Made by a program: the position numbers and the translations under genes
In this document: positions 1-64,000 of the stretch, piece after piece
How the letters are laid out: each line of letters opens with the position of its first letter
Position numbering within the stretch: position 1 is the stretch's first letter
The notes under the pieces: model-generated
Told to the model about the DNA's origin: nothing
Database searches by the model: none
The model's input: the letters and a program-made list of their open reading frames with translations, nothing else
Assembly: GCA_021325635.1 (NCBI GenBank)
Contig: JAJPGV010000018.1
Coordinates: 94,412 to 158,411 of the forward strand
Reading direction: 5' to 3'
Source: Chloroflexota bacterium
GTDB taxonomy: Bacteria > Chloroflexota > JAJPGV01
Length of the DNA: 64,000 nt

Positions 1-1
1 G

Positions 2-376
2 GAGGTGCGCAAACGCTTCCCCGAAGCCCGCTTCGCCTTCAACTGGTCGTCGTCGTTCAAGTGGTTCAACGAGATCCGCCCGATCACCTTTCGTGAGCTG
101 GCGGACCTGGGCTACCGCTTCATCTTCATCACGCTCGGCGCCCAGCACGCCAACGGCTACGGCCTGAGCCTGCTGCTGCAGGCCATGCGCGAGCGCGAAG
201 AGCAGGGCTATGTGGAGCTGCAGCGGAAAGAGTGGGCCGCCGGCGCTGATTTCCCTACCCGAAGCCACCACCTCTTCTCGGGCGTGCCGTACTACCACCT
301 GGTTGGCAGCGCCTACGGCGGGGAGCGGCTTGGACAGGAATTCGTTGAAGATCTGCCCGAAAGCGCGGTCGTTTGA
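2..376 (+). CDS. aceA: isocitrate lyase, C-terminal fragment (5' end outside window)
   Basis: The ORF runs in from the window edge. Its tail (FAFNWSSSFKW...YRFIFITLGAQHANGYGL...YVELQRKEW) matches the conserved ICL C-terminus, and malate synthase follows directly. Confidence 0.75.
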   Translation, partial: EVRKRFPEARFAFNWSSSFKWFNEIRPITFRELADLGYRFIFITLGAQHANGYGLSLLLQAMREREEQGYVELQRKEWAAGADFPTRSHHLFSGVPYYHLVGSAYGGERLGQEFVEDLPESAVV

Positions 377-403
377 ACGGCGGCGGGCAGCGAGGAGCAT
401 AGA

Positions 404-2020
<1,617 letters not shown>

Positions 2021-2067
2021 AACCGCTCTCGTAGCGCTTGCTCTTGGCGAGCCCCTACCATTAGGGA

Positions 2068-4572
2068 ATGGCCGCAGCGCACGACTTCAACCTGCCGGGA
2101 GACGAGCCGCACTACACGCCCGACCGCTTCTATCGCGCCGAGCACCTGGTGCTCGAGATTACGGTCGATCCCGACACTCATCGCATCGAGGGTGCAGCCA
2201 GCTACACCCTCCGCCCGGTCAACGCTCCTCTAACTGAGAACCTGCCCGACGTCGTCCTCGACGCCATGGAGATGGAGATCGAAGACGTCTCTCCCGCGCG
2301 CAGCTGGTCTCACGCGGACGGCAAGCTGCTGGTGCAGCCGGACGTGGCGCTGGTGAGCTCGCCGGTTCGCTTTTCGGTCCGCTACAGCGCCGAGCCACGC
2401 AAGGGTATGTACTTCATCGAGCCCGACGAAGGCTATCCCGAGCGCCCCCGACAGATCTGGACTCAGGGGCAGGCGGAAGACACCCGCTACTGGATCCCCA
2501 GCTTCGACTTTCCCAACCAGAAGCTGACGACCGAGGTGATCGCTACCGTTCCCGATCGGCTGACGGTTGTTTCCAACGGCAGGCTGCTGGCGGCGGAGCC
2601 GGCGGGTCCGGGCCGCAAGCGCTGGCACTTCAAGCAGGAAATACCGCATCCGGCTTACCTCATGAGCCTGGCCGCCGGCGAATTCTCCGAGGTCAAGGAT
2701 TCCTGGGAAGGCGTACCGGTGTCGTACTTCGTGCAACCCGGCCGCGAGGACGATGCCCGCCGCGCGTTCGGCAACACGCCGCGGATGATCGACTTCTTTT
2801 CGAAGGCGACGGGCGTTCCCTACCCCTACGCCAAGTACTCGCAGGTTGCTGCCGCGGACTTCATCTACGGCGGCATGGAAAACACCTCGGCCACCACGCA
2901 GACGGAGCGCACGCTGCACGACGAGCGCGCGCACCTCGATTTCTCCAGCGATCCGCTGGTTTCGCATGAGCTTGCCCATCAGTGGTTCGGCGACCTCGTG
3001 ACCTGCCGCGACTGGGGCCACGGCTGGCTGAACGAAAGTTTCGCCACCTACTGCGAGACGCTGTGGCGGGAGCACGATCTTGGGCAGGACGAGTTCCTCT
3101 ATGACCTCTACGGCCTGCTGCAGGCCTACCTGGGGGAGTCGCGCGAACGCTACACCCGGCCTATCGTCACCAACGTCTATCACGACCCATCCGACGTGTT
3201 CGATCGGCACCTGTACGAGAAAGGCGGCCTGGTGCTGCACATGATCCGCCGCCAGCTTGGCGACGCCGCCTGGTGGGCTTCGGTCAAGCACTATCTGGAA
3301 GCGCACCGCGCCGGCAACGTCGTCACCCTCGACTGGCAGCGGGCCATCGAGGACGTCACCGGGCGCAACCTCGAGGAGCTTTTCCAGCAATGGGTCTTTT
3401 CACCGGGCCATCCCGACCTCAAGGTCAGTTACGCCTGGGACGCCAAGTCGCGCCTCGCCAGCGTGACGGTCAAACAGGCCGAGCCGGCCAAAGGGGCGGC
3501 GCCCGGCCGGCTGTTCGCGCTGGACTTCGATCTCGGCTTCGTGCTGGCGGACGGATCCGTCCACACCATTCCCGCTCGGCTCGACACCGTGGAGCGGACG
3601 TTTGCCGTGCACCTGGCGGACGAGCCGCTGCGCGTGCGTTTCGATCCCGGCTTCGGCGTGGCGGTGCGCACGGCCAGCTTCGATCTGCCGCTGCGCATGC
3701 TGCAGCGGCAGCTGGCCGACGACCCGGACGTGCTGTTGCGCATCGACGCCGCCAAGGCGCTTGGCAAGAAGGGTGACCGCCAGTCAGTCGGCTCGTTGGC
3801 GATGGCTTTGCGTGAGGAACGTTTTTGGGGCGTCCAGACGCAGGTGGCCAAGGCCATGGGCGAGGCCAAGACGTCGGCCGCCAAGGATGCGCTGCTGCGG
3901 GCCATGGATTTGCCGCATCCCAAGGCCCGCCGTGGCGTGGTCGAGGCGCTTGGCGCCTTCCGTGAGGCCGATGTGGCGGAGGCGCTGAAAGAGAAGGCGC
4001 GGAAGGGCGACGCCAGCTACCTGGTGGAGGCGGAGACCTTCCGCTCATTGGGCAAGACCCGCCAGGACGGCGTCTACGACGTTCTCCTGTCCGGCCTGGA
4101 TCGGCCTTCCCATGACGAGACCATCCGCCAGGCCGTGTTCGACGGTCTCAAGGAGCTGCGCGACGAGCGCGCCGTCGAGGTGGCCTTGGAATGGGCTCGC
4201 TACGGACGGCCCAACCGGGTGCGAGATGCCGCCATCCGATCGCTGGAACGGCTGGGCGAGAAAGAGTCTCGGGTGGACGACCTGCTCGCGGACGTGCTCG
4301 AGGACCAGCGCATCGCCTCGCGTGGCGCCCGGGCGGCGGCCGTGAACCTGGTGCGCAAGCGTAAGAAGGAGGATGCTATCCCCACGCTGGAGCGCGTGGC
4401 CGAACGCGACGTGGACGAGCGCATCCGCCGCTCAGCGCGAGAAGCGCTGCAGGGCCTCCGGGCCGGCGCCGATCACGACGACGAGCTGCGCCAGCTCCGC
4501 GAGCGCGTCGACGGCCTAGCCGAGGAGAATCGCAAGCTCCGCGACCGCCTCGATAAGCTGGAAGCCCGCTAG
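2068..4572 (+). CDS. pepN: M1-family aminopeptidase N-like metallopeptidase with C-terminal HEAT-like repeats and a coiled-coil tail
   Basis: 834 aa carrying the gluzincin HELAHQWFG...NESFATY motif and a GAMEN-like GGMEN. The C-terminus has alpha-repeats and a coiled coil. Confidence 0.85.
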   Translation: MAAAHDFNLPGDEPHYTPDRFYRAEHLVLEITVDPDTHRIEGAASYTLRPVNAPLTENLPDVVLDAMEMEIEDVSPARSWSHADGKLLVQPDVALVSSPVRFSVRYSAEPRKGMYFIEPDEGYPERPRQIWTQGQAEDTRYWIPSFDFPNQKLTTEVIATVPDRLTVVSNGRLLAAEPAGPGRKRWHFKQEIPHPAYLMSLAAGEFSEVKDSWEGVPVSYFVQPGREDDARRAFGNTPRMIDFFSKATGVPYPYAKYSQVAAADFIYGGMENTSATTQTERTLHDERAHLDFSSDPLVSHELAHQWFGDLVTCRDWGHGWLNESFATYCETLWREHDLGQDEFLYDLYGLLQAYLGESRERYTRPIVTNVYHDPSDVFDRHLYEKGGLVLHMIRRQLGDAAWWASVKHYLEAHRAGNVVTLDWQRAIEDVTGRNLEELFQQWVFSPGHPDLKVSYAWDAKSRLASVTVKQAEPAKGAAPGRLFALDFDLGFVLADGSVHTIPARLDTVERTFAVHLADEPLRVRFDPGFGVAVRTASFDLPLRMLQRQLADDPDVLLRIDAAKALGKKGDRQSVGSLAMALREERFWGVQTQVAKAMGEAKTSAAKDALLRAMDLPHPKARRGVVEALGAFREADVAEALKEKARKGDASYLVEAETFRSLGKTRQDGVYDVLLSGLDRPSHDETIRQAVFDGLKELRDERAVEVALEWARYGRPNRVRDAAIRSLERLGEKESRVDDLLADVLEDQRIASRGARAAAVNLVRKRKKEDAIPTLERVAERDVDERIRRSAREALQGLRAGADHDDELRQLRERVDGLAEENRKLRDRLDKLEAR

Positions 4573-4605
4573 GCGTGACCCCCTGTGCGCCCCTAGTCTT
4601 CGACG

Positions 4606-5367
4606 TCACGCCAGCTGCCGGCCAACGCGGGGCGCCGGCTCGTCGAACAGGCGGCCGTATCCGGTAATCCGGTCCGGCAGGCCAATCGCCGCCAGCGCCC
4701 ACCACAGGATGGCCGTGAGCTGCGTGACCACTGGCTTGCCGGTCTCTCGTTCGATCCGCTCGACGCTGCCGACGACCGGCCACTGCGGACAGGAGAGATA
4801 GAACGCGTCGGTACCCGGCTGCTCCCGGAACGAGGCCATGGCTTTCTCATAGGCGCTGTCGAAGTGGAGCTCGCTGATCAGCTCGGCCAGCCGGAGCTCC
4901 TCGCCCTTGGCGCTCACGACCTCCAGGCCATGAGCCTCGAGCATTCGAACCGAGTTGTCCACAATGGGCTTCTGGTACGGCGAGATGAACGAGATGCGCC
5001 TGGCGCCCAGGGTCCGGAGGGCCTCGATCACCAGACCGGCATCGGTCTCCACGGGAATATCCGGCCCGACCGCTGCCTGGAGCCTCGAGGTCAGCTCGAG
5101 GTAGTACTTCGGCCCACGGGCCACCTGCAGGGGCAGGCCGGTTTGGACAATCACGTTCGTTTTGCGGAGCGCCAGCTCGTGCGCTGCCGTTTCTGTCGCC
5201 TCGAGCGCCCGATCGAAATCGCGCTCCGTCAGCTCCGGCAAACCGAGGCTGGCCACACACCAGGTCAGCCCCGCGGGCCGAATCCGAAATGCCTCTTCCA
5301 GGACCGTCTCATTGCAGCGCGGCGGAACGATCAATCCGATACTTCCCTTTGACCTGTACCGATCCAT
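4606..5367 (-). CDS. Asp/Glu/hydantoin-racemase superfamily protein (maleate isomerase / arylmalonate decarboxylase-like)
   Basis: 253 aa; the overall pattern resembles maleate cis-trans isomerase family members. Convergent with pepN. Confidence 0.55.
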   Translation of the reverse strand: MDRYRSKGSIGLIVPPRCNETVLEEAFRIRPAGLTWCVASLGLPELTERDFDRALEATETAAHELALRKTNVIVQTGLPLQVARGPKYYLELTSRLQAAVGPDIPVETDAGLVIEALRTLGARRISFISPYQKPIVDNSVRMLEAHGLEVVSAKGEELRLAELISELHFDSAYEKAMASFREQPGTDAFYLSCPQWPVVGSVERIERETGKPVVTQLTAILWWALAAIGLPDRITGYGRLFDEPAPRVGRQLA

Positions 5368-5590
5368 GACTCGCGCACCTCAGCTTTCTTCGCGTGCCTT
5401 CTCAGCAGACCCGACCAGACTACCAGGAGGGGTGCGGACTGATCGGCCAAACATGGGTCGGATCGGCTAGTAGGAAAAAGCGCCCACTTGCCTTCCGAAC
5501 GGTCGCAACCGGTCGGATACTCATCATGGACAGTGTCAGTCTCGGCAGACGGAGCTGCCGAGGCGTCGAAACAAGCGTAGCGAGGGAACA

Positions 5591-6631
5591 ATGATGAGCT
5601 TGCCGCCGTTCGTACCCCAGTTCCTGGCTTTGCTCGCCGCCGTGCTTGCCGGGTCGCAGATGGTACCGGCGGCGACTGCTGCCGATTGCCAGCTCTATCC
5701 CTGGGCCTGTCAGAGCGCGAATTCCGGGACCGGCAGCCCGAGCCCCAGCAGTGGCGGCGCTGGCACTGCGTCCACCCAGGCGGCTCCGGCCGCTGCCGCT
5801 CCCGCACCGTCTGCCGGCGGCTGCCAGTTCATCCTGGGCTTCGCCTCTCTCCACAGTCTCGATCCGGCTGATATCGGCGATTGTCAGGACAACCAGGCGT
5901 TCGCGGGCAATGGCGACGCTCAGCAGCATACGACCAAGGGCCTGATGGCCTGGCGCAAAGCCGACAATTGGACGGCGTTTACCAACGGCTACATGACCTG
6001 GATCAATGGCCCCGGCGGGCTGGTTAGCCGGTTGAATACGCAGCGCTGCTCGTTCGAGGGTGACGCGGCGAGCTTCCCGGCCGCGTCCTGCGGGGCAGCG
6101 TCGGCGCCAGCCTCGCAGGCCCCGGCGCAGCAGGCGCCTGCCGCCGGCAGCAGCGGCTGCCTCCCGGGTATCGCCGGAGCGTATGAGAAGTACACCAGCC
6201 ATGCTCAGAACGGCGTGGCGCCACGGAATGGCGCAATCGAGCTGTTGACCCTTGGCGCCGATTGCTCATGGCAGCTGAATGGTGGTGCGAAGGGCACCTG
6301 GTCGGTCGATAGCATCCAGGCAGCAGACGTGAAGTATTGGGGCGGGCAGCCTTCGGGCTCCACGACCAAGATCACGTTCAACGGCTGGCCGGGCTCGACC
6401 AGCGGGACGGCAACCGGGCCTGTCGAGATGAGCGGCAGCTCCCCGAATTTCGTCTGGGGTGTGTATGACTCCGGAACCTCGCTTGGCCAGATGCAGATGC
6501 GCTACGAGTACAACTCCAATCCATGCGGACCGCAGAACGCCATCTGCACCGGCTCCGGTGGCGGCAGCAACCTGGCTGAAACGATGATGCGCATCGAAGC
6601 AGCCCAAGGCGCGGCCAACATCAGCTTGTAG
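5591..6631 (+). CDS. secreted Cys-containing protein with a low-complexity Pro/Ala/Ser/Gly linker
   Basis: 346 aa with an N-terminal signal peptide (LALLAAVLAGSQMVPAATA). A PSPSSGG/AAPAAAAPAP linker is followed by a Gly/Ser/Thr-rich Cys-containing domain. A GAGGGA RBS sits before the ATGATG start. Confidence 0.55.
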   Translation: MMSLPPFVPQFLALLAAVLAGSQMVPAATAADCQLYPWACQSANSGTGSPSPSSGGAGTASTQAAPAAAAPAPSAGGCQFILGFASLHSLDPADIGDCQDNQAFAGNGDAQQHTTKGLMAWRKADNWTAFTNGYMTWINGPGGLVSRLNTQRCSFEGDAASFPAASCGAASAPASQAPAQQAPAAGSSGCLPGIAGAYEKYTSHAQNGVAPRNGAIELLTLGADCSWQLNGGAKGTWSVDSIQAADVKYWGGQPSGSTTKITFNGWPGSTSGTATGPVEMSGSSPNFVWGVYDSGTSLGQMQMRYEYNSNPCGPQNAICTGSGGGSNLAETMMRIEAAQGAANISL

Positions 6632-6731
6632 CGAACAGCGCGGTGGCGGCCCGCTTGCCGGCCGCGAAAAGCCGCTGCTTCGGAGCCAGGCGCCGCGCGC
6701 CGCCGGTTCCGCTACCCTCGCCGGCGGCGAA

Positions 6732-8078
6732 TCAGCGGGCTGCTGCTCCGACCCCGGGTTTGCGGGCTTCGTCGTGCGCGCCGTGAGTCTCGCTGGCCAG
6801 GTTGGCCACCCATTCACGCCACATGGCCCGGAGGTTGGCTTCGCTATCGCCGCTGGACTGCGGGTGGAAGCCGCGCGAGATGTCGGACCACTGCCCGGCG
6901 GAGGCGGCGTAGCCCTCCTGGCACGACTCCACGGCCTCCATGTCGTCGGGAGCGCCGAAGCCGGCCGAGCCCACGAACAGCTCGAACTGCTCGATGCGTC
7001 GCGCCAGCATCTCCGGCGTCTCGTCGCGAGGGCCGATGGCCCAGTTGTCCACCTCGATGTAGCCGGGCGTTACCGGCCACACCTGCATGAGGATGGAGGC
7101 CACGATGTCGAGCAGGATCAGGTTCGGGTACACAATCACGCTCACCGAGTTGTCGGCAATGGCGGCTGCGCGCTCTTCGCCGAAGCGCTCCACCAGCCGG
7201 CTCCGGGCCGCTTCGACTCCCGGTCTGGCGGCGGGGCCGAAGGCCGGATGCCACACCGCGATGATGCGTCCGTTGGTCGGGTAGCCGAATTCGATCGCCG
7301 CGTGACCGTTGTCCAGGTCGTAGGCCTTGCGGCGGCCGAACACCGCCACCCGGTTGTACTCATCCCACTCCTTGCGGTTGTCACCGGCCTGGCTGCTGAG
7401 GAACTTGAGGTACGTGCGGTGCAGCGTCTCGAAGTGGTAGGTATCGGAGAAGTTCTCCATCATCAGCTTCCAGTTGGCCTTGGTGCCGTAGCGGTAGCCG
7501 CCGGGCACGATGCGCAGGCCTGCCTGGGACTGGTCGGCCAGCCGGTCGATGTACTCGCGCGCTCCGGCCAGGTAGGCCGGCAGCTCTTCGGCATCCGGAT
7601 TGAGGCTCATGAAGTAGAAGCCGCGGTAGCTCTGCACGCGGGGCGGCGACGTCAGGCCCAGCTCGGACTTGTCGAAGCAGGGCCCGTAGGGCGATTCGTC
7701 CGGGACGTTGATCAGCCTGCCGGTGGTGTCGTACGTCCAGCCGTGGTAGAAGCACGAGAAGGCCTTGGCGTTGCCCGAGGCTGCCCGGCACACGGCGGCG
7801 CCCCGATGCCGGCAGCTGTTGAACAGCACCCGCCCCTCGCCGTCGCTGCCGCGAAGGAAGATCACCGGCCGGCGGGCGATGGTTCGGCGGACGAAGTCAC
7901 CGCGCCGCTCGATCTCCGACTCGTGCCCAACGTACAGCCAGCAGCGCTCGAAAATGCGCTCCATCTCCAGATCCAGCACCTCCTGAGAGGTGAAGCTGGA
8001 TCGATGCACGCGGAACACGCCCGCGGTGGGGTCGTCCCGAACCAGATCGGTTGGCTGCACGAAGCTCATCGGTACCAC
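6732..8078 (-). CDS. Rieske non-heme iron ring-hydroxylating dioxygenase, alpha subunit
   Basis: 448 aa with the Rieske motif CRHRG...CFYHGW and a catalytic mononuclear-iron domain. A GTG start sits 3 nt after the beta-subunit stop; an alternative ATG is at 8069. Confidence 0.8.
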   Translation of the reverse strand: MVPMSFVQPTDLVRDDPTAGVFRVHRSSFTSQEVLDLEMERIFERCWLYVGHESEIERRGDFVRRTIARRPVIFLRGSDGEGRVLFNSCRHRGAAVCRAASGNAKAFSCFYHGWTYDTTGRLINVPDESPYGPCFDKSELGLTSPPRVQSYRGFYFMSLNPDAEELPAYLAGAREYIDRLADQSQAGLRIVPGGYRYGTKANWKLMMENFSDTYHFETLHRTYLKFLSSQAGDNRKEWDEYNRVAVFGRRKAYDLDNGHAAIEFGYPTNGRIIAVWHPAFGPAARPGVEAARSRLVERFGEERAAAIADNSVSVIVYPNLILLDIVASILMQVWPVTPGYIEVDNWAIGPRDETPEMLARRIEQFELFVGSAGFGAPDDMEAVESCQEGYAASAGQWSDISRGFHPQSSGDSEANLRAMWREWVANLASETHGAHDEARKPGVGAAAR

Positions 8079-8080
8079 TG

Positions 8081-8566
8081 TTACAGGATGATGCTCACAG
8101 AGCCGTACGGGCTAATCGACTCGAGGTCGATCTGGGCCCTGCGGTAGCGGATCTTCCACCCGTCCTTGCGTCGCAACCTGTACTCGTAGCGGCCCATGAT
8201 CGGCTCGATCTGGCCGTTCCGCAGGCGGCACACCAGGAACGACGCGGTAGCGCGCGCCTCGTCCGGCGTGAGATCGAGGACGCGCACGTTGGTGACAAAG
8301 CGGCGCGTCCGCGGCCGGGGGGCCTCACGGTAAGCGAAGCCGCTCGTCAGCCGTTCCACCCTCCCGCGCAGACGGGCTATGTCATCGTCAATGAGCCCCA
8401 GGACCTGGCCCGGCTGGCCGTCGGGCAGGGTGGGCGACGGCACCACGTACTGCGCATCCTCGGTGAACAGCTCGAGCCACTCGTCCAGCCGCCACTCATC
8501 CAGCAGGGCGGCCTCCTCCGTCAGGAAGTCCTCGATCTCCAGCCGAGTGGCAGCGTCCACGCTCAC
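8081..8566 (-). CDS. ring-hydroxylating dioxygenase beta (small) subunit, SnoaL-like fold
   Basis: 161 aa, immediately upstream of and co-oriented with the alpha subunit. Shows the typical beta-subunit pattern (DEWRLDEWLELFTEDAQY). Confidence 0.7.
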   Translation of the reverse strand: MSVDAATRLEIEDFLTEEAALLDEWRLDEWLELFTEDAQYVVPSPTLPDGQPGQVLGLIDDDIARLRGRVERLTSGFAYREAPRPRTRRFVTNVRVLDLTPDEARATASFLVCRLRNGQIEPIMGRYEYRLRRKDGWKIRYRRAQIDLESISPYGSVSIIL

Positions 8567-8638
8567 GGGCGCGAGTCTATCACCCCCTCCCTCTCTGCCG
8601 GCCGCCCCCTCGCCGGTCCGGCCAAGGGGGCCGTCGCG

Positions 8639-9121
8639 TCAGGCGGGCCTGATCGCGGTCCGCTCAGCGGCCAGCCTGCGCCATAACGTGAGCAGGTGCG
8701 CCAGCGCGGCGGCGATGAGCGCCAGCTCGAGGATCAGCGCCACCGTCCCGAGCCCGCGCGGATTGGGCTGGTGGAAGCTGTTCCAACCGGCCAGCGTTGC
8801 CAGCGTCACCGCGATGACCAGGAGATCGACGATGGCGCGCACGATTGGCCGGGCTCGCAGGGTCACAAGGAAGAGCGCGACCAGGACCAGGTAGGCGATG
8901 AAGTTGAGCACGAAAGCCTGCTCCAGGCCGATGCCGCCCGGCAGGCGCGGAATCGCTCCGCCGGGGGGCGGCCCAGGCGGCGCAGCGCTGGATCCTCTTG
9001 GCCGGGCGCTGGGGGGTGGCCCTCCGAACAGCACCGCGCGCAGCACCAGGTGCAGCGTCCCGGCCGCCAGAGCCAGCGCAGCCACAACGGCCGAGAGCAG
9101 CGCCGCCATCATTCGCCCCAT
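8639..9121 (-). CDS. hypothetical membrane protein (Pro-rich N-terminal region, 3 predicted TM helices)
   Basis: 160 aa with hydrophobic helices. It competes with overlapping ORFs in other frames. Confidence 0.35.
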   Translation of the reverse strand: MGRMMAALLSAVVAALALAAGTLHLVLRAVLFGGPPPSARPRGSSAAPPGPPPGGAIPRLPGGIGLEQAFVLNFIAYLVLVALFLVTLRARPIVRAIVDLLVIAVTLATLAGWNSFHQPNPRGLGTVALILELALIAAALAHLLTLWRRLAAERTAIRPA

Positions 9122-9174
9122 GCGCTGCTCGTACTCCTAGCTCCTCGGCCAGCCGCAGGTTCTGTTCCGCGCCC

Positions 9175-9660
9175 TCAGTCGTCGCGCTCGCCGCTGAGGT
9201 GGCTGACCAGCGCCTCGCTGATGCCGCGCAGCTGGGCCACCTGCTGTTTTGTGAGCTGGTCGAAGAGGTGCGAGCGCACACCCTCTACGTGTCCGTGGGC
9301 CGCCTTCTCCAGCACCCCGAAGCCTTCGTCGGTAAGGACCGCGAATGCCCCGCGGCGGTCGCTCGGACACTCTTCACGCCGGACCCAGCCCATCTGCTCC
9401 AGGCGGGCAATGGCGTGGGACAGGCGGCTGCGGGAGGACAGCGATCGCTCCGCCAGGTCGCTCATGCGCATCCTACGGTCGGGCGCCTCGGATAGCCGTA
9501 CCAGGATCTCGTAGTAGCCGTGCGGCATGCCCGCGTCGCACTGCAGCTCGCGATCGAGCCGGTCCGCGAGCAGCTGAATGGCGGCCAGGAAGGATCGCCA
9601 GGTGCGCTGCTCCTCCTCATCCAGCCATCGCGTCTGTCTCACGGCTCCACTATAGCCCAT
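9175..9660 (-). CDS. MarR-family transcriptional regulator
   Basis: Winged-helix MarR pattern (SDLAERSLSSRSRLSHAIARLEQMGWVRRE...DRRG). The chosen ATG at 9660 gives ~161 aa. Divergent from the YceI–pirin pair. Confidence 0.8.
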   Translation of the reverse strand: MGYSGAVRQTRWLDEEEQRTWRSFLAAIQLLADRLDRELQCDAGMPHGYYEILVRLSEAPDRRMRMSDLAERSLSSRSRLSHAIARLEQMGWVRREECPSDRRGAFAVLTDEGFGVLEKAAHGHVEGVRSHLFDQLTKQQVAQLRGISEALVSHLSGERDD

Positions 9661-9737
9661 AGTAGTTGACAGCTCAACTAAATGGTGGTAGGCTGAGCCG
9701 TGGATAGTTGAACTATCAATTACAAGGAGGCCAAACA
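9641..9737. promoter_or_regulatory. divergent promoter / putative MarR operator with AGTTGA-containing inverted repeats
   Basis: tagTTGACAGCTCAACTa is a 6-4-6 palindrome; a second gatAGTTGAACTATCaa site follows. The YceI RBS AAGGAGG and the ATG at 9738 lie just downstream. Confidence 0.4.
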
Positions 9738-10307
9738 ATGGCAACACCCACCATCAGCACACCCGACATTCCCGGCTACGCCGCCGGCGCCTGGACCATC
9801 GACCCGGTCCATTCGGACGTGTCCTTCACCGTCCGGCACATGATGGTCAGCAAGGTCCGCGGTCGCTTCACCAAGATCGAGGGCCAGATCCGCACCGGCG
9901 CCAACGTGCTCGATTCGTCGGTCGAAGCCAGCATCGATTTGGGCTCGATCGACACCAACAACGAGCAGCGCGACGCGCACATACGATCGGCAGATTTCTT
10001 TGAAGTCGAGAAGTACCCCACCATGAGCTATCGCTCGCTCCGCGTCCGGCCCGATGGTGCCGGCTACGTCGTCGACGGCAACCTCACTCTGCACGGCGTC
10101 ACCCGCCCGGTGGAGCTGGCGCTCGAGCTGAACGGCTTCACCAAGGATCCGTACGGCGGCACGCGCGCCGGCTTCACGGCGACCGCGGAGATCAACCGCA
10201 GGGACTTCGGCGTGGACATCAGCATGCCGATGGATGGCGGCGGCGTGGTGGTGGGCGATAAGGTTCAGATCACCCTCGAAATCGAAGCGGTGCTGCAAAC
10301 AAGCTAG
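9738..10307 (+). CDS. YceI-like periplasmic/polyisoprenoid-binding family protein
   Basis: YceI-family beta-barrel pattern (HSDVSFTVRHMMVSKVRGRF...LTLHGVTRPV). Strong AAGGAGG RBS 8 nt upstream. Confidence 0.85.
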   Translation: MATPTISTPDIPGYAAGAWTIDPVHSDVSFTVRHMMVSKVRGRFTKIEGQIRTGANVLDSSVEASIDLGSIDTNNEQRDAHIRSADFFEVEKYPTMSYRSLRVRPDGAGYVVDGNLTLHGVTRPVELALELNGFTKDPYGGTRAGFTATAEINRRDFGVDISMPMDGGGVVVGDKVQITLEIEAVLQTS

Positions 10308-10317
10308 GAGAGCCCAC

Positions 10318-11073
10318 ATGTCCGCTGCAGAGCAGCTCTTAGTTCCTCGGATCGAGGTGCGGAGAGCGAAGGATCGCTTCCATACGCAGGCCGGTTGGCT
10401 GGATTCACACCACAGCTTCAGCTTTTCCTATCACTTCGATCCCAACAACATCCACCATGGGCTGCTGCTGGTGAGCAACGACGACGTGGTGCGCGGTGGG
10501 ACGGGTTTCTCCACCCACCCGCACCAGGACATGGAGATCGTCACCTGGGTGCTGGACGGCGAGCTCCAGCACCAGGACAGCGAAGGCAACTCGGGCGTGA
10601 TCTATCCCGGGCTGGCCCAGCGGATGAGCGCGGGCACCGGCATCTGGCATTCGGAGATGAACGCCAGCCACGACCGCGACGTGCACTTCATCCAGATGTG
10701 GGTGCTGCCGGACGCCGAGTCCATCAATCCCGGCTACGAGCAGCTGGACATCGGCTCGGAGCTGGGCCGCGGCGGCCTCGTTGCGGTGGCGTCCGGGCAG
10801 GGGCACACGGCGGCAATCTCCATCCGGCAGAAAGAAGCGGTGTTGTGGGTGGGTCGGCTGAAGCCGGGTGAGACGGTGCATGTGCCGGACGCGCCCTTCG
10901 CGCATCTGTATGTGGCTCGTGGCGGAGGTGAGCTCGAGGGCGCCGGCCAGCTCGAGGCGGGCGATGCCGCGCGGCTGACAGCTGCCGGCAGCCCGACCTT
11001 CACTGCCGATCCGGCCAATGGGGCGGAGGTCCTGGTGTGGCAGACGGGTCCGGCGCCAGGCGGGCTGGGCTAG
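10318..11073 (+). CDS. pirin-family bicupin protein
   Basis: Pirin N-domain metal-binding His motif (HPHQDMEIVTWVLDG...HQD...H) plus a C-terminal cupin. Sits 10 nt after yceI. Confidence 0.85.
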   Translation: MSAAEQLLVPRIEVRRAKDRFHTQAGWLDSHHSFSFSYHFDPNNIHHGLLLVSNDDVVRGGTGFSTHPHQDMEIVTWVLDGELQHQDSEGNSGVIYPGLAQRMSAGTGIWHSEMNASHDRDVHFIQMWVLPDAESINPGYEQLDIGSELGRGGLVAVASGQGHTAAISIRQKEAVLWVGRLKPGETVHVPDAPFAHLYVARGGGELEGAGQLEAGDAARLTAAGSPTFTADPANGAEVLVWQTGPAPGGLG

Positions 11074-11266
11074 GCGTCGCCTGCAGGGTAGCTGCGGATG
11101 ACGCCGCGGGGGCTCAAGAGCTGCCGCCGGCCGTGCTGGCCGACGACGCGAACCTCTGAGCGATGCAGCGGCCGCTCCCGTCGGGCGCGCCTGCCTATTT
11201 CCTGACAAAATCCTGACGCCGGGCGGCGCGGTTCGTAATGGTTTCCTAATAACGCGGCTCTACGTT

Positions 11267-11527
11267 TTGAGCATGGCCATCTCCGTAGTGCTGAGCGGTG
11301 CCGAGAACGACGGAGATGTGCTGACCGCCGCGGCGTGCTACGCGGCGCGTCAGCGCTGCGATCTGAACGTCGTGCTCGCGATGACCTTCCCCAGCGGGAC
11401 CTTCCTGCGCCGCTTGGACGTGGCCCTGTGGCGGGTTGCACAGCTGGGCCTGGAAGCGCCTCAGGTCATCGTGGAGCGGCGAAGAGACAGGCCGAAGCCT
11501 CAGGCCCCGGAGGCCGCCGGCGCCTGA
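11267..11527 (+). CDS. hypothetical small protein (86 aa)
   Basis: ORF preceded by an unusually AT-rich stretch; no recognisable domain. Confidence 0.2.
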   Translation: MSMAISVVLSGAENDGDVLTAAACYAARQRCDLNVVLAMTFPSGTFLRRLDVALWRVAQLGLEAPQVIVERRRDRPKPQAPEAAGA

Positions 11528-11650
11528 GGGCTGCCCGCCAGCCGAAGCCGCATTGCCAGCTTCACCGGGGCGCGGCCGCCGGCCAATGTTTGCCTGCCGT
11601 TTAGCTGGCATTCACGTCTATTCACGTCGATAGGGCTCACCCTGTAGACA

Positions 11651-11992
11651 ATGAGTCCATCCAGTGTCGTGCGCGGGATAGCGCACAGGATCGGCCGGTC
11701 GGGCGGCAGGATCCGGGTGGGGCTCGAGACGGTTGGGTCAGTCGTGGCGAGGGCCTGGCACCGTGCTCACCGCGGCCACCGGCCCCAGCAACCTATCTCC
11801 TGGCCCTCCAGGCGCACGATCTCGCCGATGACGCCGCGCGAGCTGGTCCTGCTGATGGAGCACGCGCGCCTGGTCAACGCGTCCTACCCGGATGATGAAG
11901 CCCGGCAGGCGTTCATTGCGCTGCTTCAGAAGCAGCTGCGCGAGAGCGAGTGCCAGGCGCTCGAAGACTCGCCGCTCAGCCGCGAGCTGTAG
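11651..11992 (+). CDS. hypothetical protein (113 aa)
   Basis: ORF downstream of an ATTCACGTC direct repeat; no recognisable domain. Confidence 0.25.
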   Translation: MSPSSVVRGIAHRIGRSGGRIRVGLETVGSVVARAWHRAHRGHRPQQPISWPSRRTISPMTPRELVLLMEHARLVNASYPDDEARQAFIALLQKQLRESECQALEDSPLSREL

Positions 11993-12036
11993 CTCCGTCG
12001 AGGACGGTTGCTAGAGCTCCGTGGCGAGCAGCAACC

Positions 12037-12780
12037 TCAGCGCCGGGCCGCCAGCTCGACAGCGGTCGGCTCGGAACCGTTCGCATCCCAGGCCATGATC
12101 AGGGCTGCGTCAGGGGCGTCAGCAGCCGGGAATAGATAACGAGTCAGCCCGGCCGCGGCCAATCCTCCAATGAGCTGGCTGGCGATGAAGGCGGGAGCGC
12201 TCGGGGGAGCGATGCCGGCGAAGGAGTCACTGAGCGTGCGGCCGATGGTCACCGCGGGGTTGGCGAAGCTCGTGGAGCTGGTGAACCAGTATGCGGCGGT
12301 GATGTAGGCGGCCACTGCGTACGGCGCCGCCGCCAAGCGGCCGGAGCGGACCAGCCCGAAGATTGTCAGCACGAGGCCGAAGGTGGCCACGGTCTCCCCC
12401 AGCCACAGACCGCCGCCGCTCCGTGCGTGCGTGGCTATGGAGATGGGTGCGTCGCCAAACATCAGGTTGGCCAGCACCGCGCCGCAGACTGCTCCGAGCA
12501 CCTGGCTCGCGATAAAGGCAGGCACACTGCGCCACGGCAACCCGCCCAGGAGCGCGCTGGCCAGGGTCACCACAGGGTTCAGGTGGGCGCCGGAGATTGG
12601 ACCGAGGGCCAGAATGATGGCCACCAGGCCGGCGCCGGTTGCCAGGGCGTTCTCCAGCAGCTCGACTCCGACGTCGCCGGGCGAGAGCCTCTGCGCGGCA
12701 ATGCCGCTGCCCACGACCACTGCCACCAGCAGGCCCGTGCCGGTGAGCTCGGCGACGCACTGGCGGCGAAGGTCAGCCAT
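12037..12780 (-). CDS. MIP-family aquaglyceroporin, likely an arsenite channel (AqpS-like)
   Basis: 247 aa and six TM. It has the two half-helix motifs NPV (HLNPVVTL) and NPA (FANPAVTIGR). It lies immediately downstream of arsC, in the position where an ArsB/Acr3 pump would normally be expected. Confidence 0.8.
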   Translation of the reverse strand: MADLRRQCVAELTGTGLLVAVVVGSGIAAQRLSPGDVGVELLENALATGAGLVAIILALGPISGAHLNPVVTLASALLGGLPWRSVPAFIASQVLGAVCGAVLANLMFGDAPISIATHARSGGGLWLGETVATFGLVLTIFGLVRSGRLAAAPYAVAAYITAAYWFTSSTSFANPAVTIGRTLSDSFAGIAPPSAPAFIASQLIGGLAAAGLTRYLFPAADAPDAALIMAWDANGSEPTAVELAARR

Positions 12781-12837
12781 GCGACAGCAACGCCCGAGCC
12801 AACAGGCCTGTACCTGTCCCGAGCTCGGGATCCGGAA

Positions 12838-13464
12838 TCATTGGGCGGGGACGACGCTGAGCTCGCGAATCAGGGCCCGTACTCGGTGTTCGATGTCGGC
12901 AGCGATGCGCTGCACCTCGGCCTGGTTTTTGCCCGCTGGGTCTTCTACGTCCCAATCCATGTAGCGCTTGCCCGGATAGATCGGGCAGGCATCGCCGCAG
13001 CCCATGGTGATCACCACGTCGGCGGCGCGGACCACCTCGTCGGTCAGCGGCTTGGGAAACTCCTTGGACAGATCCAGGCCGCGTTCGGCCATGACCTGGA
13101 CGACGGCCGGGTTGATCTCATCCGCCGGTGTGGACCCGGCCGAGCGCACGTGCACGTGGCCCTCGGCCAGCCGGTCCAGCAGGGCCGCGGCCATCTGGCT
13201 CCGGCCGGCATTGTGCACGCATACAAACAGCACCTCGGGCACGTCCTTGGCAATACGGCCCTGCACCTGGGCGACAGCCTTGAGCCTCTCGCGCGTGAAC
13301 CGGTAGAGCAGCAGCGGCAGGAAGTCATGGATGCGAGGCCGGTCGATCGGCTGGGCTGACTCCATCACGTACTGGCGAATGGTCTCGATCGAAAAGACTC
13401 CGTGAAATTCTCGCTCCAATTCCCCGATCATGTGCTCCACGGGGTTTGCCAGGTCCATGCTCAT
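12838..13464 (-). CDS. arsC: arsenate reductase, LMW-PTP type, with an ~75-aa N-terminal extension
   Basis: The CVHNAGRSQMAAAL P-loop (CX5R) and a downstream Cys/Asp (GCGDACPIYPGKRYMDWDVEDP) match thioredoxin- or mycothiol-coupled ArsC. The first ~75 residues have no ArsC counterpart. Confidence 0.8.
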   Translation of the reverse strand: MSMDLANPVEHMIGELEREFHGVFSIETIRQYVMESAQPIDRPRIHDFLPLLLYRFTRERLKAVAQVQGRIAKDVPEVLFVCVHNAGRSQMAAALLDRLAEGHVHVRSAGSTPADEINPAVVQVMAERGLDLSKEFPKPLTDEVVRAADVVITMGCGDACPIYPGKRYMDWDVEDPAGKNQAEVQRIAADIEHRVRALIRELSVVPAQ

Positions 13465-13483
13465 GTTCCTTCAACCTGCCAAC

Positions 13484-13503
13484 ATATCGATTTCGGTCGA
13501 TAT
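13484..13503. promoter_or_regulatory. putative ArsR operator (7-6-7 inverted repeat ATATCGA-tttcgg-TCGATAT)
   Basis: Perfect inverted repeat in the arsC/arsR divergent intergenic region. Confidence 0.4.
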
Positions 13504-13676
13504 TTAGCCTCGCACAGCAATCGATGGCTGTCAATATGTTTGCCGCCACCCAGACCGCCGGGGGCACACCGCACTGCTGTTTCGGTGGCGGCATGGGCTC
13601 GTCGCCTGTGAGCTCGTGCCAGCCAGGTTCGAGGATGCGAGCCAACTCCGTTTCGACGTGCTTCAATTCGGTCAAC

Positions 13677-14072
13677 ATGAACGAGTCCTTGCGGGTGATT
13701 CCATGCTGCCCGCCGATCTCACAGGCGGAGCTGTCCTCCGATGAGGCCGAACAGCTGGCCACGACCCTCAAGGCAGTGGCCGACCCGGCCCGCATTCGCC
13801 TTCTCAGCCTGATCCAGGCGCAGCCTCAGGGTGAGGCCTGCGTATGCCACTTGACGGAACCGCTCGGCCTGGGCCAGCCGACCGTGAGCCACCACCTCAG
13901 GGTGCTGGAAGATGCCGGCTTCCTCACGCATGAGCGGCGAGGGCGCTGGGTGTACTACCGCGCCGTGCCCGAACGACTGGCGGCCGTGCGAGATGCCTTC
14001 GCCCCGTCCCCCAAGCGCGCTGCCAGTCATGCAAAGGTCGTGAACGTGAGCTCGAAGGAATTGTCATGCTGA
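13677..14072 (+). CDS. arsR: ArsR/SmtB-family metalloregulator
   Basis: HTH pattern DPARIRLLSLI...CVCHL...GLGQPTVSHHLRVLEDAGF with a Cys pair for As(III) sensing. The start is chosen at ATG 13677; earlier in-frame ATGs exist back to 13446. Confidence 0.7.
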   Translation: MNESLRVIPCCPPISQAELSSDEAEQLATTLKAVADPARIRLLSLIQAQPQGEACVCHLTEPLGLGQPTVSHHLRVLEDAGFLTHERRGRWVYYRAVPERLAAVRDAFAPSPKRAASHAKVVNVSSKELSC

Positions 14073-14282
14073 GCGTGAACCGAAGCATCCCGGCCACACC
14101 TGCCGAGGGTTCCTTCTGGCGTCGTTCCGGTTAACCGCCATCGGCTCGGGATGATCGTTCCGCGAGCGGCTGAGGTGGGTGGCGGTGGTATGTGCGGCAA
14201 CGGCATCCTGGCATCAGAACGTATTGACATCCGAGGGAATTATCCCCTTGACGGCGGTACTGCACAAGCGTATAGTGGGGGT

Positions 14283-15233
14283 ATGTCCAAGGTAGATCGC
14301 AACCAGCCCCGACGATCCACTGCTTCGGAATCGCGCTACACGCTCTTTGAGTTTGACCGTGATTTCCCGGACGATGCTGCCTGCCTTGATTGGCTGGTAG
14401 GCCAGCTCTATCCGAACGGGATTCACTGCCCAAAGTGCGACAAGGTGACGAAGCACTACCGGGACCACAACCGCCCCTCGTATTCGTGTGAATACTGCGG
14501 GCACCGCGAGCACCCTATGGCCGGAACCATCTTTCAGGATTCGGCCACGTCGCTTCGCTTGTGGTTCTACGCGTTCTACCTGATGTCCAGCACTCGCTGC
14601 GGTATCTCCGCGAAACAGCTTGAGCGCGAGCTTGGCGTGACCTACAAGACGGCGTGGCGCATGTTCAACCGCATCCGCTCGCTCATGTATCAGTGCGACG
14701 CGCCGATTACCGAAGGCACCGTCGAGATTGATGAGGCCTACATCGGCGGCAAAGCGCACTGGCGAAGCAGAGGACGCGCTACCGGCATCAAGGGCGGCAT
14801 TAAGGGCAAGACCCAGGTGCTTGGATTCGCGCAACGTGGGGTGGACGGTGAGCCGGGAACCATCACGGCCAAAGTCATGCCCAACAACGTCAAGCGTGCA
14901 GTGCTCAACGAAGTCACAACCAAGGTGCTCGAAAAGGCCATCATCTACACCGATGAGGCCAACGCCTACGAGACGCTGACGAAGAAGGGCTATCACCATC
15001 GGCGCGTTCACCATCGCCAGAACATCTACGTCGATGGGGACGTTCACACGAACACCATCGAAGGGTTTTGGTCGCTGTTGAAGCGCGGAATCAGCGGCGT
15101 CTATCATGGCGTCTCCACCAAGCACCTTCAAACGTACTTGGACGAGTACACCTTCCGCTACAACAACCGGGAGGCTGATGGTAAAGGTATCTTCGACGTG
15201 CTTATGGAGCGGATTGAGAAGGCCCCGGCTTAG
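14283..15233 (+). mobile_element. IS1595-family (ISXO2-like) DDE transposase gene
   Basis: 317 aa with an N-terminal zinc ribbon (CPKCDK...CEYCGH). IS1595 core follows (DEAYIGG...YTDEANAY...TNTIEGFWSLLKRGI...YLDEYTFRYNNR). Element ends were not resolved by eye. Confidence 0.8.
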
Positions 15234-15390
15234 GCTTAGGGGCCTTCTCTGTTGCCTGGCGTAGCGGCTTGAAAAACTCGTCCCGCGTGGGCACTGGTAT
15301 CTCCAATCCGCCAGGCGTGTACTGCACGGGCTCTCCTGGCCGCGTGAGCGGCTTGTTGGGCTTGCGGGCCATCGTTCCTCCAGTCTAGCC

Positions 15391-16179
15391 ATGCTGCTCT
15401 ACCAACATCCCCCCTGTAGCTGGTCCTTGCGGTACCAACGGGCGCTCGATCATTTCGACACGTTCCACAAGACGTTTGAGTGGTTCCGCGAAAGTCACCC
15501 GTGCAAACTGGCTGTAAATCCTCAAAGTGAGCATCCGGGCGGGCTGATCTACGTCAAGGGCATCGACGCGGCACCCTTGCAGCTGAGCGTCATGCTTGGC
15601 GATGCGTTGCAGAACCTTCGCCAGTCCCTTGACCACATCGTTTGGGAATTGTCCATCGGAGCCACTGACAACTCGCGCACTGAGTTCTTCATCTCCGACA
15701 ATGCCAAGCTGTTCCGTACAAGGGGCATGGGGCGGATTGCCCGTGTCACCGACGATGCCAAGGCATTTATCGACGCTGTCCAGCCGTATTACCGAGGGGA
15801 CTTCACCGACAAGGCTCACGCGGAACCCTTGTGGATTCTGGACCGACTTGGAAATGTCGATAAGCACCGTGCCATTCACCTCCTGATGGTCAAGCCGCAC
15901 GGGACTTCCATCAGGTTCATTACGCCTGAGCGCGTTGAGTATTGGGACCTGACGCCGCCTAACATCAAGCTTGAACCTGGCGCAGTAGTCGGGGCTGTCA
16001 CGCAAGAACAACTGGACGCCATTTCCAAGGGAGAAGTGAATATGAATTTCACTATGGAGCTTGAGATAGCGTTCGCCGATGGTCCCGCTAAGGATCGGCT
16101 CGTAAGAGAAGTCTGGGCTGAGCTCAGTGCGGAGGTCGACGCCATCTTGACGCGCCTCTCCTATTGGCTCGTTGAGTAG
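15391..16179 (+). CDS. hypothetical protein with an HEPN-like Rx6H motif (possible abortive-infection / toxin-like cargo)
   Basis: 262 aa. Local GC is lower than the flanks. RLGNVDKH fits the HEPN Rx4-6H nuclease motif. The gene lies directly 3' of the IS transposase. Confidence 0.45.
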   Translation: MLLYQHPPCSWSLRYQRALDHFDTFHKTFEWFRESHPCKLAVNPQSEHPGGLIYVKGIDAAPLQLSVMLGDALQNLRQSLDHIVWELSIGATDNSRTEFFISDNAKLFRTRGMGRIARVTDDAKAFIDAVQPYYRGDFTDKAHAEPLWILDRLGNVDKHRAIHLLMVKPHGTSIRFITPERVEYWDLTPPNIKLEPGAVVGAVTQEQLDAISKGEVNMNFTMELEIAFADGPAKDRLVREVWAELSAEVDAILTRLSYWLVE

Positions 16180-16278
16180 CAAACGCGTCAAGACGCCACC
16201 CCATCGGGGAGGTCGCCTGCTGACATAAGGCTTATTACCCTACCCCTGTACGGTATAGTCCGTAACAGGAATACGTCA

Positions 16279-16602
16279 GTGTCGTATGTATCGGAGGTGA
16301 GTAGGGAGTTCTCGCCTCCGCTCGACCCCGGCATCGCGATAGCTGTGCAGCGGCTATTGGATGCGGGCGTCGAAACGTTTGAGTCTTGCCAGGGTGGCCC
16401 GGAGCACGCATATGCCCAGCCCACCGTAAGATTCCACGGCGAGCGCGCAGAGGGGTTCCGCGCACTCGCCGCAGCAATCCAAGCCGGTCTGCGGGTTACA
16501 GGGTTACGACGCGTTTGGCCGGTTCTTGACGGAGAACCGACCGGACCGTGGTGGGAGCTGACGTTCGCTCCCGAATTGACTATCTCGCCTAGGGCGCCGT
16601 AA
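16279..16602 (+). CDS. hypothetical small protein (107 aa), second cargo gene
   Basis: Co-oriented with the 262-aa gene. No recognisable domain. Confidence 0.3.
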   Translation: MSYVSEVSREFSPPLDPGIAIAVQRLLDAGVETFESCQGGPEHAYAQPTVRFHGERAEGFRALAAAIQAGLRVTGLRRVWPVLDGEPTGPWWELTFAPELTISPRAP

Positions 16603-16987
16603 AGAAGCGCTGGACTAGCCCCAGCGCTGAGCACCGTTCGCAGAGTGGATACCCGCCGGTTCCCCTCTGCGCGTGCCAGGGTCGTATGTTTTGGCCTGCC
16701 GTGCAGTCCGTATTGTTGTGATACACCGACTCCAAGTCGGAGCGGTAGGGTTGGGTGACTATGTTTATCTCCTTTCTGGGATGTAACCCACGCTGACCGG
16801 CTGCTCGCAGTATGACGCGCGGATTGATCGTAATAACGTGACAACCTGCTAGAACTAAGGTTCGATCGCCTGCTAGGAGATTGTACCGACATCAATGGGA
16901 TAATTCCCACATCCGACGATATGTTCAGCCATACTCCGATACATCGATCGGCATCGATATCTCGGCGGTCTAAGAAGGAGTAGTCGC

Positions 16988-17800
16988 ATGGCAGATGTGA
17001 AGCAGGCAGTACGCGAGCGTTACGGCGCCATCGCCGCCAATGTCGCTGAGGGGCAGCGCAATGTTGGCTGTTGTGAGGGCCCGAGCAGTTGCTGCGGGGG
17101 TGGGGAAAAGGACGTCATCAGCAGAGATCTGTACGACCAGGTGCAGATGGGTGACGTGCCGGCGGCGGCCCTGCTGGCCTCGCTGGGATGCGGCAATCCC
17201 ACAGCTCTGGCGCAGCTGCAGCCCGGCGAAACGGTGCTGGACCTTGGCAGTGGCGGTGGCATAGACGTGCTCCTCTCGGCCAAGCGTGTGGGTCCAAGCG
17301 GCTTCGCGTACGGTCTGGACATGACCGACGAGATGCTGTCCCTGGCCGAGCGCAACAGGGCCGAAGCGGGCGCCACCAACGTCGCGTTCCTCAGGGGAGA
17401 CATCGAGGCCATTCCGCTGCCGGATGAGACGATGGACGTGATCATCTCCAACTGCGTGATTAACCTGGCCGCGGACAAGGACAAAGTGCTGGCCGAGGCC
17501 TTCCGCGTCCTGAAGCGCGGTGGCCGGCTGGCGGTGTCGGACGTCGTGGTGCGGGGGCAGGTCCCAGAGGGGCTGCGCCGGCAGATGGAGTCGTGGGTCG
17601 GCTGCATCGCGGGCGCGCTGTCGGAAGACGAATACCGGTCCAAGCTGACCGCGGCGGGATTCGCCGAGGTCGACCTGGAGAGCACGCGCGCATATTCCTT
17701 GGACGACGTGCCCACCGGCGACTGGCAGCCCACCAAGCAGGATCGGGAGCAGCTCGAAGGCAAGTTCGTCAGCGCCTTCGTGCGGGCGTCCAAGCCCTAA
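16988..17800 (+). CDS. arsM: arsenite S-adenosylmethionine methyltransferase
   Basis: Class I SAM-binding motif VLDLGSGGGID. The ArsM/AS3MT-type Cys set is present (N-terminal CC...CC, later LGCGNP and SNCVIN). A low-GC promoter region lies upstream. Confidence 0.85.
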   Translation: MADVKQAVRERYGAIAANVAEGQRNVGCCEGPSSCCGGGEKDVISRDLYDQVQMGDVPAAALLASLGCGNPTALAQLQPGETVLDLGSGGGIDVLLSAKRVGPSGFAYGLDMTDEMLSLAERNRAEAGATNVAFLRGDIEAIPLPDETMDVIISNCVINLAADKDKVLAEAFRVLKRGGRLAVSDVVVRGQVPEGLRRQMESWVGCIAGALSEDEYRSKLTAAGFAEVDLESTRAYSLDDVPTGDWQPTKQDREQLEGKFVSAFVRASKP

Positions 17801-17890
17801 CCGGCCCGTCCTGCACCGCGGCGACAGATCGGCGATGATTCTGTCAGCGGCGCCCATGAGGCAAGCCACACGTGCAGGAGCGAGGACAAT

Positions 17891-18307
17891 ATGGCGGCGA
17901 ACGTGCAGGGCTCGGGCACGAGACAGGATCCGTGGATCTTGAAAACTCCCAGCGGCGGATCGGATTACCAGGCCTTCCGTGACGAGTCGCTGAGCCCGCC
18001 GGCCCTCGTGGTGCAGGTAGGGAAGACCGAGCTGCGCTACCACCTGCGCGCCATCGAAGACCTGCACAGCATGCTCAAGGCGCACGGCGACTGGATGGCG
18101 CTTGGCAGCGCCGACGAGCAGAAACCCGCGCCCGAGGGAAGCGTCGAAGCCTGGGGACGGTCGGAGAGCAACCCGGTTGGTGGCTGGTATGGCCTGAAGA
18201 AGGGTCTCAGGGGCCGCTTCGGTATGTACGTGCCACCGGTCCTCCAAGCTCTCGGTCTAGCCGAGGTCGAGAACCAGCCGCGCAACAATCGCATGCGCGC
18301 GCTCTAG
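17891..18307 (+). CDS. conserved hypothetical protein (138 aa)
   Basis: Well-formed ORF of unknown function. Confidence 0.4.
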   Translation: MAANVQGSGTRQDPWILKTPSGGSDYQAFRDESLSPPALVVQVGKTELRYHLRAIEDLHSMLKAHGDWMALGSADEQKPAPEGSVEAWGRSESNPVGGWYGLKKGLRGRFGMYVPPVLQALGLAEVENQPRNNRMRAL

Positions 18308-18336
18308 TCTGCCGCGACGGCTGCCGTGTCCCCACG

Positions 18337-18972
18337 TCAATGGGGGACGCAAGCGTACTCAACCAGGAGCTCGTAGCCATGCTGGACAGACGCGAACTGC
18401 GAGGCGTTCTCCAGCGCGCATGCCGAGAGATTGGCCAGCGCCGACAGGAACTCGAGCTCGGCTTCCGAAAAGCTGCGGCGCTCGGCGAGGTACAGGCACA
18501 GTGCGCCCGCGGCCCGGCCCCTGACCACCAGCGGCAGGCTCAAGGCCATCACGATGCCCTCCTTCCGGGCCTCCTCCGGGTACTGCCACTCAACGGCGTT
18601 GGTGATGTCCCTGATGACGATCCTGCCCTCGAGCGTTTCGCGAAGCCCGGCATTCAGCTCGGGCCGCAGCACGCCCTTGTCCAGGTAGCGCCGGCTCAGG
18701 CCGTATGAGGCGACCAGGTCGAGCCGATCTCGTTCGGCGCCCAGCGCCCAGATGGCGCAGCCCTTCACGCCGGTGGCCTCCGTCACGGACTGCACCGCCA
18801 GCAGTTGGATGTGCCCGCGGTCGAGGCTGGAGATGATGGCCAGCGCTACGTGGTACAGCGCGACGTAGAACTGCGCATCCTCGGCTTCCGAACCCGCCGG
18901 ATGAGGCTGGATATCAGCCGGGCTTCGCACCTTCAGGCCCAGCCACGGTCTGGCCAGGAACAGCTCCTCCAT
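18337..18972 (-). CDS. stand-alone GAF-domain protein
   Basis: GAF-fold pattern with no output domain. Start chosen at MEELFLARP. It lies immediately downstream of the giant oxidoreductase on the same strand. Confidence 0.65.
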   Translation of the reverse strand: MEELFLARPWLGLKVRSPADIQPHPAGSEAEDAQFYVALYHVALAIISSLDRGHIQLLAVQSVTEATGVKGCAIWALGAERDRLDLVASYGLSRRYLDKGVLRPELNAGLRETLEGRIVIRDITNAVEWQYPEEARKEGIVMALSLPLVVRGRAAGALCLYLAERRSFSEAELEFLSALANLSACALENASQFASVQHGYELLVEYACVPH

Positions 18973-18986
18973 CTCTCGCCTCCTGT

Positions 18987-21900
18987 TCAGGCATGGACCA
19001 GGTCGGGATGGCGCCGGAAGACGCTGTCGAGCCACAGGGTCGTGAGCTTTTCGGCCAGGCTGTTCTGGCGCAGCCGGTCGTTCAGGTTCTTCCAGTCGAC
19101 CTCATCCATCGGCTGGTCCTGGTTGAAGCAGCTGAAGACGACCATTTCGGCGCCCGTCTCAGGATCGACGTGCTTTTGCAGGCAGTGGCCGCAGACCTCC
19201 TTCATCATGCACTGCATGGGCGAGTTGACCGACGCCAGCGCGAGATGCTGGGGATTCAGCCTGCCGGCGAGGACCTCATGCCGCGATCTGGCAACCGCGG
19301 CCATCATGCCGGCGCTGCCGATGGCGATCAGCCTGTCCACCGAGCTCAGCGGGATGAGCTGCTCCCCCAGCTCTCCGCGATCGTAGGCAGCCATGGCCTG
19401 GACCACGTTGCCCTGGAAGGTCAGATCCTGGGGGCGCCGAGGCTCGATCAGCTCGCCGGCGTCGACGCTCCAGATCACCTGGTCGGCCGACGCTTCGATC
19501 TCGTCCTGGTGGAAGACGTCGTCGCGACTCTTGTAGGCGCCGAAATAGAGCACCCGGTTGCCGTTGGCCCGAATCGCTCCCGCCAGCGAGAACATCACGG
19601 CGTTTCCCAGACCGCCGCCGGCCAGCACCACCTGCTCGCCCTCGGGGATGTGCGTTGGCGCGCCGGTGGGGCCCATGAGCACGATCGGCTCGCCTTCGCG
19701 CAGGGTGGCGCACAGCCGTGAGCTGGCGCCGACTTCCAGCGCGATCAAGCCCACGATGCCGGCCCTCTTGTCGACCCACGCGCCCGTAAGCGCGATGCCC
19801 TCGGTCTGCAGCCGCCGCCCGTCCACGACCGGTGCCGTCGTCTCATAGTTCTGCAGCCTGTAGAACTGGCCAGGCTGGAAGTTGGCTGCCTGGTAAGGGG
19901 CATGGATGGCGATTTCCACGATGTTCCGGGTCAGACGTATGACGCTGTCCACGCGCGCGACCAGGATCTTGTCCAGGTCGCCCGTGAAGCTCTGCCAGGC
20001 GCGCCAGCGGTCGCGGCGTTCCTTTCTCGTTGGCGCATCGGCTCGATGCGGGAACAGATCGGCTACCTGCTTGTAGCCGGTCCTGGCCGAGGCCATGGCC
20101 TTTACCACGCTGCCGGCAAAGGCCGGGTGGTTGTCGCCGTAGAAGGTGACGTAGCGCCCATCCTGCTCGTAGCTGGTGAAGAACCCCGGGTCGTCCCGGG
20201 TTCCGGCGGCCGGCACGAGCCGGCCATTCTCCAGGCGATGTGGCTGGAAGAACTTGCCTCCCGCATCCAGCTCGAAGGTGCCGCCGTGCTCCTTCTCGTA
20301 GACGATGTTGGGGGTGGTTCCGGCGGCGACCAGCAGCGTGCCGGCAGGGAGCGTGACGGTCTCGCCGGATTCCTTCCAGATGCCGGACTCGGACTCCTGC
20401 AGCACGTCGAAGATCACGCTGCCCAGGCGGCCCCAGCGATCCGGCACGGCCTCGTTCGGCTCGACGCACTCGAGGATGCGCACGCCTTCCTCCAGGAAGG
20501 ACTGAATCTCCTCGTGGTTCACCCGATAGGCGGGAGCGTCCTGGATGCGTTTGCGATAGCACAGAGTGGCTCCGCCCCAGGACTGCAGCAGCGGCAGGAA
20601 GTTCGGCTTCTCGCCGGCCAGGCGTGCGCGCTCCCGCTCGGCGCGGATGGCGCGGCCGTGCTCCAGCTGCTCGGCCAGGATGGCCCGATCCTCCTCGCTC
20701 AGTGTTGCCAGCAGCTTCTCCTCCCCCATTTCGGCCGCGAGCTGCTCGTACAGCGACAGGGTCTTCTCGACCTGCACCGGGTAGTAGGCCAGAGCCTCGG
20801 TGCAGGCGTCCACCGCGGTCAACCCGCCGCCCACGACGACCACCGGCATGCGCAGGGTGAGGTTGGCGATGGAGGCCTTCTTGAACGCTCCGGACAGCTG
20901 CAGGCCCATGAGGAAGTCGCTTGCTCCGCCGATGCCGGGCAGAAGGTTGTTCTTGATGCTCAGCACGGTCGGCCGGCCGGCGCCGGCGGCGATGGCCACG
21001 TGCTGGAAGCCGGCCTTCCAGGCGTCGTCCAGGGTCATCGTCCCGCCGAACCGGATGCCGCCATACGCGCGGAAGGTCTTGCGCCGCATGAGCGTGAGGT
21101 AGATCAGCTTCAGGAAGTTCTTGTCCCAGCGGACGGTGATGCCGTATTCGGCGACGCCCCCGAAGCCACCCGATATGCGCTCGCCCAGGTCCTCCTGCAG
21201 CTCCGAGAAGTGCTTCACCGGTCTGGGTGGCAGATCCTTGTCCCACAGCAGGTCCTTGGGCAGGGGCTCGATCTTGAGGCCATCGACGCCGACGACGCCG
21301 AAGCCCTCATTGAGCAGCCATTGCGAGAGGGTGTACCCGGCCGGTCCGAGCCCATCGACGAGCACGTTGACGCCGTTGTACGGCAGCGTCTGCGGCCGCT
21401 CGACGTTCAGCGGGTTCCAGCGGGTGAGGAGGCCGTAGACCTCCACCCCCCACGGCAGCTGCAGCACCTCCCACAGGGTATTGGTCTCGATCTGCGGAAT
21501 GTTGACCGGCTCCTGCTTCTGGTAGATGCAGCTCTTCATGCAGTCGTTGCAGATGCGGTGGCCGGTGCCCGGGCACATGGGGTTGTCGAGCATCACCAGC
21601 GCCAGCGCGCCAACCGCATCGCCTTCGCGCCGCAGTGTGTGCGCCTCGCCGATCCGCTCGGCCAGCGGGCAGCCGTTGAGCGGGACCCCGAGCTCGTTGC
21701 GGCCAAACTGTCCGTCGCTTCGCGGCAGCGGGTAGCCGCGGGCGCAGGAGTCCTTCTCGCGCTCCTGGCACAGCACGCAGTAGTGGACGTGATCCAGGAC
21801 GCGGCGGGTGCTCCAGCGCCGGTCGGTCAGCGCGAAGCCGTCGCGCCGCCGCATCCTCCAGGCCGGCCCTTCCAGCACCGGCGGAGACAGACGATCGTTG

Positions 21901-22859
21901 CGCAGCAGCTCCACCAGGCCGGTCGGCTCCGGTCTCTCCTCCGGGGCATGGAGGCTGATCCAGTCGGCGAACAGTCCGTGCTCCCGAGCCAGCGCCGCGG
22001 CGGTGGCCACCCAGCATTCGTACAGCTCCAGCTGCTCGCTCAGCGCCGGTGGCACGCTTCCTTTGGGATAACGGGCCTCCTCCTGGAGCAGCGCGTCAAC
22101 GGTCGTTGCCAGGGCAAGCTCGGGGTCGATGGCTTCTTCCAGGATCCACTGCAAGCGCGCGTCGGGCGCGGGGGCTTCGTCCGGCGTGGCGTCCCGGTGC
22201 TTCTTGAGCGCGCGCCGCATGACGAACTCGCGCTTGAAGCGGTGCACGATCTCCGCCTCCTGAGCGCTGCGGGCAAACTCACGATTCCCCGGCTCCAGAC
22301 GGAACAGGTCGGCGATGAACGACGACAGCTGGCCGGCCATGCTCTTCAGCAGGTCGGAGCGCTCCGCCGCCTCAACAGCTTGGCCGGATTGGTAGGTTTC
22401 GAACCGGCTCCACAGCTCCGGATCCCGTGCTGCCACGCGCTGATGAAACATCCTGGTCAGTGTTGCCAACCGTTCGGGACGGTACAGATCGGCATACTCG
22501 AACCCTTCCAGCCCGAGCTGAAGCTCGCTGGGCGGCGCGACGAGCGCCTGTGGCGCTGCCATGTGCATTCCCGCCCGATTGGTCTTGAAAACGGTCGCCA
22601 TTCCATTCCCCTTTTTGTAAAAAGCTGCACGCATGGCATTGAGATGGATCCACCGCCGCATCCTGGGAGGCACGTTTGCTTCCTCGAAGATGGCCCCGGC
22701 TGGACACTCGAAGAGACAGACCGCGCAATCGATGCATTCTTCGGGCTCGACGTAGCGCAGGCCCGAGATGTCCGGGCCGTAGATGCATTCCGTCGCGCAG
22801 GCTCGGACGCAGGCCGGGTCTTTCTCCCGTCGGCACCGCCCCGTAATGACGTACGGCAT
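18987..22859 (-). CDS. giant fused flavoprotein: 7Fe ferredoxin + GltD/NfnB-like FAD/NAD(P) oxidoreductase with a 2x[4Fe-4S] region + PyrK/NfnA-like ferredoxin-reductase module
   Basis: The ORF spans 18987..23156 (1389 aa); the likely ATG at 22859 (MPYVITG, preceded by GAAGGGGA) gives 1291 aa.
- FdxA-like ferredoxin: PYVITGRC...CVRAC...CIY...CIDCAVCLFECP.
- GltD-type Cys cluster region: CVLCQ...C...CP...CNDCMKSC.
- Rossmann motifs: VLVDGLGPAGY and VVVVGGGLTAVD.
- PyrK/FNR-like C-terminus: RLQNYE...GPTGAP...GGGLGNA, with a terminal CMMKEVCGHC...C cluster. Confidence 0.75.
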   Translation of the reverse strand: MPYVITGRCRREKDPACVRACATECIYGPDISGLRYVEPEECIDCAVCLFECPAGAIFEEANVPPRMRRWIHLNAMRAAFYKKGNGMATVFKTNRAGMHMAAPQALVAPPSELQLGLEGFEYADLYRPERLATLTRMFHQRVAARDPELWSRFETYQSGQAVEAAERSDLLKSMAGQLSSFIADLFRLEPGNREFARSAQEAEIVHRFKREFVMRRALKKHRDATPDEAPAPDARLQWILEEAIDPELALATTVDALLQEEARYPKGSVPPALSEQLELYECWVATAAALAREHGLFADWISLHAPEERPEPTGLVELLRNDRLSPPVLEGPAWRMRRRDGFALTDRRWSTRRVLDHVHYCVLCQEREKDSCARGYPLPRSDGQFGRNELGVPLNGCPLAERIGEAHTLRREGDAVGALALVMLDNPMCPGTGHRICNDCMKSCIYQKQEPVNIPQIETNTLWEVLQLPWGVEVYGLLTRWNPLNVERPQTLPYNGVNVLVDGLGPAGYTLSQWLLNEGFGVVGVDGLKIEPLPKDLLWDKDLPPRPVKHFSELQEDLGERISGGFGGVAEYGITVRWDKNFLKLIYLTLMRRKTFRAYGGIRFGGTMTLDDAWKAGFQHVAIAAGAGRPTVLSIKNNLLPGIGGASDFLMGLQLSGAFKKASIANLTLRMPVVVVGGGLTAVDACTEALAYYPVQVEKTLSLYEQLAAEMGEEKLLATLSEEDRAILAEQLEHGRAIRAERERARLAGEKPNFLPLLQSWGGATLCYRKRIQDAPAYRVNHEEIQSFLEEGVRILECVEPNEAVPDRWGRLGSVIFDVLQESESGIWKESGETVTLPAGTLLVAAGTTPNIVYEKEHGGTFELDAGGKFFQPHRLENGRLVPAAGTRDDPGFFTSYEQDGRYVTFYGDNHPAFAGSVVKAMASARTGYKQVADLFPHRADAPTRKERRDRWRAWQSFTGDLDKILVARVDSVIRLTRNIVEIAIHAPYQAANFQPGQFYRLQNYETTAPVVDGRRLQTEGIALTGAWVDKRAGIVGLIALEVGASSRLCATLREGEPIVLMGPTGAPTHIPEGEQVVLAGGGLGNAVMFSLAGAIRANGNRVLYFGAYKSRDDVFHQDEIEASADQVIWSVDAGELIEPRRPQDLTFQGNVVQAMAAYDRGELGEQLIPLSSVDRLIAIGSAGMMAAVARSRHEVLAGRLNPQHLALASVNSPMQCMMKEVCGHCLQKHVDPETGAEMVVFSCFNQDQPMDEVDWKNLNDRLRQNSLAEKLTTLWLDSVFRRHPDLVHA

Positions 22860-23182
22860 ACCGGTCGAATCCCCTTCTTCGGGCGTCCTGACGCGCCGTC
22901 GAATGCTGTCCGAGCTCTTTGCCCTTCGTACTGCCGGCACGGTAAAGCCGGCATAAAGGAGCTGTAATGCGGCCATGAACGCGGGTTCCATCGCGGTATC
23001 CCAGGCGGCCTGCTGCTCGCGATGGGCTGTAACGCGGCTGAAGGAAGCGCTTGGACGCTTGGGCAGCCGCGTCGCGGCGGGCGCAACTGCTACAGTGTTA
23101 CCCAATGTATCGCTACCGTCGACGTTGATCTGAGCTTCGTCTCCGTCTAGCGCCACGGCTGGCGCACTGGCTGCTGCCGGTC

Positions 23183-24334
23183 GTGGTTCGCGCGCCGCTC
23201 ACATTGCTCGCGGCGCTGCTGTTCGTCAGCTTCGCCGACGAATGGGTCACCTACTGGCCCTTCGGGGCCCTCGAGCCTATCCGAGCCGGCCTCGGGCTGT
23301 CCTACGCCGAGATAGGCGTAGCCGTTGCATCCCTCACTGCCGGAGGCCTGGCCGGCCATTTCTTCCGGGTGGCTGCCGACTTCGTGCAGCTGCGCTGGCT
23401 GGCGAGCCTGGGAGCCGCCGGCGTGGCGATCGGGATGCTGACCTTCGGCCTTGGTCACTCCCTGCCTGTCCTGGCCGTGGGCGGCTTCGTTTGGGGTGGC
23501 GCCGTCGACGCCTTCCTTGTCGGCTGCGAGCTGGCCCTGCTCGACCTATGCCCGGACGAGCTCCCCACCGCCCTCGGCCGAGTGAACGCGTACGGCTCGG
23601 TGGGCGACCTGCTGGCGCCCGTGACCCTGGCCGGCGTGCTGGCATTGGGAGCGTCGTGGAGGGTGCTGTTCGTCGTGGGCGCAGCCTTCATGGTCCTGTA
23701 CGCGGTGGTCCTGGCGAGCCAGGTGTTTCCGGAGCGACACCGGCAACCGCCCGAACCGGCAGCTTCGGCGGTCTGGTCGGTGCTGCGCGATCCACGGGTC
23801 ATCCTGCTGGGTGTCATCGATGGCCTGCACGGATTGCTCGACGAGCCGCTCCTGGGGTACCTCAACGCCTTCCTCGAAGGGGTACGGGCGTGGCCGGCGC
23901 CGGCGGCCACCGCGCTGATATCCGCCATCGTTGCGGCCGGCCTGTGTGGCTACCTGGCCGTGCCGCCGATCAGCCGGCGCATCGAGCAGCGGTTGCTGCT
24001 GCCGCTGTTCGCCGCGCTGGTAGCCGCCTCTGTGGCGACGCTGGTGTTCGTTCCCGTCGGCGCCGTCGAAGTTCTCGGCGCGATCCTGTTCGGTTTCTGC
24101 GGCGCCGTGTTCTACGCCACGTTGGAGGCCACCTACCTTAGCCTCAGGCCCGGCCAGGCGGGTACGACAGGAGCGGTCGTCTCCGCCATCGGCCTGGCGG
24201 GCCTGGGATTTCCCGCTCTGGTTGGCGCGATTTCGGATGCGCGCGGCCTCGGCGCCGGCATGGCCGCCTACGTGGCCGTGCCGGCAGTGGTCGTGGTGCT
24301 CACCATCGTCCAGGCTCGCTGCTCGAAGCGGTAG
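23183..24334 (+). CDS. MFS transporter
   Basis: 383 aa, about 12 TM, with an MFS-like loop motif. Confidence 0.65.
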   Translation: MVRAPLTLLAALLFVSFADEWVTYWPFGALEPIRAGLGLSYAEIGVAVASLTAGGLAGHFFRVAADFVQLRWLASLGAAGVAIGMLTFGLGHSLPVLAVGGFVWGGAVDAFLVGCELALLDLCPDELPTALGRVNAYGSVGDLLAPVTLAGVLALGASWRVLFVVGAAFMVLYAVVLASQVFPERHRQPPEPAASAVWSVLRDPRVILLGVIDGLHGLLDEPLLGYLNAFLEGVRAWPAPAATALISAIVAAGLCGYLAVPPISRRIEQRLLLPLFAALVAASVATLVFVPVGAVEVLGAILFGFCGAVFYATLEATYLSLRPGQAGTTGAVVSAIGLAGLGFPALVGAISDARGLGAGMAAYVAVPAVVVVLTIVQARCSKR

Positions 24335-24350
24335 GGTGGGCGGCTTGGGC

Positions 24351-24965
24351 CTACGGACGGGGCCGTGGGAAGGGCAGCAGCTGAGGCACCTCGCGCCTGT
24401 AGGCTTCGTAGCGCTGGCCGAATGTTTCCAGCAGCAGGCGCTCCTCGGCGTGGATCTTCACCGCGAAATAGACCACGAAGATCGCGAAGGCGACCAGCGT
24501 GAGCGCGGCGCCGCTGGCCAGCGCGGTTCCCAGGAGCATGCCGGTCATCCCGGTGTAGATCGGGTGCCGCGTCACCCGGTAGGGACCCTCGATGTGCAGC
24601 TCATGGCGAGCCTTGATGGCCGGCTGGCTGGTCCACATCGTGCCCAACGTCCATCTGGCCCACATGGTGAAGGCGGTCGATACCAGCAGCAGCCCGAGGC
24701 CGGCGAGCTGCATGTCGAGATTCGCGAAGCTCAGGCTCGTCCACAGGCCATGGGGAACGAAACGCTCCGCTATCCAGACCAGGGCGACGCCGGCCAACCA
24801 GTTGCTCCAGCCGCCGGAGCTGAACCTCGAACCGGCTCGCTCGACCTGTGGGGCGCGCTGGCGGTTGTACAGCGCTCCGACGATCCACACGGCCAGGAAG
24901 AGGCCCCAGCAGCCGTAGATGACGGGGCTGAAGGGACTCGCTGTTGGAAGGATATCGATCTGCAT
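24351..24965 (-). CDS. isoprenylcysteine carboxyl methyltransferase (ICMT/PEMT)-family membrane methyltransferase
   Basis: C-terminal family motif RVTRHPIYTGM...EERLL...FG..Y..Y...VP in a multi-TM protein. Confidence 0.7.
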   Translation of the reverse strand: MQIDILPTASPFSPVIYGCWGLFLAVWIVGALYNRQRAPQVERAGSRFSSGGWSNWLAGVALVWIAERFVPHGLWTSLSFANLDMQLAGLGLLLVSTAFTMWARWTLGTMWTSQPAIKARHELHIEGPYRVTRHPIYTGMTGMLLGTALASGAALTLVAFAIFVVYFAVKIHAEERLLLETFGQRYEAYRREVPQLLPFPRPRP

Positions 24966-24967
24966 GT

Positions 24968-24997
24968 ATCTAGATTAGACTAATCTAGATTAGATAC
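24968..24997. promoter_or_regulatory. perfect palindrome TCTAGATTAGaCTAATCTAGA (also an 11-bp direct repeat), putative PadR operator
   Basis: Sits in the 52-bp divergent intergenic region between the ICMT-like gene and padR. Confidence 0.5.
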
Positions 24998-25017
24998 AAC
25001 GTACCGAGCGGAGATAC

Positions 25018-25539
25018 GTGTTGTCGTACCTCGATCTTGTCGTGCTGCGGGTGCTCGCCAAGGAGCCTGCCCATGGGTACGCTATTCGACAGCGGGTGGA
25101 GGAGATCATGGGCGGCACGGTCTCGCTGAATCCGAACGTCCTGTACCCCACGCTGCGGCGGTTCGAGGAAGCCGGCGCCGTCGAGAAGAGCGTGGAGATG
25201 CAGCAGGGCCGGCCGCCGCGTCATGTATACCGGCTGCTGCCTCGGGGTGAAGAGCTGTTCACGGACCTCTTGCGCGACTTTGGCCCCGACGAGGCGCGCA
25301 ATGCAGCGGAGTTCCAGACCCGCGTAGCCTTCTTTGACCTCCTGGAGACTCACGAACGCGATCGGATTCTGGATGCCCGCGACGCCGCGCTCAGCGAGCA
25401 GCTGTGGCACGTTCAAAGTCAACAGGAGCGCGCCAGGAATCATTGGTCCAAGCTGGTTACCCGGCATCTCATCCATCGGCTGGAGCTCGAACGCGCCTGG
25501 GTCCGGGAGCTGCGGCAGCTGGCTGGGCAGTCCGCCTGA
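25018..25539 (+). CDS. PadR-family transcriptional regulator
   Basis: N-terminal winged helix (LVVLRVLAKEPAHGYAIRQRV...NPNVLYPTLRRFEEAG) with a C-terminal coiled-coil extension. Confidence 0.8.
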   Translation: MLSYLDLVVLRVLAKEPAHGYAIRQRVEEIMGGTVSLNPNVLYPTLRRFEEAGAVEKSVEMQQGRPPRHVYRLLPRGEELFTDLLRDFGPDEARNAAEFQTRVAFFDLLETHERDRILDARDAALSEQLWHVQSQQERARNHWSKLVTRHLIHRLELERAWVRELRQLAGQSA

Positions 25540-25567
25540 TCGCCGACATTCGCAGCAATCGGGAACG

Positions 25568-26071
25568 TCAGCTCTCGAGCTCGACGAAGCCCACGTCCAG
25601 CACGATTGACCCGCTGAGCCCGTCAGGCGCAGCGAAGTGGACCTCCATCCGGCTGCCCGTCGGCAGATCTTCCGTGATGGCCAGCGTGATATGCGCATCG
25701 CCGCCGGCTCGGATTGGGAAATAGCGCATCGGCTGTGTATCGCGCATGATGCTCAAGTAGATCATCGCCTCGCTCAGGTTGCCGGCCCGCAGGTAGAGCA
25801 GCCTGGCCTGCTTTCCGCCAGGGACCGTGTAGATCAGGTTAGGATTGAGCAGTCCCGACGTATACCAGCCGGCTCCCACAAATGGGAAAACGCCCTGCAG
25901 GAAGAGAGGCCGCGCCAGGCCGCGTCGCATCAAGGCCTCGATGCGGCTCTCCACGATCAGCGGCTCGCGATCCCAGCCTTCGTGACTCAACACTGCTTCG
26001 TCGTCAAACCAGAGTCGACTCATGCGGTTGACAGTATAGGCACGGATAAGCCGCGCTGCTTTGTGCAACAT
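25568..26071 (-). CDS. hypothetical protein
   Basis: 167-aa ORF; start uncertain (alternative MSRLWFDDE). No clear domain. Confidence 0.35.
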   Translation of the reverse strand: MLHKAARLIRAYTVNRMSRLWFDDEAVLSHEGWDREPLIVESRIEALMRRGLARPLFLQGVFPFVGAGWYTSGLLNPNLIYTVPGGKQARLLYLRAGNLSEAMIYLSIMRDTQPMRYFPIRAGGDAHITLAITEDLPTGSRMEVHFAAPDGLSGSIVLDVGFVELES

Positions 26072-26317
26072 GCATAGTCGTAATTAGGCACTTGCGCCCA
26101 GTTTGTTTCCATTACGTTTCGACTTATTGACTTTGCCCAATAGGCGTCCGTAGACTGCGATCAGGCCGCCGGAACCGGTAGCGGGTTCTCGGAGCGGTTT
26201 CGCAGCAATGGGGCTGGCGCGCGAGGGTGCGGTCACTCTTGGGCCGCCGCCCATTCGATGGGGCTGTTTCCCTTGTGGCCGCCTGTCTTCCGCCAGCGGA
26301 TAAGGAGTTGGGACGGC

Positions 26318-27760
26318 ATGCCACGCACATGGATCGAGCACTGGAATCCCGAGGACGAAGGGTTTTGGGAGGCGACGGGCAAAGCGATTGCCCGGCGGAA
26401 CTTGATCTTCTCGATCTTCGCCGAATTCCTGGGCTTCGCCGTTTGGCAGATCTTCAGCGTCGTGGCGGTGAACCTACCGAACGCCGGCTTCACGTTCTCC
26501 GTCCCGCAGCTGTTCCTGCTTGCTTCGCTGCCTGGGCTCGTGGGGGCTACCATGCGCTTCCCCTACACGGTGGCCGTGCCTAAGTTCGGCGGTCGCAACT
26601 GGACTATCGTCAGCGCCCTGCTGCTGCTCGTTCCCACCTCGCTGGTGGGCGTCCTGGTCCAGCACCCCAGCACTCCCTTCTGGGCGTTTGCCATCGCGGC
26701 AGCCAGCGCTGGCTTCGGCGGTGGCAACTTCGCCTCCAGCATGGCCAACATCAGCTTCTTCTATCCCGACAAGCACAAGGGCCTGGCCCTCGGATTGAAC
26801 GCCGGTGGCGGCAACCTGGGCGTCAGCGTGGTGCAGTTCGCGATCCCGTTTGCCATCACCGTGAGCCTGTTTGGGCCCTTGGCCGGCGCCCCCGAGACGC
26901 TGATCAAGAACGGCGCTGCCGCCGGCCAGTTGTGGCTGCAGAACGCCGGCTTCTTCTGGATCCCGCTCATTCTGCTCGCCGTCATCTGCGCCTGGCTGTT
27001 CATGGATAACCTGTCGGTCAGCCGAGCCAGACTGGCCGACCAAGCCACCATCCTCAAGAGCAGGCACACCTACCTGCTGTCGTGGCTGTACATCGGCACC
27101 TTCGGCTCGTTCATCGGTTACAGCGGCGCCTTTCCGCTGCTCATCAAGACGCAGTTCCCCGGCGTCAACCCGCTGCAGCTTGCCTTCCTGGGGCCTCTGG
27201 TTGGCTCGCTCATACGACCCGTGGGCGGCTGGCTGTCGGATCGCCTGGGTGGCACGTACGTCACGCTGTGGAACTACGGCATCATGATCGTGGCTGTCGC
27301 CGGCGTCATCGCTTCGCTGAGCGTCCACAACTTCGGCAGCTTCTTCGCCTGCTTCATGCTGCTGTTCGCCACAGCCGGGCTGGGCAACGGCTCGACCTTC
27401 CGCATGATCCCATCGATCTTCCGGAGCATGCATCTCGCGCGGGCGGAGCGCACCGGACAGGACCGAGCCCTCGCGCTCAAGGAAGCGGGCAAAGAGACAG
27501 CTGCGTCACTGGGTTTCGCGGGCGCCGTCGGCGCTTACGGCGGGTTCCTCGTGCCAAACAGCTACAGCACCTCGATCGCGGCCACCGGCGGCGTCCAGGC
27601 AGCCCTGTGGGGCTTCATCGGCTTCTACGTCACCTGCATCTTCATCACCTGGGCGGTGTACCTCAGGCCGGAGATGGGGCGGCGCCGAACGGCGGCGGCT
27701 CAACCTGGGGTCATGGCAGCTGGCGACATGGCTGTCCCGGAAGCGGAGGCCGTAGCCTAG
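26318..27760 (+). CDS. narK: nitrate/nitrite transporter, MFS NNP family
   Basis: NNP signature regions (GFAVWQIF..., AAASAGFGGGNFASSMANISFFYP, GLNAGGGNLG). AAGGAG RBS before the ATG at 26318. Confidence 0.85.
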   Translation: MPRTWIEHWNPEDEGFWEATGKAIARRNLIFSIFAEFLGFAVWQIFSVVAVNLPNAGFTFSVPQLFLLASLPGLVGATMRFPYTVAVPKFGGRNWTIVSALLLLVPTSLVGVLVQHPSTPFWAFAIAAASAGFGGGNFASSMANISFFYPDKHKGLALGLNAGGGNLGVSVVQFAIPFAITVSLFGPLAGAPETLIKNGAAAGQLWLQNAGFFWIPLILLAVICAWLFMDNLSVSRARLADQATILKSRHTYLLSWLYIGTFGSFIGYSGAFPLLIKTQFPGVNPLQLAFLGPLVGSLIRPVGGWLSDRLGGTYVTLWNYGIMIVAVAGVIASLSVHNFGSFFACFMLLFATAGLGNGSTFRMIPSIFRSMHLARAERTGQDRALALKEAGKETAASLGFAGAVGAYGGFLVPNSYSTSIAATGGVQAALWGFIGFYVTCIFITWAVYLRPEMGRRRTAAAQPGVMAAGDMAVPEAEAVA

Positions 27761-29878
27761 GTGCAGGCGCTCCTGGAACAGCCGGCCGGGGTTGGTGTGG
27801 CGACCCACTGCCCGTACTGCGCCCTGCAGTGCGGCATGGTCCTCCGCCCCGAAGGCGGTCGCCTGGCGGTGACGGGCCGAGCCGATTTCCCGGTGAATCG
27901 CGGCGGGCTGTGCCTCAAGGGCTGGACCTCGACGGAAACAGTGAACCACCCCGACCGCCTTCGGGCGCCGCTTGCGCGAGACGCCGCGGGGCGGCTGGTG
28001 GAGGTGAGTTGGGACGTCGCGCTGCAGCGCATAGCCGGCGCCTTGGCGGGCATACAACAACGTCACGGGCATGCCGCGGTGGGTGTGCTGGGCGGTGGGT
28101 CGCTGACCAATGAGACCGCCTACCTGCTCGGCAAATTCGCCCGGGTGGCGCTGCGGACGCCCAACATCGACTACAACGGCCGGTTCTGCATGTCCTGCGC
28201 AGCCGCCGGGCAGATCCAGGCGTTCGGCCTCGATCGGGGCCTGCCGTTCCCGATCGAAGACCTGGCATCGGCCGACGTCATCCTGCTGGCCGGCAGCAAC
28301 CTGGCGGAAACGATGCCCCCGGTCATGCGCCACCTCGAGGCGCAGCGGGCAGGCGGCGGAAAGCTCGTTGTGGCGGACCCGCGCGCCTCGCGCACCAGCC
28401 AGGCCGCGTCGATCCACCTGCAGCTGCTGCCGGGCAGTGACGTTGCGCTGGCCAATGGACTGCTGCACGCCTGCATCCAGCAAGGCCTGGTGGATCGCGA
28501 ATATGTTCGGGAGCGAACCACCGGCTTCGAGGCAGCGCGCGCGGCCGTGGCCGCCTACTGGCCGGCTCGGGTGGAGCGGTTGAGCGGCATTCCGGCGTCC
28601 CAGCTGGCCGAGGTGGCGGCGCTCCTGGGCAGCGCGCGGCGGGCCATCATCCTGACGGGTCGCGGCACCGAGCAGCACAGCCACGGGGTGGATTGCGTGC
28701 TGGCCTGGATCAACCTGGCACTGGCGCTGGGATTGCCCGGCCGGCTGGGCAGCGGCTTTGGCCCGTTGACCGGCCAGGGCAACGGCCAGGGTGGGCGCGA
28801 GCACGGGCAAAAGGCCGACCAGCTACCCGGCTACCGCAAGATCGACGACCCTGACGCTCGGCGCCACGTAGCGGCGGTATGGGGCGTCGAGGAGTCTGAC
28901 CTTCCTGGCCCCGGCCTCTCGGCCTACGAGCTGCTGGACAGCCTCGGGCAGGAGAAGGGCGTGCGGGGGCTGCTGGTGATGGCCACCAATCCGGCAGTTT
29001 CGGCGCCACGAGCCTTGCACGTCATCGACCGGCTGCGACAGCTCGACGTGCTGATCGTCGCCGACTTCTTCCTGTCCGAGACGGCCAAGCTGGCGGACGT
29101 CGTCCTGCCCGCGGCACAGTGGGCCGAGGACGGCGGCACGACCACCAATCTCGAAGGCCGAGTCATCCTGCGGCGAGCGGTCGCTCCGCTTGCCGGAGAT
29201 GCGCGCCCCGACTGGCGCATCCTGTGCGACCTTGCTCGGCTGCTGGGTGCAAGCGCGAACTTCCGGTTCGAGGGCCAGGGGGCGATCTTCGCCGAGCTGC
29301 GGCGAGCCAGCGCCGGCGGACCGGCCGACTACAGCGGCATCACCTACGAGCGCCTGGCTCGCGAAGACGGGGTGTTCTGGCCCTGCCCATCCGGCGATCA
29401 TCCGGGCAGTCCCCGGCTGTTCGCCGAGCGCTTCCCCATGCCGGACGGGCGTGCTCGTTTCCACGCGGTGAAGTACCGGCCGCCAGCCGAGGAAGCGGAC
29501 GCTCGATATCCCGTGATCGTCACCACCGGCCGAGTGCTGAGCCAGTACCAATCGGGCACGCAAACGCGGCGGGTGGCCGAGCTGGTTCGCCAAGCGCCTG
29601 AGCCGCTGGTCGAGATGCATCCATCCCTGGCCGCTCGCTTCGGGCTGCACGATGGCCAGATGGTGCGACTCCGATCTCGTCGCGGCAGCATCGCCCTGAA
29701 AGCACGGGTAACGAACAGTATTCGGCCCGACACGGTGTTCGTGCCGTTCCATTGGGGCGGCCAGCAGGCCGCCAACAACCTGACCAACCCGGCGCTCGAT
29801 CCGGTGAGCCGTATGCCCGAGTTCAAGGTGTGCGCGGCAGCTATCGAGCCCATCAGCACAGGAGGAGAGCTTGACTAA
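27761..29878 (+). CDS. nasA: assimilatory nitrate reductase catalytic subunit (molybdopterin oxidoreductase)
   Basis: N-terminal [4Fe-4S] motif CPYCALQCGM, a MopB domain and a C-terminal molybdopterin-binding barrel. The GTG start abuts the narK stop. Confidence 0.85.
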   Translation: MQALLEQPAGVGVATHCPYCALQCGMVLRPEGGRLAVTGRADFPVNRGGLCLKGWTSTETVNHPDRLRAPLARDAAGRLVEVSWDVALQRIAGALAGIQQRHGHAAVGVLGGGSLTNETAYLLGKFARVALRTPNIDYNGRFCMSCAAAGQIQAFGLDRGLPFPIEDLASADVILLAGSNLAETMPPVMRHLEAQRAGGGKLVVADPRASRTSQAASIHLQLLPGSDVALANGLLHACIQQGLVDREYVRERTTGFEAARAAVAAYWPARVERLSGIPASQLAEVAALLGSARRAIILTGRGTEQHSHGVDCVLAWINLALALGLPGRLGSGFGPLTGQGNGQGGREHGQKADQLPGYRKIDDPDARRHVAAVWGVEESDLPGPGLSAYELLDSLGQEKGVRGLLVMATNPAVSAPRALHVIDRLRQLDVLIVADFFLSETAKLADVVLPAAQWAEDGGTTTNLEGRVILRRAVAPLAGDARPDWRILCDLARLLGASANFRFEGQGAIFAELRRASAGGPADYSGITYERLAREDGVFWPCPSGDHPGSPRLFAERFPMPDGRARFHAVKYRPPAEEADARYPVIVTTGRVLSQYQSGTQTRRVAELVRQAPEPLVEMHPSLAARFGLHDGQMVRLRSRRGSIALKARVTNSIRPDTVFVPFHWGGQQAANNLTNPALDPVSRMPEFKVCAAAIEPISTGGELD

Positions 29879-32339
29879 GCAGCGACTTGTCGTCGTCGGC
29901 AACGGCATGGCCGGCGCCCGGACCGTAGAGGAGATCGTCGAACGCGGCGGCATGGAGCGCTACGACGTGACCATCTTCGGGGAGGAGCCGTACGGCAACT
30001 ACAACCGCATCCTCCTGTCGGAGGTGCTGAGCGGCAGCCACGATCCACAGGCGATTTTCATCAACGCCCTGGATTGGTACGCCGAGCGCGGCATCACCTT
30101 GCACGCCGGCGTCCCCGCCGACAACATCGATCGCGCCGATCGGGTGGTGCGCGGAGGGCTGGTGCATGAACCCTATGACGTCTTGATCCTGGCCACCGGC
30201 AGCCGCCCGCTGGTGCCGCGTCTGGACGGCCTGCACCGGGCCGACGGCAAGTGGAAGCAGGGCGTATTTGTGTTTCGCAGCCTGGATGATTGCAGCCGGA
30301 TCGCCGGCTACGCCAAGGGCCGCGCCCGAGCGGCGGTCATCGGCGGCGGACTCCTGGGACTCGAAGCTGCCCGTGGGCTGCTGACGCACCTGCCGGAGGT
30401 GCACGTGATCCAGCGCGAGAGCACGATCATGAACCTCCAGCTCGACTCGCGGGCTGGCCGGATGCTGCAGACAACGCTGCAGGACATGGGCATTCAGGTC
30501 CACACCGGCACCGCCACCACGGCCATGCTTGGCCGCGAGAAGGTGAGCGGGCTGCAATTCGAAAGCGGCGAAATCCTCGACTGCGACATGGTGGTCATGG
30601 CCTGCGGCATCTTGCCGAACGTGCAGCTGGCGCGCGACGCCGGATTGGCCGTCGAACGCGGCATCGTGGTGGATGACCAGATGCGCTGCGTCGACGATCC
30701 GAACGTCTACGCCGTCGGCGAGTGCGCCCAGCATCGCGGGCAGGTCTACGGCCTCGTGGCGCCGTTATGGGAGCAGGCCCGGGTGCTGGCCGAGCACCTC
30801 AGCGAAGCCAACCCGGCCGCCACGTATGAGGGCTCCCGCCTGTATACGCGGCTCAAGGTCATGGGCGTCGATCTGGCGACGATGGGCGCTAAGGACTCGG
30901 ATGACCCGGAGGACGAGGTCATCCTGTACAGCGAGCCCTCGCGCGGCGTGTACCAAAAGCTCATTGTTCGCGACAACCAGCTCGCCGGCGCCATCCTGCT
31001 GGGCGACACGGCCGCGGCGTCGTCGCTGGTGCAGCTGTTCGACCGCGGCACGCCGCTGCCCCAGCGGCGCGCCGATCTGCTGTTCCCGAGCGGGGCGACG
31101 CCTGCGGTCACCGCGCCCGAGCAGCTGCCCGACGACGTCCAGGTATGCAACTGCAATGGCGTTTCCAAGGGGACCATCGTGGCCAGCGTGAAGTCCGGCA
31201 AGAGGAGCCTGAGCGCGGTGTGCGCCGCCACGCGCGCCGGCACCGGCTGCGGCTCCTGCAAGGACCTTGTGCGGCGGATTACGGAGTGGGCCTCTGATGG
31301 GCAGCTGGAGGAGGACGTCACGGCCCATTACTACGTGCCGGGCGTGCCGCTGGCGAAACCCGAGCTGATTGCCGCTATCAAGGAGCTGGGCCTCAGGAGC
31401 GTCTCGGCGGTGTTCGGCGCCCTGACCGGCGGGCTCGAGGACGCCGGCAGCAAGACGGGCCTGGCCTCCCTGCTCAAGACGATTTGGGGCGCCGAGTACG
31501 AGGACGAGCGGGACGCTCGATTCATCAACGATCGGGTGCATGCCAACGTCCAGAAGGACTCGACCTTCAGCGTCGTGCCGCGCATCTATGGAGGCGTGAC
31601 CAGCTCGGCGCAGCTGCGCCGCATCGCGGACGTAGCCGACAAGTACAACGTCCGTATGGTCAAGATCACCGGCGGCCAGCGCATCGACCTGCTGGGCATC
31701 GCCAAAGAGGACCTGCCCGGGGCGTGGCAGGACCTGGACATGCCATCAGGCCATGCCTACACCAAGGCTTTCCGCACCTGCAAGACGTGTGTCGGTACCG
31801 ACTTCTGCCGCTATGGCCTGGGCGACAGCACGGCGCTGGGGATTGCCATCGAGAAACGCTTTCAGGGTATTGAGGCGCCGCACAAGATGAAGCTGGCAGC
31901 CACCGGCTGCCCGCGTAACTGCGCCGAGGCGACGACCAAGGACCTCGGCGCGATTGCCATCGAGGGGGGCAGGTGGGAGCTCTACATTGGCGGCGCCGCC
32001 GGATCAACGGTGCGCAAGGGCGACCTCCTGTGCACGGTCGATTCCCACGACGACGTACTGCGCTTCATGGGCCGCTTCATGCAGTACTACCGTGAGCAGG
32101 CGAAGTATCTCGAGCGCACGTATTCCTTTGTGGAGCGCATCGGGATTGAGCGGCTGCGACAGGCTCTGGTTGAAGACCGCGAATCGATCTGCCAGCGCCT
32201 CGATGCCGAGATCGAGGCGGCCGTCCGAGCCTACGAGGACCCCTGGCGTGAAGGTCGCGCTCCGCTGCACCGGCATCAGTTCGTATCCACGCTGCCCGCC
32301 GGCGACGCCGGCGAAAGGCTGGCGGCGGTGTCCGCCTGA
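29871..32339 (+). CDS. nirB: NAD(P)H-dependent nitrite reductase large subunit
   Basis: FAD/NAD Rossmann (VVVGNGMAGAR), a BFD-like [2Fe-2S] region (CNCNGVSKGT...C..C) and a siroheme/[4Fe-4S] domain. The TTG start overlaps the nasA stop; AGGAGGA RBS. Confidence 0.9.
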   Translation: MTKQRLVVVGNGMAGARTVEEIVERGGMERYDVTIFGEEPYGNYNRILLSEVLSGSHDPQAIFINALDWYAERGITLHAGVPADNIDRADRVVRGGLVHEPYDVLILATGSRPLVPRLDGLHRADGKWKQGVFVFRSLDDCSRIAGYAKGRARAAVIGGGLLGLEAARGLLTHLPEVHVIQRESTIMNLQLDSRAGRMLQTTLQDMGIQVHTGTATTAMLGREKVSGLQFESGEILDCDMVVMACGILPNVQLARDAGLAVERGIVVDDQMRCVDDPNVYAVGECAQHRGQVYGLVAPLWEQARVLAEHLSEANPAATYEGSRLYTRLKVMGVDLATMGAKDSDDPEDEVILYSEPSRGVYQKLIVRDNQLAGAILLGDTAAASSLVQLFDRGTPLPQRRADLLFPSGATPAVTAPEQLPDDVQVCNCNGVSKGTIVASVKSGKRSLSAVCAATRAGTGCGSCKDLVRRITEWASDGQLEEDVTAHYYVPGVPLAKPELIAAIKELGLRSVSAVFGALTGGLEDAGSKTGLASLLKTIWGAEYEDERDARFINDRVHANVQKDSTFSVVPRIYGGVTSSAQLRRIADVADKYNVRMVKITGGQRIDLLGIAKEDLPGAWQDLDMPSGHAYTKAFRTCKTCVGTDFCRYGLGDSTALGIAIEKRFQGIEAPHKMKLAATGCPRNCAEATTKDLGAIAIEGGRWELYIGGAAGSTVRKGDLLCTVDSHDDVLRFMGRFMQYYREQAKYLERTYSFVERIGIERLRQALVEDRESICQRLDAEIEAAVRAYEDPWREGRAPLHRHQFVSTLPAGDAGERLAAVSA

Positions 32340-32340
32340 C

Positions 32341-32703
32341 ATGATGAGAGTGCTGCCCAACCAGCGGCAACCCGCCGCCGTTCGCTCCGAGGGCGCGTTC
32401 AACCTCGGCCCGCCGGGTCAAATCCCCATTGGTGAAGCACGGGAATTCGACCTTCCTGGCCAGCGCGTCGCGGTGTATCACGCTAGGGATGGCCGGCTGT
32501 ATGCTACCCAAGCCAGCTGCCCGCACCTGGGGGGCAAGCTGGCCGACGGCGTGGTGGGCGGAGCCGTGGTGATCTGTCCGTTGCACGGCTACCGATACGA
32601 CCTGCGCGATGGTCGTGTGCTGAATGGCGCATGCGACAGGCTGCGGACGTTTCCGGTGTGGCTGTCGACGGGCGGCGACGTGATGGTGCAGCTGGAGGTA
32701 TGA
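32341..32703 (+). CDS. nirD: nitrite reductase small subunit (Rieske-like)
   Basis: 120 aa with CPHLGGKL...CPLHGYRYDL. Starts 2 nt after the nirB stop. Confidence 0.8.
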   Translation: MMRVLPNQRQPAAVRSEGAFNLGPPGQIPIGEAREFDLPGQRVAVYHARDGRLYATQASCPHLGGKLADGVVGGAVVICPLHGYRYDLRDGRVLNGACDRLRTFPVWLSTGGDVMVQLEV

Positions 32704-33497
32704 GCCCTTGGCCCGCGGGCCGCTTCCTGCTGTTGACTGCGCCGTCCCCAGCCAGCGAGGTGGGTTTGCGACTGGCCGACGGATTGCGGCAGATTGGCGC
32801 TCAAATCGACGTCGCGCCGTTCGACCGCGAGGATGCTGTCCGGTTCGCGCTCGATCGGCAGTCGCCGGACGCCGTGCTGCTGGAGCTGACGGCTGCTTCA
32901 GGAGTGCTGCCGGCTCAGCACGTCCGGCACATCGAATGGACGGAGTGCGGGACACGGGCTCATCCGATCCTGGCGCTGATCCACGAGCGACACCTGGCCA
33001 TGCCCGAACTGGCCACGCTGGTCGACGATTTCCTCCTTCCGCCGTACCGGCCTTCGGAGGTGGCTCTGCGCCTGACCCTCATCAGACAGCGCCGAGGCGC
33101 CGCGGCGGGACGAGTCGTGCACGTCGGCGGGCTGGAAATCGATCTCGCTCAGCGCCGGGTCAGCGTTCCGGGCTGCGACGAGCCCGTGCTCCTCACCCCG
33201 CGTGAGTACGAGCTGCTGGCCTTCCTGGCGGCGCACAGAGGCATGACCTTCACTCGCAAGATGCTCCTGGCACAGGTCTGGGGTCAGGACTACGAAGGCG
33301 GACCGCGAACCGTGGACATTCACGTTCGACGCCTGCGAGCCAAGATCCCTTCCGGCATGGGCGACTGCATCGAGACGGTTCGCTACGTCGGCTACCGGCT
33401 GGTGGAGACTCCTGGCCCGATCGTGCTTGCAGACGGCACTTCGGCACCTGCCGAGTCTCGCGTTGGCGAGGCCGGGCCTCGTTTAATCCAGCCTTAG
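32700..33497 (+). CDS. OmpR/PhoB-type winged-helix regulator with a degenerate receiver domain (orphan, GlnR-like)
   Basis: C-terminal trans_reg_C pattern (LTPREYELLAFLAAHRGMTFTRKMLLAQVWG...VDIHVRRLRAKI...VRYVGYRL). The N-terminal receiver-like region lacks a clean acidic pocket. The ATG overlaps the nirD stop (ATGA). Confidence 0.6.
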   Translation: MSPWPAGRFLLLTAPSPASEVGLRLADGLRQIGAQIDVAPFDREDAVRFALDRQSPDAVLLELTAASGVLPAQHVRHIEWTECGTRAHPILALIHERHLAMPELATLVDDFLLPPYRPSEVALRLTLIRQRRGAAAGRVVHVGGLEIDLAQRRVSVPGCDEPVLLTPREYELLAFLAAHRGMTFTRKMLLAQVWGQDYEGGPRTVDIHVRRLRAKIPSGMGDCIETVRYVGYRLVETPGPIVLADGTSAPAESRVGEAGPRLIQP

Positions 33498-33873
33498 CGA
33501 GGCTGACTGTGGCCGTGGAGCTGCGCGGCCACCTGAGCGTGGTCCTGACCGCGGGTGGCGGGCTGACGGTGTGCAGCACGACCATGCGGGTGGAGGCCTT
33601 GACGCCACGCCGCTGGCCTGCCGGCACGAAGCCAATGCTGCCCGGACGCAGCGGCTCCTCCTGATTTTCGCTGACAAGCGCACCTTCGCCTTCGATGACC
33701 ACCAGCGCCATGTCAACGCTCGGCTCGTGAGCCGGAATGGACTGACCAGCTTCCAAACAGACCAGCACCACCTTCATCCGCTCACTCTGAGCCAGGCCAA
33801 TGGGGTTGAAGTGCTCGGTTTGGAAAGCGGCGAGGTCGGCGTAGTGACCGATGAAAGGCCTAGCGTCGTTCAT
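33250..33873 (-). CDS. cupin-domain protein (C-terminal portion doubtful)
   Basis: The N-terminal ~115 aa show a cupin_2 pattern (VVLVCLEAGQSIPAHEP...ALVVIEGEG). The ORF then continues ~90 aa of R-rich low complexity, antisense to the regulator gene. Confidence 0.45.
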   Translation of the reverse strand: MNDARPFIGHYADLAAFQTEHFNPIGLAQSERMKVVLVCLEAGQSIPAHEPSVDMALVVIEGEGALVSENQEEPLRPGSIGFVPAGQRRGVKASTRMVVLHTVSPPPAVRTTLRWPRSSTATVSLAKAGLNEARPRQRETRQVPKCRLQARSGQESPPAGSRRSEPSRCSRPCRKGSWLAGVERECPRFAVRLRSPDPRPVPGASCE

Positions 33874-34011
33874 GAGTGAATCCCTCGCGTGAGTTGATGT
33901 GCCGCTGGGCGAGCAGCCTCTGCCGGCTGAGGGGCCTGCCCAATTACCTCCCGATTGGCAGCTCAGGCGTATCGCCCACAAGCCACGTTAGCGCTGGAAG
34001 ACGTCGAGCTT

Positions 34012-34055
34012 CAGGGACTTGGGTTCCTTTCCGGTAAAAGGAACCCAAGTCCCTG
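34012..34055. promoter_or_regulatory. 19-bp perfect inverted repeat CAGGGACTTGGGTTCCTTT-ccggta-AAAGGAACCCAAGTCCCTG
   Basis: Lies in the divergent region between the cupin gene and the hemerythrin gene, ~100 nt upstream of the hemerythrin ATG. Confidence 0.5.
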
Positions 34056-34154
34056 TGCGTCGTGTCCCGTTGCGGCAGATTAGTGGAAAGAAAAGCGTGG
34101 TGACGACAGCGCCGGCAAAAGCGGCCTGGCCGGCACCGACTCAAGGAGCGATCT

Positions 34155-34781
34155 ATGGAAACCACCAAGACCTTGCAGGCAGAGCACAACGCGGTGCTCC
34201 ACGTCCTCGATCAGCTCGAACATGCGGCCGAAGCCGCGGCGGGCGGCCAGCCGGTGCCGGCCAACGTGTTCGCCGACATCGAAGAGTTTTTCCGCGTGTT
34301 CGTCGATCGCTGCCATCACGGCAAAGAAGAGCTCGTGCTGTTCCCAAAACTCATGCAAACTGGCTTGCCAGCCGCGCTCGAGATGCAGCACGAGGAGGGC
34401 CGCCAGCTTGCCAAGGCCTACGCGTTGGCGGCCGAAAGGTACGTCGCCGGCAGCCGAGCCAGCGCGGTTGCGCTGCAGCGAGCGGCCGCGGACTATGAAG
34501 CGCTGTTGCGCAGCCATATTGATATGGAGAACGCGGGGCTCCTACCAGCCATCGAACGGGACCTGAGTGCGCAGGACCAGGAACTGGCCGACGCGTTCGA
34601 ACAGATCGAAACGGAACGCATCGGCGCCGGCACGCACGAGCGGCTGCACCACATGATCGAAACGCTGGCCGGTCGCATCAGCCCGTTCCTATCCGCTTCT
34701 GGCCCGGTTCGCGTGGACGTCTCCGAACCTGGGCCCCAGGCATCGCTGCTTCCGCACGGCTCGAAAAAGGAACAGTCCTGA
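34155..34781 (+). CDS. hemerythrin HHE cation-binding domain protein
   Basis: H...HxxxE...H...H..D pattern (AEHNAVLHVLDQLEH; FVDRCHHGKEELVLFP; HIDMENAGLLP; HERLHHMIE). Confidence 0.7.
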   Translation: METTKTLQAEHNAVLHVLDQLEHAAEAAAGGQPVPANVFADIEEFFRVFVDRCHHGKEELVLFPKLMQTGLPAALEMQHEEGRQLAKAYALAAERYVAGSRASAVALQRAAADYEALLRSHIDMENAGLLPAIERDLSAQDQELADAFEQIETERIGAGTHERLHHMIETLAGRISPFLSASGPVRVDVSEPGPQASLLPHGSKKEQS

Positions 34782-34952
34782 CACTGTAACCGTCCGCCTG
34801 GACGGTGGTGCCCGTTCACTTCGGTCGGGCCCGGAATAAGGAGCCAGCCTGCATGCCGGGGCACGCCGTTGCGGCGCGGGCCCGTGGCGGCCCGCCGTGG
34901 CTGTTCGCCATTGGAGCATCGGCTGGGGATGAGTCCCATGCAACGGGATGGC

Positions 34953-35570
34953 TCAGCGACGCTCGACCGGTTGGCGGATGATCGTTTTCAGTCGTTCTGG
35001 CGTAGCGCGCCGCGGGTCGCCCAGGTAGATTTCGTGATGCTTGCCACGCGGCGCGTAACCGCGCTCCTCGATGAACGCGAGCAGACAGCGAATGGTGGGC
35101 GGCTCCGCCGCGTAGGGGCCGATGTGGAGGACCTGCGCCGAGAGACCCTCAGCCCAGCGCTGCAGTCGCAGCTCCCGTGCGGTCGGAAGGCTCTTCTTGC
35201 CGGCCACGTCGGCCGCCCATGCCTCGACCATCTCGGCGGTGACTTCGAATGGCTGCTTGATCATCGCCGTCCACTCCCAGGCTGCCTTGTCGTCCATGTC
35301 CAAGCCAGCCATACCCCCCATCCACCACAGTCCCTCGAGGGGTGGAACCTTGTAGTCCGGCCCACCGCTTCGTTTCAGCGCGAATTTCAGTGCGTAAGAG
35401 ACCCCGTACAGCGCCTGGATGGCTTCCTGAAACCGGGGGGATACGTTGGGATCGCCATGTCCGTCGATCATCAGGAAATTGAGCTCGGGAACGTCGATCA
35501 GCTCTGGGCTTGGTCCGGCCCGGTACAGCCGGTCGACCTCGATCCCCCTTTCGGTCGTGATTGCTGTCAT
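34953..35570 (-). CDS. GyrI-like small-molecule-binding domain protein
   Basis: 205 aa with a GyrI-like effector-binding pattern (HIGPY...). Confidence 0.6.
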   Translation of the reverse strand: MTAITTERGIEVDRLYRAGPSPELIDVPELNFLMIDGHGDPNVSPRFQEAIQALYGVSYALKFALKRSGGPDYKVPPLEGLWWMGGMAGLDMDDKAAWEWTAMIKQPFEVTAEMVEAWAADVAGKKSLPTARELRLQRWAEGLSAQVLHIGPYAAEPPTIRCLLAFIEERGYAPRGKHHEIYLGDPRRATPERLKTIIRQPVERR

Positions 35571-35917
35571 GCTGGCACCCCCCGCCCTTCAGGCTCCGCG
35601 GCATTGGCCCCGTGTTTCACCGTTCCGATGCACGTAGCCGAGCAGCCTTGGGCAAGGCGCGCCAGGTTGACGCACCTGTTCACGCCCACGGCCTTCGGCG
35701 TGGGCGTGAACAGGTGCGAGTCCTCGGGGGCCCAGTAGGCGCTCCGCAGACGCTGCGGGGTCGGCGGACGAAACTCGTAGGGGATCCGGCCCCACAACTG
35801 CCCGTGCCAGGTTCGCCGTCCAGCAGGCTTTCGCAGCTCTTGCGCGACCGCAAGTCCAACCAGCGCCGCGCCAACCACCGACACCAGCCCACGAAGCTTC
35901 TTGGCTTTCGTTCTCAT
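35567..35917 (-). CDS. small membrane-anchored hypothetical protein
   Basis: Start chosen at MRTKAKKLRG (GGAGGT RBS). One TM helix. Overlaps the GyrI-like gene's start by 4 nt. Confidence 0.35.
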   Translation of the reverse strand: MRTKAKKLRGLVSVVGAALVGLAVAQELRKPAGRRTWHGQLWGRIPYEFRPPTPQRLRSAYWAPEDSHLFTPTPKAVGVNRCVNLARLAQGCSATCIGTVKHGANAAEPEGRGVPA

Positions 35918-35966
35918 GTCGCAATACCTCCGATTCGAACTTCGAGCGGCCTGCGTGCTCCGGTCG

Positions 35967-37694
35967 CTAGTCACCGTCCAGCGCCTGTGTGCGGGTGCGC
36001 TTCTCGAAGGGGTAGATGCGGCCGCGTTCAGCGCCGAGAATCACCAGCTCGCCATCGGCCCGCCCCTCCGACTCCAGGCGGGCCGCCGCTTCGGCCAGCG
36101 CTTTTACCTCCAGGCTGGCTCCTTGAGCTGGGCCGCGTACCTCGCCTAGCAGCCGCACTTCGGCGACGCCTTCTCGCTCGAGCTCTTCCAGGGCAGACCT
36201 CGCGCCTGGCTCTAGCAGCACGAACAGGTGCGGACGTCTTGTGACCGCGCGCGACCAGATGAGGTCGCGGCGCAGGATCAGCGCGTGGTAGCCAGCCAAT
36301 GCGCCACACACCAGTGTTGTCGCCAGGTACTCGAAGGCGCTGGTGACGACCGGCGTGGAGGCTGGCTCGCCCAGCGCCAGGCGCAGGGTCAGCCACAGCA
36401 ACGCCACCAAGAAGCCAAGCGCTGCCAGGGCCGCGCCTAGGACAATGGATCCCAGGTACAGCTTCCGAGCAAGCGTGGCGCGCTCGACTTCGGGCTGCGC
36501 GGTCGCCGCCTTCTCGAGCCGTGACCATCCGCCCAGCCAGACCAGAGTTCCGATGACGCCGCCGGCCAGGCTCAGGCTCAGGCGATCCCGCCACCAATCC
36601 GGGCCTGACATCAACGAGACGTTGTTGAGGGCAAAATCGAGGGCGACCCAGATCAGGCCCACGAAGGCAGGCGTCGCGGCGGCAATGCCGAGCAGCGACA
36701 GCAGCGCGATTGCGGGCCGGCGTGGCCAGGGGACCACGGCGGTGTCGTCGGCCGCGGCTTGCCGCCTGAGGACCAACCAGTGGTACGCCCACACCGCTCC
36801 GCCAACGACGAACAGCGGGAGTGAGACCTGCAGGAAGTCCCAACTTCCAACCGCCATCCTGAAGCCGAGAGCCTTTCGCAGTAGCTCATAAGCCCCATAG
36901 GCAGCGCCGCCGAGGAAAGCCGGCGCCGCCACCATGAGGACCACGTAGAGGTACACGACCCGCCATATTCGCCGTCCTGCGCGCCTGAGGTCATACAACC
37001 ACACCAGGCCCCACACTATTCCGCCCGACAGGATCCAGGCGGCAATGGCTCCCCAAACGGTGAGGGGCAGACGCTCGGGACCGGCCAGCAGCACCCGTCC
37101 CGCCTCCGGCGCAATGACCAGGGTGCGCACGAGCTCGCCTATGGACTGCCCGACGCCCGACACGAGGAATCCCAGCGAGAAGCCCGTCAGCACGTACACG
37201 GCCACGTCATGCAGCCGATCTGCGCGGGTGTCTTGCTCCGAGCTAATCGCCTTGAAGCCCAACCAAGCCCCGCCATACACGGCCAGTCTCACCATCGCCT
37301 GTATGCCTGCCGGCCACGATGGCTGGCTGAGCGCTGTGCCGGGCAGCGTGAGCGCGAAGATCAGCGCGCCGCACAGACCATACAGGGCTACGACAGCCGT
37401 TGTGCCGAACACGGCGGCCAGGAACAGCCGCCGCATAAAAGCGGCTCGTTCCTCCGCCGATGCGGCTGCCAGCCGCTGAGCCCACAGCCAATGACCGGCC
37501 GTCACCGGCAGGGAAATGATGATCGCCGCCAGGTAGAAGCTCGCCTGCTGCCGCACGTCGCCCGCCACGAGCGTCGCGTCGGGCAGCGTCAACGTGACCA
37601 GCCCCAGGGCTGCGAGCCCGGATACCCCTACCAACAGCGTGATCAGGCCGGCAAAGGCCATCACATAGAGGTAGATGCGTCGTGCTTGTGCCAT
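35967..37694 (-). CDS. large polytopic membrane protein (~12+ TM) with a soluble C-terminal domain
   Basis: 576 aa from MAQARRIYLY. Many hydrophobic helices and an ~120-aa charged C-terminal tail. Confidence 0.55.
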   Translation of the reverse strand: MAQARRIYLYVMAFAGLITLLVGVSGLAALGLVTLTLPDATLVAGDVRQQASFYLAAIIISLPVTAGHWLWAQRLAAASAEERAAFMRRLFLAAVFGTTAVVALYGLCGALIFALTLPGTALSQPSWPAGIQAMVRLAVYGGAWLGFKAISSEQDTRADRLHDVAVYVLTGFSLGFLVSGVGQSIGELVRTLVIAPEAGRVLLAGPERLPLTVWGAIAAWILSGGIVWGLVWLYDLRRAGRRIWRVVYLYVVLMVAAPAFLGGAAYGAYELLRKALGFRMAVGSWDFLQVSLPLFVVGGAVWAYHWLVLRRQAAADDTAVVPWPRRPAIALLSLLGIAAATPAFVGLIWVALDFALNNVSLMSGPDWWRDRLSLSLAGGVIGTLVWLGGWSRLEKAATAQPEVERATLARKLYLGSIVLGAALAALGFLVALLWLTLRLALGEPASTPVVTSAFEYLATTLVCGALAGYHALILRRDLIWSRAVTRRPHLFVLLEPGARSALEELEREGVAEVRLLGEVRGPAQGASLEVKALAEAAARLESEGRADGELVILGAERGRIYPFEKRTRTQALDGD

Positions 37695-37695
37695 G

Positions 37696-38184
37696 TCAAA
37701 ACGACATGTACGTCGGTCCGGTGATGGTCCAGGCGCCATCCCGCCGGCTGAGCGTGAATGTCTGCTGGACCGTTCTATCCGCGGCTGGGAAGAGATCGGG
37801 CCGGAATGTCGAGATCTCCACTGTCACACTGGCGTTGTCACCGCTGACGCTGCTGCGCAGGAGCGTGACGCGATGCGGGGACTGACTCCAGGCATCGAAG
37901 CGCTCGTGGAATTGCTCACGGGTCACCGCCTCGTGGAACGGTGGGCCGGTCTCCAGCGCGGCCATGCCAAACGCCTCGTCCACCTGCCCGTTTTGCAGCA
38001 GCCCCAAGTAGGATGTGACCGCCGCTTCAGGACTTCCCGGCGCGAACGACGCTTGTGGCTGCCGCGCCGCGAGAAGCGCTACGAGCAGTCCTGCCAGCAG
38101 CAGGACGCACGCACCCGCCAACAACAGCGTGAGCGCCCCAACGCCGCGCCAATGCGGTCTGGACTGGATACCTGTCGCAGCCAA
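37696..38184 (-). CDS. membrane-anchored hypothetical protein
   Basis: Probable TTG start 6 nt after AAGGAG. One TM followed by a soluble domain. Its stop lies 1 nt from the downstream gene's ATG. Confidence 0.4.
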   Translation of the reverse strand: MAATGIQSRPHWRGVGALTLLLAGACVLLLAGLLVALLAARQPQASFAPGSPEAAVTSYLGLLQNGQVDEAFGMAALETGPPFHEAVTREQFHERFDAWSQSPHRVTLLRSSVSGDNASVTVEISTFRPDLFPAADRTVQQTFTLSRRDGAWTITGPTYMSF

Positions 38185-38338
38185 GAGCGGCTCCTTGGGC
38201 TTTCTAGGGATGGCTCCAAGTTGAGATTGCCGCGAGAACGCTAAATGAGCTGCAACAACGCCGTGAACGATGCGGATACGCGCTTTGAGCGGCCATGCCG
38301 GCTGGTACCGTCCTTGCGGCGGCAGCCAGGAAGAGCAC

Positions 38339-38953
38339 ATGGCGCAGCTGGAGATCGAAGAGCCAACGATCACTCGCCTCCTCTTCGCCGACACGCGATC
38401 GGCCTGGTTCTGGCTGATCGTTCGTTGGTACATGGCCTACGAGTGGATAGGCGCATCGGTGGAAAAGCTGCAGAGTCCGGCATGGACGGGCTCGAACGCG
38501 GGCGCCGCGATCACCTCGTTCGCCAACGGGGCGCTGCGGAAGAGCACAGGCGATCATCCGGATGTGACCGGCTGGTACGCCGCCATCCTTCGCGACTTCG
38601 TCATCCCGAACGCCGCTGCCTGGAGCTGGGCCATCACTTTGGGCGAGCTGGCTGTTGGTATCGGCTTGGCGCTGGGCATGTTCACTGGCATCGCTGCCTT
38701 CTTTGGCGGCTTGATGAACGCCAACTACCTGCTGTCCGGCACCGTGAGCAGCAACCCGATCCTCTTCATCTTATCGACGTGGGTGGTGTTGGCCTGGCGT
38801 GTTGCCGGTTGGATTGGGCTCGACCGTTGGATTCTGCCGGCCCTGGGCGTGCCTGGTCATCCGGGAGCTCTTTTCACCAGACGCGCCTGGCCGGCGCACG
38901 AGCAGCGACGAATCAGGGAGCCGGTGTCCGAGCGGCCTACGCGGGCACGCTGA
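38339..38953 (+). CDS. DoxX-like membrane protein
   Basis: DoxX/DoxD-like N-terminal pattern with 4 TM. Confidence 0.45.
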   Translation: MAQLEIEEPTITRLLFADTRSAWFWLIVRWYMAYEWIGASVEKLQSPAWTGSNAGAAITSFANGALRKSTGDHPDVTGWYAAILRDFVIPNAAAWSWAITLGELAVGIGLALGMFTGIAAFFGGLMNANYLLSGTVSSNPILFILSTWVVLAWRVAGWIGLDRWILPALGVPGHPGALFTRRAWPAHEQRRIREPVSERPTRAR

Positions 38954-39115
38954 GCCGGAGCGCTCGAAATCGCGCGAGCCGAAACCATTACTCAGCGTTT
39001 TGCCGAACTTGACGCGCCTTTGATGACAGCTTCCGCAGACTGAAAGCTGAACTCTGGTCTCAGGGCAGCCGATGCTGCGTGTCGGACTCGCCCGCGAGCG
39101 AAAGCGAGAAGAACG

Positions 39116-40327
39116 ATGAGCATGTCCGGCTTTTCACGGGTTGTGCGCGGCGCGCTCGCCACGGTGGGGGCGCTCGCGCTCCTGGTGGCCCTTCCTCTAT
39201 CCATGCAGGCAGCCTCGATCCGAACGGAGTCCGCCGTTCTCACGATCGGCCCCGGACAGACGGTGGACGACGACCTCTACGCCGCCGCCGGACAAGGTGT
39301 GAACATCCAGGGGACCGTCAACGGGAACGTCTTCGCCGCGGGTAACAACACGACAATCGGTGGGGTCGTGAATGGGGACGTCTTCGTGGCCGGATCCCAA
39401 ACCATCATCGCTGGCCGGGTCACCGGCAACGTGTACGCCGCGGGCAGCTCGGTCACCGTCTCCGGCTCCGTTGGGAAGGATTTGCTCACCTTCGCCGCGA
39501 GCGTCCAGCTCGAGCCGAGCGGCAGCGTGGGCCGTGATGCCCTGGTAAACGGTGGGAACATCAATCTGGCCGGTTCGATTGGCCGCAACCTCAACGCCAA
39601 CGGTCGCACGGTGGTCATAGGTGGCTCAGTCGGGGGGAATGTGGATGGCAACGCCAACAAGCTGAGCGTCAGTCCCGGAGCCGTTGTGAAGGGCAATCTG
39701 AGCTACACCACCGGCCAGCCGGCCGACGTCGCTGCCGGATCCGTGGCCGGCGCCGTCAACACTGCCACCCGGTCTCCTGCCCAGGCTGGGCGGCCCTCCT
39801 TCCTGGCCGCGGCCATCGGCTGGCTGCGGACAGTCGTGGGCCTGTTCGCCCTTGGGCTCCTCCTGCTGCTGCTGGTGCCAGGCTTTACCAAGCGGGCGAG
39901 CGACAAGCTCGGCGCTTCGCCCTGGGTGAGCCTCGCGTCCGGTGTCGCTCTCCTGCTGACGGTGCCGTTCGTGGCGCTGCTGGCGGTGATCGTCGGTGCG
40001 TTCCTTGGCGGCTGGTGGCTTGCCCTGGCGCTGCTGGCGCTCTATGGCATCGCGCTGCCCGTAGGCTATGTGCTGTCCAGCCTGTTCCTGGCCGGCTTCG
40101 TCGCTGAGCACGCGGCGAAGCTGCACGTGCACCTCATTTGGACGCTGCTCGCGGGCCTGGTGGTGTTGACCCTGGCTGGGCGCATCCCGTACGTTGGGCC
40201 ATGGATCAGCTTCGCCGCCCTGGTGTTCGGCTTTGGCGCGTTCGGCGCGACGCTGGCCGAACAGTTCCGGAAACCGCCAGCGGCGGCGCCCCAGGAGCCG
40301 ATGCGACCCATGCCTATGGCCGCCTAG
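39116..40327 (+). CDS. bactofilin-like beta-helical repeat protein with a signal peptide and a C-terminal 4-5 TM domain
   Basis: 403 aa. Signal peptide (ALLVALPLSMQAAS), then ~9 repeats of the G-x-V-x-G-N/D-V/L-x-x-A-G (bactofilin / DUF583-like) unit, then a hydrophobic multi-TM C-terminus. Confidence 0.55.
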   Translation: MSMSGFSRVVRGALATVGALALLVALPLSMQAASIRTESAVLTIGPGQTVDDDLYAAAGQGVNIQGTVNGNVFAAGNNTTIGGVVNGDVFVAGSQTIIAGRVTGNVYAAGSSVTVSGSVGKDLLTFAASVQLEPSGSVGRDALVNGGNINLAGSIGRNLNANGRTVVIGGSVGGNVDGNANKLSVSPGAVVKGNLSYTTGQPADVAAGSVAGAVNTATRSPAQAGRPSFLAAAIGWLRTVVGLFALGLLLLLLVPGFTKRASDKLGASPWVSLASGVALLLTVPFVALLAVIVGAFLGGWWLALALLALYGIALPVGYVLSSLFLAGFVAEHAAKLHVHLIWTLLAGLVVLTLAGRIPYVGPWISFAALVFGFGAFGATLAEQFRKPPAAAPQEPMRPMPMAA

Positions 40328-40477
40328 CCTAGCCGGCGGGCGGCGGTGGCTTCGGGAGCAGCGCCAGCAGCGATCCGAGGACCAGCGTTTCGCCTTAGCG
40401 TCGTGCGCGGTTCACATGACGTTACGGCTGTCTTTGTGCCTTATTTGGCCTCGCTGCGCCATAGTGTCGCTGGCAGC

Positions 40478-40699
40478 ATGAACTTCGAAACTACGTTCCC
40501 GGCGGGCGAAGTCGAAGCTGCGCTCGCTTCTCTCGAAGATGCCTCCTCGGCCGGCAAAGCCGCTGGCGACGCCATCCGATCGATCGTTGGCTCAGGAGCC
40601 TTTGGCCTAGACCGGCTGCTACACGTTCATGCCACGTTCTCAGAGCGAATGGTGGCGGTCCTCGTGAGGGTGGTCGAACGCCCGGAGGACGCCCGCTAG
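40478..40699 (+). CDS. hypothetical small protein (73 aa)
   Basis: ORF only. Confidence 0.2.
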   Translation: MNFETTFPAGEVEAALASLEDASSAGKAAGDAIRSIVGSGAFGLDRLLHVHATFSERMVAVLVRVVERPEDAR

Positions 40700-40727
40700 G
40701 GTTGAGCAGCGTTGGGCAATGGCGAGC

Positions 40728-41627
40728 TCACGCGGCCGCTGCGTGTGGCGCGGCAGTCCAGCGCACCTGCCGCGCTTCACCCACCGCGGCGAGGACGGCG
40801 TGCTTCACGCGATGGCCAATCTCGTCCGCTTCGCGAACCGATACTTCGTCGGCCAGGCCGCCGTCGATCTCCAGCACCAGCGAGCGGCCCAGCCAGCGCC
40901 CTCGGGCACTGGCCGACTGCACGCCGGGCACGGTCCGGGCGGCGATCTCGGCGGCCACGAGCTGATCGGGGTCAATGCCGTCCATGAGGTGCACGACGAT
41001 GTCCTTGGTCACCTCGAAGCCGACGTGGACGATGACCAGGGTGATCGCAAAGCCGGCCAGGGGGTCGCCTATCGGATATTCAAGCGCCACCAGCACCAGG
41101 CCGAGTAGAGCTCCGCCCGATGAAACAGCATCGAGCCAGGAGTGCTTTGCGTCGGCCAGGAGCGTGATGGAATTGATGCGCCGCCCCACGTGCGCCTTGT
41201 ACCGCGCTACCAGCTGGTTGCCCAGAATCCCAAGCAGCGCGCCGGCCATACCGGCGAAAACGTGTCCAATCCCGGTGTGCGACACCAGCTTCTCGTAGCT
41301 CTGGTGGCCGGCGAAGACCGCGCTCGACCAGATCACCAGCGCCACGCCCAGGCCGGCCAGATCCTCAGCTCGCTCGAAGCCATAGGGAAACTGCCGGCTA
41401 GCTGCTCGCTGGGACACCTTGAATCCCAGGAACACCGCCAGGGAGGTGGACACGTCGGACAGGTTGTGCAGGGCGTCGCCCAAAAGAGCGACGGAACCGG
41501 TGAAGAGAGCCAGCGCCAGCTCGATGCCACCGACCATTCCTAAGCCGATTGCCGACACGGCCACCGCCCGATTGGCCAGCCGGCGATGCTCTCGCTCTTG
41601 GCCTTGGTTAGCGCTGCTGCACGACAT
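40728..41627 (-). CDS. czcD: cation diffusion facilitator (CDF) family metal efflux transporter
   Basis: CDF signature HxxxD in TM2 and TM5 (LGDALHNLSDV; LLADAKHSWLDAVSS) plus a C-terminal cytoplasmic domain. Confidence 0.85.
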   Translation of the reverse strand: MSCSSANQGQEREHRRLANRAVAVSAIGLGMVGGIELALALFTGSVALLGDALHNLSDVSTSLAVFLGFKVSQRAASRQFPYGFERAEDLAGLGVALVIWSSAVFAGHQSYEKLVSHTGIGHVFAGMAGALLGILGNQLVARYKAHVGRRINSITLLADAKHSWLDAVSSGGALLGLVLVALEYPIGDPLAGFAITLVIVHVGFEVTKDIVVHLMDGIDPDQLVAAEIAARTVPGVQSASARGRWLGRSLVLEIDGGLADEVSVREADEIGHRVKHAVLAAVGEARQVRWTAAPHAAAA

Positions 41628-41991
41628 GTCGCTTCTCGCTGACGCCGGCAAGTGTCGGGCCGTGATCTGCCAATCCGTGCGTGAGGTGGTCGGCGTGGTT
41701 CAAGGCTTCCTGCAGCAGCTGGCTGGCGTGCACGTCGTTCATGGTGTAGAACATGAAGGTCCCTTCGCGCCGCTGCCGGACGATCCCGGCCAGCCGCAGT
41801 TTGGCGAGGTGCTGCGAAACCGCCGCCGTCTGCGCGCCGATGATCTCCGCCAGGCAGGTCACGGACTGCTCTCCCTGGGCTAGGGCCGAAAGCAGACGAA
41901 TCCTGGTGGGATCGCCCAGCATTTGGAAGGTGTCCGCGACCACCTGGACCTGTTCGTCCGAAGGCAGCCGTATATCAAGGTTTGCGTGCAT
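41608..41991 (-). CDS. ArsR/SmtB-family metal-sensing repressor
   Basis: HTH (LGDPTRIRLLSALA...CLAEIIGAQTAAVSQHLAKLRLAGIV) plus a C-terminal His-rich alpha5 site (HASQLLQEALNHADHLTHG). Overlaps the CDF start by 20 nt. Confidence 0.75.
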   Translation of the reverse strand: MHANLDIRLPSDEQVQVVADTFQMLGDPTRIRLLSALAQGEQSVTCLAEIIGAQTAAVSQHLAKLRLAGIVRQRREGTFMFYTMNDVHASQLLQEALNHADHLTHGLADHGPTLAGVSEKRHVVQQR

Positions 41992-41997
41992 ACGCAA
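41982..41997. promoter_or_regulatory. 6-4-6 palindrome TTGCGTgcatACGCAA overlapping the smtB-like start codon
   Basis: Candidate autoregulatory operator seen directly in the sequence. Confidence 0.35.
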
Positions 41998-42330
41998 GTA
42001 TGATAGACTGCGCAAGGCGCCCATCGTGGCGCAAGCTTGCCGGTCTTTGGACTGAGGAAAGGGGGTACGAGCGTCAGACGTGGATTCAGACGGTCGTCAT
42101 CAGCACAAGCTGACTCGCAGTTCGACTGCTGCATGGCGTTTGCACCCCGAAGAGCAAGCCTTCCGCATCCTGCCGTAGCCTCCGTCTTAACCTTTCATTG
42201 ACAGGCGCCTGGCATGGTGTCTCGAGGCCAGGCCAATCAGCGGGTCGCGCTGGCCTCCTTCCCAATCGACTCCGTCCCAGCAATCATCACGTCAGCTCGA
42301 GCCGATGAACGACGCTCAGAAGTCGCTATC

Positions 42331-44061
42331 ATGATGCGCTTTCCGACCGAGATCGGATCCCGGCAGCGGCCGGCCTTCGGCTGGATGGACGTTGTCGTGT
42401 TGGCAGGCGTCGCCGGACTCATCTATGGCTTTGTCCAGACCGCGTCGCAGTGGTTCGGGCCCTTCCACACCAGTGTGGAGATCTCGCTTTCGCCGCTGGC
42501 GCTGCCAGCGTACGCCGGGCTGTCCACGTTGCGCATGCTCCTGGCGTATCTGCTGTCACTGTCCTTCACCCTGGTGTACGGCGGTGTCGCGGCTTCTCAT
42601 CGCAGCGCAGAGCGACTCATGATCCCCATCCTGGATGTGCTGCAGAGCATTCCCATCCTGTCGTTCATGCCGGGCGTGGTGCTGGCTCTGGTGGCGCTCT
42701 TCCCCAAGACGGATCTGGGCGTCGAGCTGGCTTCAGTCATCCTGATCTTCACCAGCCAGGCCTGGAACATGACGTTCAGCTTCTATCACTCGGTGCGCAC
42801 CGTACCGCAGGAGCTGATCGAGGCCTCCCGTATGTACCGCCTCACCTGGTGGCAGCGCTTCTGGCGGCGGGACGTGGCCTTCTCAGTCATCGGCCTGGTG
42901 TGGAACAGCATGATGTCCTGGGCCGGCGGCTGGTTCTTCCTGATGGCGGCGGAGACGTTTACCCTGGGCGACAAAGACTTTCGCCTGGCGGGCCTGGGCT
43001 CCTATCTTCAAGCCGCCGCCAATGAGGGCAACAGCGCTGCCATCGTCCTCGGGCTGGTCACCTTGGTCGCGCTCATCGTGCTCATCGACCAGATCCTGTG
43101 GCGGCCGCTGATCGCTTGGTCGGATCGCTTCAAGATGGAGCTCACGGAGTCGGCGGATGCGCCGCAGTCGTGGTTCCTGGACCTGCTGCAGCGGTCGGCG
43201 CTGCTGCACTCGCTGTCCGCGGCGCTGCGGCACGCTCAGGCCAGGATCGCCGATGCTCGGACTCGTTCTGCCAGGCGGCCCCAGCCTTTGCAGCCCCCTT
43301 CCCGCGGCCTCTGGATCGAGCGTGCCGTTGGCTGGCCGGTGACAGCGGGGCTGCTCGCGTTGGCGGTCCTCGGTGTCTGGCGCATCCTGGGATTGTTGAC
43401 TGACGTGGGCGCGGCGTCTCTGGGCGGCATTGTGCTCGACTTCTTCCTGACCCTGTCGCGGGTGGCCGGCGCCCTGATCGTCGGCGCGGTGTGGACGGTC
43501 CCGGTGGGCGTGGCCATCGGGCTGAATCCCCGCTTGTCTCGGATCCTGCAACCGGTCGTGCAGGTCGTGGCCTCCATTCCCGCGACCGCCGTGTTTCCCA
43601 TCATCGTGGCGGCGCTGCTGTCGGTTCGTGGCGGGCTCAACGTCGCTTCGGTGCTGCTCATGCTGCTGGGCACGCAGTGGTACGTGCTGTTCAACGTCAT
43701 CGCCGGAGCCATGGCCATTCCGACCGACATGCGCCAGGCCGCGGCTCTGTTTGGCGTCCGAGGCTGGTTGTGGTGGCGGCGCTTGGTTCTGCCCTGCATT
43801 TTCCCGTATCTCATCACCGGGCTGCTGACCGCCACGGGCGGAGCCTGGAATGCCTCGATCGTGTCCGAGTACGTCACGTACCACGATCGGAGCTTCAGCG
43901 TCGCCGGCCTCGGGTCAGCTATTACGAGCGCGGCGGCAAACGGCCGGTATGACCTGCTGTTCGCCTCGACCCTGACCATGGCCGTTGGGGTCGCGCTCAT
44001 CAATCGCCTGCTGTGGAAGCGGCTCGCCCGCATGGGCGAGGAGCGCTTTAGACTGGACTAA
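42331..44061 (+). CDS. ABC transporter permease with two fused NitT/TauT-type transmembrane domains
   Basis: 577 aa with two tandem permease domains. The first carries an EAA-like loop (ELIEASRMYRLTWWQRFWRRD). Confidence 0.8.
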   Translation: MMRFPTEIGSRQRPAFGWMDVVVLAGVAGLIYGFVQTASQWFGPFHTSVEISLSPLALPAYAGLSTLRMLLAYLLSLSFTLVYGGVAASHRSAERLMIPILDVLQSIPILSFMPGVVLALVALFPKTDLGVELASVILIFTSQAWNMTFSFYHSVRTVPQELIEASRMYRLTWWQRFWRRDVAFSVIGLVWNSMMSWAGGWFFLMAAETFTLGDKDFRLAGLGSYLQAAANEGNSAAIVLGLVTLVALIVLIDQILWRPLIAWSDRFKMELTESADAPQSWFLDLLQRSALLHSLSAALRHAQARIADARTRSARRPQPLQPPSRGLWIERAVGWPVTAGLLALAVLGVWRILGLLTDVGAASLGGIVLDFFLTLSRVAGALIVGAVWTVPVGVAIGLNPRLSRILQPVVQVVASIPATAVFPIIVAALLSVRGGLNVASVLLMLLGTQWYVLFNVIAGAMAIPTDMRQAAALFGVRGWLWWRRLVLPCIFPYLITGLLTATGGAWNASIVSEYVTYHDRSFSVAGLGSAITSAAANGRYDLLFASTLTMAVGVALINRLLWKRLARMGEERFRLD

Positions 44062-44074
44062 GGAGCGAGAACAC

Positions 44075-45382
44075 ATGGCCAGGGTAGCCACCAAGGTCAT
44101 TCTGGAAGCCAGCGGCATCGTCAAGTACTACGACGGGTCCAAGCATCCCATCCTCGTGCTGGACCACGTCGACCTGGGCGTGCGGCGGGGCGAGTTCCTG
44201 GCTATCCTCGGCCCGTCGGGATCCGGCAAGTCCAGCCTTCTGCGCATCCTGGCTGGTCTGGCTGAGCCGACGCAGGGTGAGGTGTGGTTCGACGGCCAAC
44301 GTCAGGTGGGCGTGAACCCACGGGCAGCGATGGTCTTTCAGAGCTTTGCCCTGTTCCCCTGGCTTACGGTGCAGGAGAACGTCGAGCTCGGCCTGGAGGC
44401 CCGCAGCGTAGCCACTGCCGAGCGTCGCGAGCGGGCGCTCCGGGCTATCGATCTCATTGGACTCGACGGCTTCGAAACCGCCTATCCCAAGGAGCTCTCG
44501 GGCGGAATGCGGCAGCGCGTGGGCTTTGCGCGAGCGCTGGTTGTCGAGCCGGAGATCCTGATGATGGACGAACCATTCTCAGCGCTCGACGTCCTGACCG
44601 CCAGCAACCTGCGGGAAGAGCTGCTGGACCTGTGGCTGGAAAAGAAGATGCCCATGCAGGCCATCATCATGGTCACGCACAATATCGATGAAGCAGTCCT
44701 CATGGCCGACCGCATCATCGTGCTCGGCCACGACCCGGGACGGGTGCGAGCCGACGTTGAGGTCGCCCTGCCGCGGCCCCGCAACGTCAAGGACGTGCGC
44801 GAGCAGGCGCTGGTGGACCGCATCTACCGCCTCCTGACCCATCCCGAAGAGGAGTACCCGGCGGTCGAGGTGCCCTTGGCCGTCCCGGTTCAGCGTCCGC
44901 ACGTGACGCTGCCTCACGCCGACATCGGCTCGCTCATTGGCCTGGCGGAGCTGGTGGCCAATCGCGGCGGGCGGGAGGACCTGTACGACCTTGGGCGGGA
45001 CCTGCAGATGGAGATTGACGATCTGCTGCCCCTGGTCGAGGCCATGGAGCTGCTGGGCCTGGCCACAATTTCGGAAGGCGATATCGAGCTTTCGCGGGCC
45101 GGCCGCCAGCTGGCCGAGGGCGGTATCCAGGACGACAAAGCGCTGCTGCGGGAGCAGATCGTTCGCCACGTGGAGCCCATCCGGGAGATCGTGGAGCGGC
45201 TCGAGGCAGAGCCTTCACGCAAGCTCAGCTGGGACGAGCTGCACGAAGAATGGCAGCGCTTCTTCTCGCCTGAGGAGGCCGAAAACCAGATCGAGACCGC
45301 CATCGACTGGGGTCGCTACGCCGAGCTGTTCGCCTACGACGAGGACAGCGGCAACCTCTACCTCGAAAACCCGGAAAGCTAG
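44075..45382 (+). CDS. ABC transporter ATP-binding protein with an ~180-aa C-terminal extension domain
   Basis: Walker A GPSGSGKSS, signature LSGGMRQRV and Walker B ILMMDEP. The acidic C-terminal domain is of unknown function. AAGGAG RBS. Confidence 0.85.
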   Translation: MARVATKVILEASGIVKYYDGSKHPILVLDHVDLGVRRGEFLAILGPSGSGKSSLLRILAGLAEPTQGEVWFDGQRQVGVNPRAAMVFQSFALFPWLTVQENVELGLEARSVATAERRERALRAIDLIGLDGFETAYPKELSGGMRQRVGFARALVVEPEILMMDEPFSALDVLTASNLREELLDLWLEKKMPMQAIIMVTHNIDEAVLMADRIIVLGHDPGRVRADVEVALPRPRNVKDVREQALVDRIYRLLTHPEEEYPAVEVPLAVPVQRPHVTLPHADIGSLIGLAELVANRGGREDLYDLGRDLQMEIDDLLPLVEAMELLGLATISEGDIELSRAGRQLAEGGIQDDKALLREQIVRHVEPIREIVERLEAEPSRKLSWDELHEEWQRFFSPEEAENQIETAIDWGRYAELFAYDEDSGNLYLENPES

Positions 45383-45465
45383 GACCGCTGCGCTTATCGA
45401 GTCCTTAAGCGCAGCTTACCCAATTCGTATAGCAGATAGCTATAGTCCAGGCTGGAGTCGCTGAG

Positions 45466-46167
45466 ATGTTCTTCCCCTTTTTGCTTCCCGGTTGGTGGCT
45501 GCTGCTGCCGGCCGTCGCCTTTGTGATGTACTCGCAGTGGAAGGTCAAGTCGACCTACCAGCGCTACGCTCGCATGCCGTCGACCTACCGGCTCAGCGGC
45601 GCTCAAGTAGCGCGCCGTCTGCTCGATGACCAGGGCCTGCACGAGGTCGCGGTCCAGCCCATCGCCGGCGCCTTGACCGATCGCTACGATCCAGCGAAGA
45701 AAACGCTCGGCCTGTCGCAGGGTGTCTACGACGGCGCATCTGTCGCGGCAGTGGGCATCGTGGCGCATGAGATTGGTCATGCGCTCCAGGATGCACGGGG
45801 CTACTCGCCAATGAAGATACGCTCCAGCCTGGTGCCCGCGGCCAACTTCGGCTCGATGCTCGGGCCCTGGCTCATCATGGCCGGGCTGTTCGTGAACGCG
45901 TTCCATGGCTTGCTCGGCATCGGCGTCGTCGTCTTTGCGGCGGCCGTGCTGTTCCAGCTCGTAACCCTGCCGGTGGAGCTCGATGCCAGCAGGCGCGCTC
46001 TGGCCCTGCTGACGGCGAGTGGTTTCGTTGACCGCACCGAGCTCAGCCAGACGCGGAAGGTCCTCAGCGCGGCGGCGTTGACCTATGTCGCGGCGGCGGC
46101 CGTCGCAGTCATGCAGCTGCTCCAGTTCGGCCTCTTGCTGTCGGGCGGAGGGAGAAGCCGGAACTAG
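45466..46167 (+). CDS. putative neutral zinc metallopeptidase (membrane, HExxH)
   Basis: N-terminal TM, HEIGHALQD zinc motif and C-terminal TM helices (Zn_peptidase_2-like). Confidence 0.65.
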   Translation: MFFPFLLPGWWLLLPAVAFVMYSQWKVKSTYQRYARMPSTYRLSGAQVARRLLDDQGLHEVAVQPIAGALTDRYDPAKKTLGLSQGVYDGASVAAVGIVAHEIGHALQDARGYSPMKIRSSLVPAANFGSMLGPWLIMAGLFVNAFHGLLGIGVVVFAAAVLFQLVTLPVELDASRRALALLTASGFVDRTELSQTRKVLSAAALTYVAAAAVAVMQLLQFGLLLSGGGRSRN

Positions 46168-46261
46168 GCGAAGGCACGCACCCGGACGGCGTGCGGCCGG
46201 TGCCCGGGTCCGGGCCCGGACAGCCGCTGGACATGCGTGGACAGGGCTTGGCGCGAGTCAA

Positions 46262-47254
46262 TCACGGGCTCCGTTCCAACGCCGCCTGCAAGGCTTGCAG
46301 CTGCTCGGTCTGCCACTGCTGGTAGGTCTTGCCGGGTGGCTCGGTCTCCGACACACCCACCACCGGAACGTTGTTCTGTTCGGCCAGGCTCTGCATCTGC
46401 GTCGTGATTGGCGTGACGGCCTGCGAGTTGTAGATCAGCGCCTTGAGGGCGCGCGACGTCAGCTGCTGGCGGAACTGCGCGACTGCGGCGGCCGGCGGAT
46501 CGTTGCCCGCTTCGACCGCCCGTTGAAAGGTACCTTCCTTGTCGACCACGTCCAGCCCGAGCGCCTCGGCCATGTAGTCGAACACCGGCTCGGTCGGCAG
46601 CACCTTGGCACCGGCGTGCTTGGCTCGTATCGCCGCGATCTGGTCCTGAAGCGGCTTCAGGGAGGCGTCGAAGCTGTGTACGGCCGCGTCGAAGTCGGCC
46701 CTATCAGCCGGATCGAGCTGGCCGAGATCATCGGCTATGGCCTGGGCCACCAGCGGCATGGTCTTGGGGTCGTACCACAGATGGGGATTGGCGTCGTCCG
46801 CGGCGCCCGTGAGCTTGGGGGCGTCGACCACCAGGCGACCCTGCTGCGGCGAAGCCGCGAGCAGCTTGTCCATGAAGGCGTCATAGCCCACGCCGTTCTT
46901 AATGACCAGCCGCGCGTTGGCGATGGCTTTGGCATTGTCAACGTTGGATTCGTACAGATGCGGGTCGATGCTCGGGTCGGACAGGATGCTCGTGACCTTC
47001 ACGTGTTGTCCGCCAATCTGCGATGCCACGTCGCCATAGAAGTTCTCCGCCGCGACGACCAGGATGGCGGCCGGCGCCGCGGCTGAACCTGCCGCCGCGC
47101 CCCCCTGACTTCCCGATGCGGCCACGAGGGGGCTCGCGCTCGAGCTTGTACCAGCCGCCGGGGCCGAGCTCCTGCCGCAGCCGGCGAGCAGGGCGCACGT
47201 GAGCAGCCCCACCTGCCACACCCAGGTCCTCAGACGAACGAGCCCGATCTTCAT
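46262..47254 (-). CDS. metal ABC transporter substrate-binding lipoprotein (ZnuA/TroA cluster A-I)
   Basis: Lipobox LLAGCG, a Gly/Ala/Ser linker, and a ZnuA-like pattern (NFYGD...DPHLYES...). Confidence 0.8.
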   Translation of the reverse strand: MKIGLVRLRTWVWQVGLLTCALLAGCGRSSAPAAGTSSSASPLVAASGSQGGAAAGSAAAPAAILVVAAENFYGDVASQIGGQHVKVTSILSDPSIDPHLYESNVDNAKAIANARLVIKNGVGYDAFMDKLLAASPQQGRLVVDAPKLTGAADDANPHLWYDPKTMPLVAQAIADDLGQLDPADRADFDAAVHSFDASLKPLQDQIAAIRAKHAGAKVLPTEPVFDYMAEALGLDVVDKEGTFQRAVEAGNDPPAAAVAQFRQQLTSRALKALIYNSQAVTPITTQMQSLAEQNNVPVVGVSETEPPGKTYQQWQTEQLQALQAALERSP

Positions 47255-47460
47255 GTCCGATCCAACTAGAGACGATATCTCGCCTCAGTCTAGCAGAATG
47301 CCCAGCTCGGATGATGAACGGTCGCTTGCTCAGGCCGTGCTATATTGCAGCCGCAGTGGAACGCGACGTCTTCTATTCCGACTCAGACCGAGACTCGTAC
47401 GCGTTCTTTTCGGCGCGAGTAGCCTAACCCTCTAGGCGGCGGCTCCTCCGTCGAAAAGAC

Positions 47461-47547
47461 GGGGAGGATGCCGCGTGGTCGCGCATCTGGTCTGTAACAC
47501 CGGAGCTCTCCCGAGCAATGCAGGTTCGATTCCTACCCTCCCCACCA
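47461..47547 (+). tRNA. tRNA-Tyr (GTA), class II with long variable arm, CCA encoded
   Basis: Acceptor GGGGAGG/CCTCCCC and anticodon arm CTGGT-CTGTAAC-ACCGG; T-loop TTCGATT. One C·A mismatch in the T-stem. Confidence 0.65.
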
Positions 47548-47593
47548 CAGCAGCCCCATGCACTTTCACAATCGAATACTGCTTGTTTGTTCA

Positions 47594-47686
47594 GGGGAGA
47601 TGGTCGAGCGGTCCAAGACGCGGCTCCGGAAATGCCGTGGGTGGGTTCTGTCCCGCCCCGAGGGTTCGAATCCCTCTCTCCCCGCC
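47594..47686 (+). tRNA. tRNA-Ser (GGA), class II; CCA not encoded
   Basis: Acceptor GGGGAGA/TCTCCCC, U8-G9, D-arm GTC-GAGCGGTCCAA-GAC, anticodon loop CCGGAAA, long variable arm, T-arm GAGGG-TTCGAAT-CCCTC. Position 33 is C and the 31-39 pair is U·U. Confidence 0.55.
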
Positions 47687-47689
47687 TTC

Positions 47690-47777
47690 CGAGAGGTGGC
47701 AGAGTGGCTTATTGCACCGCCTTCGAACAGCGGCAGGGGCGCAGCGCTCCTCATGGGTTCAAATCCCATCCTCTCGG
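47690..47777 (+). tRNA. tRNA-Ser (CGA), class II; C1-G72, CCA not encoded
   Basis: Acceptor CGAGAGG/CCTCTCG, D-arm GCA-GAGTGGCTTATT-TGC, anticodon arm CCGCC-TTCGAAC-AGCGG (C·A at 31-39), T-arm ATGGG-TTCAAAT-CCCAT. Confidence 0.55.
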
Positions 47778-47784
47778 CTTGCAT

Positions 47785-47860
47785 GGTCTCGTGGTGTAGT
47801 GGCCAGCACACGACCCTGTCAAGGTCGGGGGGCCGGGTTCGATTCCCGTCGAGACCGCCA
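47785..47860 (+). tRNA. tRNA-Asp (GTC), CCA encoded
   Basis: Acceptor GGTCTCG/CGAGACC, D-stem GTGT/GCAC, anticodon arm CGACC-CTGTCAA-GGTCG, T-loop TTCGATT. Confidence 0.8.
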
Positions 47861-47861
47861 A

Positions 47862-47947
47862 GGAGAGCAACTGGCTGGATGAAGAAGCGCTCCTGAAAAG
47901 CGCCGGGCAGCAATGCCTTCGGGGTTCGAGTCCCCGGCTCTCCGCCA
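47862..47947 (+). tRNA. tRNA-Ser (TGA)-like class II tRNA with no foldable D-stem (possible pseudo-tRNA), CCA encoded
   Basis: Acceptor GGAGAGC/GCTCTCC, perfect anticodon arm GCGCT-CCTGAAA-AGCGC, variable arm GGGCA-GCAA-TGCCT, T-arm CGGGG-TTCGAGT-CCCCG. The 18-nt region between acceptor and anticodon arm has no complementary D-stem. Confidence 0.4.
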
Positions 47948-48008
47948 AAGCTGAAAGGCAAGGAAGCGGCAGTCCTTGGCTTTGGGCTAGCGAAAGGCGA
48001 ACCTCTCC

Positions 48009-49079
48009 CTACCCGAGCCCGTTCAAGAAGTCCACCGCCTGTTGCAGGGTGTCGACTTCGACCACGCGCATGTGGCGGGCTTGGGCGGTGGCTTCGGCGT
48101 AGTCGGCTTTGGGGACCAGGAAGTAGTCGGCTCTGTTGTCGGCGGCGATCACCTTGTCGTGCACGCCGCCAACGGGGCCTACGTTGCCTTGCAGGTCGAT
48201 CGTGCCGGTGGCGGCGATCTTGTGGCCATGGGTAAGGTCCGTTGGGCTTAGCGCCTGCATGATCGAGAGCGTCAGCACCAGCCCGGCCGACGGGCCGATG
48301 ATGCCCTTGGAGTCGATGGACACGGCTACCGGGAAGTCGTAGCGGGGCTGGAAGGTGAGGGTGCCGATGCCGAGATAGCCCGTCCGCGGTTGGCCGGGGC
48401 GGGCGCCCAGCGTCACCGTCAACGCGGTCTCGACCTCGCTGTTGTTGGGCTTGAGCCGCAGCTCCAGCTGGTCGCCCGGCTGCATGCCGCCCACCAGGCG
48501 GATGAGCTGCTCGTCGGTTTCCAGGGGCTGCCCCGCGGCCGCCACGATGAGGTCCCCCTTGTGGAGCCCGGCGGCTTCAGCCGGTGTCCCGGGCCGTACG
48601 CCGTCCACCACCACACCCTTGCCGTGCTGTGGCACGTCATAGCCGAGCTGCCGCAGCGCCGCAACCTTGGCCGCCGTCTGGCTGTCGGTCATCATGGCTT
48701 CCTCGATGTGGCGGAAGCTCTCGTAGCTGGTGTTGGGCGGGAGCTGTGTCCGCGCCGGCTCGAGGTGGGCGTTGGGGTAGACGTGGCTCAGCAGCCATTC
48801 GTCGGCATTTGCCGGGGCCGAATAGATCGTCACCAGCAGCAGCTCGCCCGGCTGGCTTTTCGGCGCCGAGCCTGGCACCGACACCATCTGGCTGGTGCTC
48901 AGCGCCTGGCCTGGCAGGACCAGGAAATAGCCGGTGTTGACGAACCAGCCGATGAGTGCCGCCAGCGCGACGGCGGCGCCCGGCACCAGCACCCAGGGGG
49001 AGGCGCCCGCCAGCCATGATTGGCCGTGCGTGCGCTCGCCGGCGCGGTGGCGAGCCTGAGGCCAGTTCATCCGATCCAT
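48009..49079 (-). CDS. YlbL-like secreted/membrane PDZ + Lon-protease (S16) C-terminal domain protein
   Basis: N-terminal TM, PDZ domain (GVVVDGVRPGTPAEAAGLHKGDLIVAAAG) and a Lon C-terminal domain with Ser-Lys (GPSAGL...K) pattern. Start at MDRMNW. Confidence 0.75.
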   Translation of the reverse strand: MDRMNWPQARHRAGERTHGQSWLAGASPWVLVPGAAVALAALIGWFVNTGYFLVLPGQALSTSQMVSVPGSAPKSQPGELLLVTIYSAPANADEWLLSHVYPNAHLEPARTQLPPNTSYESFRHIEEAMMTDSQTAAKVAALRQLGYDVPQHGKGVVVDGVRPGTPAEAAGLHKGDLIVAAAGQPLETDEQLIRLVGGMQPGDQLELRLKPNNSEVETALTVTLGARPGQPRTGYLGIGTLTFQPRYDFPVAVSIDSKGIIGPSAGLVLTLSIMQALSPTDLTHGHKIAATGTIDLQGNVGPVGGVHDKVIAADNRADYFLVPKADYAEATAQARHMRVVEVDTLQQAVDFLNGLG

Positions 49080-49140
49080 CCTACGGCCCGGGAAGCTGCC
49101 CGTATGCGCCGCGGGGTCAGATCGGTCCTGTGGGGGGCGC

Positions 49141-49785
49141 TCAGGCAGTGGCGTCTTCAGGTGGCGCGCCCAGCTGTTCGCGCAGGAGGTCGAGCGCTCG
49201 GTCCAGCCGCGTCTGGTTGGCCGGCGCGTTGAGCCAGCGGCTCGCGCCTGACGGATGCGGCAGCGGCAGCACCTGGCGGCCGTCGCGCGCGAACACCTCT
49301 CCCACCACGGCATCGAGCGAACGGCCCGGCAGGTACAGCTCGATGGCCAGGCGTCCCACGAGCACGATCAGCCCGGGCTCGATGGTCTCGAGCTGGCGCT
49401 CCAGCCAGGGGCGGCACAGCCGGATCTCAGCGGGCGACGGCGGCCGGTCTCCTCCGCCCGTCAGCGCCTTTCCCGGGAAGCACTTGGTTACCGAAGTGAT
49501 GTAGACGTGGCGGCGGAAGGCTGCTTCGTGCCAACCAATCCGCTCGAACCAGCGGAACAGCGCGCATCCGGCGCGACCGGCGAAGGGCGCTCCGGCAGCC
49601 TGCTCCACCTGTCCCGGCGCCTGGCCGATGAGCATCGCTCGGCCCGCCGCGCTCCGCAGCTTCGACGGTGAATAGGCCAGCGACACCACCGGCTGCGCGG
49701 TTTCGATGCAGCCGGCCTGCTGGCAGGCCCGGCAGGCGAGGATGTCGCGGTGGAGCGCCGCCAGCTTCTCGGCCCGTTGGCTCAC
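49141..49785 (-). CDS. uracil-DNA glycosylase, family 4 (Fe-S UDG)
   Basis: CRACQ...GQAPG...F.G.AG motif set (LIGQAPGQVEQAAGAPFAGRAG) and a C-terminal HPS pattern. Start set at GTG 49785 to avoid a 68-nt overlap with thrB; the ORF itself extends to 49863. Confidence 0.65.
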   Translation of the reverse strand: MSQRAEKLAALHRDILACRACQQAGCIETAQPVVSLAYSPSKLRSAAGRAMLIGQAPGQVEQAAGAPFAGRAGCALFRWFERIGWHEAAFRRHVYITSVTKCFPGKALTGGGDRPPSPAEIRLCRPWLERQLETIEPGLIVLVGRLAIELYLPGRSLDAVVGEVFARDGRQVLPLPHPSGASRWLNAPANQTRLDRALDLLREQLGAPPEDATA

Positions 49786-49795
49786 AGCGGCTGCG

Positions 49796-50752
49796 CTAGG
49801 ACGGCACGACCCGCGCGCCGTCGAAATCGATGCGCGCTTCGATGCTGCGCCCGGGCAAGCCAAGCGATTCGGCGGCGCTGGCCATGGCCGCGGCTACCGG
49901 CTCGGGCCTCTCGCAGAAGGCGAGGACGGTCGAGCCGGCGCCACTCAAGGCGGCCCCGGCGGCCCCGCCGTGCAGGGCGGCTTCGATTAACCGCGGCAGG
50001 GCAGGGAAGATGGCGCCGCGGTAGGGCTGGTGCAGCCGATCCTCCATGGCCCAGCGGAGCGCGGCCAGGTCTCCCGCCGCGAGGGCGGCAATCAGCAGCG
50101 CGGCGCGCCCGGTGTTGAACACCGCGTCGGCCCGCGATACGCGTTCGGGAAGCACCCGCCGCGCCTCGGCGGTCGACATAACAAAGTCAGGCACGAACAG
50201 GACGATGCGCGGTGGATGCTTGATCTCAGCCGGCAGCGTGAGGGCCCGTCCGTCGACCAGCGACGACACCTGCAGACCGCCGAAGAGAGCTGGGGCCAGG
50301 TTGTCGGGATGTCCCTCCAGGCCGATGCCCAGGTTGAGCAGGGCATGGCGGTCGAGCGGATCACCGGCCAGGGCGTTGGCCAGCACCAGCCCGGCGGCGA
50401 TGGCGGCGGCGCTGCTGCCGAGCCCGCGGGACAGCGGGATGCCGCTGTCGATACTCAAATGCAGGCCGGGAACCGAGGCGTGAACGGCTTCGAACACCAG
50501 ACGCATGGCGCGATACACCAGGTTTTCGGCATTCAGCGCAATTTCAGCTCGCTGGGCATCGGGCACCTCGATCGCGAGCTTGCCGCCGGTGACCTGGCAC
50601 TCGACCCGCAGATAGAGGTCCAGGGCGAGACCGAGGCAATCGAATCCCGGCCCGAGGTTGGCTGAGCTGCCCGGGACGCGGGCCGTGGCTTTGTGCAGAG
50701 GCGGCACGACGCTCGGCAGTATAGCCTCAGGGTGGGGCATGGCGTAGTTCAT
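49796..50752 (-). CDS. thrB: homoserine kinase
   Basis: GHMP kinase with the ThrB motif VPGSSANLGPGFDCLGLAL and the ATP motif PLSRGLGSSAAA. Confidence 0.85.
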   Translation of the reverse strand: MNYAMPHPEAILPSVVPPLHKATARVPGSSANLGPGFDCLGLALDLYLRVECQVTGGKLAIEVPDAQRAEIALNAENLVYRAMRLVFEAVHASVPGLHLSIDSGIPLSRGLGSSAAAIAAGLVLANALAGDPLDRHALLNLGIGLEGHPDNLAPALFGGLQVSSLVDGRALTLPAEIKHPPRIVLFVPDFVMSTAEARRVLPERVSRADAVFNTGRAALLIAALAAGDLAALRWAMEDRLHQPYRGAIFPALPRLIEAALHGGAAGAALSGAGSTVLAFCERPEPVAAAMASAAESLGLPGRSIEARIDFDGARVVPS

Positions 50753-50813
50753 GCTTCATTCACATGGAGAACCTGAAAGGCGTGGCCGGCTGTATGATGG
50801 TTAGCAGGCGAGA

Positions 50814-53309
50814 ATGAGGGCCGTTGTCATGGCCGGGGGCGAGGGTTCTCGCCTGCGGCCCCTTACTATCGGACGTCCCAAGCCGATGGTGCCCATCGTT
50901 GGCAAGCCGGTGATGGAGCACATCATCGAGCTGTTGCGGACCCATGGGTTTCGTGACATCGTGGCCACGCTGCAATACCTGCCCGGACTCATCCAGGACT
51001 ACTTCGGCGACGGCAGCGGCCTTGGTGTGAACATCGACTACGCGGTGGAAGATCGGCCGCTCGGCCCCGCCGGCAGCGTGAAGAACGCCAGCGCGTACCT
51101 GGACGGTACCTTCCTGGTGATCAGCGGCGATGCCGTGACCGATTTCGACTTGACCAAGGTGATCGAATTCCACAGGCGCAAGCGGGCCATCGCCACGTTG
51201 GTGCTGTACCGCGTTCCCAACCCGCTCGAGTACGGCGTGATCATCACCGACAACTCCGGGCGAATCCAGCAGTTCCTGGAGAAGCCCAGCTGGGGCGAGG
51301 TCTTCAGCGACACGGTCAATACCGGGATTTACGTGCTCGATCGGTCGGTCATGGACCTGGTGCCGGAAAATGAGAGCTTCGATTTCAGCCAAGACCTGTT
51401 CCCGATCCTGCTCGAGCGCGACGAGCCGATGTACGGCTATATCGCGCCGGGCTACTGGTGCGACGTGGGCAGCCTCAGCGAGTACATGCGCGCGGTTTCC
51501 GACATCCTCACCGGGGGCACGCAGATCGCGATGTCCGGCGAGGAGGTGCTGCCGGGGCTGTGGGTCGAGCAGGGCGCAAACTTCTCGCGCGAGGCCGAGA
51601 TCGTGGGCCCGGTGTACCTCGGACAGGATGCTCGCGTTCGGGCAGGGGCGCGCCTGGTCGGCCCGGCCGCCGTAGGCGCCTACTCGATCGTCGACAGCGG
51701 CGCGTCGGTGGAGCGCTCCATCATCTGGAGCAACTCGTACATCGGCGAGCGGGCGCAGCTCAGCGGCGCGATCGTCGGCAATCGCTGCAACCTGCGCAGC
51801 CGGTCGGTGGTGCTCCAGGGAGGGGTGATCGGGGACAACACGGTCATCGGCGAAGGCGCGATCGTGCAGAGCGACGTGCGGGTGTGGCCGAACAAGGAGC
51901 TGGAGACCGGCGCCAGCCTGAACGAGAGCCTGATATGGGGCGGCCGGGCGCATCGATCGCTGTTCGGCGCCTACGGCATCGCCGGCCTGGTGAACGTGGA
52001 CATCACGCCGGAGTTCGCCGCTCGCATCGGGGCGGCCTACGGTGCCGTGCTGCCCAAGGGCGCCATGGTGACCATCAATCGCGACCCGCATCGCAGCCCG
52101 CGCATGATCAAGCGGGCCATGATCGCCGGCCTGCCGTCGGCTGGGGCCAACGTGACCGACATTCAGACGGTGCCCATTCCGGTGGCCCGCTACAGCACCC
52201 GCCATACCAGCGCCGCCGGTGGCATCCACGTGCGCATCTCCCCCTACGACGACCGCCTGATCGAGATCAAGTTCTTCGATGCCCAGGGTATGGACCTGGA
52301 TAAGGCCGCCGAACGCAAGATCGAGAACACCTTCTTCCGCGAGGACTTCCGGCGGGTCTACCTCGACGACATCGGTTCGATCGTGGTCGACGATCAGGCG
52401 GACCGCGCCTACAGCACGGCCTTCATCAAAGCGCTCGACCTGGAGGCGATCCGCTCGGCGGATTTCAAGGTGGTCATCGACTATGCCCACGGCAGCTCCG
52501 CGCTCGTTTTCCCGCGTATCCTGAACCAGCTCGGCTGCGAAGTGGTGGCCATCAACTCCAGCGTCGACGAGCTGCGGATGTTCCGCACCGCGGAGCAGTT
52601 CGATCAGGAGATGCAGCAGCTGGGTGCAATCACCAGCGCGCTCAGCTACGACTTCGGGGTGCGCATCGACCTTGGCGGCGAGAAGATCTTCCTCGTCGAC
52701 AACAGGGGCCGGCTGCTCGATCGGATGACGGCCTTCGCCGCCCTGGCGTCGCTGTATCTGCGCCAGCATCCGGGCCAGTCCCTGGTGGCGCCGGTGTCGG
52801 TGCCACTGGCATTCGAGCGGCTGGCCGGCGAAGCCGGCAGCAAGGTGCTGTACGCTCGATCGGCCGCCCATTCGCTGATGGCCACGGCCAGCCGGAAAGG
52901 CGTGGGCCTGGCCGGTGATGGTGACGGCGGCTTCGTCATCCCGTCCTTCCTGCCGGCCTTCGACGCCATGATGGCTATCGCCAAGCTCATCGAGCTGCTG
53001 GCCCAAGCCGGTGTGACCCTGTCCGAAGTGGTAGACGGCCTGCCGTCGTACTATCTCAGCTCGGCAGACGTGAGCTGCCCCTGGGAGTACAAGGGGAAGG
53101 TGATGCGCATGCTGAGCGAGCAATACCGCGGCGCCGGGGGTAACGGACAGGTGGATGGGATCAAGATCGGCTTGGACGGCGGCTGGGTCCTGATCCTGCC
53201 GGACGCCGACCGGCCGATGTTCCACATCACGGCCGAAGCGCCGGACAATGAGGGTGCCAGGAAGCTGGTAGCGGAGTACGGGGATCTCGTACAGAGCCTG
53301 GCTCGTTGA
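50814..53309 (+). CDS. bifunctional mannose-1-phosphate guanylyltransferase / phosphomannomutase (NTP-transferase + LbH + PGM/PMM domains)
   Basis: N-terminal [13 protein letters not shown]...KPMVPI nucleotidyltransferase, a hexapeptide left-handed beta-helix, then alpha-D-phosphohexomutase domains with active-site Ser loop (TSAAGGIH). 831 aa. Confidence 0.85.
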
Positions 53310-53486
53310 GCGCTGCGGCTCCGGCCTCCATCACGGCCTAGGAGTGCAGCCGGAAAGCCCGTTGCGGCCCACTGACCACCCCAATCGGCCTCGCCCTAGC
53401 CGGGCGAACTGCCCCGCCGGGCCGCTCCGGGCGAGCGCAGGCCGCTTTCCGGCTGCACTCCTAGGACAGGCACAACAGCGGCCGTC

Positions 53487-54338
53487 ATGAAAATTGCCCT
53501 GGCGCAGATTGCGCCGAAGCTCGGAGATCTGCCCAGCAACCTGGCGCTGCACCTGGAATGGATCCGGCAGGCCAAGCAGTCGGGCTGTGACCTCGTGGTC
53601 TTCCCGGAGCTGTCCTTGACTGGCTATTTCCTCGAGGAGCTGGCCTACCACGTGTGCCTGCGGCTGGATTCCCCCGAGCTCGGCCAGCTGTGCGAGGCTG
53701 CCCGCGGGACGTCGGCGGTGGTCAGCTTCGTGGAGGAGACGAGCGACTTCCACTACTTCATCTCGGCGGCCTTCATCGAGGACGGGGCCATAAAGCACGT
53801 CCATCGCAAGGTCTACCTGCCGACGTACGGCATGTTCACCGACCAGCGCTACTTCGCCGAGGGAGACCGTATCAGGGCGTTCGACGCCGGCTTTGGACGT
53901 GTGGGCCTGCTCATTTGCGAGGATTTCTGGCACAACTCGGCGGTCAGCATCCTGGCGGCCGACGGGGCGAATTACCTGATCAACGTCAGCAGCAGTCCCG
54001 GGCGTGGGGTGGTGACCGGCGGCCGAACGCTTGGCAGCTCCGACGCGGTCGAGATGCTGAACCGCATGTACGCCCAGTTCTTCACCAGCTTCGTCTTCTT
54101 CTGCAACCGTGTCGGCTACGAAGATGGCATCAACTTCTGGGGGGGCTCGGAGGTCATTGGGCCGGATGGTGAGTGCCTGGCCAAGGCGCCCTACTTCGAC
54201 GAACAGCTGCTGTGCGTCGAGATCGATCCCTCAGCCCTGCGCCGCGTGCGTATCAATCTTCCGTTGCTGCGCGACGAGAAGCTGGAGCTGACGCTGCGTG
54301 AGTACCAGCGCATCCTGGAGCAGCGTTTTGGCCGCTAA
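53487..54338 (+). CDS. carbon-nitrogen hydrolase (nitrilase superfamily), likely the glutaminase partner of NadE
   Basis: Catalytic E-K-C pattern ([11 protein letters not shown]...HRKVYLP...LLICEDFWH). Overlaps nadE by ~40 nt. Confidence 0.8.
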
Positions 54339-55221
54339 GGCGGGGCCGCCATCCAGCAAGGACGGGGCTGGGCGGCCCGCGGACAGCGCTTCGCGCCTGC
54401 CCGATCGCCTGGCCATCAACACGGCTACGACTGAGCGGCTGCTCACGGGTTTCATCGCCAATGAGGTGCGTAAGGTGGGCTTTCAACGGGTGGTGGTTGG
54501 CCTGTCCGGCGGGATCGATTCCGCGCTGTCGGCCTTCCTGGCGGCCAGGGCACTGGGCCCCGAGAACGTCACCGCCATCATGATGCCCTACAGGACCAGC
54601 AGTCCCGAGAGCCTGGCGGACGCCCAGTCGGTGGTCGATCATCTGGCTGTCGGCAGCAAGCTCATCGAGATTACGCCGATGGCCGACGCATTCATCGCCC
54701 AGAGCAACGCGGATACCAACAAGCGCAAAGGCAACGTGATGGCCCGCACCCGAATGGTCGTGCTGTACGACCAGTCGGAGGCGTTGAACGCCCTGGTGCT
54801 TGGCACCAGTAACAAGACCGAGCTGCTGCTGGGCTACGGCACGCTCCATGGGGACATGGCCTCGGCCATCAACCCACTGGGGGATCTCTACAAGACCCAG
54901 GTTTGGGCATTGAGCGAAGCGCTGGGTGTGCCCGACAGCATCGTGAACAAGCCGCCAACGGCCGACCTATGGGTTGGCCAGACCGACGAGGGCGAGCTTG
55001 GCTTCAGCTACCGGGCGGTGGATGAGGTCCTGTTTCAGCTGGTGGACGAGCGCTACTCAGAGGACGAGCTCGTCGAGCGCGGTTACGATGCGACCTTCGT
55101 GCGCAAGGTAGCGCGGCTGATCATGATCTCCCAGTTCAAACGAGCGCTGCCGGTTATCGCCAAGATCTCGGCGCGAACGATTACCCGCGAGTTCCGCTAT
55201 CCGCGGGATTGGGGTCGCTGA
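54298..55221 (+). CDS. nadE: NAD+ synthetase (stand-alone NadE domain)
   Basis: PP-loop SGGIDS and a NadE fold. Start is GTG 54298 or TTG 54328. Confidence 0.85.
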
Positions 55222-55256
55222 GCGGCGATACGCCGCTCAGCGACCCCAATCCCGCG

Positions 55257-58160
55257 TTACGCTGCCGCCATCTCGAATAGCCGTCGCGGCTGACGCCGCA
55301 CCCAGCGCTCGAGATCGCCGATCGCCATCGGCCGGCTGATGTGATAGCCCTGGGCGCTGTCACAGCCCAGGCGCCGCAGCAGATCGAGCGTCTCTTCGTC
55401 CTCCACGCCTTCGGCAATGACATATGCCCCCAACGCATGGCCAAGGTCGATGGTCGCCTGCACGATGGCCCGGTCCTTGGCGCTGCTCGCCATTCTCTGC
55501 ACGAAGCTGCGGTCGATTTTCAGCTCGTCCACAGCCAGCTGCCGAAGGTAGCTGAGCGACGAGTAGCCGGTTCCGAAATCGTCGATGGAGATGCGGGCGC
55601 CCAGCGTGCGCAGCCCGGCCAGTGTCGCCTGGGCTATCGCCGGGTTGCTCATCATAGCGCTTTCGGTGATCTCCACCACCAGCTGGCCTTTGGCCGGCTT
55701 CCAGCGCTCCATGAGCTGCCCCATGTAGCTGGTCAGGAGCGGATCGTGCAGATCCAGCATGGAGAGATTGACTGCCACCGGCAGCTCCACGCCGCGCACG
55801 CTGAGCGTCTCTCGATGGCGGAAGGCCGCATCCAGCACCCAGCGGCTCAGCTGCCGGATCGAGCCGGTTTGCTCGGCCAGCGGAATGAACTGATCGGGAG
55901 GGACGATGCCCAGCTCAGGGTGGCGCCAGCGGACCAGCGCTTCCATGCCATCGGGCTGGCCCGACGCCAGGTCCAGCCGGGGTTGGAATTCGAGCATCAG
56001 CTGATCCAGGGCGACCGCCTGGCCGAGGTCGGACGCCAGCATCAGGCGTCCCGCGGTTTCGGAATCCATTTTGGGGTCGTAGCGCACGTAGCCTTCGTGG
56101 GCCTGCTTGGCGGCATACATCGCCACGTCCGCGTGTCGCAGCAGCGTCTCGGCGTCGCCGCCATGTTCCGGGCACAGGGCGATGCCGATGCTGCCGTCGA
56201 TCCGGATTGGACGGTCCTGCAGCACGATTGGCGCGCTCAGGACCTCGAGCACTTTGGCCGCCACGATCGCGGCCCCCTCCGAGCGTTGGACCGGTGTCAA
56301 CAGGATGGCGAACTCATCTCCCCCCAGCCGGGCAACCGTATCGGATTTGCGCAGGACCGACTGCAGCCGCCGGCCAATCTCCTGGAGCAGGCGGTCGCCC
56401 GCCGCGTGGCCGAGCGTGTCGTTGACTTCCTTGAATCTGTCGAGATCGAGCAGCAGCAGCGCCGTGCGGCGATCCCCGCGCTGGGCGGACAGAATGGCCT
56501 GGCTGAGACGGTCCTGGAGGAGGCGTCTGTTCGGAAGTCCGGTCAGGCTGTCGTATAACGCCTGCTCCGCCAGGGTGGCCTGGGCATGGGCGTTTTCCAG
56601 CATGACCGCCGCGTAGCTGGCCAGCGCTTCGGCCAGCCTGATTTGCGACGGTGTTGGGGAGACGTCCTCCTGCCAGCCGATTCTGATGGCCCCCAACGGC
56701 TCCGAGCTGCCGATCATTGGGGTGGCCAGCACCGTTCCCTTCGTTTGGTTGATAGACCTTCGGCCCTCGAAGGCATTCCTGTCCAGCCGCTCGATGAGCA
56801 CAGTACGCCGCTCCGCGACTGCTTTGGAAGTGGCTCCGATCCCACTGCCTGGGGCCTTGGGCAGCCACTTGGCTGCGCGACCGCTGCGGGATTCGTACCA
56901 CCAGATGCCGCGATCCTCTCGAATCAGCCGGATCCCGAAATACTGGGCTTTGAGGAGCTGCGAGCCCCGTTCGCAGATCAAGCTGATGGCGCGGTTGAGG
57001 TCGTTGCCGGCGGCGCAATCGCGGACCAGATTGGCCAGCGCTTCTGCCTCGGCCCGTTTCGCTTCGGATTCCACGCGGGATTGGGCATTGTCCAGCACCG
57101 CTGCTCCGTAGGCCGCTAGGGCTTCGGCCAGCCTGACCTGGGCTTGGCTGGGAATGACTTCCGTGCGCCACCCCAGCACGAGGGCTCCCAGGACACGGCC
57201 GAGGAAGGTGAGCGGCGTGGCCAGCTCTACCAGTCCGCCCTCGTTCGCCCTCACCGAGGTCGGATCGATGGCGAGCCCTTGGTCTATAGCGTCCTGGGTG
57301 CGTGTGATGAACGTGCGTCCGGTCTGCACGGCTTTGGTGGCGCTTCCCAGGTGGCGTGCCCGCCGAGGCCTGGTCCAGGCATCGGAACGGTTGCCCCACA
57401 TGCCGCGCCAGACCACGTTGCCTGCTTCGTCGACGATGCGCACGCCGGCGTAATCCGCGCCGACGTGCTTGGTCGCTCGCTCGCAGATGAGATTGATGAT
57501 CTTGTCAGGACAGGGTGAGGCCGCACCCTCGCGCACGAGCTCAGCCATCGCTTCGGCTTGCACGCGCCGCTGCTCTGAGTCGGCCTGCAGTCTCGATGCT
57601 TCCAGCAAGGGCGCGACCTGGGCAGCGAGCAGCTCCAGGAGACGCACGTGCTGTGGCTTGAACGCTCGATGGCTGAAGCTCAGCGCTACCAGCGCTCCGA
57701 GGGGCCGGTCGCACATGCGGGGGGGGACTGCCAGCGCGCTTTGCAGGCCCTGCAAATGAGCGCGGCGCCGCGCGCCTGGCCAGTTGGGATAGTCCGGCAC
57801 GACGACCGGGCGGCCGGTCTCATAGGCCTGGCCCACCAGGCCTGCGCCCGGTTGGACCTGCAGATCGGCTTCGGCTCGCTTGGGGCCGCTCTCGGCCAGG
57901 AGCCTCAGCACGCCTGCTTCCGGGTCTGCCTGATACAGCGCCACGTTGTCGATGGCGAGGAGGTCATGAGCGCTATCCACGACCAGCTGGCCCAGCGCAA
58001 CGGGCTCGAGGATTTCGCCCGCGGCGCTGGCGAAGTTGTGCAGAGCGCTGAGCGCTCGAGCCGGATTTCGCCGCCGCGACTGGGCTTCGCCGGCGGTCTC
58101 GGCCGCGCCGCGCGTTTGAACAACCACCTCAGTACGGCTGCTCGGTTTGTGCTCCATCAT
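55257..58160 (-). CDS. multi-GAF sensor diguanylate cyclase/phosphodiesterase (GGDEF-EAL)
   Basis: 967 aa with tandem GAF domains, the GGDEF motif (RLGGDEFAILL) and an EAL domain (ELKIDRSFV, DDFGTGYSSLSYL). Confidence 0.85.
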   Translation of the reverse strand: MMEHKPSSRTEVVVQTRGAAETAGEAQSRRRNPARALSALHNFASAAGEILEPVALGQLVVDSAHDLLAIDNVALYQADPEAGVLRLLAESGPKRAEADLQVQPGAGLVGQAYETGRPVVVPDYPNWPGARRRAHLQGLQSALAVPPRMCDRPLGALVALSFSHRAFKPQHVRLLELLAAQVAPLLEASRLQADSEQRRVQAEAMAELVREGAASPCPDKIINLICERATKHVGADYAGVRIVDEAGNVVWRGMWGNRSDAWTRPRRARHLGSATKAVQTGRTFITRTQDAIDQGLAIDPTSVRANEGGLVELATPLTFLGRVLGALVLGWRTEVIPSQAQVRLAEALAAYGAAVLDNAQSRVESEAKRAEAEALANLVRDCAAGNDLNRAISLICERGSQLLKAQYFGIRLIREDRGIWWYESRSGRAAKWLPKAPGSGIGATSKAVAERRTVLIERLDRNAFEGRRSINQTKGTVLATPMIGSSEPLGAIRIGWQEDVSPTPSQIRLAEALASYAAVMLENAHAQATLAEQALYDSLTGLPNRRLLQDRLSQAILSAQRGDRRTALLLLDLDRFKEVNDTLGHAAGDRLLQEIGRRLQSVLRKSDTVARLGGDEFAILLTPVQRSEGAAIVAAKVLEVLSAPIVLQDRPIRIDGSIGIALCPEHGGDAETLLRHADVAMYAAKQAHEGYVRYDPKMDSETAGRLMLASDLGQAVALDQLMLEFQPRLDLASGQPDGMEALVRWRHPELGIVPPDQFIPLAEQTGSIRQLSRWVLDAAFRHRETLSVRGVELPVAVNLSMLDLHDPLLTSYMGQLMERWKPAKGQLVVEITESAMMSNPAIAQATLAGLRTLGARISIDDFGTGYSSLSYLRQLAVDELKIDRSFVQRMASSAKDRAIVQATIDLGHALGAYVIAEGVEDEETLDLLRRLGCDSAQGYHISRPMAIGDLERWVRRQPRRLFEMAAA

Positions 58161-58454
58161 CGTTCCCTCCCCGACAGGCTGGGCAGTGGCTGGTATGGAT
58201 TCGGATTGCCTAGCCCTATCGCTCTATCCCAAGCTATCCCTGGCGGCCGCACAAGGGTGTGTCAGGTTCGTTGCAAGATCGCACAGCCTGGCCGTCCTCC
58301 GTTCGGGGCGGTGATAGCGTTTGGCGAGGAGGCGAGTCCTTATAATGCGGCTGACCGGTAGTCGTTCCGCTCGTGGGGCGGCGCCGAGCTACGACTGTCC
58401 GCCGAACTGAGCCTATGGCCCCGCTCGACAGGATGCCGAACGGGAGGAGCACGC

Positions 58455-59564
58455 ATGAAACGCATAGACGCCGACAGCCACTTCCTGCCGCCCTGTGAGC
58501 TGGACGGCCTGGACGACGTCCTGCCGGGCTTTAGTCCCGAGGCGCTCCGAATCATCGAGCGTGACGCCCAGGTGCTGGCCGATCCCGACGCTCGGCGCGG
58601 CGGCTTTCGAGCGACGGCCGCCGGTAAGGAAGCGAGCAGGATTCAGCCGCGCAAGGGGGCGATCGGTCTCGCCGATCCGGCCGAGCGCGTAGAGCTGCTG
58701 CCGCAGACCGGTTTCGACATGCAGGTGCTCATCCCGCACGGCATCTACGCCAATCCGTTTGGTTCCCCCCTGGGCCCCGATATGGAGCCCGGCCTGCGCA
58801 TGGCGCTCTGCCGAGCCTATAACCTGGCGGCCGCCGACGCCCAGAAGCGCTTCCCCGATCGGCTCATCGGCACGGCCATCGTGCCCTTTGGGGACGTGGA
58901 GGAATCCTGCCGCGAAGCAGCGTACGCCGTGTGCGAGCTGGGCCTGCGCGCGGTGACCATCAACGGCAACTGGGTTGGACGCAACTACGACAGCGTGGAG
59001 CTGTTCCCTTTCTGGAAGAAGATGAACGAGCTCGAGGCGGTGCTGTACGTGCACCACAACCCGTTTCCATGCCAGGTGAGCGAGCACCTGGTGCGCACCT
59101 ACACGCTCGGCTGGGAGCGCATGCGCCGGCTGCACGTCAGCAATTACCTGGGCTTTGCCTTCGAGTACATGATGGGCATGGCCAGCCTCACGTTGGGCGG
59201 GGTGCTGGAACAGTTCCCCAAGCTCAAGTTCTGCTTCTTCGAGGCGGGCGGGTCCTTCCTGCCATACACCATGTACACGCTCGATCGCGTCTACAGAGTG
59301 GAGCCGCAGTGCGCCCGCTGCTCGCGTCCGCCCAGCGAGATGATCCGCGAAGCCTGCTTCGTGGCCGTGGAGCCGGACGAGTTCTGCCTGCCGCAGAGCG
59401 TGGCCGCCATTGGCAGCGAGAATTTCATCATCGGCAGCGACTATCCCCACGCTCCATCGACGTTCCCCAATACCGCGGCTGGTATCGAGCGCATGGATGG
59501 CCTGTCAGACCGGGACAAGGAGAACATTCTGGGCGGAAACATGCAGCGCCTGTTCCGCCTCTAG
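58455..59564 (+). CDS. amidohydrolase-2 family metal-dependent hydrolase (ACMSD/decarboxylase-like)
   Basis: PF04909-like pattern (DSHFLPP...VLYVHHNPF...FEAGGSF...IGSDYPH). Confidence 0.7.
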   Translation: MKRIDADSHFLPPCELDGLDDVLPGFSPEALRIIERDAQVLADPDARRGGFRATAAGKEASRIQPRKGAIGLADPAERVELLPQTGFDMQVLIPHGIYANPFGSPLGPDMEPGLRMALCRAYNLAAADAQKRFPDRLIGTAIVPFGDVEESCREAAYAVCELGLRAVTINGNWVGRNYDSVELFPFWKKMNELEAVLYVHHNPFPCQVSEHLVRTYTLGWERMRRLHVSNYLGFAFEYMMGMASLTLGGVLEQFPKLKFCFFEAGGSFLPYTMYTLDRVYRVEPQCARCSRPPSEMIREACFVAVEPDEFCLPQSVAAIGSENFIIGSDYPHAPSTFPNTAAGIERMDGLSDRDKENILGGNMQRLFRL

Positions 59565-59595
59565 CCGGGAAAAGAAACAGCAGGGAGAAAGCAAT

Positions 59596-60390
59596 TTGGC
59601 AAAGCTGACGGTCGCTGCGCTGCAGCAGATGAAGCGCGACGGCAAGAAGATCGCGGCGATGGTGGCCTACGAGTACAACATGGCCAAGATCCTGGATAAG
59701 GCAGGCGCGGACCTCATCTCGGTTGGCGACAGCGTGGGCATGCGCTTCCTCGGGCAGGTGACGCATTACGAGACCACCATGGAGCAGATGATCCAGTGCT
59801 GCTACGCGGTGACGCAGGCGGTCGAGCACGCGGTGGTGAACTGCGACCTGCCCTTCGGTCCGATACAGGAAGGGCCGGATTCCGCCGTCCGCGCGGCTAT
59901 ACGGCTGGTGAAAGAGGGCCGGGCTGAGATGGTCAAGGTCGACGGCGCGGCCGAGAACCCGGAGGCGGTGCGAGCCATCGCCCGCGCCGGCATCCCGGTG
60001 TGGGCCCAGTTCGGCTTCACGCCGCAGACGACGCAGCAGTTCGGCGGCTTCGAGAGCATCACCGACGACATCCGCGCCAAGATGAAGGACACCCTGGTCA
60101 GCCAGGCCAAGATGCTGGAAGAGGCCGGTGCCTCGATGTTCGACTGCACCAACGTGGGCAATGAGATCGTGGGCGCGATCGCCAAGGCCGTGAGCATCCC
60201 GGTGCTGGGCGGTTTCAACACCGGTCCGGCGGCCGATGGCCGTGTCACCGTAAGCTACGGCTATGTGGGCTATGACGGCAACCGCATCGACGCCGAGCCC
60301 CGGCGAGGGGGCATCAACGTGGCCAAGACGATCTCCGACGCGGTGTCGGGCTACTTCGCCAGCGTACGCGACGGGACGGCCGCGCCATAG
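59596..60390 (+). CDS. 3-methyl-2-oxobutanoate hydroxymethyltransferase (PanB)-family / ICL-PEPM-superfamily enzyme
   Basis: TTG start 8 nt after AGGGAG. PanB-like pattern (KIAAMVAYEYNMAKILDKAGADLISVGDSVGM...CDLPFG). Confidence 0.65.
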   Translation: MAKLTVAALQQMKRDGKKIAAMVAYEYNMAKILDKAGADLISVGDSVGMRFLGQVTHYETTMEQMIQCCYAVTQAVEHAVVNCDLPFGPIQEGPDSAVRAAIRLVKEGRAEMVKVDGAAENPEAVRAIARAGIPVWAQFGFTPQTTQQFGGFESITDDIRAKMKDTLVSQAKMLEEAGASMFDCTNVGNEIVGAIAKAVSIPVLGGFNTGPAADGRVTVSYGYVGYDGNRIDAEPRRGGINVAKTISDAVSGYFASVRDGTAAP

Positions 60391-60432
60391 CGAACAGCGG
60401 GAAATCTCTGGACTGCTTGGAGGGAATGCGAA

Positions 60433-61329
60433 ATGGCTGAAATCGTAGGCTGCCTGGCGATGTCGCATGCGCCACAGCTGATGCTCGACCCGGATCAATG
60501 GCATCTGCTCAACACCCGCGACTGGGACCCGCTGCCGGAGCGGCCGGAGCTCAAGCTCGAGACGAATGAGGATCGCTGGCGTAAGTGGCAGAAGTGCCAG
60601 GACGCCATCGCTCAGCTGCGGGACAAGCTGGCCGAGCTGAATCCCGACACGGTCGTGCTCGTGGGCGACGATCAGCACGAGAATTTCCGCGAGCAGGGCA
60701 TGCCGCCCTTCACCGTCTTCATGGGTGAGGAAGCCGAGGCCAGCATCAGTCTGCGTTACCTCGACGAGAAGCTCAGCGACAACCGCACCTGCTATCGCGT
60801 GGACTCCTCGCTCGCGCGCTGGCTGGTGGACCAGCTCATGGAGGAGGGCTTCGACCCGGCCTATTCGCTGAAGACCAGCTACGAGGGCGGGCTGGGCCAT
60901 GCCTTCGCCCGCGTGCTCAAGTTCCTCACGCCGGACGCGTCCCGGGCCGTGGTGCCGGTGCTGGTCAATACCTACTATCCGCCGGCTCCGTCGCCGCGCC
61001 GCTGCGTGCAGTTCGGCCACGCGCTGCGCAAGGTCATCGCCCAGTTCCCCGAATCGCGCCGCGTGCTGGCGGTAGCCTCCGGCGGGCTTACTCATACGAA
61101 GATCGTGGAGTCCCTGGACCACGAGTTCATCAAGGCGATCGAGGACAACGACCTGACGTATATGGAGCGCATGGCGCCCGACGACCTCACCGGCGGCAGC
61201 TCGGAAATCAGGAACTGGTCCGTCATCGCGGCTATGGCCGGCAAGGCGGGTCGGGTGATCGAGTACCAGCCGCTGTACCGCACCACCAACGGCGTCGGCT
61301 GCGCCATGGGCTTCGCCCACTGGCTGTAG
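60433..61329 (+). CDS. LigB-family (class III) extradiol ring-cleavage dioxygenase
   Basis: N-terminal MSHAPQ plus His ligands (HENF...GGLTH) typical of protocatechuate-4,5- / gallate-dioxygenase catalytic subunits. Confidence 0.8.
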   Translation: MAEIVGCLAMSHAPQLMLDPDQWHLLNTRDWDPLPERPELKLETNEDRWRKWQKCQDAIAQLRDKLAELNPDTVVLVGDDQHENFREQGMPPFTVFMGEEAEASISLRYLDEKLSDNRTCYRVDSSLARWLVDQLMEEGFDPAYSLKTSYEGGLGHAFARVLKFLTPDASRAVVPVLVNTYYPPAPSPRRCVQFGHALRKVIAQFPESRRVLAVASGGLTHTKIVESLDHEFIKAIEDNDLTYMERMAPDDLTGGSSEIRNWSVIAAMAGKAGRVIEYQPLYRTTNGVGCAMGFAHWL

Positions 61330-61334
61330 GTGTC

Positions 61335-61610
61335 CCCGCCGGCCGGCTCGTCCGCGAGGGTGCAGCGCGGGCCTTGCGCCCCGCCGTGGTTGCGGGGACA
61401 AATGGGCTGGATGGCGAACGATGACGGGCGGGGGACAAGCCCCCGTGCTACATGGTTCGGAATGGCCCGCCGGCCGGCTCGTCTGCGAGGGTGTAGCGCG
61501 GGGCCTTGCGCCCCGCTCTGGTTGCGCGGACAAATGGGCTGGATGGCAAACGATGATGGGCGGGGGACAAGCCCCCGTGCTACATGGTTCGGAATGGCCG
61601 CCGGCCGGCG
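61335..61610. repeat. tandem direct repeat, two ~131-bp copies (>90% identical) plus a 12-bp start of a third
   Basis: Copy 1 runs ~61335-61465 and copy 2 ~61466-61597. Each contains the hairpin CGGGGG-acaag-CCCCCG. The overlapping 111-aa ORF (61330..61665) translates to a repeated nonsense peptide. Confidence 0.7.
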
Positions 61611-61657
61611 CGCGACGAACGACGCCGCGAAACAGCTGAATAACGAGGAGCGTGCAA

Positions 61658-62770
61658 ATGGCTGATAAGGTGCTGGCCGCCGTCAAGATTGGGCCGAAGC
61701 AGACGGAGCTCAGGGAGCTCGAGCTGCCGGACATCCCTCCCGAAGCCGGCTTGCTGAAGGTCGAGGCCGCCGGCATCTGCGGCAGCGACGTGATGAGCTA
61801 TCCCAGGGAGGACCGCGGCCACCTGATCATGGGGCACGAGAACGTTGGTGTCATCGCCAAGGTGGGCCGTGTGGCCGCCGAGCGCTGGGGCGTGCGTGAA
61901 GGCGACCGGGTGGCGATCGAGGAGTACCTGCCGTGCTGGCACTGCGAGTGGTGCCACGTTGGCGAGTACCGGCTGTGCAAGACGGCCGACCACTTCTTCG
62001 ATCCCAATAACCTGCGCTTCGGCTCGACGCCGCTGCAGCGGGATCCCGGGCTGTGGGGCGGCTTCAGCCAGTACCTCTACCTGCCGCCGCAAACGGTCAT
62101 GCATCGCGTGCCCTCTGGTCCGCCATTGGAGCAGCTGGCGATGGCGCTGCCGATGGGCAACGGCGTGCAGTGGGCCTGCGTCGAAGGGGAGGCCGGCCCC
62201 GGCAAGACCGTCGTCATCATGGGCCCGGGCCAGCAGGGGCTGGCCTGCGTCGTGGCCGCCCGGGCCTCCGGCGCCCACAAGGTGATCGTCACCGGCACCG
62301 GCCGCGACGGCTACCGCCTGGACATTGCCCGCCAGCTGGGCGCCGACGCCACGATCGACATTCAAGCCGAAGACCTGCGCCAGCGGATCGCCGACCTCAC
62401 CGATGGCCGCGGGGTCGATTCCGTGGTCGATACCACCAATGCGCGCGGGACGCAGGTGATCGTCGACGCCATCGACATCCTCAAGCACAAGGGCGGCGTC
62501 ATGGTGGCGCAGGGCACACCGACGGTGCCCGATTTTCCGCTGGGCAAGCTGACCCGCAAGTACATCACGCTTAAGAGCGCGCGCGGCCACAGCTACCAGT
62601 CGGTGGAGATCGGGCTGTCCTATATCGCTTCCGGCCGCTACCCCCTGCACCTGATCACCACCGACAAGTTCGGGCTGGATAGGGTGGATACGGCCATCCG
62701 GTCCACCGGCGGAGAGGTGAGCTCCACGTCTATCCACGTCACGGTTGACCCGTGGCTGGCGATTGCTTGA
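61658..62770 (+). CDS. zinc-dependent alcohol/threonine-dehydrogenase-like MDR oxidoreductase
   Basis: Catalytic Zn (GICGSDV...GHE), structural Zn Cys4 (CWHCEWCHVGEYRLC) and NAD Rossmann (VIMGPGQQG). GAGGAG RBS. Confidence 0.85.
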   Translation: MADKVLAAVKIGPKQTELRELELPDIPPEAGLLKVEAAGICGSDVMSYPREDRGHLIMGHENVGVIAKVGRVAAERWGVREGDRVAIEEYLPCWHCEWCHVGEYRLCKTADHFFDPNNLRFGSTPLQRDPGLWGGFSQYLYLPPQTVMHRVPSGPPLEQLAMALPMGNGVQWACVEGEAGPGKTVVIMGPGQQGLACVVAARASGAHKVIVTGTGRDGYRLDIARQLGADATIDIQAEDLRQRIADLTDGRGVDSVVDTTNARGTQVIVDAIDILKHKGGVMVAQGTPTVPDFPLGKLTRKYITLKSARGHSYQSVEIGLSYIASGRYPLHLITTDKFGLDRVDTAIRSTGGEVSSTSIHVTVDPWLAIA

Positions 62771-62834
62771 TAATGCGGCGCGAATAGCGACCGCCTGCGC
62801 AGGTTGCGGCGGTTAGCGCCCTAAGGAGGTTTCC

Positions 62835-64000
62835 ATGGAGCTCGACCCGGAACAGGAGCGACCGTTCATGCAGCTGTCTCGCCGAAAGGTGCTGCGGGCC
62901 GCCGGCCTCGCCGGCCTGGCACTACCCGTGCTGGCCGCCTGCGCTGGTACTCAGCCCGCCGCCAGCCCTTCGACGCAGCCGACCACGCCATCCGGCGCGG
63001 CCTTGGCCAGTTCCTCCGGCGCCGCCTCGGCCCCGGCGTCGGCCAAGCCGGCCGCCGCCAGCGGGTCGGTCGCAGCCAAGCCCAGCGCATCCGCCCCCGG
63101 CGCCTCGGCGACCGCTGCCGGCAGCTTCCCGGTGGTCAAGCCGGAGTTCAGCCTGAAGGAGCGCGACCGGCGCTGGGCAGCGGTGCGCGCGGTCATGGGC
63201 CGGGCGCCCTGGAACCTGGACGCCATCCTCGTGCCTGGCATGAGCGACCAGGCCTACACTCGCTATCTCAGCCAGGTCACCAGCGCGGACATGATCTTCC
63301 CGCGCGACGGCTCGAAGAAGGCGCTGGTGCTGACCGGAGGCGGCCGCAACATGCAGTTCTGGCAGGCTCCGCTCAAGGATTGGCTGGCTGATGGCAAGAT
63401 GACCCTGGGCGATAAGACCGGTTCCCGCGGGGCCATCGACGGTCTGAAAAGCCTGGGTTTGGACGCGGCGGGCACCAGGATTGGTGTGGCCAAGCTGAGC
63501 GGCAGCCGGTTCGATCCGGAGGGCCTGGTGTCGGCCACCTACCTTGACGCCGTGAAGAAGGCCCTGCCGGGCGTGGCCTTTGTGGGCATCGAGCAATGGG
63601 GCGCGGACCCTGGTCCGGTGGACGCCGCGGCCATGGTCAAGAGCGACGAGGAGCAGGCGGCGGTGAAACGCGCCATAGCTGCCGGGGAGAAGACGCTGCA
63701 GGCGCTGGCCCAGGCGGCGTCATCGGCCAAGACCCAGGCCGAGCTGTGGTTCGCCACCTTCTCGACCATGTTCCAGGCGACCGGGGAAGAGCCCACGCGC
63801 GTCTCACTCGGACTGGACGTTCCTGCCAACTTCACGCTGGGCGTACCTACGGCCGATGCCGTGAAGGAGGGCCAGATCGTCAGCCAGGAGCTGGACAACA
63901 CCGTGCAGGGCTATCGCGCCCAGGTGAACCACTCGATCTTCATCGGCGGCGCCGGAACGCCGGGCTACGACTACTACGCCGCCGCGATGAAGGCCGCCGT
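62835..64000 (+). CDS. Tat-secreted lipoprotein, creatinase/Xaa-Pro peptidase (M24)-like, 3' end outside window
   Basis: AAGGAGG RBS, Tat motif SRRKVLRAAGLAGLA plus a lipobox-like AACAG, an Ala/Ser-rich linker, then M24-like regions (GYRAQVNHSIFIGG). Not in the supplied ORF list because no stop falls before the window end. Confidence 0.55.
   Translation, partial: MELDPEQERPFMQLSRRKVLRAAGLAGLALPVLAACAGTQPAASPSTQPTTPSGAALASSSGAASAPASAKPAAASGSVAAKPSASAPGASATAAGSFPVVKPEFSLKERDRRWAAVRAVMGRAPWNLDAILVPGMSDQAYTRYLSQVTSADMIFPRDGSKKALVLTGGGRNMQFWQAPLKDWLADGKMTLGDKTGSRGAIDGLKSLGLDAAGTRIGVAKLSGSRFDPEGLVSATYLDAVKKALPGVAFVGIEQWGADPGPVDAAAMVKSDEEQAAVKRAIAAGEKTLQALAQAASSAKTQAELWFATFSTMFQATGEEPTRVSLGLDVPANFTLGVPTADAVKEGQIVSQELDNTVQGYRAQVNHSIFIGGAGTPGYDYYAAAMKAA

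Follow-up and report, generated by a model that had tools for sequence, protein, structure and literature searches.

An IS1595-family insertion sequence and its passenger genes in an arsenic gene cluster of a Chloroflexota bacterium

Between arsR and arsM, a Chloroflexota contig holds a transposase gene and two further open reading frames (ORFs), for proteins of 262 and 107 amino acids, which raises the question of what was moved into the arsenic gene cluster as a unit and what its cargo does. The window analyzed here is the 64,000-nucleotide stretch containing this locus. A first-pass annotation, made from the letters alone, had proposed an IS1595-family element carrying a two-gene passenger, with the 262-aa protein a HEPN ribonuclease. 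The element, the enclosure of both ORFs and the lack of a described family for the cargo all stood up to analysis, while the HEPN assignment and the two-gene pair did not. We conclude that positions 14235-16908 are very probably one intact IS1595-family transporter insertion sequence (tIS), whose passengers are independent modules and not a single two-gene system.

Boundaries, transposase and insertion site

The element is 2,674 bp long, is bounded by terminal inverted repeats of 26 bp and lies between two perfect copies of an 8-bp target duplication, ACATCCGA; the features are collected in Table 1. Mapping of the ends, which the first-pass annotation had left to be done, gave inverted repeats at 14235-14260 and 16883-16908 with the duplication on both sides. 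These ends enclose both cargo ORFs, as had been claimed, instead of flanking the transposase gene only, and both ORFs therefore move with the transposase. The ends read GGGAATTAT.... The sequence GGGAATTATCCC occurs twice in the window, both times at the element ends (0.11 occurrences expected), and sister elements conserve the core GGnAAnTATCCC at either end. We rejected a 44-nt inverted repeat (14217-14260 and 16883-16926) as the IS end, as it consists of the true 26-nt repeat, the 8-bp direct duplication and a palindromic target. The window holds no further copies, and just one copy of the element is known.

Table 1. Features of the element and its surroundings (positions in the window)
Feature	Position	Strand	Remarks
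ArsR-type regulator gene	about 13677-14072		HTH_5, 1e-13
Left half-site of palindromic target, GAACGTATTG	14217..14226	.	Read from sequence
Left target-site duplication copy, ACATCCGA	14227..14234	.	Identical to 16909-16916
IRL, left terminal inverted repeat, GGGAATTATCCCCTTGACGGCGGTAC	14235..14260	+	23/26 match to reverse complement of 16883-16908
Promoter-like site, TTGACG, 17 nt, TATAGT	14248..14276	+	10/12 consensus positions; partly within IRL
IS1595-family transposase gene, 316 aa	14283..15233	+	N-terminal zinc ribbon and DDE domain; PF12762, PF12760, NF033547
56-aa small ORF	15202..15372	-	Core IPVPTRDEFFxxLRxA; antisense, between transposase gene and cargo; missed by first-pass annotation
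FAM262, 262-aa cargo protein	15391..16179	+	Very large uncharacterised family
107-aa cargo protein	16279..16602	+	Highly conserved small alpha/beta family, on phages and other mobile elements
48-aa Cys-rich ORF	16589..16735	-	VYHNNTDC...GTGGYPLCERC; convergent with 107-aa gene, 14-nt overlap of its 3' end
Non-coding interior beside right end	16736..16882	.	51% GC, IRR included
IRR, right terminal inverted repeat	16883..16908	-	
Right target-site duplication copy, ACATCCGA	16909..16916	.	
Right half-site of palindromic target, CGATATGTTC	16917..16926	.	
Arsenite methyltransferase gene arsM	16988-17800		NF008823, 1e-101, 340 bits (cut-off 263)

Base composition agrees with the earlier remark that local GC falls below the flanks: the element has 57.9% GC against 65.9% for the window, the lowest value of 307 same-length sliding windows. 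The stretch 16600..16987, described as AT-rich intergenic DNA, is only partly intergenic, and contains the minus-strand 48-aa ORF, IRR, the right duplication and 71 bp of native DNA upstream of arsM. The non-coding interior resembles no other locus, the folding z-score of 16603-16882 (-1.24) is unremarkable, and a search for non-coding RNA in the element found no Rfam match.

The transposase matches Pfam DDE_Tnp_IS1595 (PF12762) at 3e-40 over profile positions 3-153 of 153, Zn_ribbon_IS1595 (PF12760) at 2e-7 (31.2 bits, cut-off 25.4, residues 29-74) and NCBIfam transpos_IS1595 (NF033547) at 1e-61 (208.6 bits, cut-off 75). The criteria for the IS1595 family include an N-terminal zinc finger and an 8-bp target duplication (PMC8101967), and the element has the DDE_Tnp_IS1595 domain, the Zn ribbon, the 8-bp duplication and terminal inverted repeats. 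The first-pass annotation was thus right to place an IS1595-family element between arsR and arsM, with the transposase gene and the 262-aa and 107-aa ORFs at the positions in Table 1. Because the best of 566 relatives confirmed in genome contigs is 65% identical to the transposase, and the closest annotated transposases among plasmid records are less than 40% identical, the element is, judged from these comparisons, an unnamed IS.

The promoter-like site indicates that a promoter within the left inverted repeat probably drives the transposase gene, and since the site ends 6 nt before the ATG, the mRNA is predicted to be leaderless. The transposase would recognise both 26-bp inverted repeats and move everything between them, leaving the 8-bp target duplication. 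The element was probably inserted recently into the arsenic gene cluster, and is probably active.

The two half-sites and one copy of the duplication rebuild a 10-8-10 palindrome, GAACGTATTG-ACATCCGA-CGATATGTTC, at whose center the element was inserted, 71 bp upstream of arsM. Because this target resembles a 10-8-10 palindrome in the arsC/arsR divergent promoter region (CAACATATCG-ATTTCGGT-CGATATTTAG, at 13480-13507), the split palindrome is probably an ArsR operator of arsM, a reading based on these two similar palindromes. Insertion into this putative operator would probably uncouple arsM from its normal ArsR control, and the organism may no longer regulate arsenic methylation properly. Metagenomes searched for an exact match to the uninterrupted target site gave 0 matches.

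Besides the transposase gene, the element has four ORFs in at least two independent modules. One of these, the 56-aa antisense ORF, is part of the clade's IS backbone: tblastn places it at the same position and strand in about 15 sister elements. It also occurs in 8 further loci, upstream of FAM262 family members. It has a GGAGG 5 nt before its ATG, and its product has no Pfam match but is homologous to the C-terminal tail of a minus-strand protease cargo.

The two passenger modules

The 262-aa protein belongs to a family (FAM262) with 13,472 cluster representatives at E<=1e-3, that is, at least 13,000 clusters at 50% identity. Its members combine a conserved N-terminal domain of about 165 aa, with near-invariant residues R17, H21, R77, D81, D157, H159 and R160, and a hypervariable C-terminal domain; specifically, the window protein aligns with the cargo of sister elements over residues ~10-165 only. 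The AF2 model (pLDDT 90.9) predicts a long helix, a beta hairpin, a second long helix, a small helical insert, a beta sheet and a C-terminal helix. No match was found in Pfam at E<=0.1 for 57 family members, in NCBIfam or PHROGs, or in PADLOC for the window protein and four FAM262 representatives; a PDB profile search found nothing, and the best Foldseek hit of the pLDDT-91 model in PDB has an E-value of 0.44. The earlier guess that the cargo is undescribed was therefore sound, there being no described family for either cargo protein. A similarity of RxxLDxL...FPIF to the RUN1 TIR domain (E 1.6) was attributed to chance, given that the predicted fold does not resemble that of a TIR domain.

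The first-pass annotation had taken RLGNVDKH, at residues 152-159, as an Rx6H motif pointing to a HEPN ribonuclease. R152 is not conserved in relatives. A second candidate, the Rx4H motif NLRSALDH (R77 to H82), occurs in most of the family, in the C-terminal third of the second long helix. HEPN proteins are recognised by an Rx4-6H motif at the end of helix 3 with a polar residue (N, D or H) after the R (PMC3710099). In FAM262, at least 90% of members conserve R77 but fewer than 90% conserve H82, and the residue following R77 is small (S, Q, C or A). The profile searches returned no HEPN_* or Abi family from Pfam and no HEPN or Abi match from PADLOC, NCBIfam or PHROGs, and hhalign of FAM262 against a DUF4145 protein gave a probability of 0.2%. 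With no profile, PDB fold or hhalign support, we rejected a HEPN, Abi or toxin-antitoxin identity for the 262-aa protein; FAM262 is not demonstrably a HEPN RNase.

The 107-aa protein has 1,770 homologues, of which the best 120 listed are 65-81% identical, and its AF2 model (pLDDT 86) matches a Caudovirales protein in BFVD (TM 0.78). We found the family in 43 IMG/VR viral contigs, and its neighbors are prophage-like, with integrase, Cro-like HTH, DNA methyltransferase, HNH and DnaB genes. There was no match in Pfam, NCBIfam or PADLOC, one at only 0.05 in PHROGs, no PDB relative by sequence or fold, no match among INPHARED phage records and one partial match among plasmid records. The real partner of this family, missed by the first-pass annotation, is the convergent 48-aa Cys-rich ORF, which itself has no Pfam match: homologues lie directly downstream and convergent in loci L001-L004 and in about 22 of the 43 viral loci, and no other neighbor of the 107-aa gene is conserved in the viral contigs. 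The 107-aa and 48-aa genes make up a module of two genes that is characteristic of phages and other mobile elements. A small Cys-rich ORF was also considered as a general partner of FAM262 and rejected, since it lies upstream of FAM262 only in L142-L144, which are one gene on three contigs.

The claim that the 262-aa and 107-aa genes are a functional pair failed a co-occurrence check over 144 fetched loci. The FAM262 family was present in 40 loci and the 107-aa family in 53, and the sole overlap was the window's own sequence. The 107-aa gene is absent from all sister elements carrying FAM262, and its family occurs in no locus fetched with the transposase. An IS-mobilised abortive-infection or toxin-antitoxin pair, in which a 262-aa HEPN toxin is matched by a 107-aa antitoxin or MNT-like partner, has in its favor two adjacent, co-oriented genes within an IS, the two motifs above and a genuine DUF4145/HEPN protein in the same slot of one sister element. 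The motif conservation, the empty HEPN and Abi searches, the hhalign result, the lack of co-occurrence and a conserved, phage-borne 107-aa family with a partner of its own make this model highly improbable.

Sister elements and the role of the cargo

The element belongs to a large, coherent clade of small soil-bacterial IS with fixed ends and one or few passengers. Its sister elements are 1.6-4.8 kb long, and 53 of 68 have perfect 8-bp duplications at equivalent ends, with the end sequence GG(T/C)AA(T/C)TATCCC. The clade is common in uncultured soil Acidobacteriota, Chloroflexota and Actinomycetota. FAM262 is its commonest passenger, serving as cargo in 25 of 52 well-bounded sister elements, and in 29 of 80 related loci the FAM262 gene is next to that of the transposase.

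Cargo and transposase have diverged at very different rates. Transposases that are 75-85% identical carry FAM262 versions that are 25-32% identical, and over 267 transposase/FAM262 pairs the mean identities are 55.7% and 29.1%, respectively. At the DNA level, compared elements are ~80% identical over nt 1-1155 and then have no similarity until the last 25 nt. In other lineages of the clade, proteases, Ntn-like hydrolases or a DUF4145 protein take the place of FAM262. Trypsin_2-like sister cargo matches PADLOC models PDC-S45 (7e-14) and LmuA (6e-5); PDC-S45 is a candidate defence system that is not known to have been validated. The zinc-ribbon and DUF4145 protein carried by sister element L037 matches PD-T7-4 (2e-7), which is RAZR, an abortive-infection HEPN RNase (PMC13017515).

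Could FAM262 instead be an accessory protein of the IS itself, such as a transposition regulator or a target-selection or target-immunity factor? Its rank as the commonest gene beside this transposase clade would fit, as would the finding that cargo type follows transposase lineage at >=73% identity and that every element of the clade, down to the smallest at 1,595 bp, has extra DNA. The sharp divergence of FAM262 between closely related transposases, in a cargo region without nucleotide similarity, argues against such a role, as do its orientation, which flips between lineages, and its replacement elsewhere by the unrelated cargo types just listed. Moreover, about half of the judgeable family members are far from any IS1595 transposase gene: in the 28 metagenome loci long enough to judge, the gene is present in 13 and absent from 15. 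We regard an accessory role as quite improbable.

A second alternative is that the passengers serve the mobile element, as anti-defence genes, superinfection exclusion genes or addiction modules that stabilise the IS. The 107-aa and Cys-rich module is of a type usual in the early or accessory regions of phages and recurs beside other IS1595-like or IS1-like transposase genes, and hypervariability fits any arms race, offensive or defensive. Against this, a pattern-limited scan of viral contigs showed FAM262 to be rare there, at 2 loci compared with 43 for the 107-aa family, the cargo of sister elements looks like host defence effectors, and no known anti-defence family matches. On balance this alternative is unlikely.

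We tentatively favor the reading that FAM262 acts on its own as a conflict protein, namely an effector of abortive-infection or defence type whose variable domain is a sensor, because it is exchanged or diversified far faster than the transposase, because roughly half of its relatives function away from any transposase, and because sister elements hold defence-type single genes in the same slot. The argument for a defence role is one from position and evolutionary pattern, because FAM262 has neither a PADLOC match nor a fold relative in PDB. Its copies outside IS are not visibly in defence islands, and the tracking of transposase lineage by cargo type could also fit a lineage-specific accessory function. 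A broader proposal extends this reading: the IS1595 clade would be a minimal carrier of an immune cassette made of one swappable, hypervariable gene, FAM262 a new and very widespread stand-alone anti-phage (abortive-infection) family with a conserved catalytic N-terminal domain and a diversifying C-terminal sensor domain, and the 107-aa and 48-aa genes a second conflict module. We consider this proposal as a whole rather doubtful. Should the passengers have immune or counter-immune functions, genes of this sort would be spread by minimal IS in a way that is under-appreciated; if they do not, the element is an ordinary passenger-carrying IS with hypothetical genes.

Comparison with known systems

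The closest described class is the transporter IS, an IS1595-family IS with passenger genes (Siguier, Gagnevin and Chandler 2009, cited in PMC3129680 and PMC7986276). Like a tIS, the element has a single transposase with zinc ribbon and DDE_Tnp_IS1595 domain, inverted repeats, an 8-bp duplication and, inside, passengers unrelated to transposition. It differs in the number and independence of its non-transposase ORFs and in the hypervariable cargo cassette of its clade, on which our literature search found no paper. The ISNwi1/ISNwi1+ subgroup of ISfinder comprises elements of 1.75-4.75 kb with passengers, ends ggnnatTAT and an 8-bp duplication. The ends (GGGAATTATCC) and length of the present element fit what we take to be the consensus of this subgroup.

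FAM262 shares several features with HEPN RNases of Abi systems and RAZR/PD-T7-4 (PMC3710099, PMC13017515): it stands alone, is about 260 aa long and is carried by a mobile element, it has conserved Arg, His and Asp on helices and a variable second domain, and a RAZR-like protein fills the same cargo slot in L037. It departs from them in having no profile or fold match, in its unconserved RLGNVDKH and incomplete Rx4H motifs, and in a predicted architecture that is not a plain four-helix bundle. The PDC-S45 and LmuA-type protease effectors of PADLOC are matched by the trypsin-like sister cargo that occupies the FAM262 slot, whereas the window's own cargo matches neither. Tn7-like and other larger transposons carry swappable defence and accessory conflict genes between fixed ends. 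Here, by contrast, a minimal IS does the carrying, with a single transposase gene and a cargo of one or a few genes.

An IS1595-family element between arsR and arsM

The three ORFs that a first-pass annotation had reported between arsR and arsM, a transposase gene and two cargo genes for proteins of 262 and 107 aa, are all present, and the transposase is a full-length IS1595-family protein of 316 aa (Pfam DDE_Tnp_IS1595, 3e-40, and Zn_ribbon_IS1595, 2e-7; NCBIfam transpos_IS1595, 1e-61). A repeat search found all three bracketed by a 44-nt imperfect inverted repeat. We set the ends of the element by comparing this repeat with 80 loci fetched via the transposase, across which the end sequence GG(T/C)AA(T/C)TATCCC... 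is conserved. This rule yields 26-nt terminal repeats that agree at 23 of their 26 positions, with one copy of an identical 8-bp target-site duplication outside each end. Applied to sister elements (the IS copies bounded in related loci, 1,595-4,786 bp long), it identifies a perfect 8-bp duplication at 53 of 68 and a 7/8 match at two more. Because the IS1595 family is defined by an 8-bp duplication, a zinc finger and a DDE_Tnp_IS1595 domain (PMC8101967), all found here, the element is a single 2,674-bp unit, with both cargo ORFs inside the IS as had been proposed. The left repeat carries a promoter-like site (TTGACG, 17 nt, TATAGT) 6 nt before the transposase ATG. GC content is indeed low: 57.9% in the element against 65.9% for the window, the lowest among 307 equal-length windows.

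Features of the element and its surroundings
Feature	Position in the window	Strand	Remarks
Palindrome CAACATATCG-ATTTCGGT-CGATATTTAG	13480-13507		10-8-10; divergent arsC/arsR intergenic region
ArsR-type regulator	about 13677-14072		upstream of element
Target-site duplication ACATCCGA, 8 bp	14227-14234 and 16909-16916		identical copies
Element	14235-16908		
Transposase gene	14283-15233		
56-aa antisense ORF	15202-15372	-	GGAGG 5 nt upstream of ATG
262-aa protein (FAM262)	15391-16179	+	
107-aa protein	16279-16602	+	
Cys-rich ORF (about 50 aa in family)	16589-16735	-	overlaps 3' end of 107-aa gene by 14 nt
Arsenite methyltransferase arsM	16988-17800		downstream of element; NF008823, 340 bits vs cut-off 263
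DUF6855 protein	17891-18307		3e-66; directly 3' of arsM

Domain searches place an ArsC-type phosphatase and a MIP channel further left of arsR; together with ArsR and the arsenite methyltransferase, these make "arsenic island" a fair label. The neighbouring DUF6855 family may also be linked to arsenic metabolism. Without the element and one duplication copy, the site reads GAACGTATTG-ACATCCGA-CGATATGTTC. This pre-insertion target, 71 bp upstream of arsM, forms a 10-8-10 palindrome and is closely resembled by the arsC/arsR intergenic palindrome. Judged by sequence, both are probably ArsR operators, in which case the insertion would have split the putative arsM operator. An exact-sequence search of metagenomes for the uninterrupted site returned zero matches.

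FAM262 and the HEPN assignment

With the 262-aa protein, whose family we call FAM262, a word-based search turned up two distant relatives only. Scanning in full with HMMER and a small profile raised this to 13,472 cluster representatives at E<=1e-3, of which 6,333 pass E<=1e-10. None of 57 aligned members matches Pfam at E<=0.1, and searches of PADLOC, NCBIfam and PHROGs were negative. Near-invariant residues are R17, A18, H21, R77, D81, F99, P100, Q131, P132, D157, H159 and R160.

The protein had been read as compatible with a HEPN ribonuclease fold from an Rx6H motif (R152 to H159). This motif fails because R152 is not conserved. Many members have an alternative Rx4H, in NLRSALDH, yet conservation of H82 is below 90%, and its arginine is followed by a small residue, whereas in HEPN motifs that residue is typically N, D or H (PMC3710099). 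AF2 predicts the structure with confidence (pLDDT 90.9, pTM 0.87), and the model runs from a long helix through a beta hairpin, a second long helix, a small helical insert and a beta sheet to a long C-terminal helix. Foldseek of this model against PDB gave a best E of only 0.44, PDB profile searches were empty, and hhalign against a DUF4145/HEPN protein gave a probability of 0.2%. Taken together, motif, fold, profile and hhalign outcomes leave the HEPN assignment unsupported; a very remote relationship is formally possible.

A TIR reading of residues about 75-103 (window 15613-15699; LRxxLDHxxWxL...TEFPIF) was also considered. This weak local match (E 1.6) falls on the plant RUN1 TIR region around the catalytic-glutamate helix, and we judged it a chance match because the predicted fold differs.

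The 107-aa protein and its Cys-rich neighbour

The 107-aa protein has 1,770 homologues, of which the best 120 listed are 65-81% identical, and none carries a Pfam domain. Its model is a small alpha/beta domain (pLDDT 86) for which no PDB relative was found. One viral match is clear, an uncultured Caudovirales protein (48% identity, TM 0.78); family members are present in 43 IMG/VR contigs and also in prophage-like regions, where their neighbours are integrases, Cro-like regulators, DNA methyltransferases, HNH endonucleases and DnaB.

Among the fetched loci this family and FAM262 occur together only in the window's element, which speaks against the functional pair first suggested. The conserved neighbour of the 107-aa gene is instead the convergent Cys-rich ORF, which has no Pfam match and is also found in L001-L004 and in about 22 of the 43 viral loci. 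Since the two-gene module lies near other IS1595-like or IS1-like transposase genes as well (L116, L096, L126, L002), it is a recurrent passenger in its own right. The module of L002 is enclosed by another passenger-carrying element of 3.7 kb (5649-9364) with 32-nt inverted repeats, 31/32 matching, a gene for a 314-aa IS1-like or IS1595-like transposase and several small ORFs (also in L003 and L004). The cargo-carrying IS of the first-pass annotation stands, while its HEPN assignment and two-gene pair are unsupported.

In L142 (3319-4289; also L143, L144), a 57-aa Cys-rich homologue lies immediately 5' of a FAM262 gene and in the same orientation, with no IS in the surroundings, the sole adjacency of this kind among the loci examined.

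The cargo slot in related elements

In 29 of 80 related loci the transposase gene is followed by one for a FAM262 protein. Actinomycetota and Chloroflexota carry this FAM262 gene on the plus strand, Acidobacteriaceae on the minus strand. The cargo of 52 well-bounded elements comprises FAM262 (25), a trypsin-like protease (12), Ntn/proteasome-like proteins (4) and others (11). In the reverse direction, 3 of 6 FAM262 genes on long contigs lie <=2.3 kb from an IS1595 transposase gene; such a gene is present in 13 and absent in 15 of the 28 metagenome FAM262 loci long enough to judge.

At transposase identities of 75-85%, the FAM262 proteins of the elements share only 25-32% identity. In DNA sequence, sister elements agree at about 80% across the backbone (nt 1 to about 1155), while the cargo region has no detectable similarity until the last 25 nt, the right repeat; the window's FAM262 aligns with sister cargo only over residues about 10-165. 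This divergence against a conserved backbone counts against a conserved transposition accessory and argues for a fast-diversifying or frequently exchanged cassette. Trypsin-like cargo matches PADLOC PDC-S45 (7e-14) and LmuA (6e-5), and the zinc-ribbon plus DUF4145 cargo of one sister element matches PD-T7-4 (2e-7), a system identical with RAZR, a HEPN RNase that acts by abortive infection (PMC13017515). That FAM262 shares this slot, together with how it has evolved, makes a role in conflict or defence possible for it, if somewhat short of probable.

Several loci vary this arrangement. L049 (119-4904, 4.8 kb) and L089 (799-4868, 4.1 kb) hold several passenger ORFs, each element with a perfect 8-bp duplication, so the clade's cargo capacity is well above one gene. 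L086 (2971-4852) has two tandem FAM262 genes beside an oppositely oriented IS1595 transposase gene, and its public minus-strand gene call (3052-3924) is probably wrong. In L034 (6085-6914), whose transposase shares 95% identity with the L020 one, the FAM262 cargo falls into two overlapping ORFs, probably a frameshifted pseudogene. Cargo proteins of about 225-345 aa in L014, L043, L051 and L069 begin MTVCIA..., and a weak Pfam Proteasome match in one (4e-7) suggests Ntn-hydrolase-type passengers.

About 15 sister elements conserve the 56-aa antisense ORF, which has no Pfam match, both in position and at the protein level, and it lies upstream of FAM262 in 8 further loci. The core of this ORF, IPVPTRxxFxxxLRKxxR, recurs as the C-terminal tail of minus-strand protease cargo: the ORF is homologous to the last ~30 residues of trypsin-like cargo (IPxPTxxxFxxxLxKxxR; L067, L011, L028, L062, L068, L075, L077). 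In L037 and L081 the homologue is a separate ORF after the cargo gene. The 56-aa ORF could be a module that the backbone encodes, or a scar left by recombination.

This locus is unremarkable in itself; what merits follow-up is the pattern across the clade and the large uncharacterised family. A limited literature search found no papers on FAM262 or on the hypervariable cargo slot. Ends of the form ggnnatTAT and a length, passengers included, of 1.75-4.75 kb characterise the ISNwi1 and ISNwi1+ subgroups, and the ends and size of the window's element would fit. The description of passenger-carrying IS1595-family elements, or "transporter IS", is due to Siguier et al. 2009 (cited in PMC3129680 and PMC7986276). 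Since such elements are known, and the closest annotated transposases of plasmid records are <40% identical to that of the window, the element is a new, unnamed transporter IS.

What the first reader, a model, noticed from the sequence alone, without database searches (positions are those of the whole stretch)
18337..23156. Giant single-polypeptide ferredoxin–NfnB/GltD–NfnA/PyrK fusion flavoprotein followed by a stand-alone GAF protein
One ~1290-aa ORF concatenates three modules: an FdxA-type 7Fe ferredoxin, a glutamate-synthase-small-subunit / NfnB-like module, and a PyrK / NfnA / SudB-like FAD-NAD(P) reductase.

- The middle module has a 2x[4Fe-4S] Cys region and two Rossmann folds.
- The C-terminal module ends in a Cx2GxCx2C...C [2Fe-2S] site.

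In known systems (NfnAB, SudAB) the last two modules are separate subunits. Fusing both to a ferredoxin would make a self-contained NAD(P)H-ferredoxin electron-transfer, possibly bifurcating, machine. A ~300-aa linker of unknown function sits between the ferredoxin and the GltD-like part. The co-transcribed GAF-only protein suggests ligand-controlled activity.
Basis: partly seen in the sequence, partly recalled or inferred. Interest (0 to 1): 0.7.

Follow-up and report, generated by a model that had tools for sequence, protein, structure and literature searches.

The report
Ferredoxin joined to Nfn-like flavoenzyme
A common but unstudied Nfn-like redox enzyme has here been joined to its neighbouring ferredoxin gene, apparently through loss of one stop codon, which hints at the enzyme's electron partner but is not a new kind of machine.

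Summary
The ORF is real: minus strand, ATG 22859 to stop 18987, 1290 aa. A GAF-only gene (18337-18972) follows 14 nt downstream.

The domain reading is largely right. It has an N-terminal 7Fe FdxA-type ferredoxin, an NfnB/GltD-like module and a C-terminal NfnA/PyrK-like module. The best sequence and fold matches in the PDB are the NfnAB/NfnSL subunits.

Two claims do not hold:
- The NfnB-NfnA fusion is not special. Residues ~113-1290 belong to a large, conserved, uncharacterised family with more than 7,800 database relatives (Pfam RP005_N + Pyr_redox_2; NCBIfam PRK06567-like). It occurs in Acidobacteriota, Planctomycetota, Myxococcota, methanotrophs and Nitrospirota.
- The "~300-aa linker" is that family's own N-terminal helical domain. 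It has no homologue among solved structures.

Only the ferredoxin fusion is unusual, and it is a singleton. In the closest full-length relative (66% identity) the ferredoxin is a separate 82-aa gene overlapping the enzyme gene by 4 nt. Its TGA stop aligns exactly with a GGA codon here (22604-22602). That codon is followed by ATG and preceded by an RBS-like AAGGGG. An independent assembly reproduces the sequence.

The GAF link recurs in three lineages. One of them also places pntAB in the operon.

Verdict: a Nfn-like NAD(P)H:ferredoxin oxidoreductase that has captured its partner ferredoxin. Moderate interest.

The parts
18987..22859 (-). Fused gene, 1290 codons plus TGA stop (18989-18987). Public gene callers used upstream starts: ATG 22991 (1334 aa), or GTG 23156 as inferred from the Logan gene's position.
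   Evidence: Homology to FdxA begins exactly at M1.
22871..22876 (-). RBS-like AAGGGG, 11 nt upstream of ATG 22859.
   Evidence: Read from the sequence.
22602..22859 (-). 7Fe (3Fe-4S + 4Fe-4S) FdxA-type ferredoxin domain, residues 1-86. Cys 9, 17, 21, 25, 42, 45, 48 and 52 align with Azotobacter FdI Cys 8, 16, 20, 24, 39, 42, 45 and 49.
   Evidence: It is 48% identical to the separate 82-aa ferredoxin of locus L001.
22602..22604 (-). GGA (Gly86), the codon on which the fusion depends. It aligns with the TGA stop of the orthologous ferredoxin gene in L001.
   Evidence: No nearby stops in the other two frames.
22608..22613 (-). RBS-like AAGGGG, 6 nt upstream of the internal ATG (M87, 22601-22599). 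It is a relic of, or a still usable, start for the unfused enzyme.
   Evidence: Homologues start at about this point.
22524..22601 (-). Flexible tether, residues 87-112. It corresponds to the variable N-terminal tail of the unfused homologues.
   Evidence: AF2 pLDDT is 30-45 for residues 91-110. The stretch is not conserved in alignment A1.
21825..22523 (-). RP005_N-type all-helical domain, residues 113-345. It is family-specific and of unknown function.
21450..21824 (-). Fe-S domain, residues 346-470. It has eight family-conserved Cys (361, 364, 372, 397, 429, 437, 440, 444), giving two [4Fe-4S] sites as in the NfnB/GltD N-terminal domain.
   Evidence: (Fer4_20).
19980..21449 (-). NfnB/GltD-like FAD + NADPH module, residues 471-960. 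Motifs are G503-L-G-P-A-G508 and G677-G-G-L-T-A-V-D684 ... Y768-R-K-R771. A ~75-residue helical insertion sits inside the NADPH-binding fold.
18990..19979 (-). NfnA/PyrK-like FAD + NAD(H) module with a C-terminal [2Fe-2S] site, residues 961-1290. Motifs are E1020-G-I-A-L-T1025, G1081-G-G-L-G-N-A-V1088 and C1217/C1223/C1226/C1244.
18337..18972 (-). Stand-alone GAF protein, 211 aa. AGGAGG lies at 18984-18979, and the gene starts 14 nt after the big gene's stop.
   Evidence: It is 50% identical to the GAF heading the L001 operon and 55% to the GAF after the L116 enzyme gene.

Best explanation
The core (residues ~113-1290) is an ordinary member of a large, uncharacterised family of single-chain iron-sulfur flavoproteins. 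These carry, in order, a family-specific helical domain (RP005_N), an NfnB-like module (two [4Fe-4S] sites, FAD, NADPH) and an NfnA-like module (FAD, NAD(H), [2Fe-2S]).

In the clade to which this organism belongs, the enzyme gene was preceded by a translationally coupled 7Fe ferredoxin gene. Here a TGA-to-GGA change removed the ferredoxin's stop codon. The ferredoxin is now tethered to the enzyme by a ~26-residue flexible tail. An RBS-like sequence and an ATG at the old start may still allow the unfused enzyme to be made as well.

Inferred mechanism, by homology to NfnAB:
- NADPH reduces the FAD of the NfnB-like module.
- One electron path runs through the two [4Fe-4S] clusters to the ferredoxin.
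- The other runs through the [2Fe-2S] cluster to the second FAD and NAD(H).
- The enzyme would thus be a NAD(P)H:ferredoxin oxidoreductase or transhydrogenase, possibly bifurcating.

The small GAF protein, linked to the enzyme gene in three lineages, is most likely a ligand-sensing regulatory partner.

Shown: the anatomy, family membership, the singleton status and origin of the fusion, and structural similarity to Nfn. Inferred: cofactor content, ferredoxin as substrate, direction of electron flow, bifurcation and the GAF role.
For: Family:
- More than 7,800 homologues of ~1170 aa cover residues ~113-1290. They carry PF27156 (RP005_N) + PF07992.
- 597 genome hits span many phyla.
- PRK06567 scores 597 bits, E=7e-179.

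Nfn likeness:
- phmmer and profile hits in the PDB are Nfn subunits, apart from one weak StnABC chain.
- AF2 gave pLDDT 85.5 and pTM 0.89. Foldseek's best matches are 5jca_L, 5jfc_L, 5vj7_A and 4ylf_B (target TM 0.77-0.81) and 5jca_S and 4ylf_A (0.78-0.83).
- All Cys and nucleotide motifs are invariant across the family.

Ferredoxin: all seven 7Fe ligand Cys align with Azotobacter FdI.

Origin of the fusion:
- L001 has a separate 82-aa ferredoxin overlapping the enzyme gene by 4 nt.
- Its stop aligns with GGA 22604-22602, which is followed by ATG and preceded by AAGGGG.
- None of 80 other genome loci, nor L118, has a ferredoxin nearby.
- No protein among 1.84 billion representatives matches both halves.
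- The junction peptide was found in none of the metagenome contigs scanned.

The sequence is real: Logan contig L085 is 100% identical over 21549-26755.

Context:
- The L001 operon reads GAF-pntAA-pntAB-pntB-fdx-enzyme.
- In L116/L117 the enzyme gene (69% identity) is followed by GAF.
Against: - No biochemical data exist for any member of the family, and the literature searches found only annotation-level mentions.
- The ferredoxin linkage is seen in only two lineages of a very large family. There are no conserved neighbours elsewhere, so ferredoxin may not be the general partner.
- The RP005_N domain and the helical insertion have no counterpart in Nfn and could redirect function.
- From memory, Nfn ligates the [2Fe-2S] and the proximal [4Fe-4S] cluster with Asp and Glu. 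Here the conserved positions are Cys, so redox tuning for bifurcation may differ.
- The Fe-S loops have low pLDDT (52-67). No coordinates were available to measure distances between cofactors.
- The ferredoxin part has CA in place of the usual CP after Cys21. Its GC3 is 0.73, against 0.82-0.92 for the RP005_N and catalytic modules.
Confidence: 0.6

Rival explanations
1. The fusion is a sequencing or consensus error. The organism really has TGA at 22604-22602 and two separate, translationally coupled genes, as in L001.
For: - The fusion depends on a single base.
- It is unique among billions of proteins.
- An intact RBS and ATG follow immediately.
- The closest full-length relative is unfused.
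Against: - An independently built Logan contig of run SRR5581483 has the identical sequence across the junction (100% over 5207 nt).
- The fused product is on record in NCBI, JGI and ENA.
- Consensus substitution errors in short-read assemblies are rare (general knowledge).
- No alternative frame has a nearby stop, so an indel error cannot explain it.
- Both assemblies may derive from the same reads, so this is not fully independent.
Confidence: 0.08
2. The stop loss is real but recent and functionally neutral or mildly harmful. The working enzyme is the unfused 1204-aa form, initiated at M87. The fused form is a by-product, not an adapted self-contained machine.
For: - The architecture is a singleton.
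- The RBS-like AAGGGG and ATG are preserved at the old start.
- The tether is just the ordinary disordered N-terminal tail.
Against: - The ferredoxin part keeps all cluster ligands and an open frame.
- Tethering a cognate carrier to its reductase is generally tolerated or beneficial, as in P450BM3-type fusions (general knowledge).
- Nothing in the sequence indicates decay.
Confidence: 0.3
3. The family is not a ferredoxin-linked, Nfn-type transhydrogenase. It is a NAD(P)H-dependent electron-input enzyme for another acceptor or substrate handled by the RP005_N domain, in the way GltD serves GltB or the DPD N-terminal domains serve its pyrimidine site. The ferredoxin adjacency in one clade is incidental.
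For: - RP005_N is conserved, large and without a known fold match.
- 80 of 82 loci show no ferredoxin neighbour and no conserved partner.
- The family lives mostly in aerobes, where Nfn is rare according to PMC6405883.
Against: - The profile finds Nfn subunits, not GltD or DPD, in the PDB.
- A 4-nt overlap of fdx with the enzyme gene implies co-translation.
- The same operon carries pntAB, another pyridine-nucleotide transhydrogenase.
- The family keeps both dinucleotide sites and both electron branches.
Confidence: 0.25

Closest known systems
[quoted passage not shown]
   Same: - Both catalytic modules are present. The NfnB/L-like part has an Fe-S domain and two Rossmann folds. The NfnA/S-like part has the FAD motif E-x-I-x-L-T, a GGGxG NAD site and a C-terminal [2Fe-2S] loop.
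- These are the best sequence, profile and fold matches in the PDB.
- Ferredoxin is the partner.
   Different: - It is one polypeptide in B-then-A order.
- It has an extra ~230-aa N-terminal helical domain.
- It has a ~75-aa helical insertion in the NADPH fold.
- The cluster positions are all Cys, whereas Nfn uses Asp and Glu ligands (from memory).
- The family is found mainly in aerobic lineages.
- Activity and bifurcation are untested.
[quoted passage not shown] ECH_0778)
   Same: - Same overall architecture: RP005_N, then the GltD-like and PyrK-like modules.
- Strong homology (597 bits, E=7e-179).
- Homologues carry Pfam RP005_N.
   Different: - The score is below the equivalog cut-off (1072), so it is a sister clade rather than the Rickettsiales orthologue.
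- No member of that family, in any search here, has a fused ferredoxin.
Naturally fused Nfn homologues, pattern C of Liang et al. 2019 (PMC6405883); NCBIfam PRK12779/PRK12775 types
   Same: Single chain with the NfnB-like part first and the a-FAD/NAD/[2Fe-2S] part at the C-terminus. Also uncharacterised.
   Different: - Those models match only weakly (89 and 72 bits against cut-offs of 1519 and 1895).
- They lack RP005_N and a ferredoxin.
7Fe ferredoxin FdxA (Azotobacter vinelandii FdI, 1FRJ/5FD1 and others)
   Same: - The N-terminus is MPYVIT.
- All seven cluster-ligand Cys and the C-terminal helix are aligned.
   Different: - It is covalently joined to a reductase.
- The score is below the NCBIfam equivalog cut-offs (58.9 against 135).
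- CA replaces CP after Cys21.
GltD, dihydropyrimidine dehydrogenase N-terminal domains, SudAB
   Same: Same superfamily of Fe-S domain plus FAD/NADPH module. Fold matches are significant.
   Different: - They are weaker than Nfn in Foldseek E-value (1e-17 and 7e-14 against 1e-20).
- They are absent from the profile search at E<1e-5.
- No GltB-like or DPD catalytic partner is present.

Membership tests
RP005-type NfnB-NfnA-like fusion family (Pfam PF27156 RP005_N + PF07992; NCBIfam PRK06567-like) | Full-length homology over ~1170 aa with the family architecture. | tested here: met
   Hits are 52-66% identical over 90-92% of the query. Alignments A1/A2 have hundreds of invariant columns.
RP005-type NfnB-NfnA-like fusion family (Pfam PF27156 RP005_N + PF07992; NCBIfam PRK06567-like) | The RP005_N domain is present. 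| tested here: inconclusive
   The local Pfam scan returned no RP005_N hit for the window protein; the model may be missing from that copy. PF27156 is precomputed on homologues that are 46-66% identical in this region. The region aligns and folds confidently.
RP005-type NfnB-NfnA-like fusion family (Pfam PF27156 RP005_N + PF07992; NCBIfam PRK06567-like) | Reaches the NCBIfam PRK06567 equivalog cut-off (1072 bits). | tested here: not met
   597 bits. It is homologous but not the Rickettsiales equivalog.
[quoted passage not shown] | NfnB-like and NfnA-like folds with their cofactor-binding motifs. | tested here: met
.
[quoted passage not shown] | Two-subunit NfnA+NfnB, or A-then-B fused, organisation without extra domains. 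| tested here: not met
   The order is B-then-A in a single chain, with RP005_N and a helical insertion.
[quoted passage not shown] | Ferredoxin- and NAD-coupled NADPH oxidation (flavin-based bifurcation). | not testable with these tools
   This needs enzyme assays.
FdxA 7Fe ferredoxin | Cys pattern for one [3Fe-4S] and one [4Fe-4S] cluster (Av FdI C8, C16, C49 / C20, C39, C42, C45). | tested here: met
   Alignment to 1FRJ and related entries. Query C9, C17, C52 / C21, C42, C45, C48.
FdxA 7Fe ferredoxin | Reaches the NCBIfam FdxA equivalog cut-offs. | tested here: not met
   58.9 bits against 135 (FdxA_Protbact) and 53.1 against 125 (FdxA_Actino).
Stand-alone GAF-domain protein | A single GAF domain with no output domain. 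| tested here: met
   Pfam GAF, GAF_2 and GAF_3 cover residues 79-210 of the 232-aa longest ORF, with no other family. Close homologues of 190-214 aa have the same make-up.

The most novel reading that the evidence does not exclude
The fusion would be a natural Rosetta stone. It would show that the whole RP005-type family, found in thousands of mostly aerobic bacteria and related to the Rickettsiales proteins, is an Nfn-type, possibly bifurcating, NADPH:ferredoxin/NAD+ oxidoreductase that uses 7Fe FdxA.

Together with PntAB (the L001 operon), it would give aerobes a proton-motive-force-driven route from NADH to low-potential reduced ferredoxin. That route would be under control of a small GAF sensor.

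The window protein would then be the first natural reductase-tethered-ferredoxin Nfn.
Probability: 0.2. Interest if true: 0.7.

Novelty: new variant of a known kind. Interest (0 to 1): 0.42.

Why it matters
The enzyme family is very large. By its NCBIfam model name it extends to obligate intracellular Rickettsiales. Its only label is a misleading annotation ("glutamate synthase beta/2-polyprenylphenol hydroxylase"), and I found no functional study.

Three observations in this clade are the first concrete genomic pointers to its redox partner and physiological role:
- A gene fusion with a ferredoxin.
- A translationally coupled ferredoxin in the closest full-length relative.
- A shared operon with pntAB.

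They suggest that Nfn-type chemistry, regarded as an anaerobe trait, may be common in aerobes. The fused protein would also be a convenient self-contained construct for testing that idea.

The fusion itself is a one-codon accident seen once. It is not a new class of machine.

Tried and rejected
- **Searches for other ferredoxin-enzyme fusions.**
  - A word-indexed search with residues 1-221 found only unrelated ferredoxin fusions.
  - An exhaustive phmmer search of 1.84 billion representatives found no protein matching both halves.
  - A metagenome scan found only the L001 organism again.
- **Conserved neighbours across the family.** Clustering of flanking ORFs from 82 loci put no family in more than 9 loci. 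GAF, ferredoxin and Pnt are absent from the other 80 loci.
- **pnt genes in the window.** None found.
- **Indel or frameshift explanation of the fusion.** Rejected, because there are no stops in the other frames near the junction.
- **Exact-sequence look-ups with alternative starts.** Only the 1334-aa form (ATG 22991) is on record. The related MFS protein P0282 could not be traced.
- **The L116/L117 lineage.** Its 5' end is cut at residue 157, so the junction is unknown.
- **AFDB fold search.** The library was unavailable.
- **Promoter and terminator scan.** Uninformative.
- **Literature searches.** Searches for RP005, the annotation name, and Nfn in aerobes found no characterisation.
- **Taxonomy of the source organism.** Not established.
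Full report
**1. What is in the sequence**

The feature lies on the minus strand. The longest ORF runs 23156..18987. Homology begins at ATG 22859, which gives MPYVIT, the standard start of FdxA ferredoxins, and is preceded by AAGGGG. From that start the product is 1290 aa.

A second ORF follows. Its likely start is ATG 18972, behind AGGAGG and 14 nt after the TGA of the large gene. It encodes a 211-aa protein that is a single GAF domain. Public gene calls agree on this GAF protein. They record the large gene as a 1334-aa product from ATG 22991.

**2. Domain content**

- Pfam gives only weak hits: Pyr_redox_2, Fer4 and Fer4_20.
- NCBIfam is clearer.
  - PyrK/NfnA-type models over residues 975-1195.
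  - FdxA models over residues 1-82.
- Against PDB sequences the matches are as follows.
  - P. furiosus NfnI small subunit (residues 979-1135).
  - Azotobacter 7Fe ferredoxin I (residues 3-79).
  - NfnI and Xfn large subunits (residues 567-691).
  - T. maritima NfnA.
- The alignment to ferredoxin I places Cys 9, 17, 21, 25, 42, 45, 48 and 52 on Av Cys 8, 16, 20, 24, 39, 42, 45 and 49. All seven ligands of a [3Fe-4S] plus [4Fe-4S] ferredoxin are therefore present. The ligand assignment comes from established knowledge of FdI.

**3. The core is a large known-but-unstudied family**

- A database search returned more than 7,800 relatives. The best 120 listed are 1160-1284 aa long and 52-66% identical. 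They cover 90-92% of the query, that is, everything except the ferredoxin, and all carry Pfam RP005_N plus Pyr_redox_2.
- A scan of species-representative genomes found 597 loci. They come from Acidobacteriota, Planctomycetota, Myxococcota (Myxococcus, Sorangium, Labilithrix), methanotrophic Gammaproteobacteria, Nitrospirota and others.
- Conservation is very high. The invariant positions include the following.
  - Eight Cys in the Fe-S region (361, 364, 372, 397, 429, 437, 440, 444).
  - Both Rossmann signatures (GLGPAG and GGGLTAVD...YRKR).
  - The NfnA-type motifs (EGIALT and GGGLGNAV).
  - Four C-terminal Cys (1217, 1223, 1226, 1244).
- The "~300-aa linker" is thus two things: a poorly conserved ~26-residue tail (87-112) and a conserved helical domain (113-345).

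**4. Structure**

An AF2 model of residues 91-1290 was built with 72 aligned sequences. It is confident (pLDDT 85.5, pTM 0.89). The low-confidence parts are the N-terminal tail and the cofactor-less Fe-S loops.

Foldseek against the PDB ranks these first:

| Match | Target TM |
|---|---|
| NfnI-L (5jca_L, 5jfc_L) | 0.77-0.81 |
| Xfn (5vj7_A) | 0.80 |
| TmNfnB (4ylf_B) | 0.80 |
| NfnI-S (5jca_S) | 0.83 |
| TmNfnA (4ylf_A) | 0.78 |

By E-value, dihydropyrimidine dehydrogenase comes after the P. furiosus Nfn large subunits, and GltD is weaker still.

A profile of the family finds only Nfn-type subunits in the PDB at E<1e-5, apart from one weak StnABC chain. It also shows a ~75-position insertion inside the NADPH fold relative to Nfn.

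**5. The ferredoxin fusion is a singleton that arose from a stop-codon loss**

- In the closest full-length relative (P0001, 66% identity; locus L001) the ferredoxin is a separate 82-aa gene. Its TGA overlaps the GTG start of the enzyme gene.
- Aligning the two ferredoxins puts that stop exactly on GGA 22604-22602 of the window. ATG (M87) follows immediately and AAGGGG lies 6 nt upstream. One T-to-G change explains the fusion.
- No indel can explain it, because the other frames have no nearby stop.
- None of 80 other genome loci has a ferredoxin within 6 kb. L118 has none in its 418-nt upstream gap.
- An exhaustive search of 1.84 billion representative proteins with residues 1-221 found no protein matching both halves.
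- A scan of 241 million metagenome records found both parts together only in L086, which is the L001 organism in another sample. The junction peptide was found in none of the contigs scanned.
- The sequence itself is reproducible. Logan contigs assembled independently from run SRR5581483 are 100% identical over 21549-26755, which includes the junction, and over 17180-19226.

I therefore take the stop loss as real in the DNA (about 0.9). It is evolutionarily recent and possibly neutral. The unfused enzyme may still be made from M87.

**6. Context**

- In the window the neighbours are unrelated: a methyltransferase, DUF6855, a divergent MFS transporter, PEMT, and further on an assimilatory nitrate/nitrite cluster.
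- In L001 the genes form a tight operon with 4-nt overlaps: GAF-pntAA-pntAB-pntB-fdx-enzyme.
- The two GAF proteins are 50% identical.
- A third lineage (L116/L117) has an enzyme 69% identical to the window's. It is followed 15 nt later by a GAF that is 55% identical. Its 5' end is missing.
- The GAF-enzyme link therefore recurs in three lineages with two gene orders. It is absent elsewhere in the family, as are any other conserved neighbours.

**7. Mechanism**

By homology to NfnAB (structures 4YLF and 5JCA; established knowledge), I infer the following:
- NADPH reduces the FAD of the NfnB-like module.
- One branch leads through two [4Fe-4S] clusters to ferredoxin, which is tethered here.
- The other branch leads through the [2Fe-2S] cluster to the second FAD and NAD(H).

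The translational coupling of fdx to the enzyme gene, and the pntAB genes in the same operon, fit a role in balancing NADH, NADPH and ferredoxin pools.

A speculative extension combines the two enzymes. PntAB uses the proton-motive force to convert NADH to NADPH. An Nfn-type enzyme running towards ferredoxin reduction would then amount to a proton-motive-force-driven reduction of ferredoxin by NADH.

Bifurcation, nucleotide specificity and direction are untested. The all-Cys cluster sites, the extra domain and the insertion are real differences from Nfn.

**8. Comparison with the known, and novelty**

Fused Nfn homologues, including a B-then-A "pattern C", are described but uncharacterised (PMC6405883). 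The window protein matches those models only weakly.

It belongs with the RP005/PRK06567-like proteins. These appear in the literature only as an annotation (for example ECH_0778 in PMC4251998). Searches for RP005 and related terms found nothing functional.

- The core is a new member of a known, unstudied family.
- The ferredoxin-fused architecture is a new variant, seen once.

**9. Verdict**

- Interest is moderate. The value lies in the hint it gives about the partner and role of a very large orphan enzyme family, not in the fusion as a machine in its own right.

Noticed in passing
L001 4332-11540 (JGI 3300005532 Ga0070739_10000143); same in L086: A tight operon with 4-nt gene overlaps: stand-alone GAF, pntAA, pntAB, pntB, an 82-aa 7Fe ferredoxin, then the RP005-type enzyme. 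It links a membrane transhydrogenase to the Nfn-like enzyme.
   Followed up: partly
L116 2-4057 and L117 1-3729 (Logan SRR27875949/48): A third lineage. Its enzyme is 69% identical to the window's and is followed 15 nt later by a GAF protein that is 55% identical. The contigs start at window residue 157 or later, so it is unknown whether a ferredoxin is fused there.
   Followed up: partly
window 19980-21449 (residues ~690-765 of the enzyme): A family-wide helical insertion of ~75 residues lies between the GGGxxxxD strand-helix and the YRKR strand of the NADPH-binding Rossmann fold. It is absent from NfnB/NfnL.
   Followed up: partly
window 53487-54338 (+) and 54298-55221 (+): A CN_hydrolase ORF and an NAD_synthase ORF overlap by 41 nt. 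This looks like a split or frameshifted glutamine-dependent NAD+ synthetase (NadE), which in many bacteria is a single polypeptide.
   Followed up: no
window 14151-15233 (+), within 14000-16000: An IS1595-family transposase sits in a patch of lower G+C (0.585, against ~0.66 for the window).
   Followed up: no
window 26258-32339 (+): An assimilatory nitrate cluster: an MFS transporter, a NasA-like molybdopterin oxidoreductase (705 aa) and an 822-aa NirB-like nitrite reductase.
   Followed up: no
window 50814-53309 (+): An 831-aa fusion of a nucleotidyl transferase/hexapeptide module with a phosphoglucomutase/phosphomannomutase.
   Followed up: no
window 55257-58160 (-): A 967-aa GAF-GGDEF-EAL protein. 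Its GAF region is only distantly similar (24% identity) to the stand-alone GAF protein of L001.
   Followed up: no
window 22602-22859 (-): The fused ferredoxin segment has lower third-position G+C (0.73) than the RP005_N and catalytic modules (0.82-0.92). It also has Ala in place of the usual Pro after Cys21.
   Followed up: no

Follow-up and report, generated by a model that had tools for sequence, protein, structure and literature searches.

The window, by which we mean the whole 64-kb stretch of DNA analysed here, has a G+C content of 66%, and the best matches of its proteins come from Chloroflexota MAGs. A cupin ORF and a gene for a hemerythrin HHE-domain protein face away from each other across a divergent region of 281 bp, which contains a perfect inverted repeat, CAGGGACTTGGGTTCCTTT-CCGGTA-AAAGGAACCCAAGTCCCTG, the arms of which (34012-34030 and 34037-34055) are complementary at 19 of 19 positions, as a sequence-only reading of this DNA had described (Table 1). 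The same reading had named an OmpR-like gene ending at 33497 as the nearest regulator, and the closest regulator gene is indeed this one (32631-33497, forward strand); it is OmpR/GlnR-like, the GlnR-like N-terminal domain being a weak match. With this gene ends a co-directional nitrate/nitrite assimilation block (26258-33497), made up of an MFS transporter, a molybdopterin nitrate-reductase-like gene, nirB, a Rieske nirD-like gene and the OmpR-type regulator, the end of which lies 515 bp before the palindrome. Further along the window, three tandem tRNA genes are found on the forward strand (47594-47857).

Table 1. Features of the cupin/hemerythrin divergent region, numbered from the first letter of the window; promoter elements are predicted from alignment with relatives.
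Feature	Position	Strand	Details
Perfect inverted repeat, whole double-box module	34012-34055		19-bp arms, 6-nt spacer
Left box GGGACTTGGGTTCC	34014-34027	-	5-N4-5 dyad; exact reverse complement of right box
Right box GGAACCCAAGTCCC	34040-34053	+	5-N4-5 dyad, towards hemerythrin promoter
Inferred -10 CAGATT, hemerythrin promoter	34076-34081	+	22 nt after right box
Inferred -10 TAACGT, leftward promoter	33985-33990	-	23 nt beyond left box
Putative weak -35-like CTGTGC (CTGAnn in relatives)	34053-34058	+	17-nt spacer to -10
Hemerythrin HHE-domain gene, rightward target	34155-34781	+	PF01814, 64 bits; AAGGAG ribosome-binding site at 34143
Cupin ORF, leftward target in this genome	33510-33873	-	Cupin_2 27.3 bits, cut-off 27.2; ATG at 33873

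The cupin ORF itself has some unusual properties. Its codon signal is coding-like only to about position 33510, and the reading frame stays open to 33250; the extended form (33250-33873, reverse strand) overlaps the convergent OmpR/GlnR-like gene by about 250 nt, and the ORF was left uncalled by the Logan gene caller. Its stop codon may have been lost, or the gene may be decaying.

That the palindrome is far beyond chance, which had also been claimed, is borne out by shuffling: the 19-mer of the arm found no match in 100 dinucleotide shuffles, and the longest perfect stem across 20 mononucleotide shuffles of the window was 12 bp. The reported lack of a U-tract holds as well, no T-run being present 3' of the palindrome on either strand, and a terminator scan of 33400-34400 returned no sites. 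A scan for sigma-70 consensus sequences found no promoter, which is what would be expected if the promoters here are activator-dependent, and a small ORF spanning the palindrome (33955-34083) has no family match. The palindrome is not unique in kind within the window, in which two further perfect hairpins stand out, at 35671-35718 (20-bp arms) and 55202-55256 (26-bp arms). Over 8114 bp, which include two of these three palindromes, the window is matched without any difference by an independently made Logan assembly of run SRR5581483 (L001).

Relatives of the locus were collected as contigs encoding hemerythrin orthologues, 57-75% identical to that of the window. Blocks homologous to the palindrome are present in eight other lineages (L025, L016-18, L019-21, L022-24, L026-27, L030, L031 and L033), always in the divergent region at the head of the hemerythrin operon. 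The orthologous hemerythrin genes sit in NnrS/DUF2249/COX1-like clusters, and on the opposite side of the block there is usually a DUF2249/COX1-like/FeS-assembly/NnrS operon, a slot which in the window is taken by the cupin ORF. Homologues of Crp/Fnr, NnrS, DUF2249 and COX1-like proteins were all absent from the 64-kb window in tblastn searches, and the window cupin has no significant similarity to the cupin-domain protein encoded by the first gene of the relatives' rightward operon.

The block is the sole invariant stretch of the intergenic alignment, with 83% column identity versus 47% overall, and what has been kept in it is not the pairing of the arms. Arm pairing amounts to 17/20 in L025, 21/24 in L016 and 13/19 in L030 (by hand count); 13 of the 19 pairs never vary, and four depart by mispairs only, being broken in most relatives. 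The covariation score was 0.014 compared with 0.013 in shuffles, 413 of 500 of which scored as high. Because mispairs are common, changes are non-compensatory and covariation is lacking, constraint, as judged from the alignment, acts on the sequence and not on the pairing, and by the same measure the palindrome is a real, conserved cis-regulatory element. The preference of the sequence-only reading for a dimeric-regulator operator over a terminator thus fits the conservation and the lack of covariation; the part of it that does not stand is the architecture of a single 19-bp dyad.

Several features of the relatives' clusters may be recorded at this point. In L025 a protein of about 447 aa (8220-9563, reverse strand) bears a faint likeness to heme-copper oxidase subunit I (COX1 35 bits; ccoN 34 bits) and is possibly a very divergent NO-reductase-like protein. 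This COX1-like protein also occurs in L016, L026, L030 and L033, always with DUF2249 and the FeS-assembly protein, and NnrS accompanies it wherever the locus extends far enough. The DUF2249 ORF of L022 (2129-2554; also in L023 and L024) forms a fusion with a piece similar to the N-terminal part of the COX1-like protein, and in these three contigs the remainder of the leftward operon is missing and both boxes are kept. The hemerythrin domain of L033 (13964-15058, 364 aa) has a fused N-terminal GNAT acetyltransferase domain; in other lineages a separate GNAT-like ORF lies upstream of the hemerythrin gene.

Within each arm the conserved unit is a shorter dyad of 14 bp, GGAAC-N4-GTYCC (5-N4-5), and two such boxes per element are seen across the nine lineages, L031 having the right box only. 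It had been proposed that TTGGGTTCCTTT is the half-site of one 19-bp dyad; the alignment instead reveals two 14-bp dyads, one for each divergent promoter. The right box reads GGAACC-NA-AGTCCC, or a close variant of this, in all nine lineages, and the left box of five relatives is GGAACCTGGGTTCC, a perfect self-symmetric dyad. The internal symmetry of GGAACCTGGGTTCC is not required by the overall palindrome, which points to the box, and not the hairpin, as the conserved unit. In L030 the left box, GGAACCTGAGTCCC, repeats the right box in direct instead of mirrored orientation, and the spacing of the boxes from centre to centre varies among lineages from 25 to 28 bp, being 26 bp in the window. 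Since each box is itself a dyad, two of them in tandem automatically form a long quasi-palindrome.

The boxes have a fixed relationship to sequences that resemble -10 elements, such a hexamer beginning 22 nt past each box, on both sides and in every lineage (23 nt on the left side of the window). The leftward hexamers are TAGCGT, TAACGT, TATTGT and TAGTGT, usually followed by GGG, and the rightward ones, of the form CAnAnT, are CAGATT, CAGAGT, CACATT, CACACT, CATATT and CATAGT; the A at position 2 and the T at position 6 are invariant and the other positions vary. Conservation extends past the boxes, which would be explained by a putative weak -35-like element, CTGAnn (on the right arm of the window, CTGTGC), that overlaps either arm at its outer end. 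Transcription is predicted to start at approximately 33978 on the reverse strand and 34088 on the forward strand, in each case about 41.5 bp downstream of the centre of the box. In L030 the DUF2249 ATG follows TAGCGT after 6 nt and the box centre lies 41.5 bp from the A of the ATG, a geometry consistent with a leaderless transcript. FNR/CRP class II promoters have as their standard layout a 14-bp site that ends 22 nt before the -10, with its centre at about -41.5, and the window element has both the dyad format of a class II operator and, on the predicted starts, the -41.5 position. With the palindrome upstream of both putative -10 elements, it is probably untranscribed from these promoters.

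One other box with at most one mismatch was found in the window, at 22976-22989; it was set aside as a further site, as it is inside a 1389-aa ORF and the count is about what chance would give. When full-text literature was searched with the exact box strings, no description of the motif was recovered, the only matches to GGAAC being the -35 elements of ECF sigma factors, and as far as this search for exact strings shows, the variant GGAAC-N4-GTTCC did not appear in earlier work.

Considering which protein may recognise these boxes, the sole transcription-factor gene that recurs in the relatives' loci encodes a Crp/Fnr-family protein of about 220 aa (cNMP_binding and HTH_Crp_2 domains). It adjoins NnrS in L025 and L026 and the FeS-assembly gene of the cluster in L033, and in L016 it is on the same 14,254-nt contig as the element. 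The cluster-associated regulators share at least 64% identity and make up a clade, their next relatives being at 55% or less, and with best NCBIfam scores of 64-89 bits against cut-offs above 200 they are the equivalog of no named family. The association was also found in reverse: at the locus of regulator P0142, which is 71% identical to that of L025, a double box is present and lies, as predicted, between DUF2249 and the rightward operon. The recognition helix, AREVAGR, retains the CRP residues R180, E181 and R185, for which published specificity rules favour a TGTGA-type site and not GGAAC (PMC1274295). No autoregulatory boxes were found upstream of the regulator genes. The OmpR/GlnR-like neighbour was rejected as a candidate, since relatives with the element lack the gene at that position and the site is dyadic.

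An outgroup locus, L028, contains a 44%-identical Crp/Fnr gene that is divergent from its hemerythrin gene. The hemerythrin promoter there has the site TGCGACTTCTGTCACA (7926-7941), a 16-bp TGCGA-N6-TCACA centred 32 bp upstream of TATAGT. To judge by the format and position of this site, L028 has the same class II architecture with a different box. Before the CopD/NnrS operon of L028 a half-matching site (5025-5040) is seen 33 bp upstream of TATCAT.

We propose, with a probability of about 0.65, that the palindrome is a double Crp/Fnr-type operator, in which two 14-bp boxes, set back to back, separate the divergent class II promoters of nitrosative-stress genes. Each box would serve one activator-type promoter, overlapping its poor -35 element, and the candidate ligand is a dimer of the Chloroflexota-specific Crp/Fnr-family regulator. 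This regulator would most likely activate the hemerythrin operon and, in the relatives, also the DUF2249/COX1-like/FeS-assembly/NnrS operon, with nitric oxide, nitrite or low oxygen as the likely signal; by sequence, activation is indistinguishable from repression. The perfect symmetry of the window element would have come about by a template switch during replication, in which the left arm was rewritten as a copy of the right arm, with three bases changed within a 7-nt tract.

The element might instead be a single long operator of 44 bp, bound by one repressor of the Rrf2/NsrR, MerR or TetR type and relieved by NO or redox stress, a reading with which several observations agree: the block forms one uninterrupted dyad that overlaps the -35 region on either side, its symmetry is perfect in two lineages, the window has no Crp/Fnr gene, and in other phyla NsrR typically controls hemerythrin, nnrS and nor genes (PMC1274295). 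We regard it as unlikely, however, given that the distance between the halves varies by 3 bp (25-28), which a rigid complex would tolerate poorly, that the left half of L030 is flipped, and that the left box in five lineages has an internal 14-bp symmetry for which the large dyad has no need; moreover, the Crp/Fnr gene is the only one to recur in the loci, and no Rrf2, MerR or TetR gene does so. Still less probable is a pair of back-to-back promoters of the ECF-sigma type, with the inner GGAACC hexamers as -35 elements. GGAAC is the classical ECF -35 motif, as the literature matches indicate, the inner hexamers face outwards to each operon, and on the right side a conserved TnTCGC block lies about 17 nt downstream. 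The left side, by contrast, has no conservation 16-18 nt after GGAACC and a conserved sigma-70-like TAnnGT 30 nt away, the leftward inner hexamer of L030 is GGGACT with the operon intact, and the outer half-sites, which an ECF -35 would not need, are conserved too.

A transcribed RNA hairpin, whether in the hemerythrin or cupin leader, as a U-less terminator or as a processing site, has in its favour a very stable stem (a 171-nt region around it folds at -73.6 kcal/mol, z = -3.5), the perfect stems of two lineages with one double change between them, and the use by this genome of at least one other long hairpin that lacks a U-tract, located where two genes converge (55202-55256). Even so, we consider it quite improbable: the flanking genes are divergent, so that neither could be terminated by the palindrome; covariation is lacking and most lineages tolerate mispairs; L030 retains the boxes and loses 6 of the 19 pairs; and both conserved -10-like hexamers are outside the arms and point away from them. 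Rfam searches at gathering and permissive thresholds gave only tRNAs and meaningless miRNA-hairpin matches, no family match for the palindrome reaching threshold. The alternative of a hairpin in the hemerythrin leader, which the sequence-only reading had kept in play, is thus unsupported, there being no covariation and the palindrome lying upstream of both putative -10 elements. An interspersed repeat (REP- or MITE-like) or the end of a mobile element appears the most remote of these explanations. An 11-bp core of the stem, ACTTGGGTTCC...GGAACCCAAGT, does recur as hairpins at several loci in other metagenomes, but these all differ from the window's element in their inner stems, and the element has kept its position relative to the same genes in nine lineages. 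The search for further copies that had been advised found a single copy in the 64-kb window, even with three mismatches allowed. Beyond the window, the exact 19-mer had four matches in GTDB species genomes (the source genome not included), all to single arms and in unrelated taxa, which is roughly the number expected by chance (about four), and a gapped scan of JGI metagenomes for the core recovered nine loci, none of them from Chloroflexota and none the source locus.

The hairpins that share this core, of the form ACTTGGGTTCC-SGS-loop-SCS-GGAACCCAAGT, are at L007 6918-6949, L008 797-828, L010 3538-3569 (the same locus as L013) and L014 1007-1038, that is, four distinct loci from one metagenome series, and their apical stems differ by compensatory changes. 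Those of L007 and L014, for which the ORFs were read, are just downstream of genes on what are apparently Betaproteobacteria-type contigs. The four hairpins may belong to a REP-like family of terminators with 11 bp in common with the window stem; we take those of L007 and L014 as an unrelated family or as chance. L010 (3520-3590) and L013 (120-180) cover one locus in two samples, which differ immediately next to the palindrome: the stem of L013 is longer by about ten perfectly paired bases, which may be another palindrome-extending event.

Within the double-operator reading the exactness of the window's symmetry has to be accounted for separately from the boxes. The hemerythrin tree places the window as sister to L025, with L033 at the base. 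The right arm is identical between the window and L025, and the left arm differs from that of L025 at three positions within 7 nt (34013, 34016 and 34019), at which it also differs from four other lineages. Each of these changes produces the complement of the right arm, CTGGAACC becoming CAGGGACT, so that the left arm has changes that are derived, clustered, confined to one arm and complementary to the other, as a template switch would leave them; template switching is known to homogenise the arms of inverted repeats (PMC8604942, PMC8794818). On this phylogeny the 19/19 perfection is lineage-specific and derived, and it is probably a recent, mutational side-effect. L033 also has a perfect palindrome, with 23-bp arms and a 2-nt spacer, which differs from that of the window by a G:C to T:A double change, and by parsimony its perfection appears to have been reached independently. 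The symmetry of L033 could alternatively reflect selection for perfect symmetry or for a hairpin, so that in both lineages either a recurrent process or a favoured symmetry may be at work.

Perfect palindromes of 19-26 bp number three in the 64 kb of the window versus one, the L033 element, in about 112 kb of the relatives' loci. That template switching is unusually active in this lineage, or that the symmetry of the double operator is selected, is an idea we hold as doubtful. Were it true, a palindrome-perfecting process would be rewriting functional sequence, including a conserved operator half-site and part of a conserved protein-coding gene, or, if the symmetry, which has apparently arisen twice (window and L033), is selected, it might for example allow cruciform extrusion to couple the divergent promoters.

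The two other palindromes of the window lie in different contexts. That at 35671-35718 (20-bp arms, 8-nt spacer) is inside a DUF5808 (PF19124) gene (35567-35917, reverse strand), the homologues of which read HVFTDT--AFGVGWSVN where the window reads HLFTPTPKAVGVNRCVN. In its second arm the reverse complement of the HLF codons takes the place of the conserved GWS, at a net gain of 6 nt, so that GVGWS becomes GVNRC, and only when read from the opposite strand does the spacer encode the conserved AFG; from these details it looks like an arm extension and spacer inversion by template switching. The hairpin at 55202-55256 (26-bp arms, 3-nt loop, no U-tract) is located between convergent genes, holding the stop and last codons of an NAD synthase gene (54298-55221, forward strand) and ending one base before the stop of a GAF-GGDEF-EAL gene (55257-58160, reverse strand), and is probably a bidirectional U-less terminator.

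For an uncultured clade of Chloroflexota, these observations provide a testable model that comprises a box sequence, a promoter geometry, a candidate regulator and a regulon. The proposed regulon joins a hemerythrin-like protein, DUF2249, NnrS and a very divergent heme-copper-oxidase-like protein, all of them poorly understood players in the handling of nitric oxide by soil bacteria. The locus is also a natural example of tandem dyad sites forming a quasi-palindrome that replication errors can perfect, and it warns against judging how large an operator is from how far perfect symmetry extends. There is nothing here that a specialist in bacterial transcription would find surprising.

The closest architectural parallel is with the FNR box, TTGAT-N4-ATCAA, which is centred at -41.5 in class II promoters. 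Shared with FNR/CRP class II promoters are the 14-bp 5-N4-5 dyad, the 22 nt from site to -10, the poor -35 overlapped by the site and, in the relatives, a Crp/Fnr-family gene beside the regulated cluster; the differences are that the half-site here is GGAAC and not TTGAT, that binding is predicted, and that two sites are packed 25-28 bp apart for divergent promoters. Boxes of the 5-N4-5 format are also those of NO regulators of the FNR family, namely GTAACnnnnGTTAC for HcpR2, TTGACnnnnGTCAA for HcpR1 and CTTGATnnnnATCAAG for DNR (PMC1274295). The regulon of HcpR2 was predicted by Rodionov et al. 2005 to respond to NO and nitrosative stress (PMC1274295), and its box has the same format as the one described here with one base different per half-site, a nitrosative-stress regulon under an FNR-like factor being proposed here as well. 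The phyla are different, however, hcp is absent from all of the locus lists, so that the HcpR2 arrangement of GTAACnnnnGTTAC upstream of hcp is not seen, and the position of CRP Glu-181 is Pro in HcpR2 and Glu in the clade regulator.

The target genes are shared more fully with the DNR and NnrR regulons and with Thermus, in which the DUF2249 operon drpAB depends on the CRP-like regulator DnrT (PMC6282519): NnrS, heme-copper NOR-like, hemerythrin-like and DUF2249 proteins are common to these systems and the present one, as, on the proposed model, is a CRP-family activator. In contrast, the box sequence is not that of the DNR/NnrR/FNR consensus TTGATnnnnATCAA, from which it departs at three to four of the five half-site positions, and the clade regulator is the equivalog of no named NCBIfam family. 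As for the symmetry of the arms, the Ripley model of template switching at quasi-palindromes describes the same pattern of clustered changes in one arm, each of which restores complementarity, and differs in that the substrate here would be a conserved regulatory site, with the event read from the phylogeny.

Follow-up and report, generated by a model that had tools for sequence, protein, structure and literature searches.

A tandem repeat between a LigB-family gene and a Zn-ADH gene

The window (the whole 64-kb stretch of DNA that was analyzed) includes a gene for a LigB-family extradiol dioxygenase-like protein that is followed by a gene for a Zn-dependent alcohol dehydrogenase (Zn-ADH), with a tandem repeat array lying between them (Table 1). 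The first-pass annotation had assigned the array to this intergenic region, and the placement is borne out by Pfam matches for both neighbors and by their common location on the plus strand. Indeed, the four genes that extend from upstream to downstream of the array are all on the plus strand. The array begins 5 nt after the LigB-family gene, whose TAG stop codon (61327-61329) resides inside a GTAG tetranucleotide (61326-61329).

TRF reports a single array at positions 61335-61609 with a period of 132, 2.1 copies, 93% matches, and a score of 485, and this is by far the strongest repeat of the window. The initial description, based on the sequence alone, was of 2.1 copies of an ~131-bp repeat, comprising two near-identical units plus the first 12 nt of a third, with a strong GC hairpin in each unit. 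We find this description to be accurate. The units are 131 and 132 nt in length, their alignment reveals seven substitutions and one 1-nt indel, and they are followed by CCGCCGGCCGGC at positions 61598-61609. Likewise, the hairpin CGGGGG-ACAAG-CCCCCG is present at positions 61429-61445 and 61561-61577. In addition, a GC-rich palindrome called P (GCCGGCCGGC) bounds the modules, occurring at positions 61335-61347 and 61466-61478, and for a third time at 61598-61609. The array both opens and closes in this linker palindrome.

Table 1. Positions of genes and repeat components at the LigB-ADH locus
Feature	Position	Strand	Basis
LigB-family extradiol dioxygenase-like gene	60433-61329	+	ORF list; Pfam LigB (1e-23)
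Unit (module) 1, U1, 131 nt, degraded copy	61335-61465	+	TRF; alignment; nhmmer (1e-41)
REP-A1, TGCAG-CGCGGGC-CTTGC-GCCCCGC	61361-61384	+	Four-way motif alignment; nhmmer (2e-7)
Inter-REP spacer a1, 43 nt	61385-61427	+	Motif coordinates
REP-B1, minus strand TGTAG-CACGGGGG-CTTGT-CCCCCGC	61428-61452	-	0-mismatch pattern match; GTAG-tagged hairpin detector
Inter-module linker b, 39 nt, with palindrome P (GCCGGCCGGC)	61453-61491	+	Inverted-repeat list
Unit (module) 2, U2, 132 nt, intact copy	61466-61597	+	TRF; alignment; nhmmer (3e-44)
Intact REP doublet (GTAG tags outward, "HH dimer", REPIN-like)	61492-61584		Folding
REP-A2, TGTAG-CGCGGGGC-CTTGC-GCCCCGC	61492-61516	+	Motif alignment; pattern match; hairpin detector
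Inter-REP spacer a2, 43 nt	61517-61559	+	Motif coordinates
REP-B2, identical to REP-B1	61560-61584	-	Motif alignment; pattern match; hairpin detector
Partial third copy, 12 nt, CCGCCGGCCGGC	61598-61609	+	Sequence; inverted-repeat list
Unique 3' intergenic part	61610-61657	+	Sequence; holds ADH Shine-Dalgarno GAGGAG (61645-61650)
Zn-dependent alcohol dehydrogenase (Zn-ADH) gene	61658-62770	+	Pfam ADH_N and ADH_zinc_N; homologs

The 80 relatives of the LigB-family protein are at most 66% identical to it and derive from Binatia and delta-proteobacterial MAGs, and the closest ADH relatives (80-82% identical) are from Chloroflexota MAGs. The best identity observed for housekeeping proteins of the host is ~70%, to mixed phyla. 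The loci of the LigB and ADH relatives exhibit no synteny with this junction, no repeat unit, and no ADH gene adjoining a LigB gene. A resemblance to the repeat upstream of ADH in L110 was rejected as being at chance level (score 14 versus 13.4 +/- 1.7).

Each unit is a pair of inverted, GTAG-tagged palindromes

Each unit is formed by two oppositely oriented, ~25-nt GC-rich palindromes that carry outward-facing GTAG tags (in one instance GCAG). A module includes REP-A, a 43-nt spacer, an inverted REP-B whose right end reads CTAC, and a 39-nt linker, and this arrangement occurs twice, head-to-tail. The four REPs thus run A(+) B(-) A(+) B(-), separated by 43, 39, and 43 nt. The REP motif of the array can be written as GTAGCRCGGGGSCTTGYSCCCCG, or in degenerate form as GYAG-N(1-2)-CGGGG[GC]-N5-[GC]CCCCG.

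GTAG-type REPs are GC-rich, imperfect palindromes of 20 to 40 nt with a stem of 5 to 13 bp, a short loop, and a conserved, unpaired GT(A/G)G or GYAG tag at one end of the palindrome. The four copies in the array all have this palindrome and tag, with a GC stem of 6 to 7 bp, a 5-nt loop, and a tag located 1 to 2 nt from the stem. In REP-A2, the GTAG tag is intact and the 7-bp stem is perfect, and the hairpin of the initial description is part of REP-B1. In REP-A1, the tag has decayed to GCAG and one G of the stem is absent. Thus, the tag is GTAG in three of the four copies and GCAG in the other, which agrees with the GYAG degeneracy reported for these elements (PMC3733652).

The two motifs of a unit, when one is inverted, are identical at 21 of 25 positions. 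This value is ~7 SD above the shuffle null (13.8 +/- 1.0, maximum 17), and the best match to the motif among 205 other hairpins in the window is 17 of 25. Six perfect GTAG-tagged hairpins are present in the 64 kb, three of which are inside the 328-nt intergenic region, compared to a background of 2.9 per 64 kb in 1.06 Mb of MAG DNA, where no cluster of at least three was observed. When every one of the 256 tetranucleotides is considered as a tag, GTAG yields the most tagged hairpins at the locus, in a tie with the overlapping TAGC. Covariation analysis has no statistical power with just two modules. Given that the unit consists of an inverted pair of GTAG-tagged palindromes, we group the array with REP, BIME, and REPIN elements.

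Folding of the doublets and RNA-based readings

The U2 doublet folds as one long hairpin on the plus strand, with a minimum free energy of -51.4 kcal/mol (z -3.65), and the minus strand yields -44.1 kcal/mol (z -4.24). When folded as DNA, the z-scores are -2.8 and -3.0. The U1 doublet is degraded (z -0.6 and -1.2), and the fold of the whole region has a z-score of -2.5. The plus strand is more stable than the minus strand owing to G-U pairs, and this predicted difference fits transcription that runs the same way as the genes. Nevertheless, the antisense and DNA folds are nearly as significant, which points to a palindrome that exists at the DNA level.

The array had been proposed to form terminators for the LigB-family gene or a structured 5' leader for ADH. 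In its canonical sense, the terminator proposal is unsupported: an intrinsic terminator scan of positions 60400-62800 returned 0 sites, and the hairpins are followed by UGCUACAUGG rather than by a U-tract. The leader proposal finds no backing in Rfam, where no model matches near any gathering score and the best hits are to meaningless miRNA models (E 2.7-10). Furthermore, no tRNA or tmRNA is present in the repeat region and no promoter consensus is evident in the spacer, leaving ADH with no recognizable promoter of its own. The last 73 nt of the region, including the Shine-Dalgarno site, form no significant fold (z -0.7).

Open reading frames over the repeat

An ORF of 111 codons covers the array (61330-61665). 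Its GTG start at 61330 immediately follows the LigB-family TAG, and its TGA (61663-61665) overlaps the start of the ADH gene (ATG 61658). This ORF had been judged to be nothing other than the repeat in translation, and our results agree with this view. The 111-aa product has no homolog among 5.8 billion protein clusters and no Pfam match. Its codon log-odds score is -0.18 per codon versus a gene median of +0.56, and its GC content by codon position is flat (0.66/0.70/0.74), whereas real genes have values near 0.68/0.46/0.85. A conserved coding signal across the repeat in homologous loci had been named as a finding that would speak against a noncoding element. At this locus, composition, codon usage, and homolog searches show no coding signal.

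A frame on the minus strand is open as well, and a 782-aa antisense ORF covers the region. A search with the minus frame against 1.84 billion representatives yielded a sole match, to a sequence (P0121) that proved to be a one-unit form of the same locus read antisense. Neither the 111-aa ORF nor the 782-aa antisense ORF should be annotated as a gene.

Assembly support and copy number

The first-pass annotation cautioned that the two copies might have been created by duplication during assembly. Unique junction k-mers and the break pattern of a Logan assembly indicate that the array is not an artefact of this kind. Specifically, the k-mers that cross the U1-U2 junction (21, 31, and 41 nt) are unique, the longest word able to make a false join is 12 nt, and the junction reads GGCC-C-GCC, unlike either alternative context. 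The Logan assembly of run SRR5581483, which is independent and was built with k=31, breaks at 61455 (= 61425+30) and restarts at 61570 (= 61600-30). Unitig ends at exactly these positions are what k=31 predicts for a 42-nt shared tail with two entries and two exits. Such ends arise only if the shared tail branches on its entry side and on its exit side, and therefore reads that continue from this tail into the head of U2 must exist. A sequence that reads across the two-unit join would span ...GGAATGGCCCGCCGGCCGGCTCGTCTG.

P0121, which comes from another assembly of run SRR5581483, contains the junction with exactly one module. This one-unit version is either a copy-number variant or the product of an assembler shortcut through the 42-nt shared tail. 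The earlier suggestion of VNTR behavior gains a case of possible variation, but the MIRU assignment that accompanied it is not supported (see below). The same run also holds an ADH variant with 99% identity, and more than one strain may therefore be present.

Searches for further copies and for a RAYT

Outside the array, the remaining 63.7 kb of the window yielded no copy of the unit or of the motif to a repeat search, nhmmer --max, or a degenerate pattern permitting up to 3 mismatches. The 3 kb beyond the window hold no further motif copy, and 1.02 Mb of fetched MAG loci hold no copy of the unit or the motif. A BLAST search of plasmids and phages with the repeat gave no match, and three viral scans produced one chance hairpin match only. 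Two scans of public collections employed patterns that represent the spacer and not the REP motif: a 25-nt pattern had 0 matches in 185,579 species genomes, and an 18-nt pattern had 26 matches in metagenomes, all of them chance matches to the 18-mer only. The first 50 kb of T. roseum NC_011961 contain no GTAG-tagged hairpin cluster.

No RAYT/Y1 transposase is encoded among the ~55 window ORFs scanned. The only transposase of the window is an unrelated IS1595-type DDE enzyme. We rejected the repeat as a MITE derived from this IS1595 element because the 44-nt ends of the element are unrelated to the repeat.

Comparison with known repeat systems

REPs occur in tens to thousands of copies per genome, with a cognate RAYT flanked by the same REPs, and BIMEs bind DNA gyrase, IHF, or Pol I. 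Among the modular BIMEs of Enterobacteria, Stenotrophomonas, and Xanthomonas (Gilson, Bachellier; Nunvar et al. 2010, PMC2817692), including BIME-2, each module combines two REPs with two dissimilar inter-REP segments and recurs head-to-tail, and the number of modules differs between strains. The array likewise has alternating REPs with regular spacing, a head-to-tail module made of two inverted REPs and two distinct inter-REP segments, an extragenic location between co-oriented genes, slightly altered REPs, and a module number that is possibly variable. In contrast to these BIMEs, it has only two modules, its REP sequence is unrelated to the Y/Z units of E. coli, and its host belongs to a high-GC soil lineage rather than to the proteobacteria.

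In the GTAG REP superfamily (Di Nocera et al. 2013, PMC3733652), HH dimers with outward tags are the predominant type, their spacers measure 20-100 bp, and small, clustered families exist. Typically, these REPs lie close to the 3' end of the preceding ORF, for the most part between ORFs that are unidirectional or convergent, with the stop codon within the GTAG (PMC3733652). The array shares the unpaired GTAG/GYAG tag, the 6- to 7-bp GC stem, the short loop, the HH dimer with a conserved spacer within the 20-100 bp range, tandem reiteration together with flanking DNA, associated small GC-rich palindromes, and proximity to the 3' end of the preceding gene, whose TAG is inside a GTAG. It departs from the superfamily in having 1 to 2 unpaired nt between tag and stem and a 5-nt loop. 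As with GTAG-23 of Thermomicrobium roseum and Roseiflexus (PMC3733652), the array is clustered rather than dispersed. However, its stem, C[G/A]CGGGG[C/G], has no obvious match to what can be deduced of GTAG-23 (PMC3733652), and GCCGGCCGGC, the palindrome of the linker, departs from CCGSSCC(n3-4)GGSSCGG, the target consensus in T. roseum.

A further parallel is with REPINs (Bertels & Rainey; PMC3337134), in that inverted REPs are joined by a spacer and the intact 93-nt doublet forms one long hairpin whether it is folded as RNA or as DNA, and on both strands. Folding into a long hairpin has been described for REPINs and HH dimers (PMC3337134, PMC3733652). The likeness concerns this one locus, whereas REPINs by definition form populations that number in the tens to hundreds, with a cognate RAYT present in a single copy (PMC3337134).

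The array was initially described as MIRU-like. Similar to the MIRU-VNTR loci of Mycobacterium (Supply et al. 1997; PMC3184786), it is a tandem repeat in an intergenic region of a GC-rich genome, within a series of co-oriented genes, its open frame adjoins the stop codon on the upstream side and overlaps the start codon on the downstream side, and its copy number is possibly polymorphic. However, MIRUs measure 40-100 bp and occupy ~40-50 loci per genome (PMC3184786), whereas the units of the array are 131-132 nt, its frame has no coding signature, and its internal anatomy is that of a GTAG-REP doublet. We do not classify the array as a MIRU because its unit exceeds the MIRU length range and the searches described above turned up no dispersed copies.

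ERIC and MITE elements are ~127 bp in length, have terminal inverted repeats and short (TA) target duplications, and are dispersed as single copies. By analogy, the size of the unit, its long imperfect hairpin, and its presumably transcribed intergenic position are similar. In contrast, the inverted parts of the array are GTAG-tagged palindromes, the units are arranged in tandem, and the direct repeat that flanks them measures 12-13 nt.

Interpretation and alternative explanations

Given these features, the array probably represents a small BIME-like cluster of GTAG-type REPs. As such, it looks like a known kind of bacterial "junk/regulatory" DNA and like nothing new in kind. REPINs normally move as single-stranded DNA through the action of a RAYT/Y1 transposase whose gene is at another genomic site. 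We propose that a REPIN-like REP doublet landed or arose in the LigB-ADH spacer and was then reiterated, either by the RAYT-linked amplification that has been proposed for BIMEs or by slipped-strand or unequal recombination between the 12- to 13-nt GC-rich direct repeats.

The upstream operon and the array are probably transcribed together, because the four genes are all on the plus strand and ADH has a Shine-Dalgarno sequence but no recognizable promoter. By analogy with REPs elsewhere, effects on the LigB-ADH transcript are plausible. For example, the long GC hairpins might serve as a barrier to 3'-5' exonucleases or as a site of processing or Rho attenuation, and they could decouple the mRNA level on the LigB side from that on the ADH side. 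The element itself would be for the most part selfish or neutral, and its influence on expression would be modest and incidental.

A different history is that a hairpin-bearing, 197-nt spacer was duplicated once, through slippage or unequal recombination between its 12- to 13-nt direct repeats (CCGCCGGCCGGC), and has since drifted by ~6%, in which case the tags and the symmetry would be fortuitous or locus-specific and neither a genome-wide family nor a transposase would be involved. The failure to find another copy in anything searched and the lack of a RAYT in the window favor this view, as does the same short direct repeat at both ends of the array, a classic signature of slippage. In addition, the junction is not syntenic in any relative, suggesting that the spacer is young and lineage-specific. 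However, our estimate from base composition puts at ~2% the chance that a conserved flank of paired inverted hairpins reads GTAG at 0-2 nt from the stem, the inverted identity is far above its null, and the HH geometry, the 43-nt spacer, and the long hairpin match published REP dimers point by point. We therefore regard a simple local duplication as unlikely, although it is the explanation we weigh most seriously against a REP cluster.

It is much less probable that the array is a cis-regulatory RNA, with tandem leader, attenuator, or riboswitch-like domains controlling ADH. Such a role would suit the location directly upstream of ADH on the sense strand, the better fold of the plus strand, and the z-score of the whole region. 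But Rfam provides no credible match with E allowed up to 10, the five loci with the closest ADH relatives (80-82% identity) have no such upstream sequence, the antisense and DNA structures are nearly as significant, module 1 is visibly decaying (z -0.6), and the final 73 nt with the Shine-Dalgarno site have no significant fold (z -0.7). Even more doubtful is a MIRU-like element whose frame, running from the LigB stop to past the ADH start, serves translational coupling. The contact of the GTG with the preceding TAG and the overlap of the TGA with the ATG resemble the way in which MIRU ORFs overlap neighboring genes (PMC3184786), yet the frame has no coding signal or homolog, a minus-strand frame is open too, and by our own estimate an open frame of this kind arises in a 66% GC repeat with a chance probability of ~0.1-0.2. 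The excessive unit length and the failure to find dispersed copies argue against this reading as well. Least credible of all is that the assembler placed two strain alleles of a single-copy spacer in tandem by mistake. The one-unit contig in the other assembly of SRR5581483 and the ADH variant, with its hint of more than one strain, could be cited in favor of an artefact, but these are outweighed by the unique junction k-mers with a false-join word of at most 12 nt, by a junction sequence that differs from both alternative contexts, and by Logan unitig ends that demand branching at the shared tail.

If the array is indeed a REP cluster, then GTAG-type REP/BIME elements reach another poorly known lineage, and the locus offers a natural case for gain and loss of BIME modules within one population. 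A bolder reading, which we consider rather improbable, is that a REP/RAYT (REPIN-BIME) system is seen here for the first time in a deep, uncultured soil lineage of high GC content that lacks close sequenced relatives. The system would exist as a few tandem clusters in the manner of GTAG-23 and would still be active, with one- and two-module alleles coexisting in the SRR5581483 population. Any effect on the expression of LigB versus ADH would be of a kind already described for REPs in operons, and the practical value of the finding is modest. It includes a hazard for assembly, as short-read graphs break or collapse at this locus.

A tandem array between the LigB and ADH genes

The window, whose GC content is 66%, carries one strong tandem array (Tandem Repeats Finder: 61335-61609, period 132, 2.1 copies, 93% matches, score 485), and the remaining rows are short arrays of 1.9-3.7 copies with scores of at most 62. 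Its units, U1 and U2, align with seven substitutions and one 1-nt indel. Thus, both methods bear out the first-pass annotation, which described two near-identical 131/132-nt units followed by 12 nt of a third, and the hairpin it placed in each (CGGGGG-ACAAG-CCCCCG) is present in both. The flanking genes are also those it had named. They belong to a plus-strand run comprising amidohydrolase_2, ketopantoate-hydroxymethyltransferase-like, LigB, and ADH genes and one more ORF, annotated as an M24 peptidase in the copy of this locus assembled by Logan from run SRR5581483.

Features of the LigB-ADH spacer and its borders
Feature	Position	Strand	Length or sequence	Basis or remark
LigB-family ORF	60433-61329	+
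Open frame	GTG 61330 to TGA 61665	+	111 aa	LigB frame continued beyond its stop
U1	61335-61465		131 nt	alignment
U2	61466-61597		132 nt	alignment
U2 5' hairpin apex	61492-61516		TGTAGCGCGGGGCCTTGCGCCCCGC	inverted-repeat search of locus
U2 3' hairpin	61560-61584		GCGGGGGACAAGCCCCCGTGCTACA	inverted-repeat search of locus
Partial third copy	directly after U2		12 nt, CCGCCGGCCGGC
Zn-dependent alcohol dehydrogenase (ADH)	starts ATG 61658	+		GAGGAG in front

The two-copy junction is real. K-mers spanning it are unique at 21, 31, and 41 nt, and the longest word common to the array end and the array beginning is 12 nt, shorter than any assembler's k. In the Logan assembly, which is independent of the window's contig, LigB and ADH proteins identical to these are split over two contigs. 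The first stops at 61455, equivalent to the last U1-specific base (61425) plus 30, and the second starts at 61570, or 30 before 61600, the first base that distinguishes "tail then flank" from "tail then next unit." These breakpoints are the exact k=31 unitig ends for a 42-nt shared tail with two paths in and two out, and therefore the reads hold both unit bodies and the U1-U2 junction. Together with the unique junction k-mers, they rule out the duplication artefact that had been raised as a concern.

Each unit contains an inverted pair of GTAG-tagged palindromes

The main new result is the internal anatomy of the unit. The 5' hairpin apex and the 3' hairpin of U2 are reverse complements at 21 of 25 positions (shuffle null 13.8 +/- 1.0, maximum 17), a match that takes in the loop and the non-palindromic flank GCTACA/TGTAGC. 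When the 25-nt motif is compared with the 205 other perfect hairpins in the window, the best match is 17/25. Read in its own orientation, each copy consists of GTAG, 1-2 nt, a GC stem of 6-7 bp, and a 5-nt loop (CTTGC or CTTGT). The tag is intact in three of four copies; the fourth (U1, 61361-61384) reads GCAG and lacks one stem G. REPs are defined as GC-rich palindromes immediately behind a 5'-GT(A/G)G head (Nunvar et al. 2010, PMC2817692; also PMC3733652, 2013), and the motif matches this definition. A generic detector finds six perfect GTAG-tagged hairpins in the window, three of them inside this 328-nt spacer and three unrelated in sequence. The background in 1.06 Mb of DNA from metagenome-assembled genomes (MAGs) is 2.9 such hairpins per 64 kb, and nowhere do three cluster.

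In both units the tags of the pair, REP-A (+) and REP-B (-), point outward across a 43-nt gap. This doublet is of the HH dimer type, the predominant one, whose conserved spacer is typically 20-100 bp (PMC3733652). Consecutive doublets are separated by a 39-nt linker carrying the palindrome GCCGGCCGGC, inside which both array ends fall. This gives the array the formula (A, 43 nt, B, 39 nt) x 2, arranged head-to-tail. Folded alone (61492-61584), the intact U2 doublet has one long hairpin as its minimum-energy structure, a REPIN-type fold (PMC3337134), and the plus-strand fold is favoured by G-U pairs.

Folding of the two doublets
Doublet	Molecule and strand	MFE (kcal/mol)	z
U2 (intact)	RNA, +	-51.4	-3.65
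U2 (intact)	RNA, -	-44.1	-4.24
U2 (intact)	DNA, + and -	-24.7 and -23.0	-2.8 and -3.0
U1 (mutated)	RNA, + and -	-42.2 and -39.6	-0.6 and -1.2
U1 (mutated)	DNA, + and -	-20.3 and -18.0	about 0

The position of the array also fits REPs, which between co-oriented ORFs lie near the 3' end of the upstream ORF, whose TAG stop often derives from the GTAG terminus (PMC3733652). Here the array starts 5 nt past the LigB stop, which lies within a GTAG (61326-61329) that has no REP stem directly behind it. Right behind this stop (GTAG-G-TGTCCCCGC), the segment at 61331-61339 is a perfect complement of GCGGGGACA (61392-61400), present in unit 1 only; unit 2 has GCGCGGACA. The whole-region fold employs this pairing, which may be left over from another REP or have arisen by chance.

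Classification and origin of the array

Given these features, we favor, with some reserve, reading the array as BIME-like: a small, new cluster built from GTAG-type REP doublets in a high-GC bacterium that is unclassified. The main alternative, in which an orphan local duplication resembles REPs by coincidence, appears less likely to us. The search for further copies proposed in the first-pass annotation came back empty: neither unit nor 25-nt motif recurs in the rest of the window, in the 3 kb by which the Logan contig extends past it, in 1.02 Mb of loci compared, or in plasmids or phages. Exact-pattern scans found no copy in viral contigs; those keyed on the spacer sequence, rather than on the REP motif, gave no copy in species genomes and only chance matches in metagenomes. 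No Y1-type (RAYT) transposase occurs among about 55 window ORFs. The lack of further copies is the weak point of the REP reading, as repetitiveness is the defining property of REPs, but absence from 64 kb is compatible with membership. The finding is genuine, though of an ordinary kind.

No close relative of the organism has been sequenced: identities reach at most 66% for LigB, 82% for ADH, and 71% for malate synthase (the latter to proteins from mixed phyla). The LigB-like gene is closest to those of Binatia and "delta-proteobacterial" MAGs, and ADH to those of Chloroflexota MAGs (80-82%), where it sits alongside Rieske/LigXa, cupin, and NMT1 genes in clusters for aromatic catabolism. Among the relatives' loci compared (L029-L112), none is syntenic at the junction or carries the repeat sequence, and LigB and ADH are adjacent in none; thus, the repeat marks a lineage-specific gene junction.

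The doublet may have been reiterated in one of two ways: RAYT-linked amplification, as proposed by Nunvar et al. (PMC2817692), or slippage or unequal exchange involving the linker palindrome's 12-13-nt direct repeats. The U1-U2 divergence of roughly 6% and the decay of module 1 (U1), whose tag is mutated, whose stem has lost a G, and whose hairpin z-score is close to zero, indicate a duplication of some age and, at least for module 1, no strong constraint.

Copy number may vary as well, and BIMEs show "extensive interstrain differences in length" (PMC2817692). When the minus-frame translation was searched exhaustively with HMMER, a single protein emerged, P0121, from a different assembly ("SRC") of SRR5581483. 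It equals the window's antisense ORF minus exactly one 132-nt unit, with all variable positions of the U1 type, and represents either a real population allele with one module or an assembler shortcut through U1 body, shared tail, and flank. The same run holds a 99% ADH variant (two substitutions, H112P and Q127K), so more than one strain may be present. This variant and the one-unit junction hint at strain heterogeneity in the source population.

The window ORFs include a single transposase, a DDE enzyme of the IS1595 type encoded in a low-GC island (14000-17000; GC 57-59% vs 66%), which is bracketed by 44-nt inverted repeats (14217-14260/16883-16926, 75% complementary). Its ORF at 14151-15233 (+) is IS1595/ISXO2-like with a Zn ribbon (Pfam 4e-40), and the other long island ORFs scanned have no Pfam match. 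The island probably represents an IS1595-family element that carries passenger genes; the repeat bears no relation to its ends.

Coding, RNA, and regulatory readings

The first-pass annotation regarded the ORF over the repeat as just the repeat translated, and we agree. The 111-aa frame has no relatives among 5.8 billion protein clusters and no Pfam domain, its codon log-odds against the window's own genes are -0.18 per codon (gene windows: median +0.56, 5th percentile +0.25), and its GC by codon position is flat (0.66/0.70/0.74 vs about 0.68/0.46/0.85 in real genes). A coding reading was rejected on these grounds. In a repeat of 66% GC, an open frame this long is nothing unusual, and a minus-strand frame is likewise open. 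The 111-aa frame adjoins the stop of LigB and runs into the start of ADH, a layout described for MIRUs (PMC3184786). On the minus strand, a 782-aa ORF (59428-61776) lies antisense to two genes, the ketopantoate-hydroxymethyltransferase-like one and LigB, as well as to the entire repeat and the ADH start. This ORF is an artefact of high GC, yet a truncated version, P0121, sits in public collections as a predicted protein.

The structured-leader, terminator, and MIRU-like readings offered earlier fared less well. Rfam gave no match at the repeat even at E up to 10, and only tRNAs in the whole window at gathering thresholds; the sole ARAGORN result was a tRNA cluster away from the repeat, Tyr(GTA)-Ser(GGA)-Ser(CGA)-Asp(GTC) at 47461-47860 (+). 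A consensus scan of the spacer detected neither a sigma-70-like promoter nor a terminator of the hairpin-plus-U-tract kind. The labels riboswitch, terminator pair, and MIRU-like element were set aside in favor of the BIME-like cluster.

A Shine-Dalgarno sequence (GAGGAG) lies 7 nt in front of the ADH start, and no promoter or -10 box is recognisable there (61640-61660). In contrast, two close relatives (80-82% identity; L109 2700-2724, L110 7975-8001) have a TACAAT box 7-12 nt before the ATG and lack a Shine-Dalgarno sequence, suggesting that their mRNAs are leaderless or short-leader. This distinction suggests that the window's ADH is expressed differently, via upstream cotranscription, with the spacer probably transcribed from upstream. 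Its hairpins might then act as intercistronic REPs do (PMC2817692, PMC3184786, PMC3733652), as a 3'-5' exonuclease barrier or as a processing or Rho-attenuation site, which would uncouple LigB-side from ADH-side mRNA levels.

Other hairpins in the window

Between the convergent NAD-synthase (+) and GAF-GGDEF-EAL (-) genes lies a perfect palindrome of 26 nt, looped by 3 nt (CGCGGGATTGGGGTCGCTGAGCGGCG/CGCCGCTCAGCGACCCCAATCCCGCG, 55202-55256), which lacks a GTAG tag and probably serves as a bidirectional terminator or 3'-end hairpin. Two more perfect hairpins, both very long, with stems of 19 and 20 bp (34012-34055 and 35671-35718), occur among regulator, cupin, hemerythrin, and GyrI-like protein genes between positions 32.3 and 36 kb. 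Finally, an AT-rich perfect palindrome (ATCTAGATTA-GAC-TAATCTAGAT, 24968-24990), located in a 52-nt spacer that separates two divergent genes, one for a PEMT/ICMT-like methyltransferase (-) and one for a PadR-family regulator (+), looks like the PadR operator.
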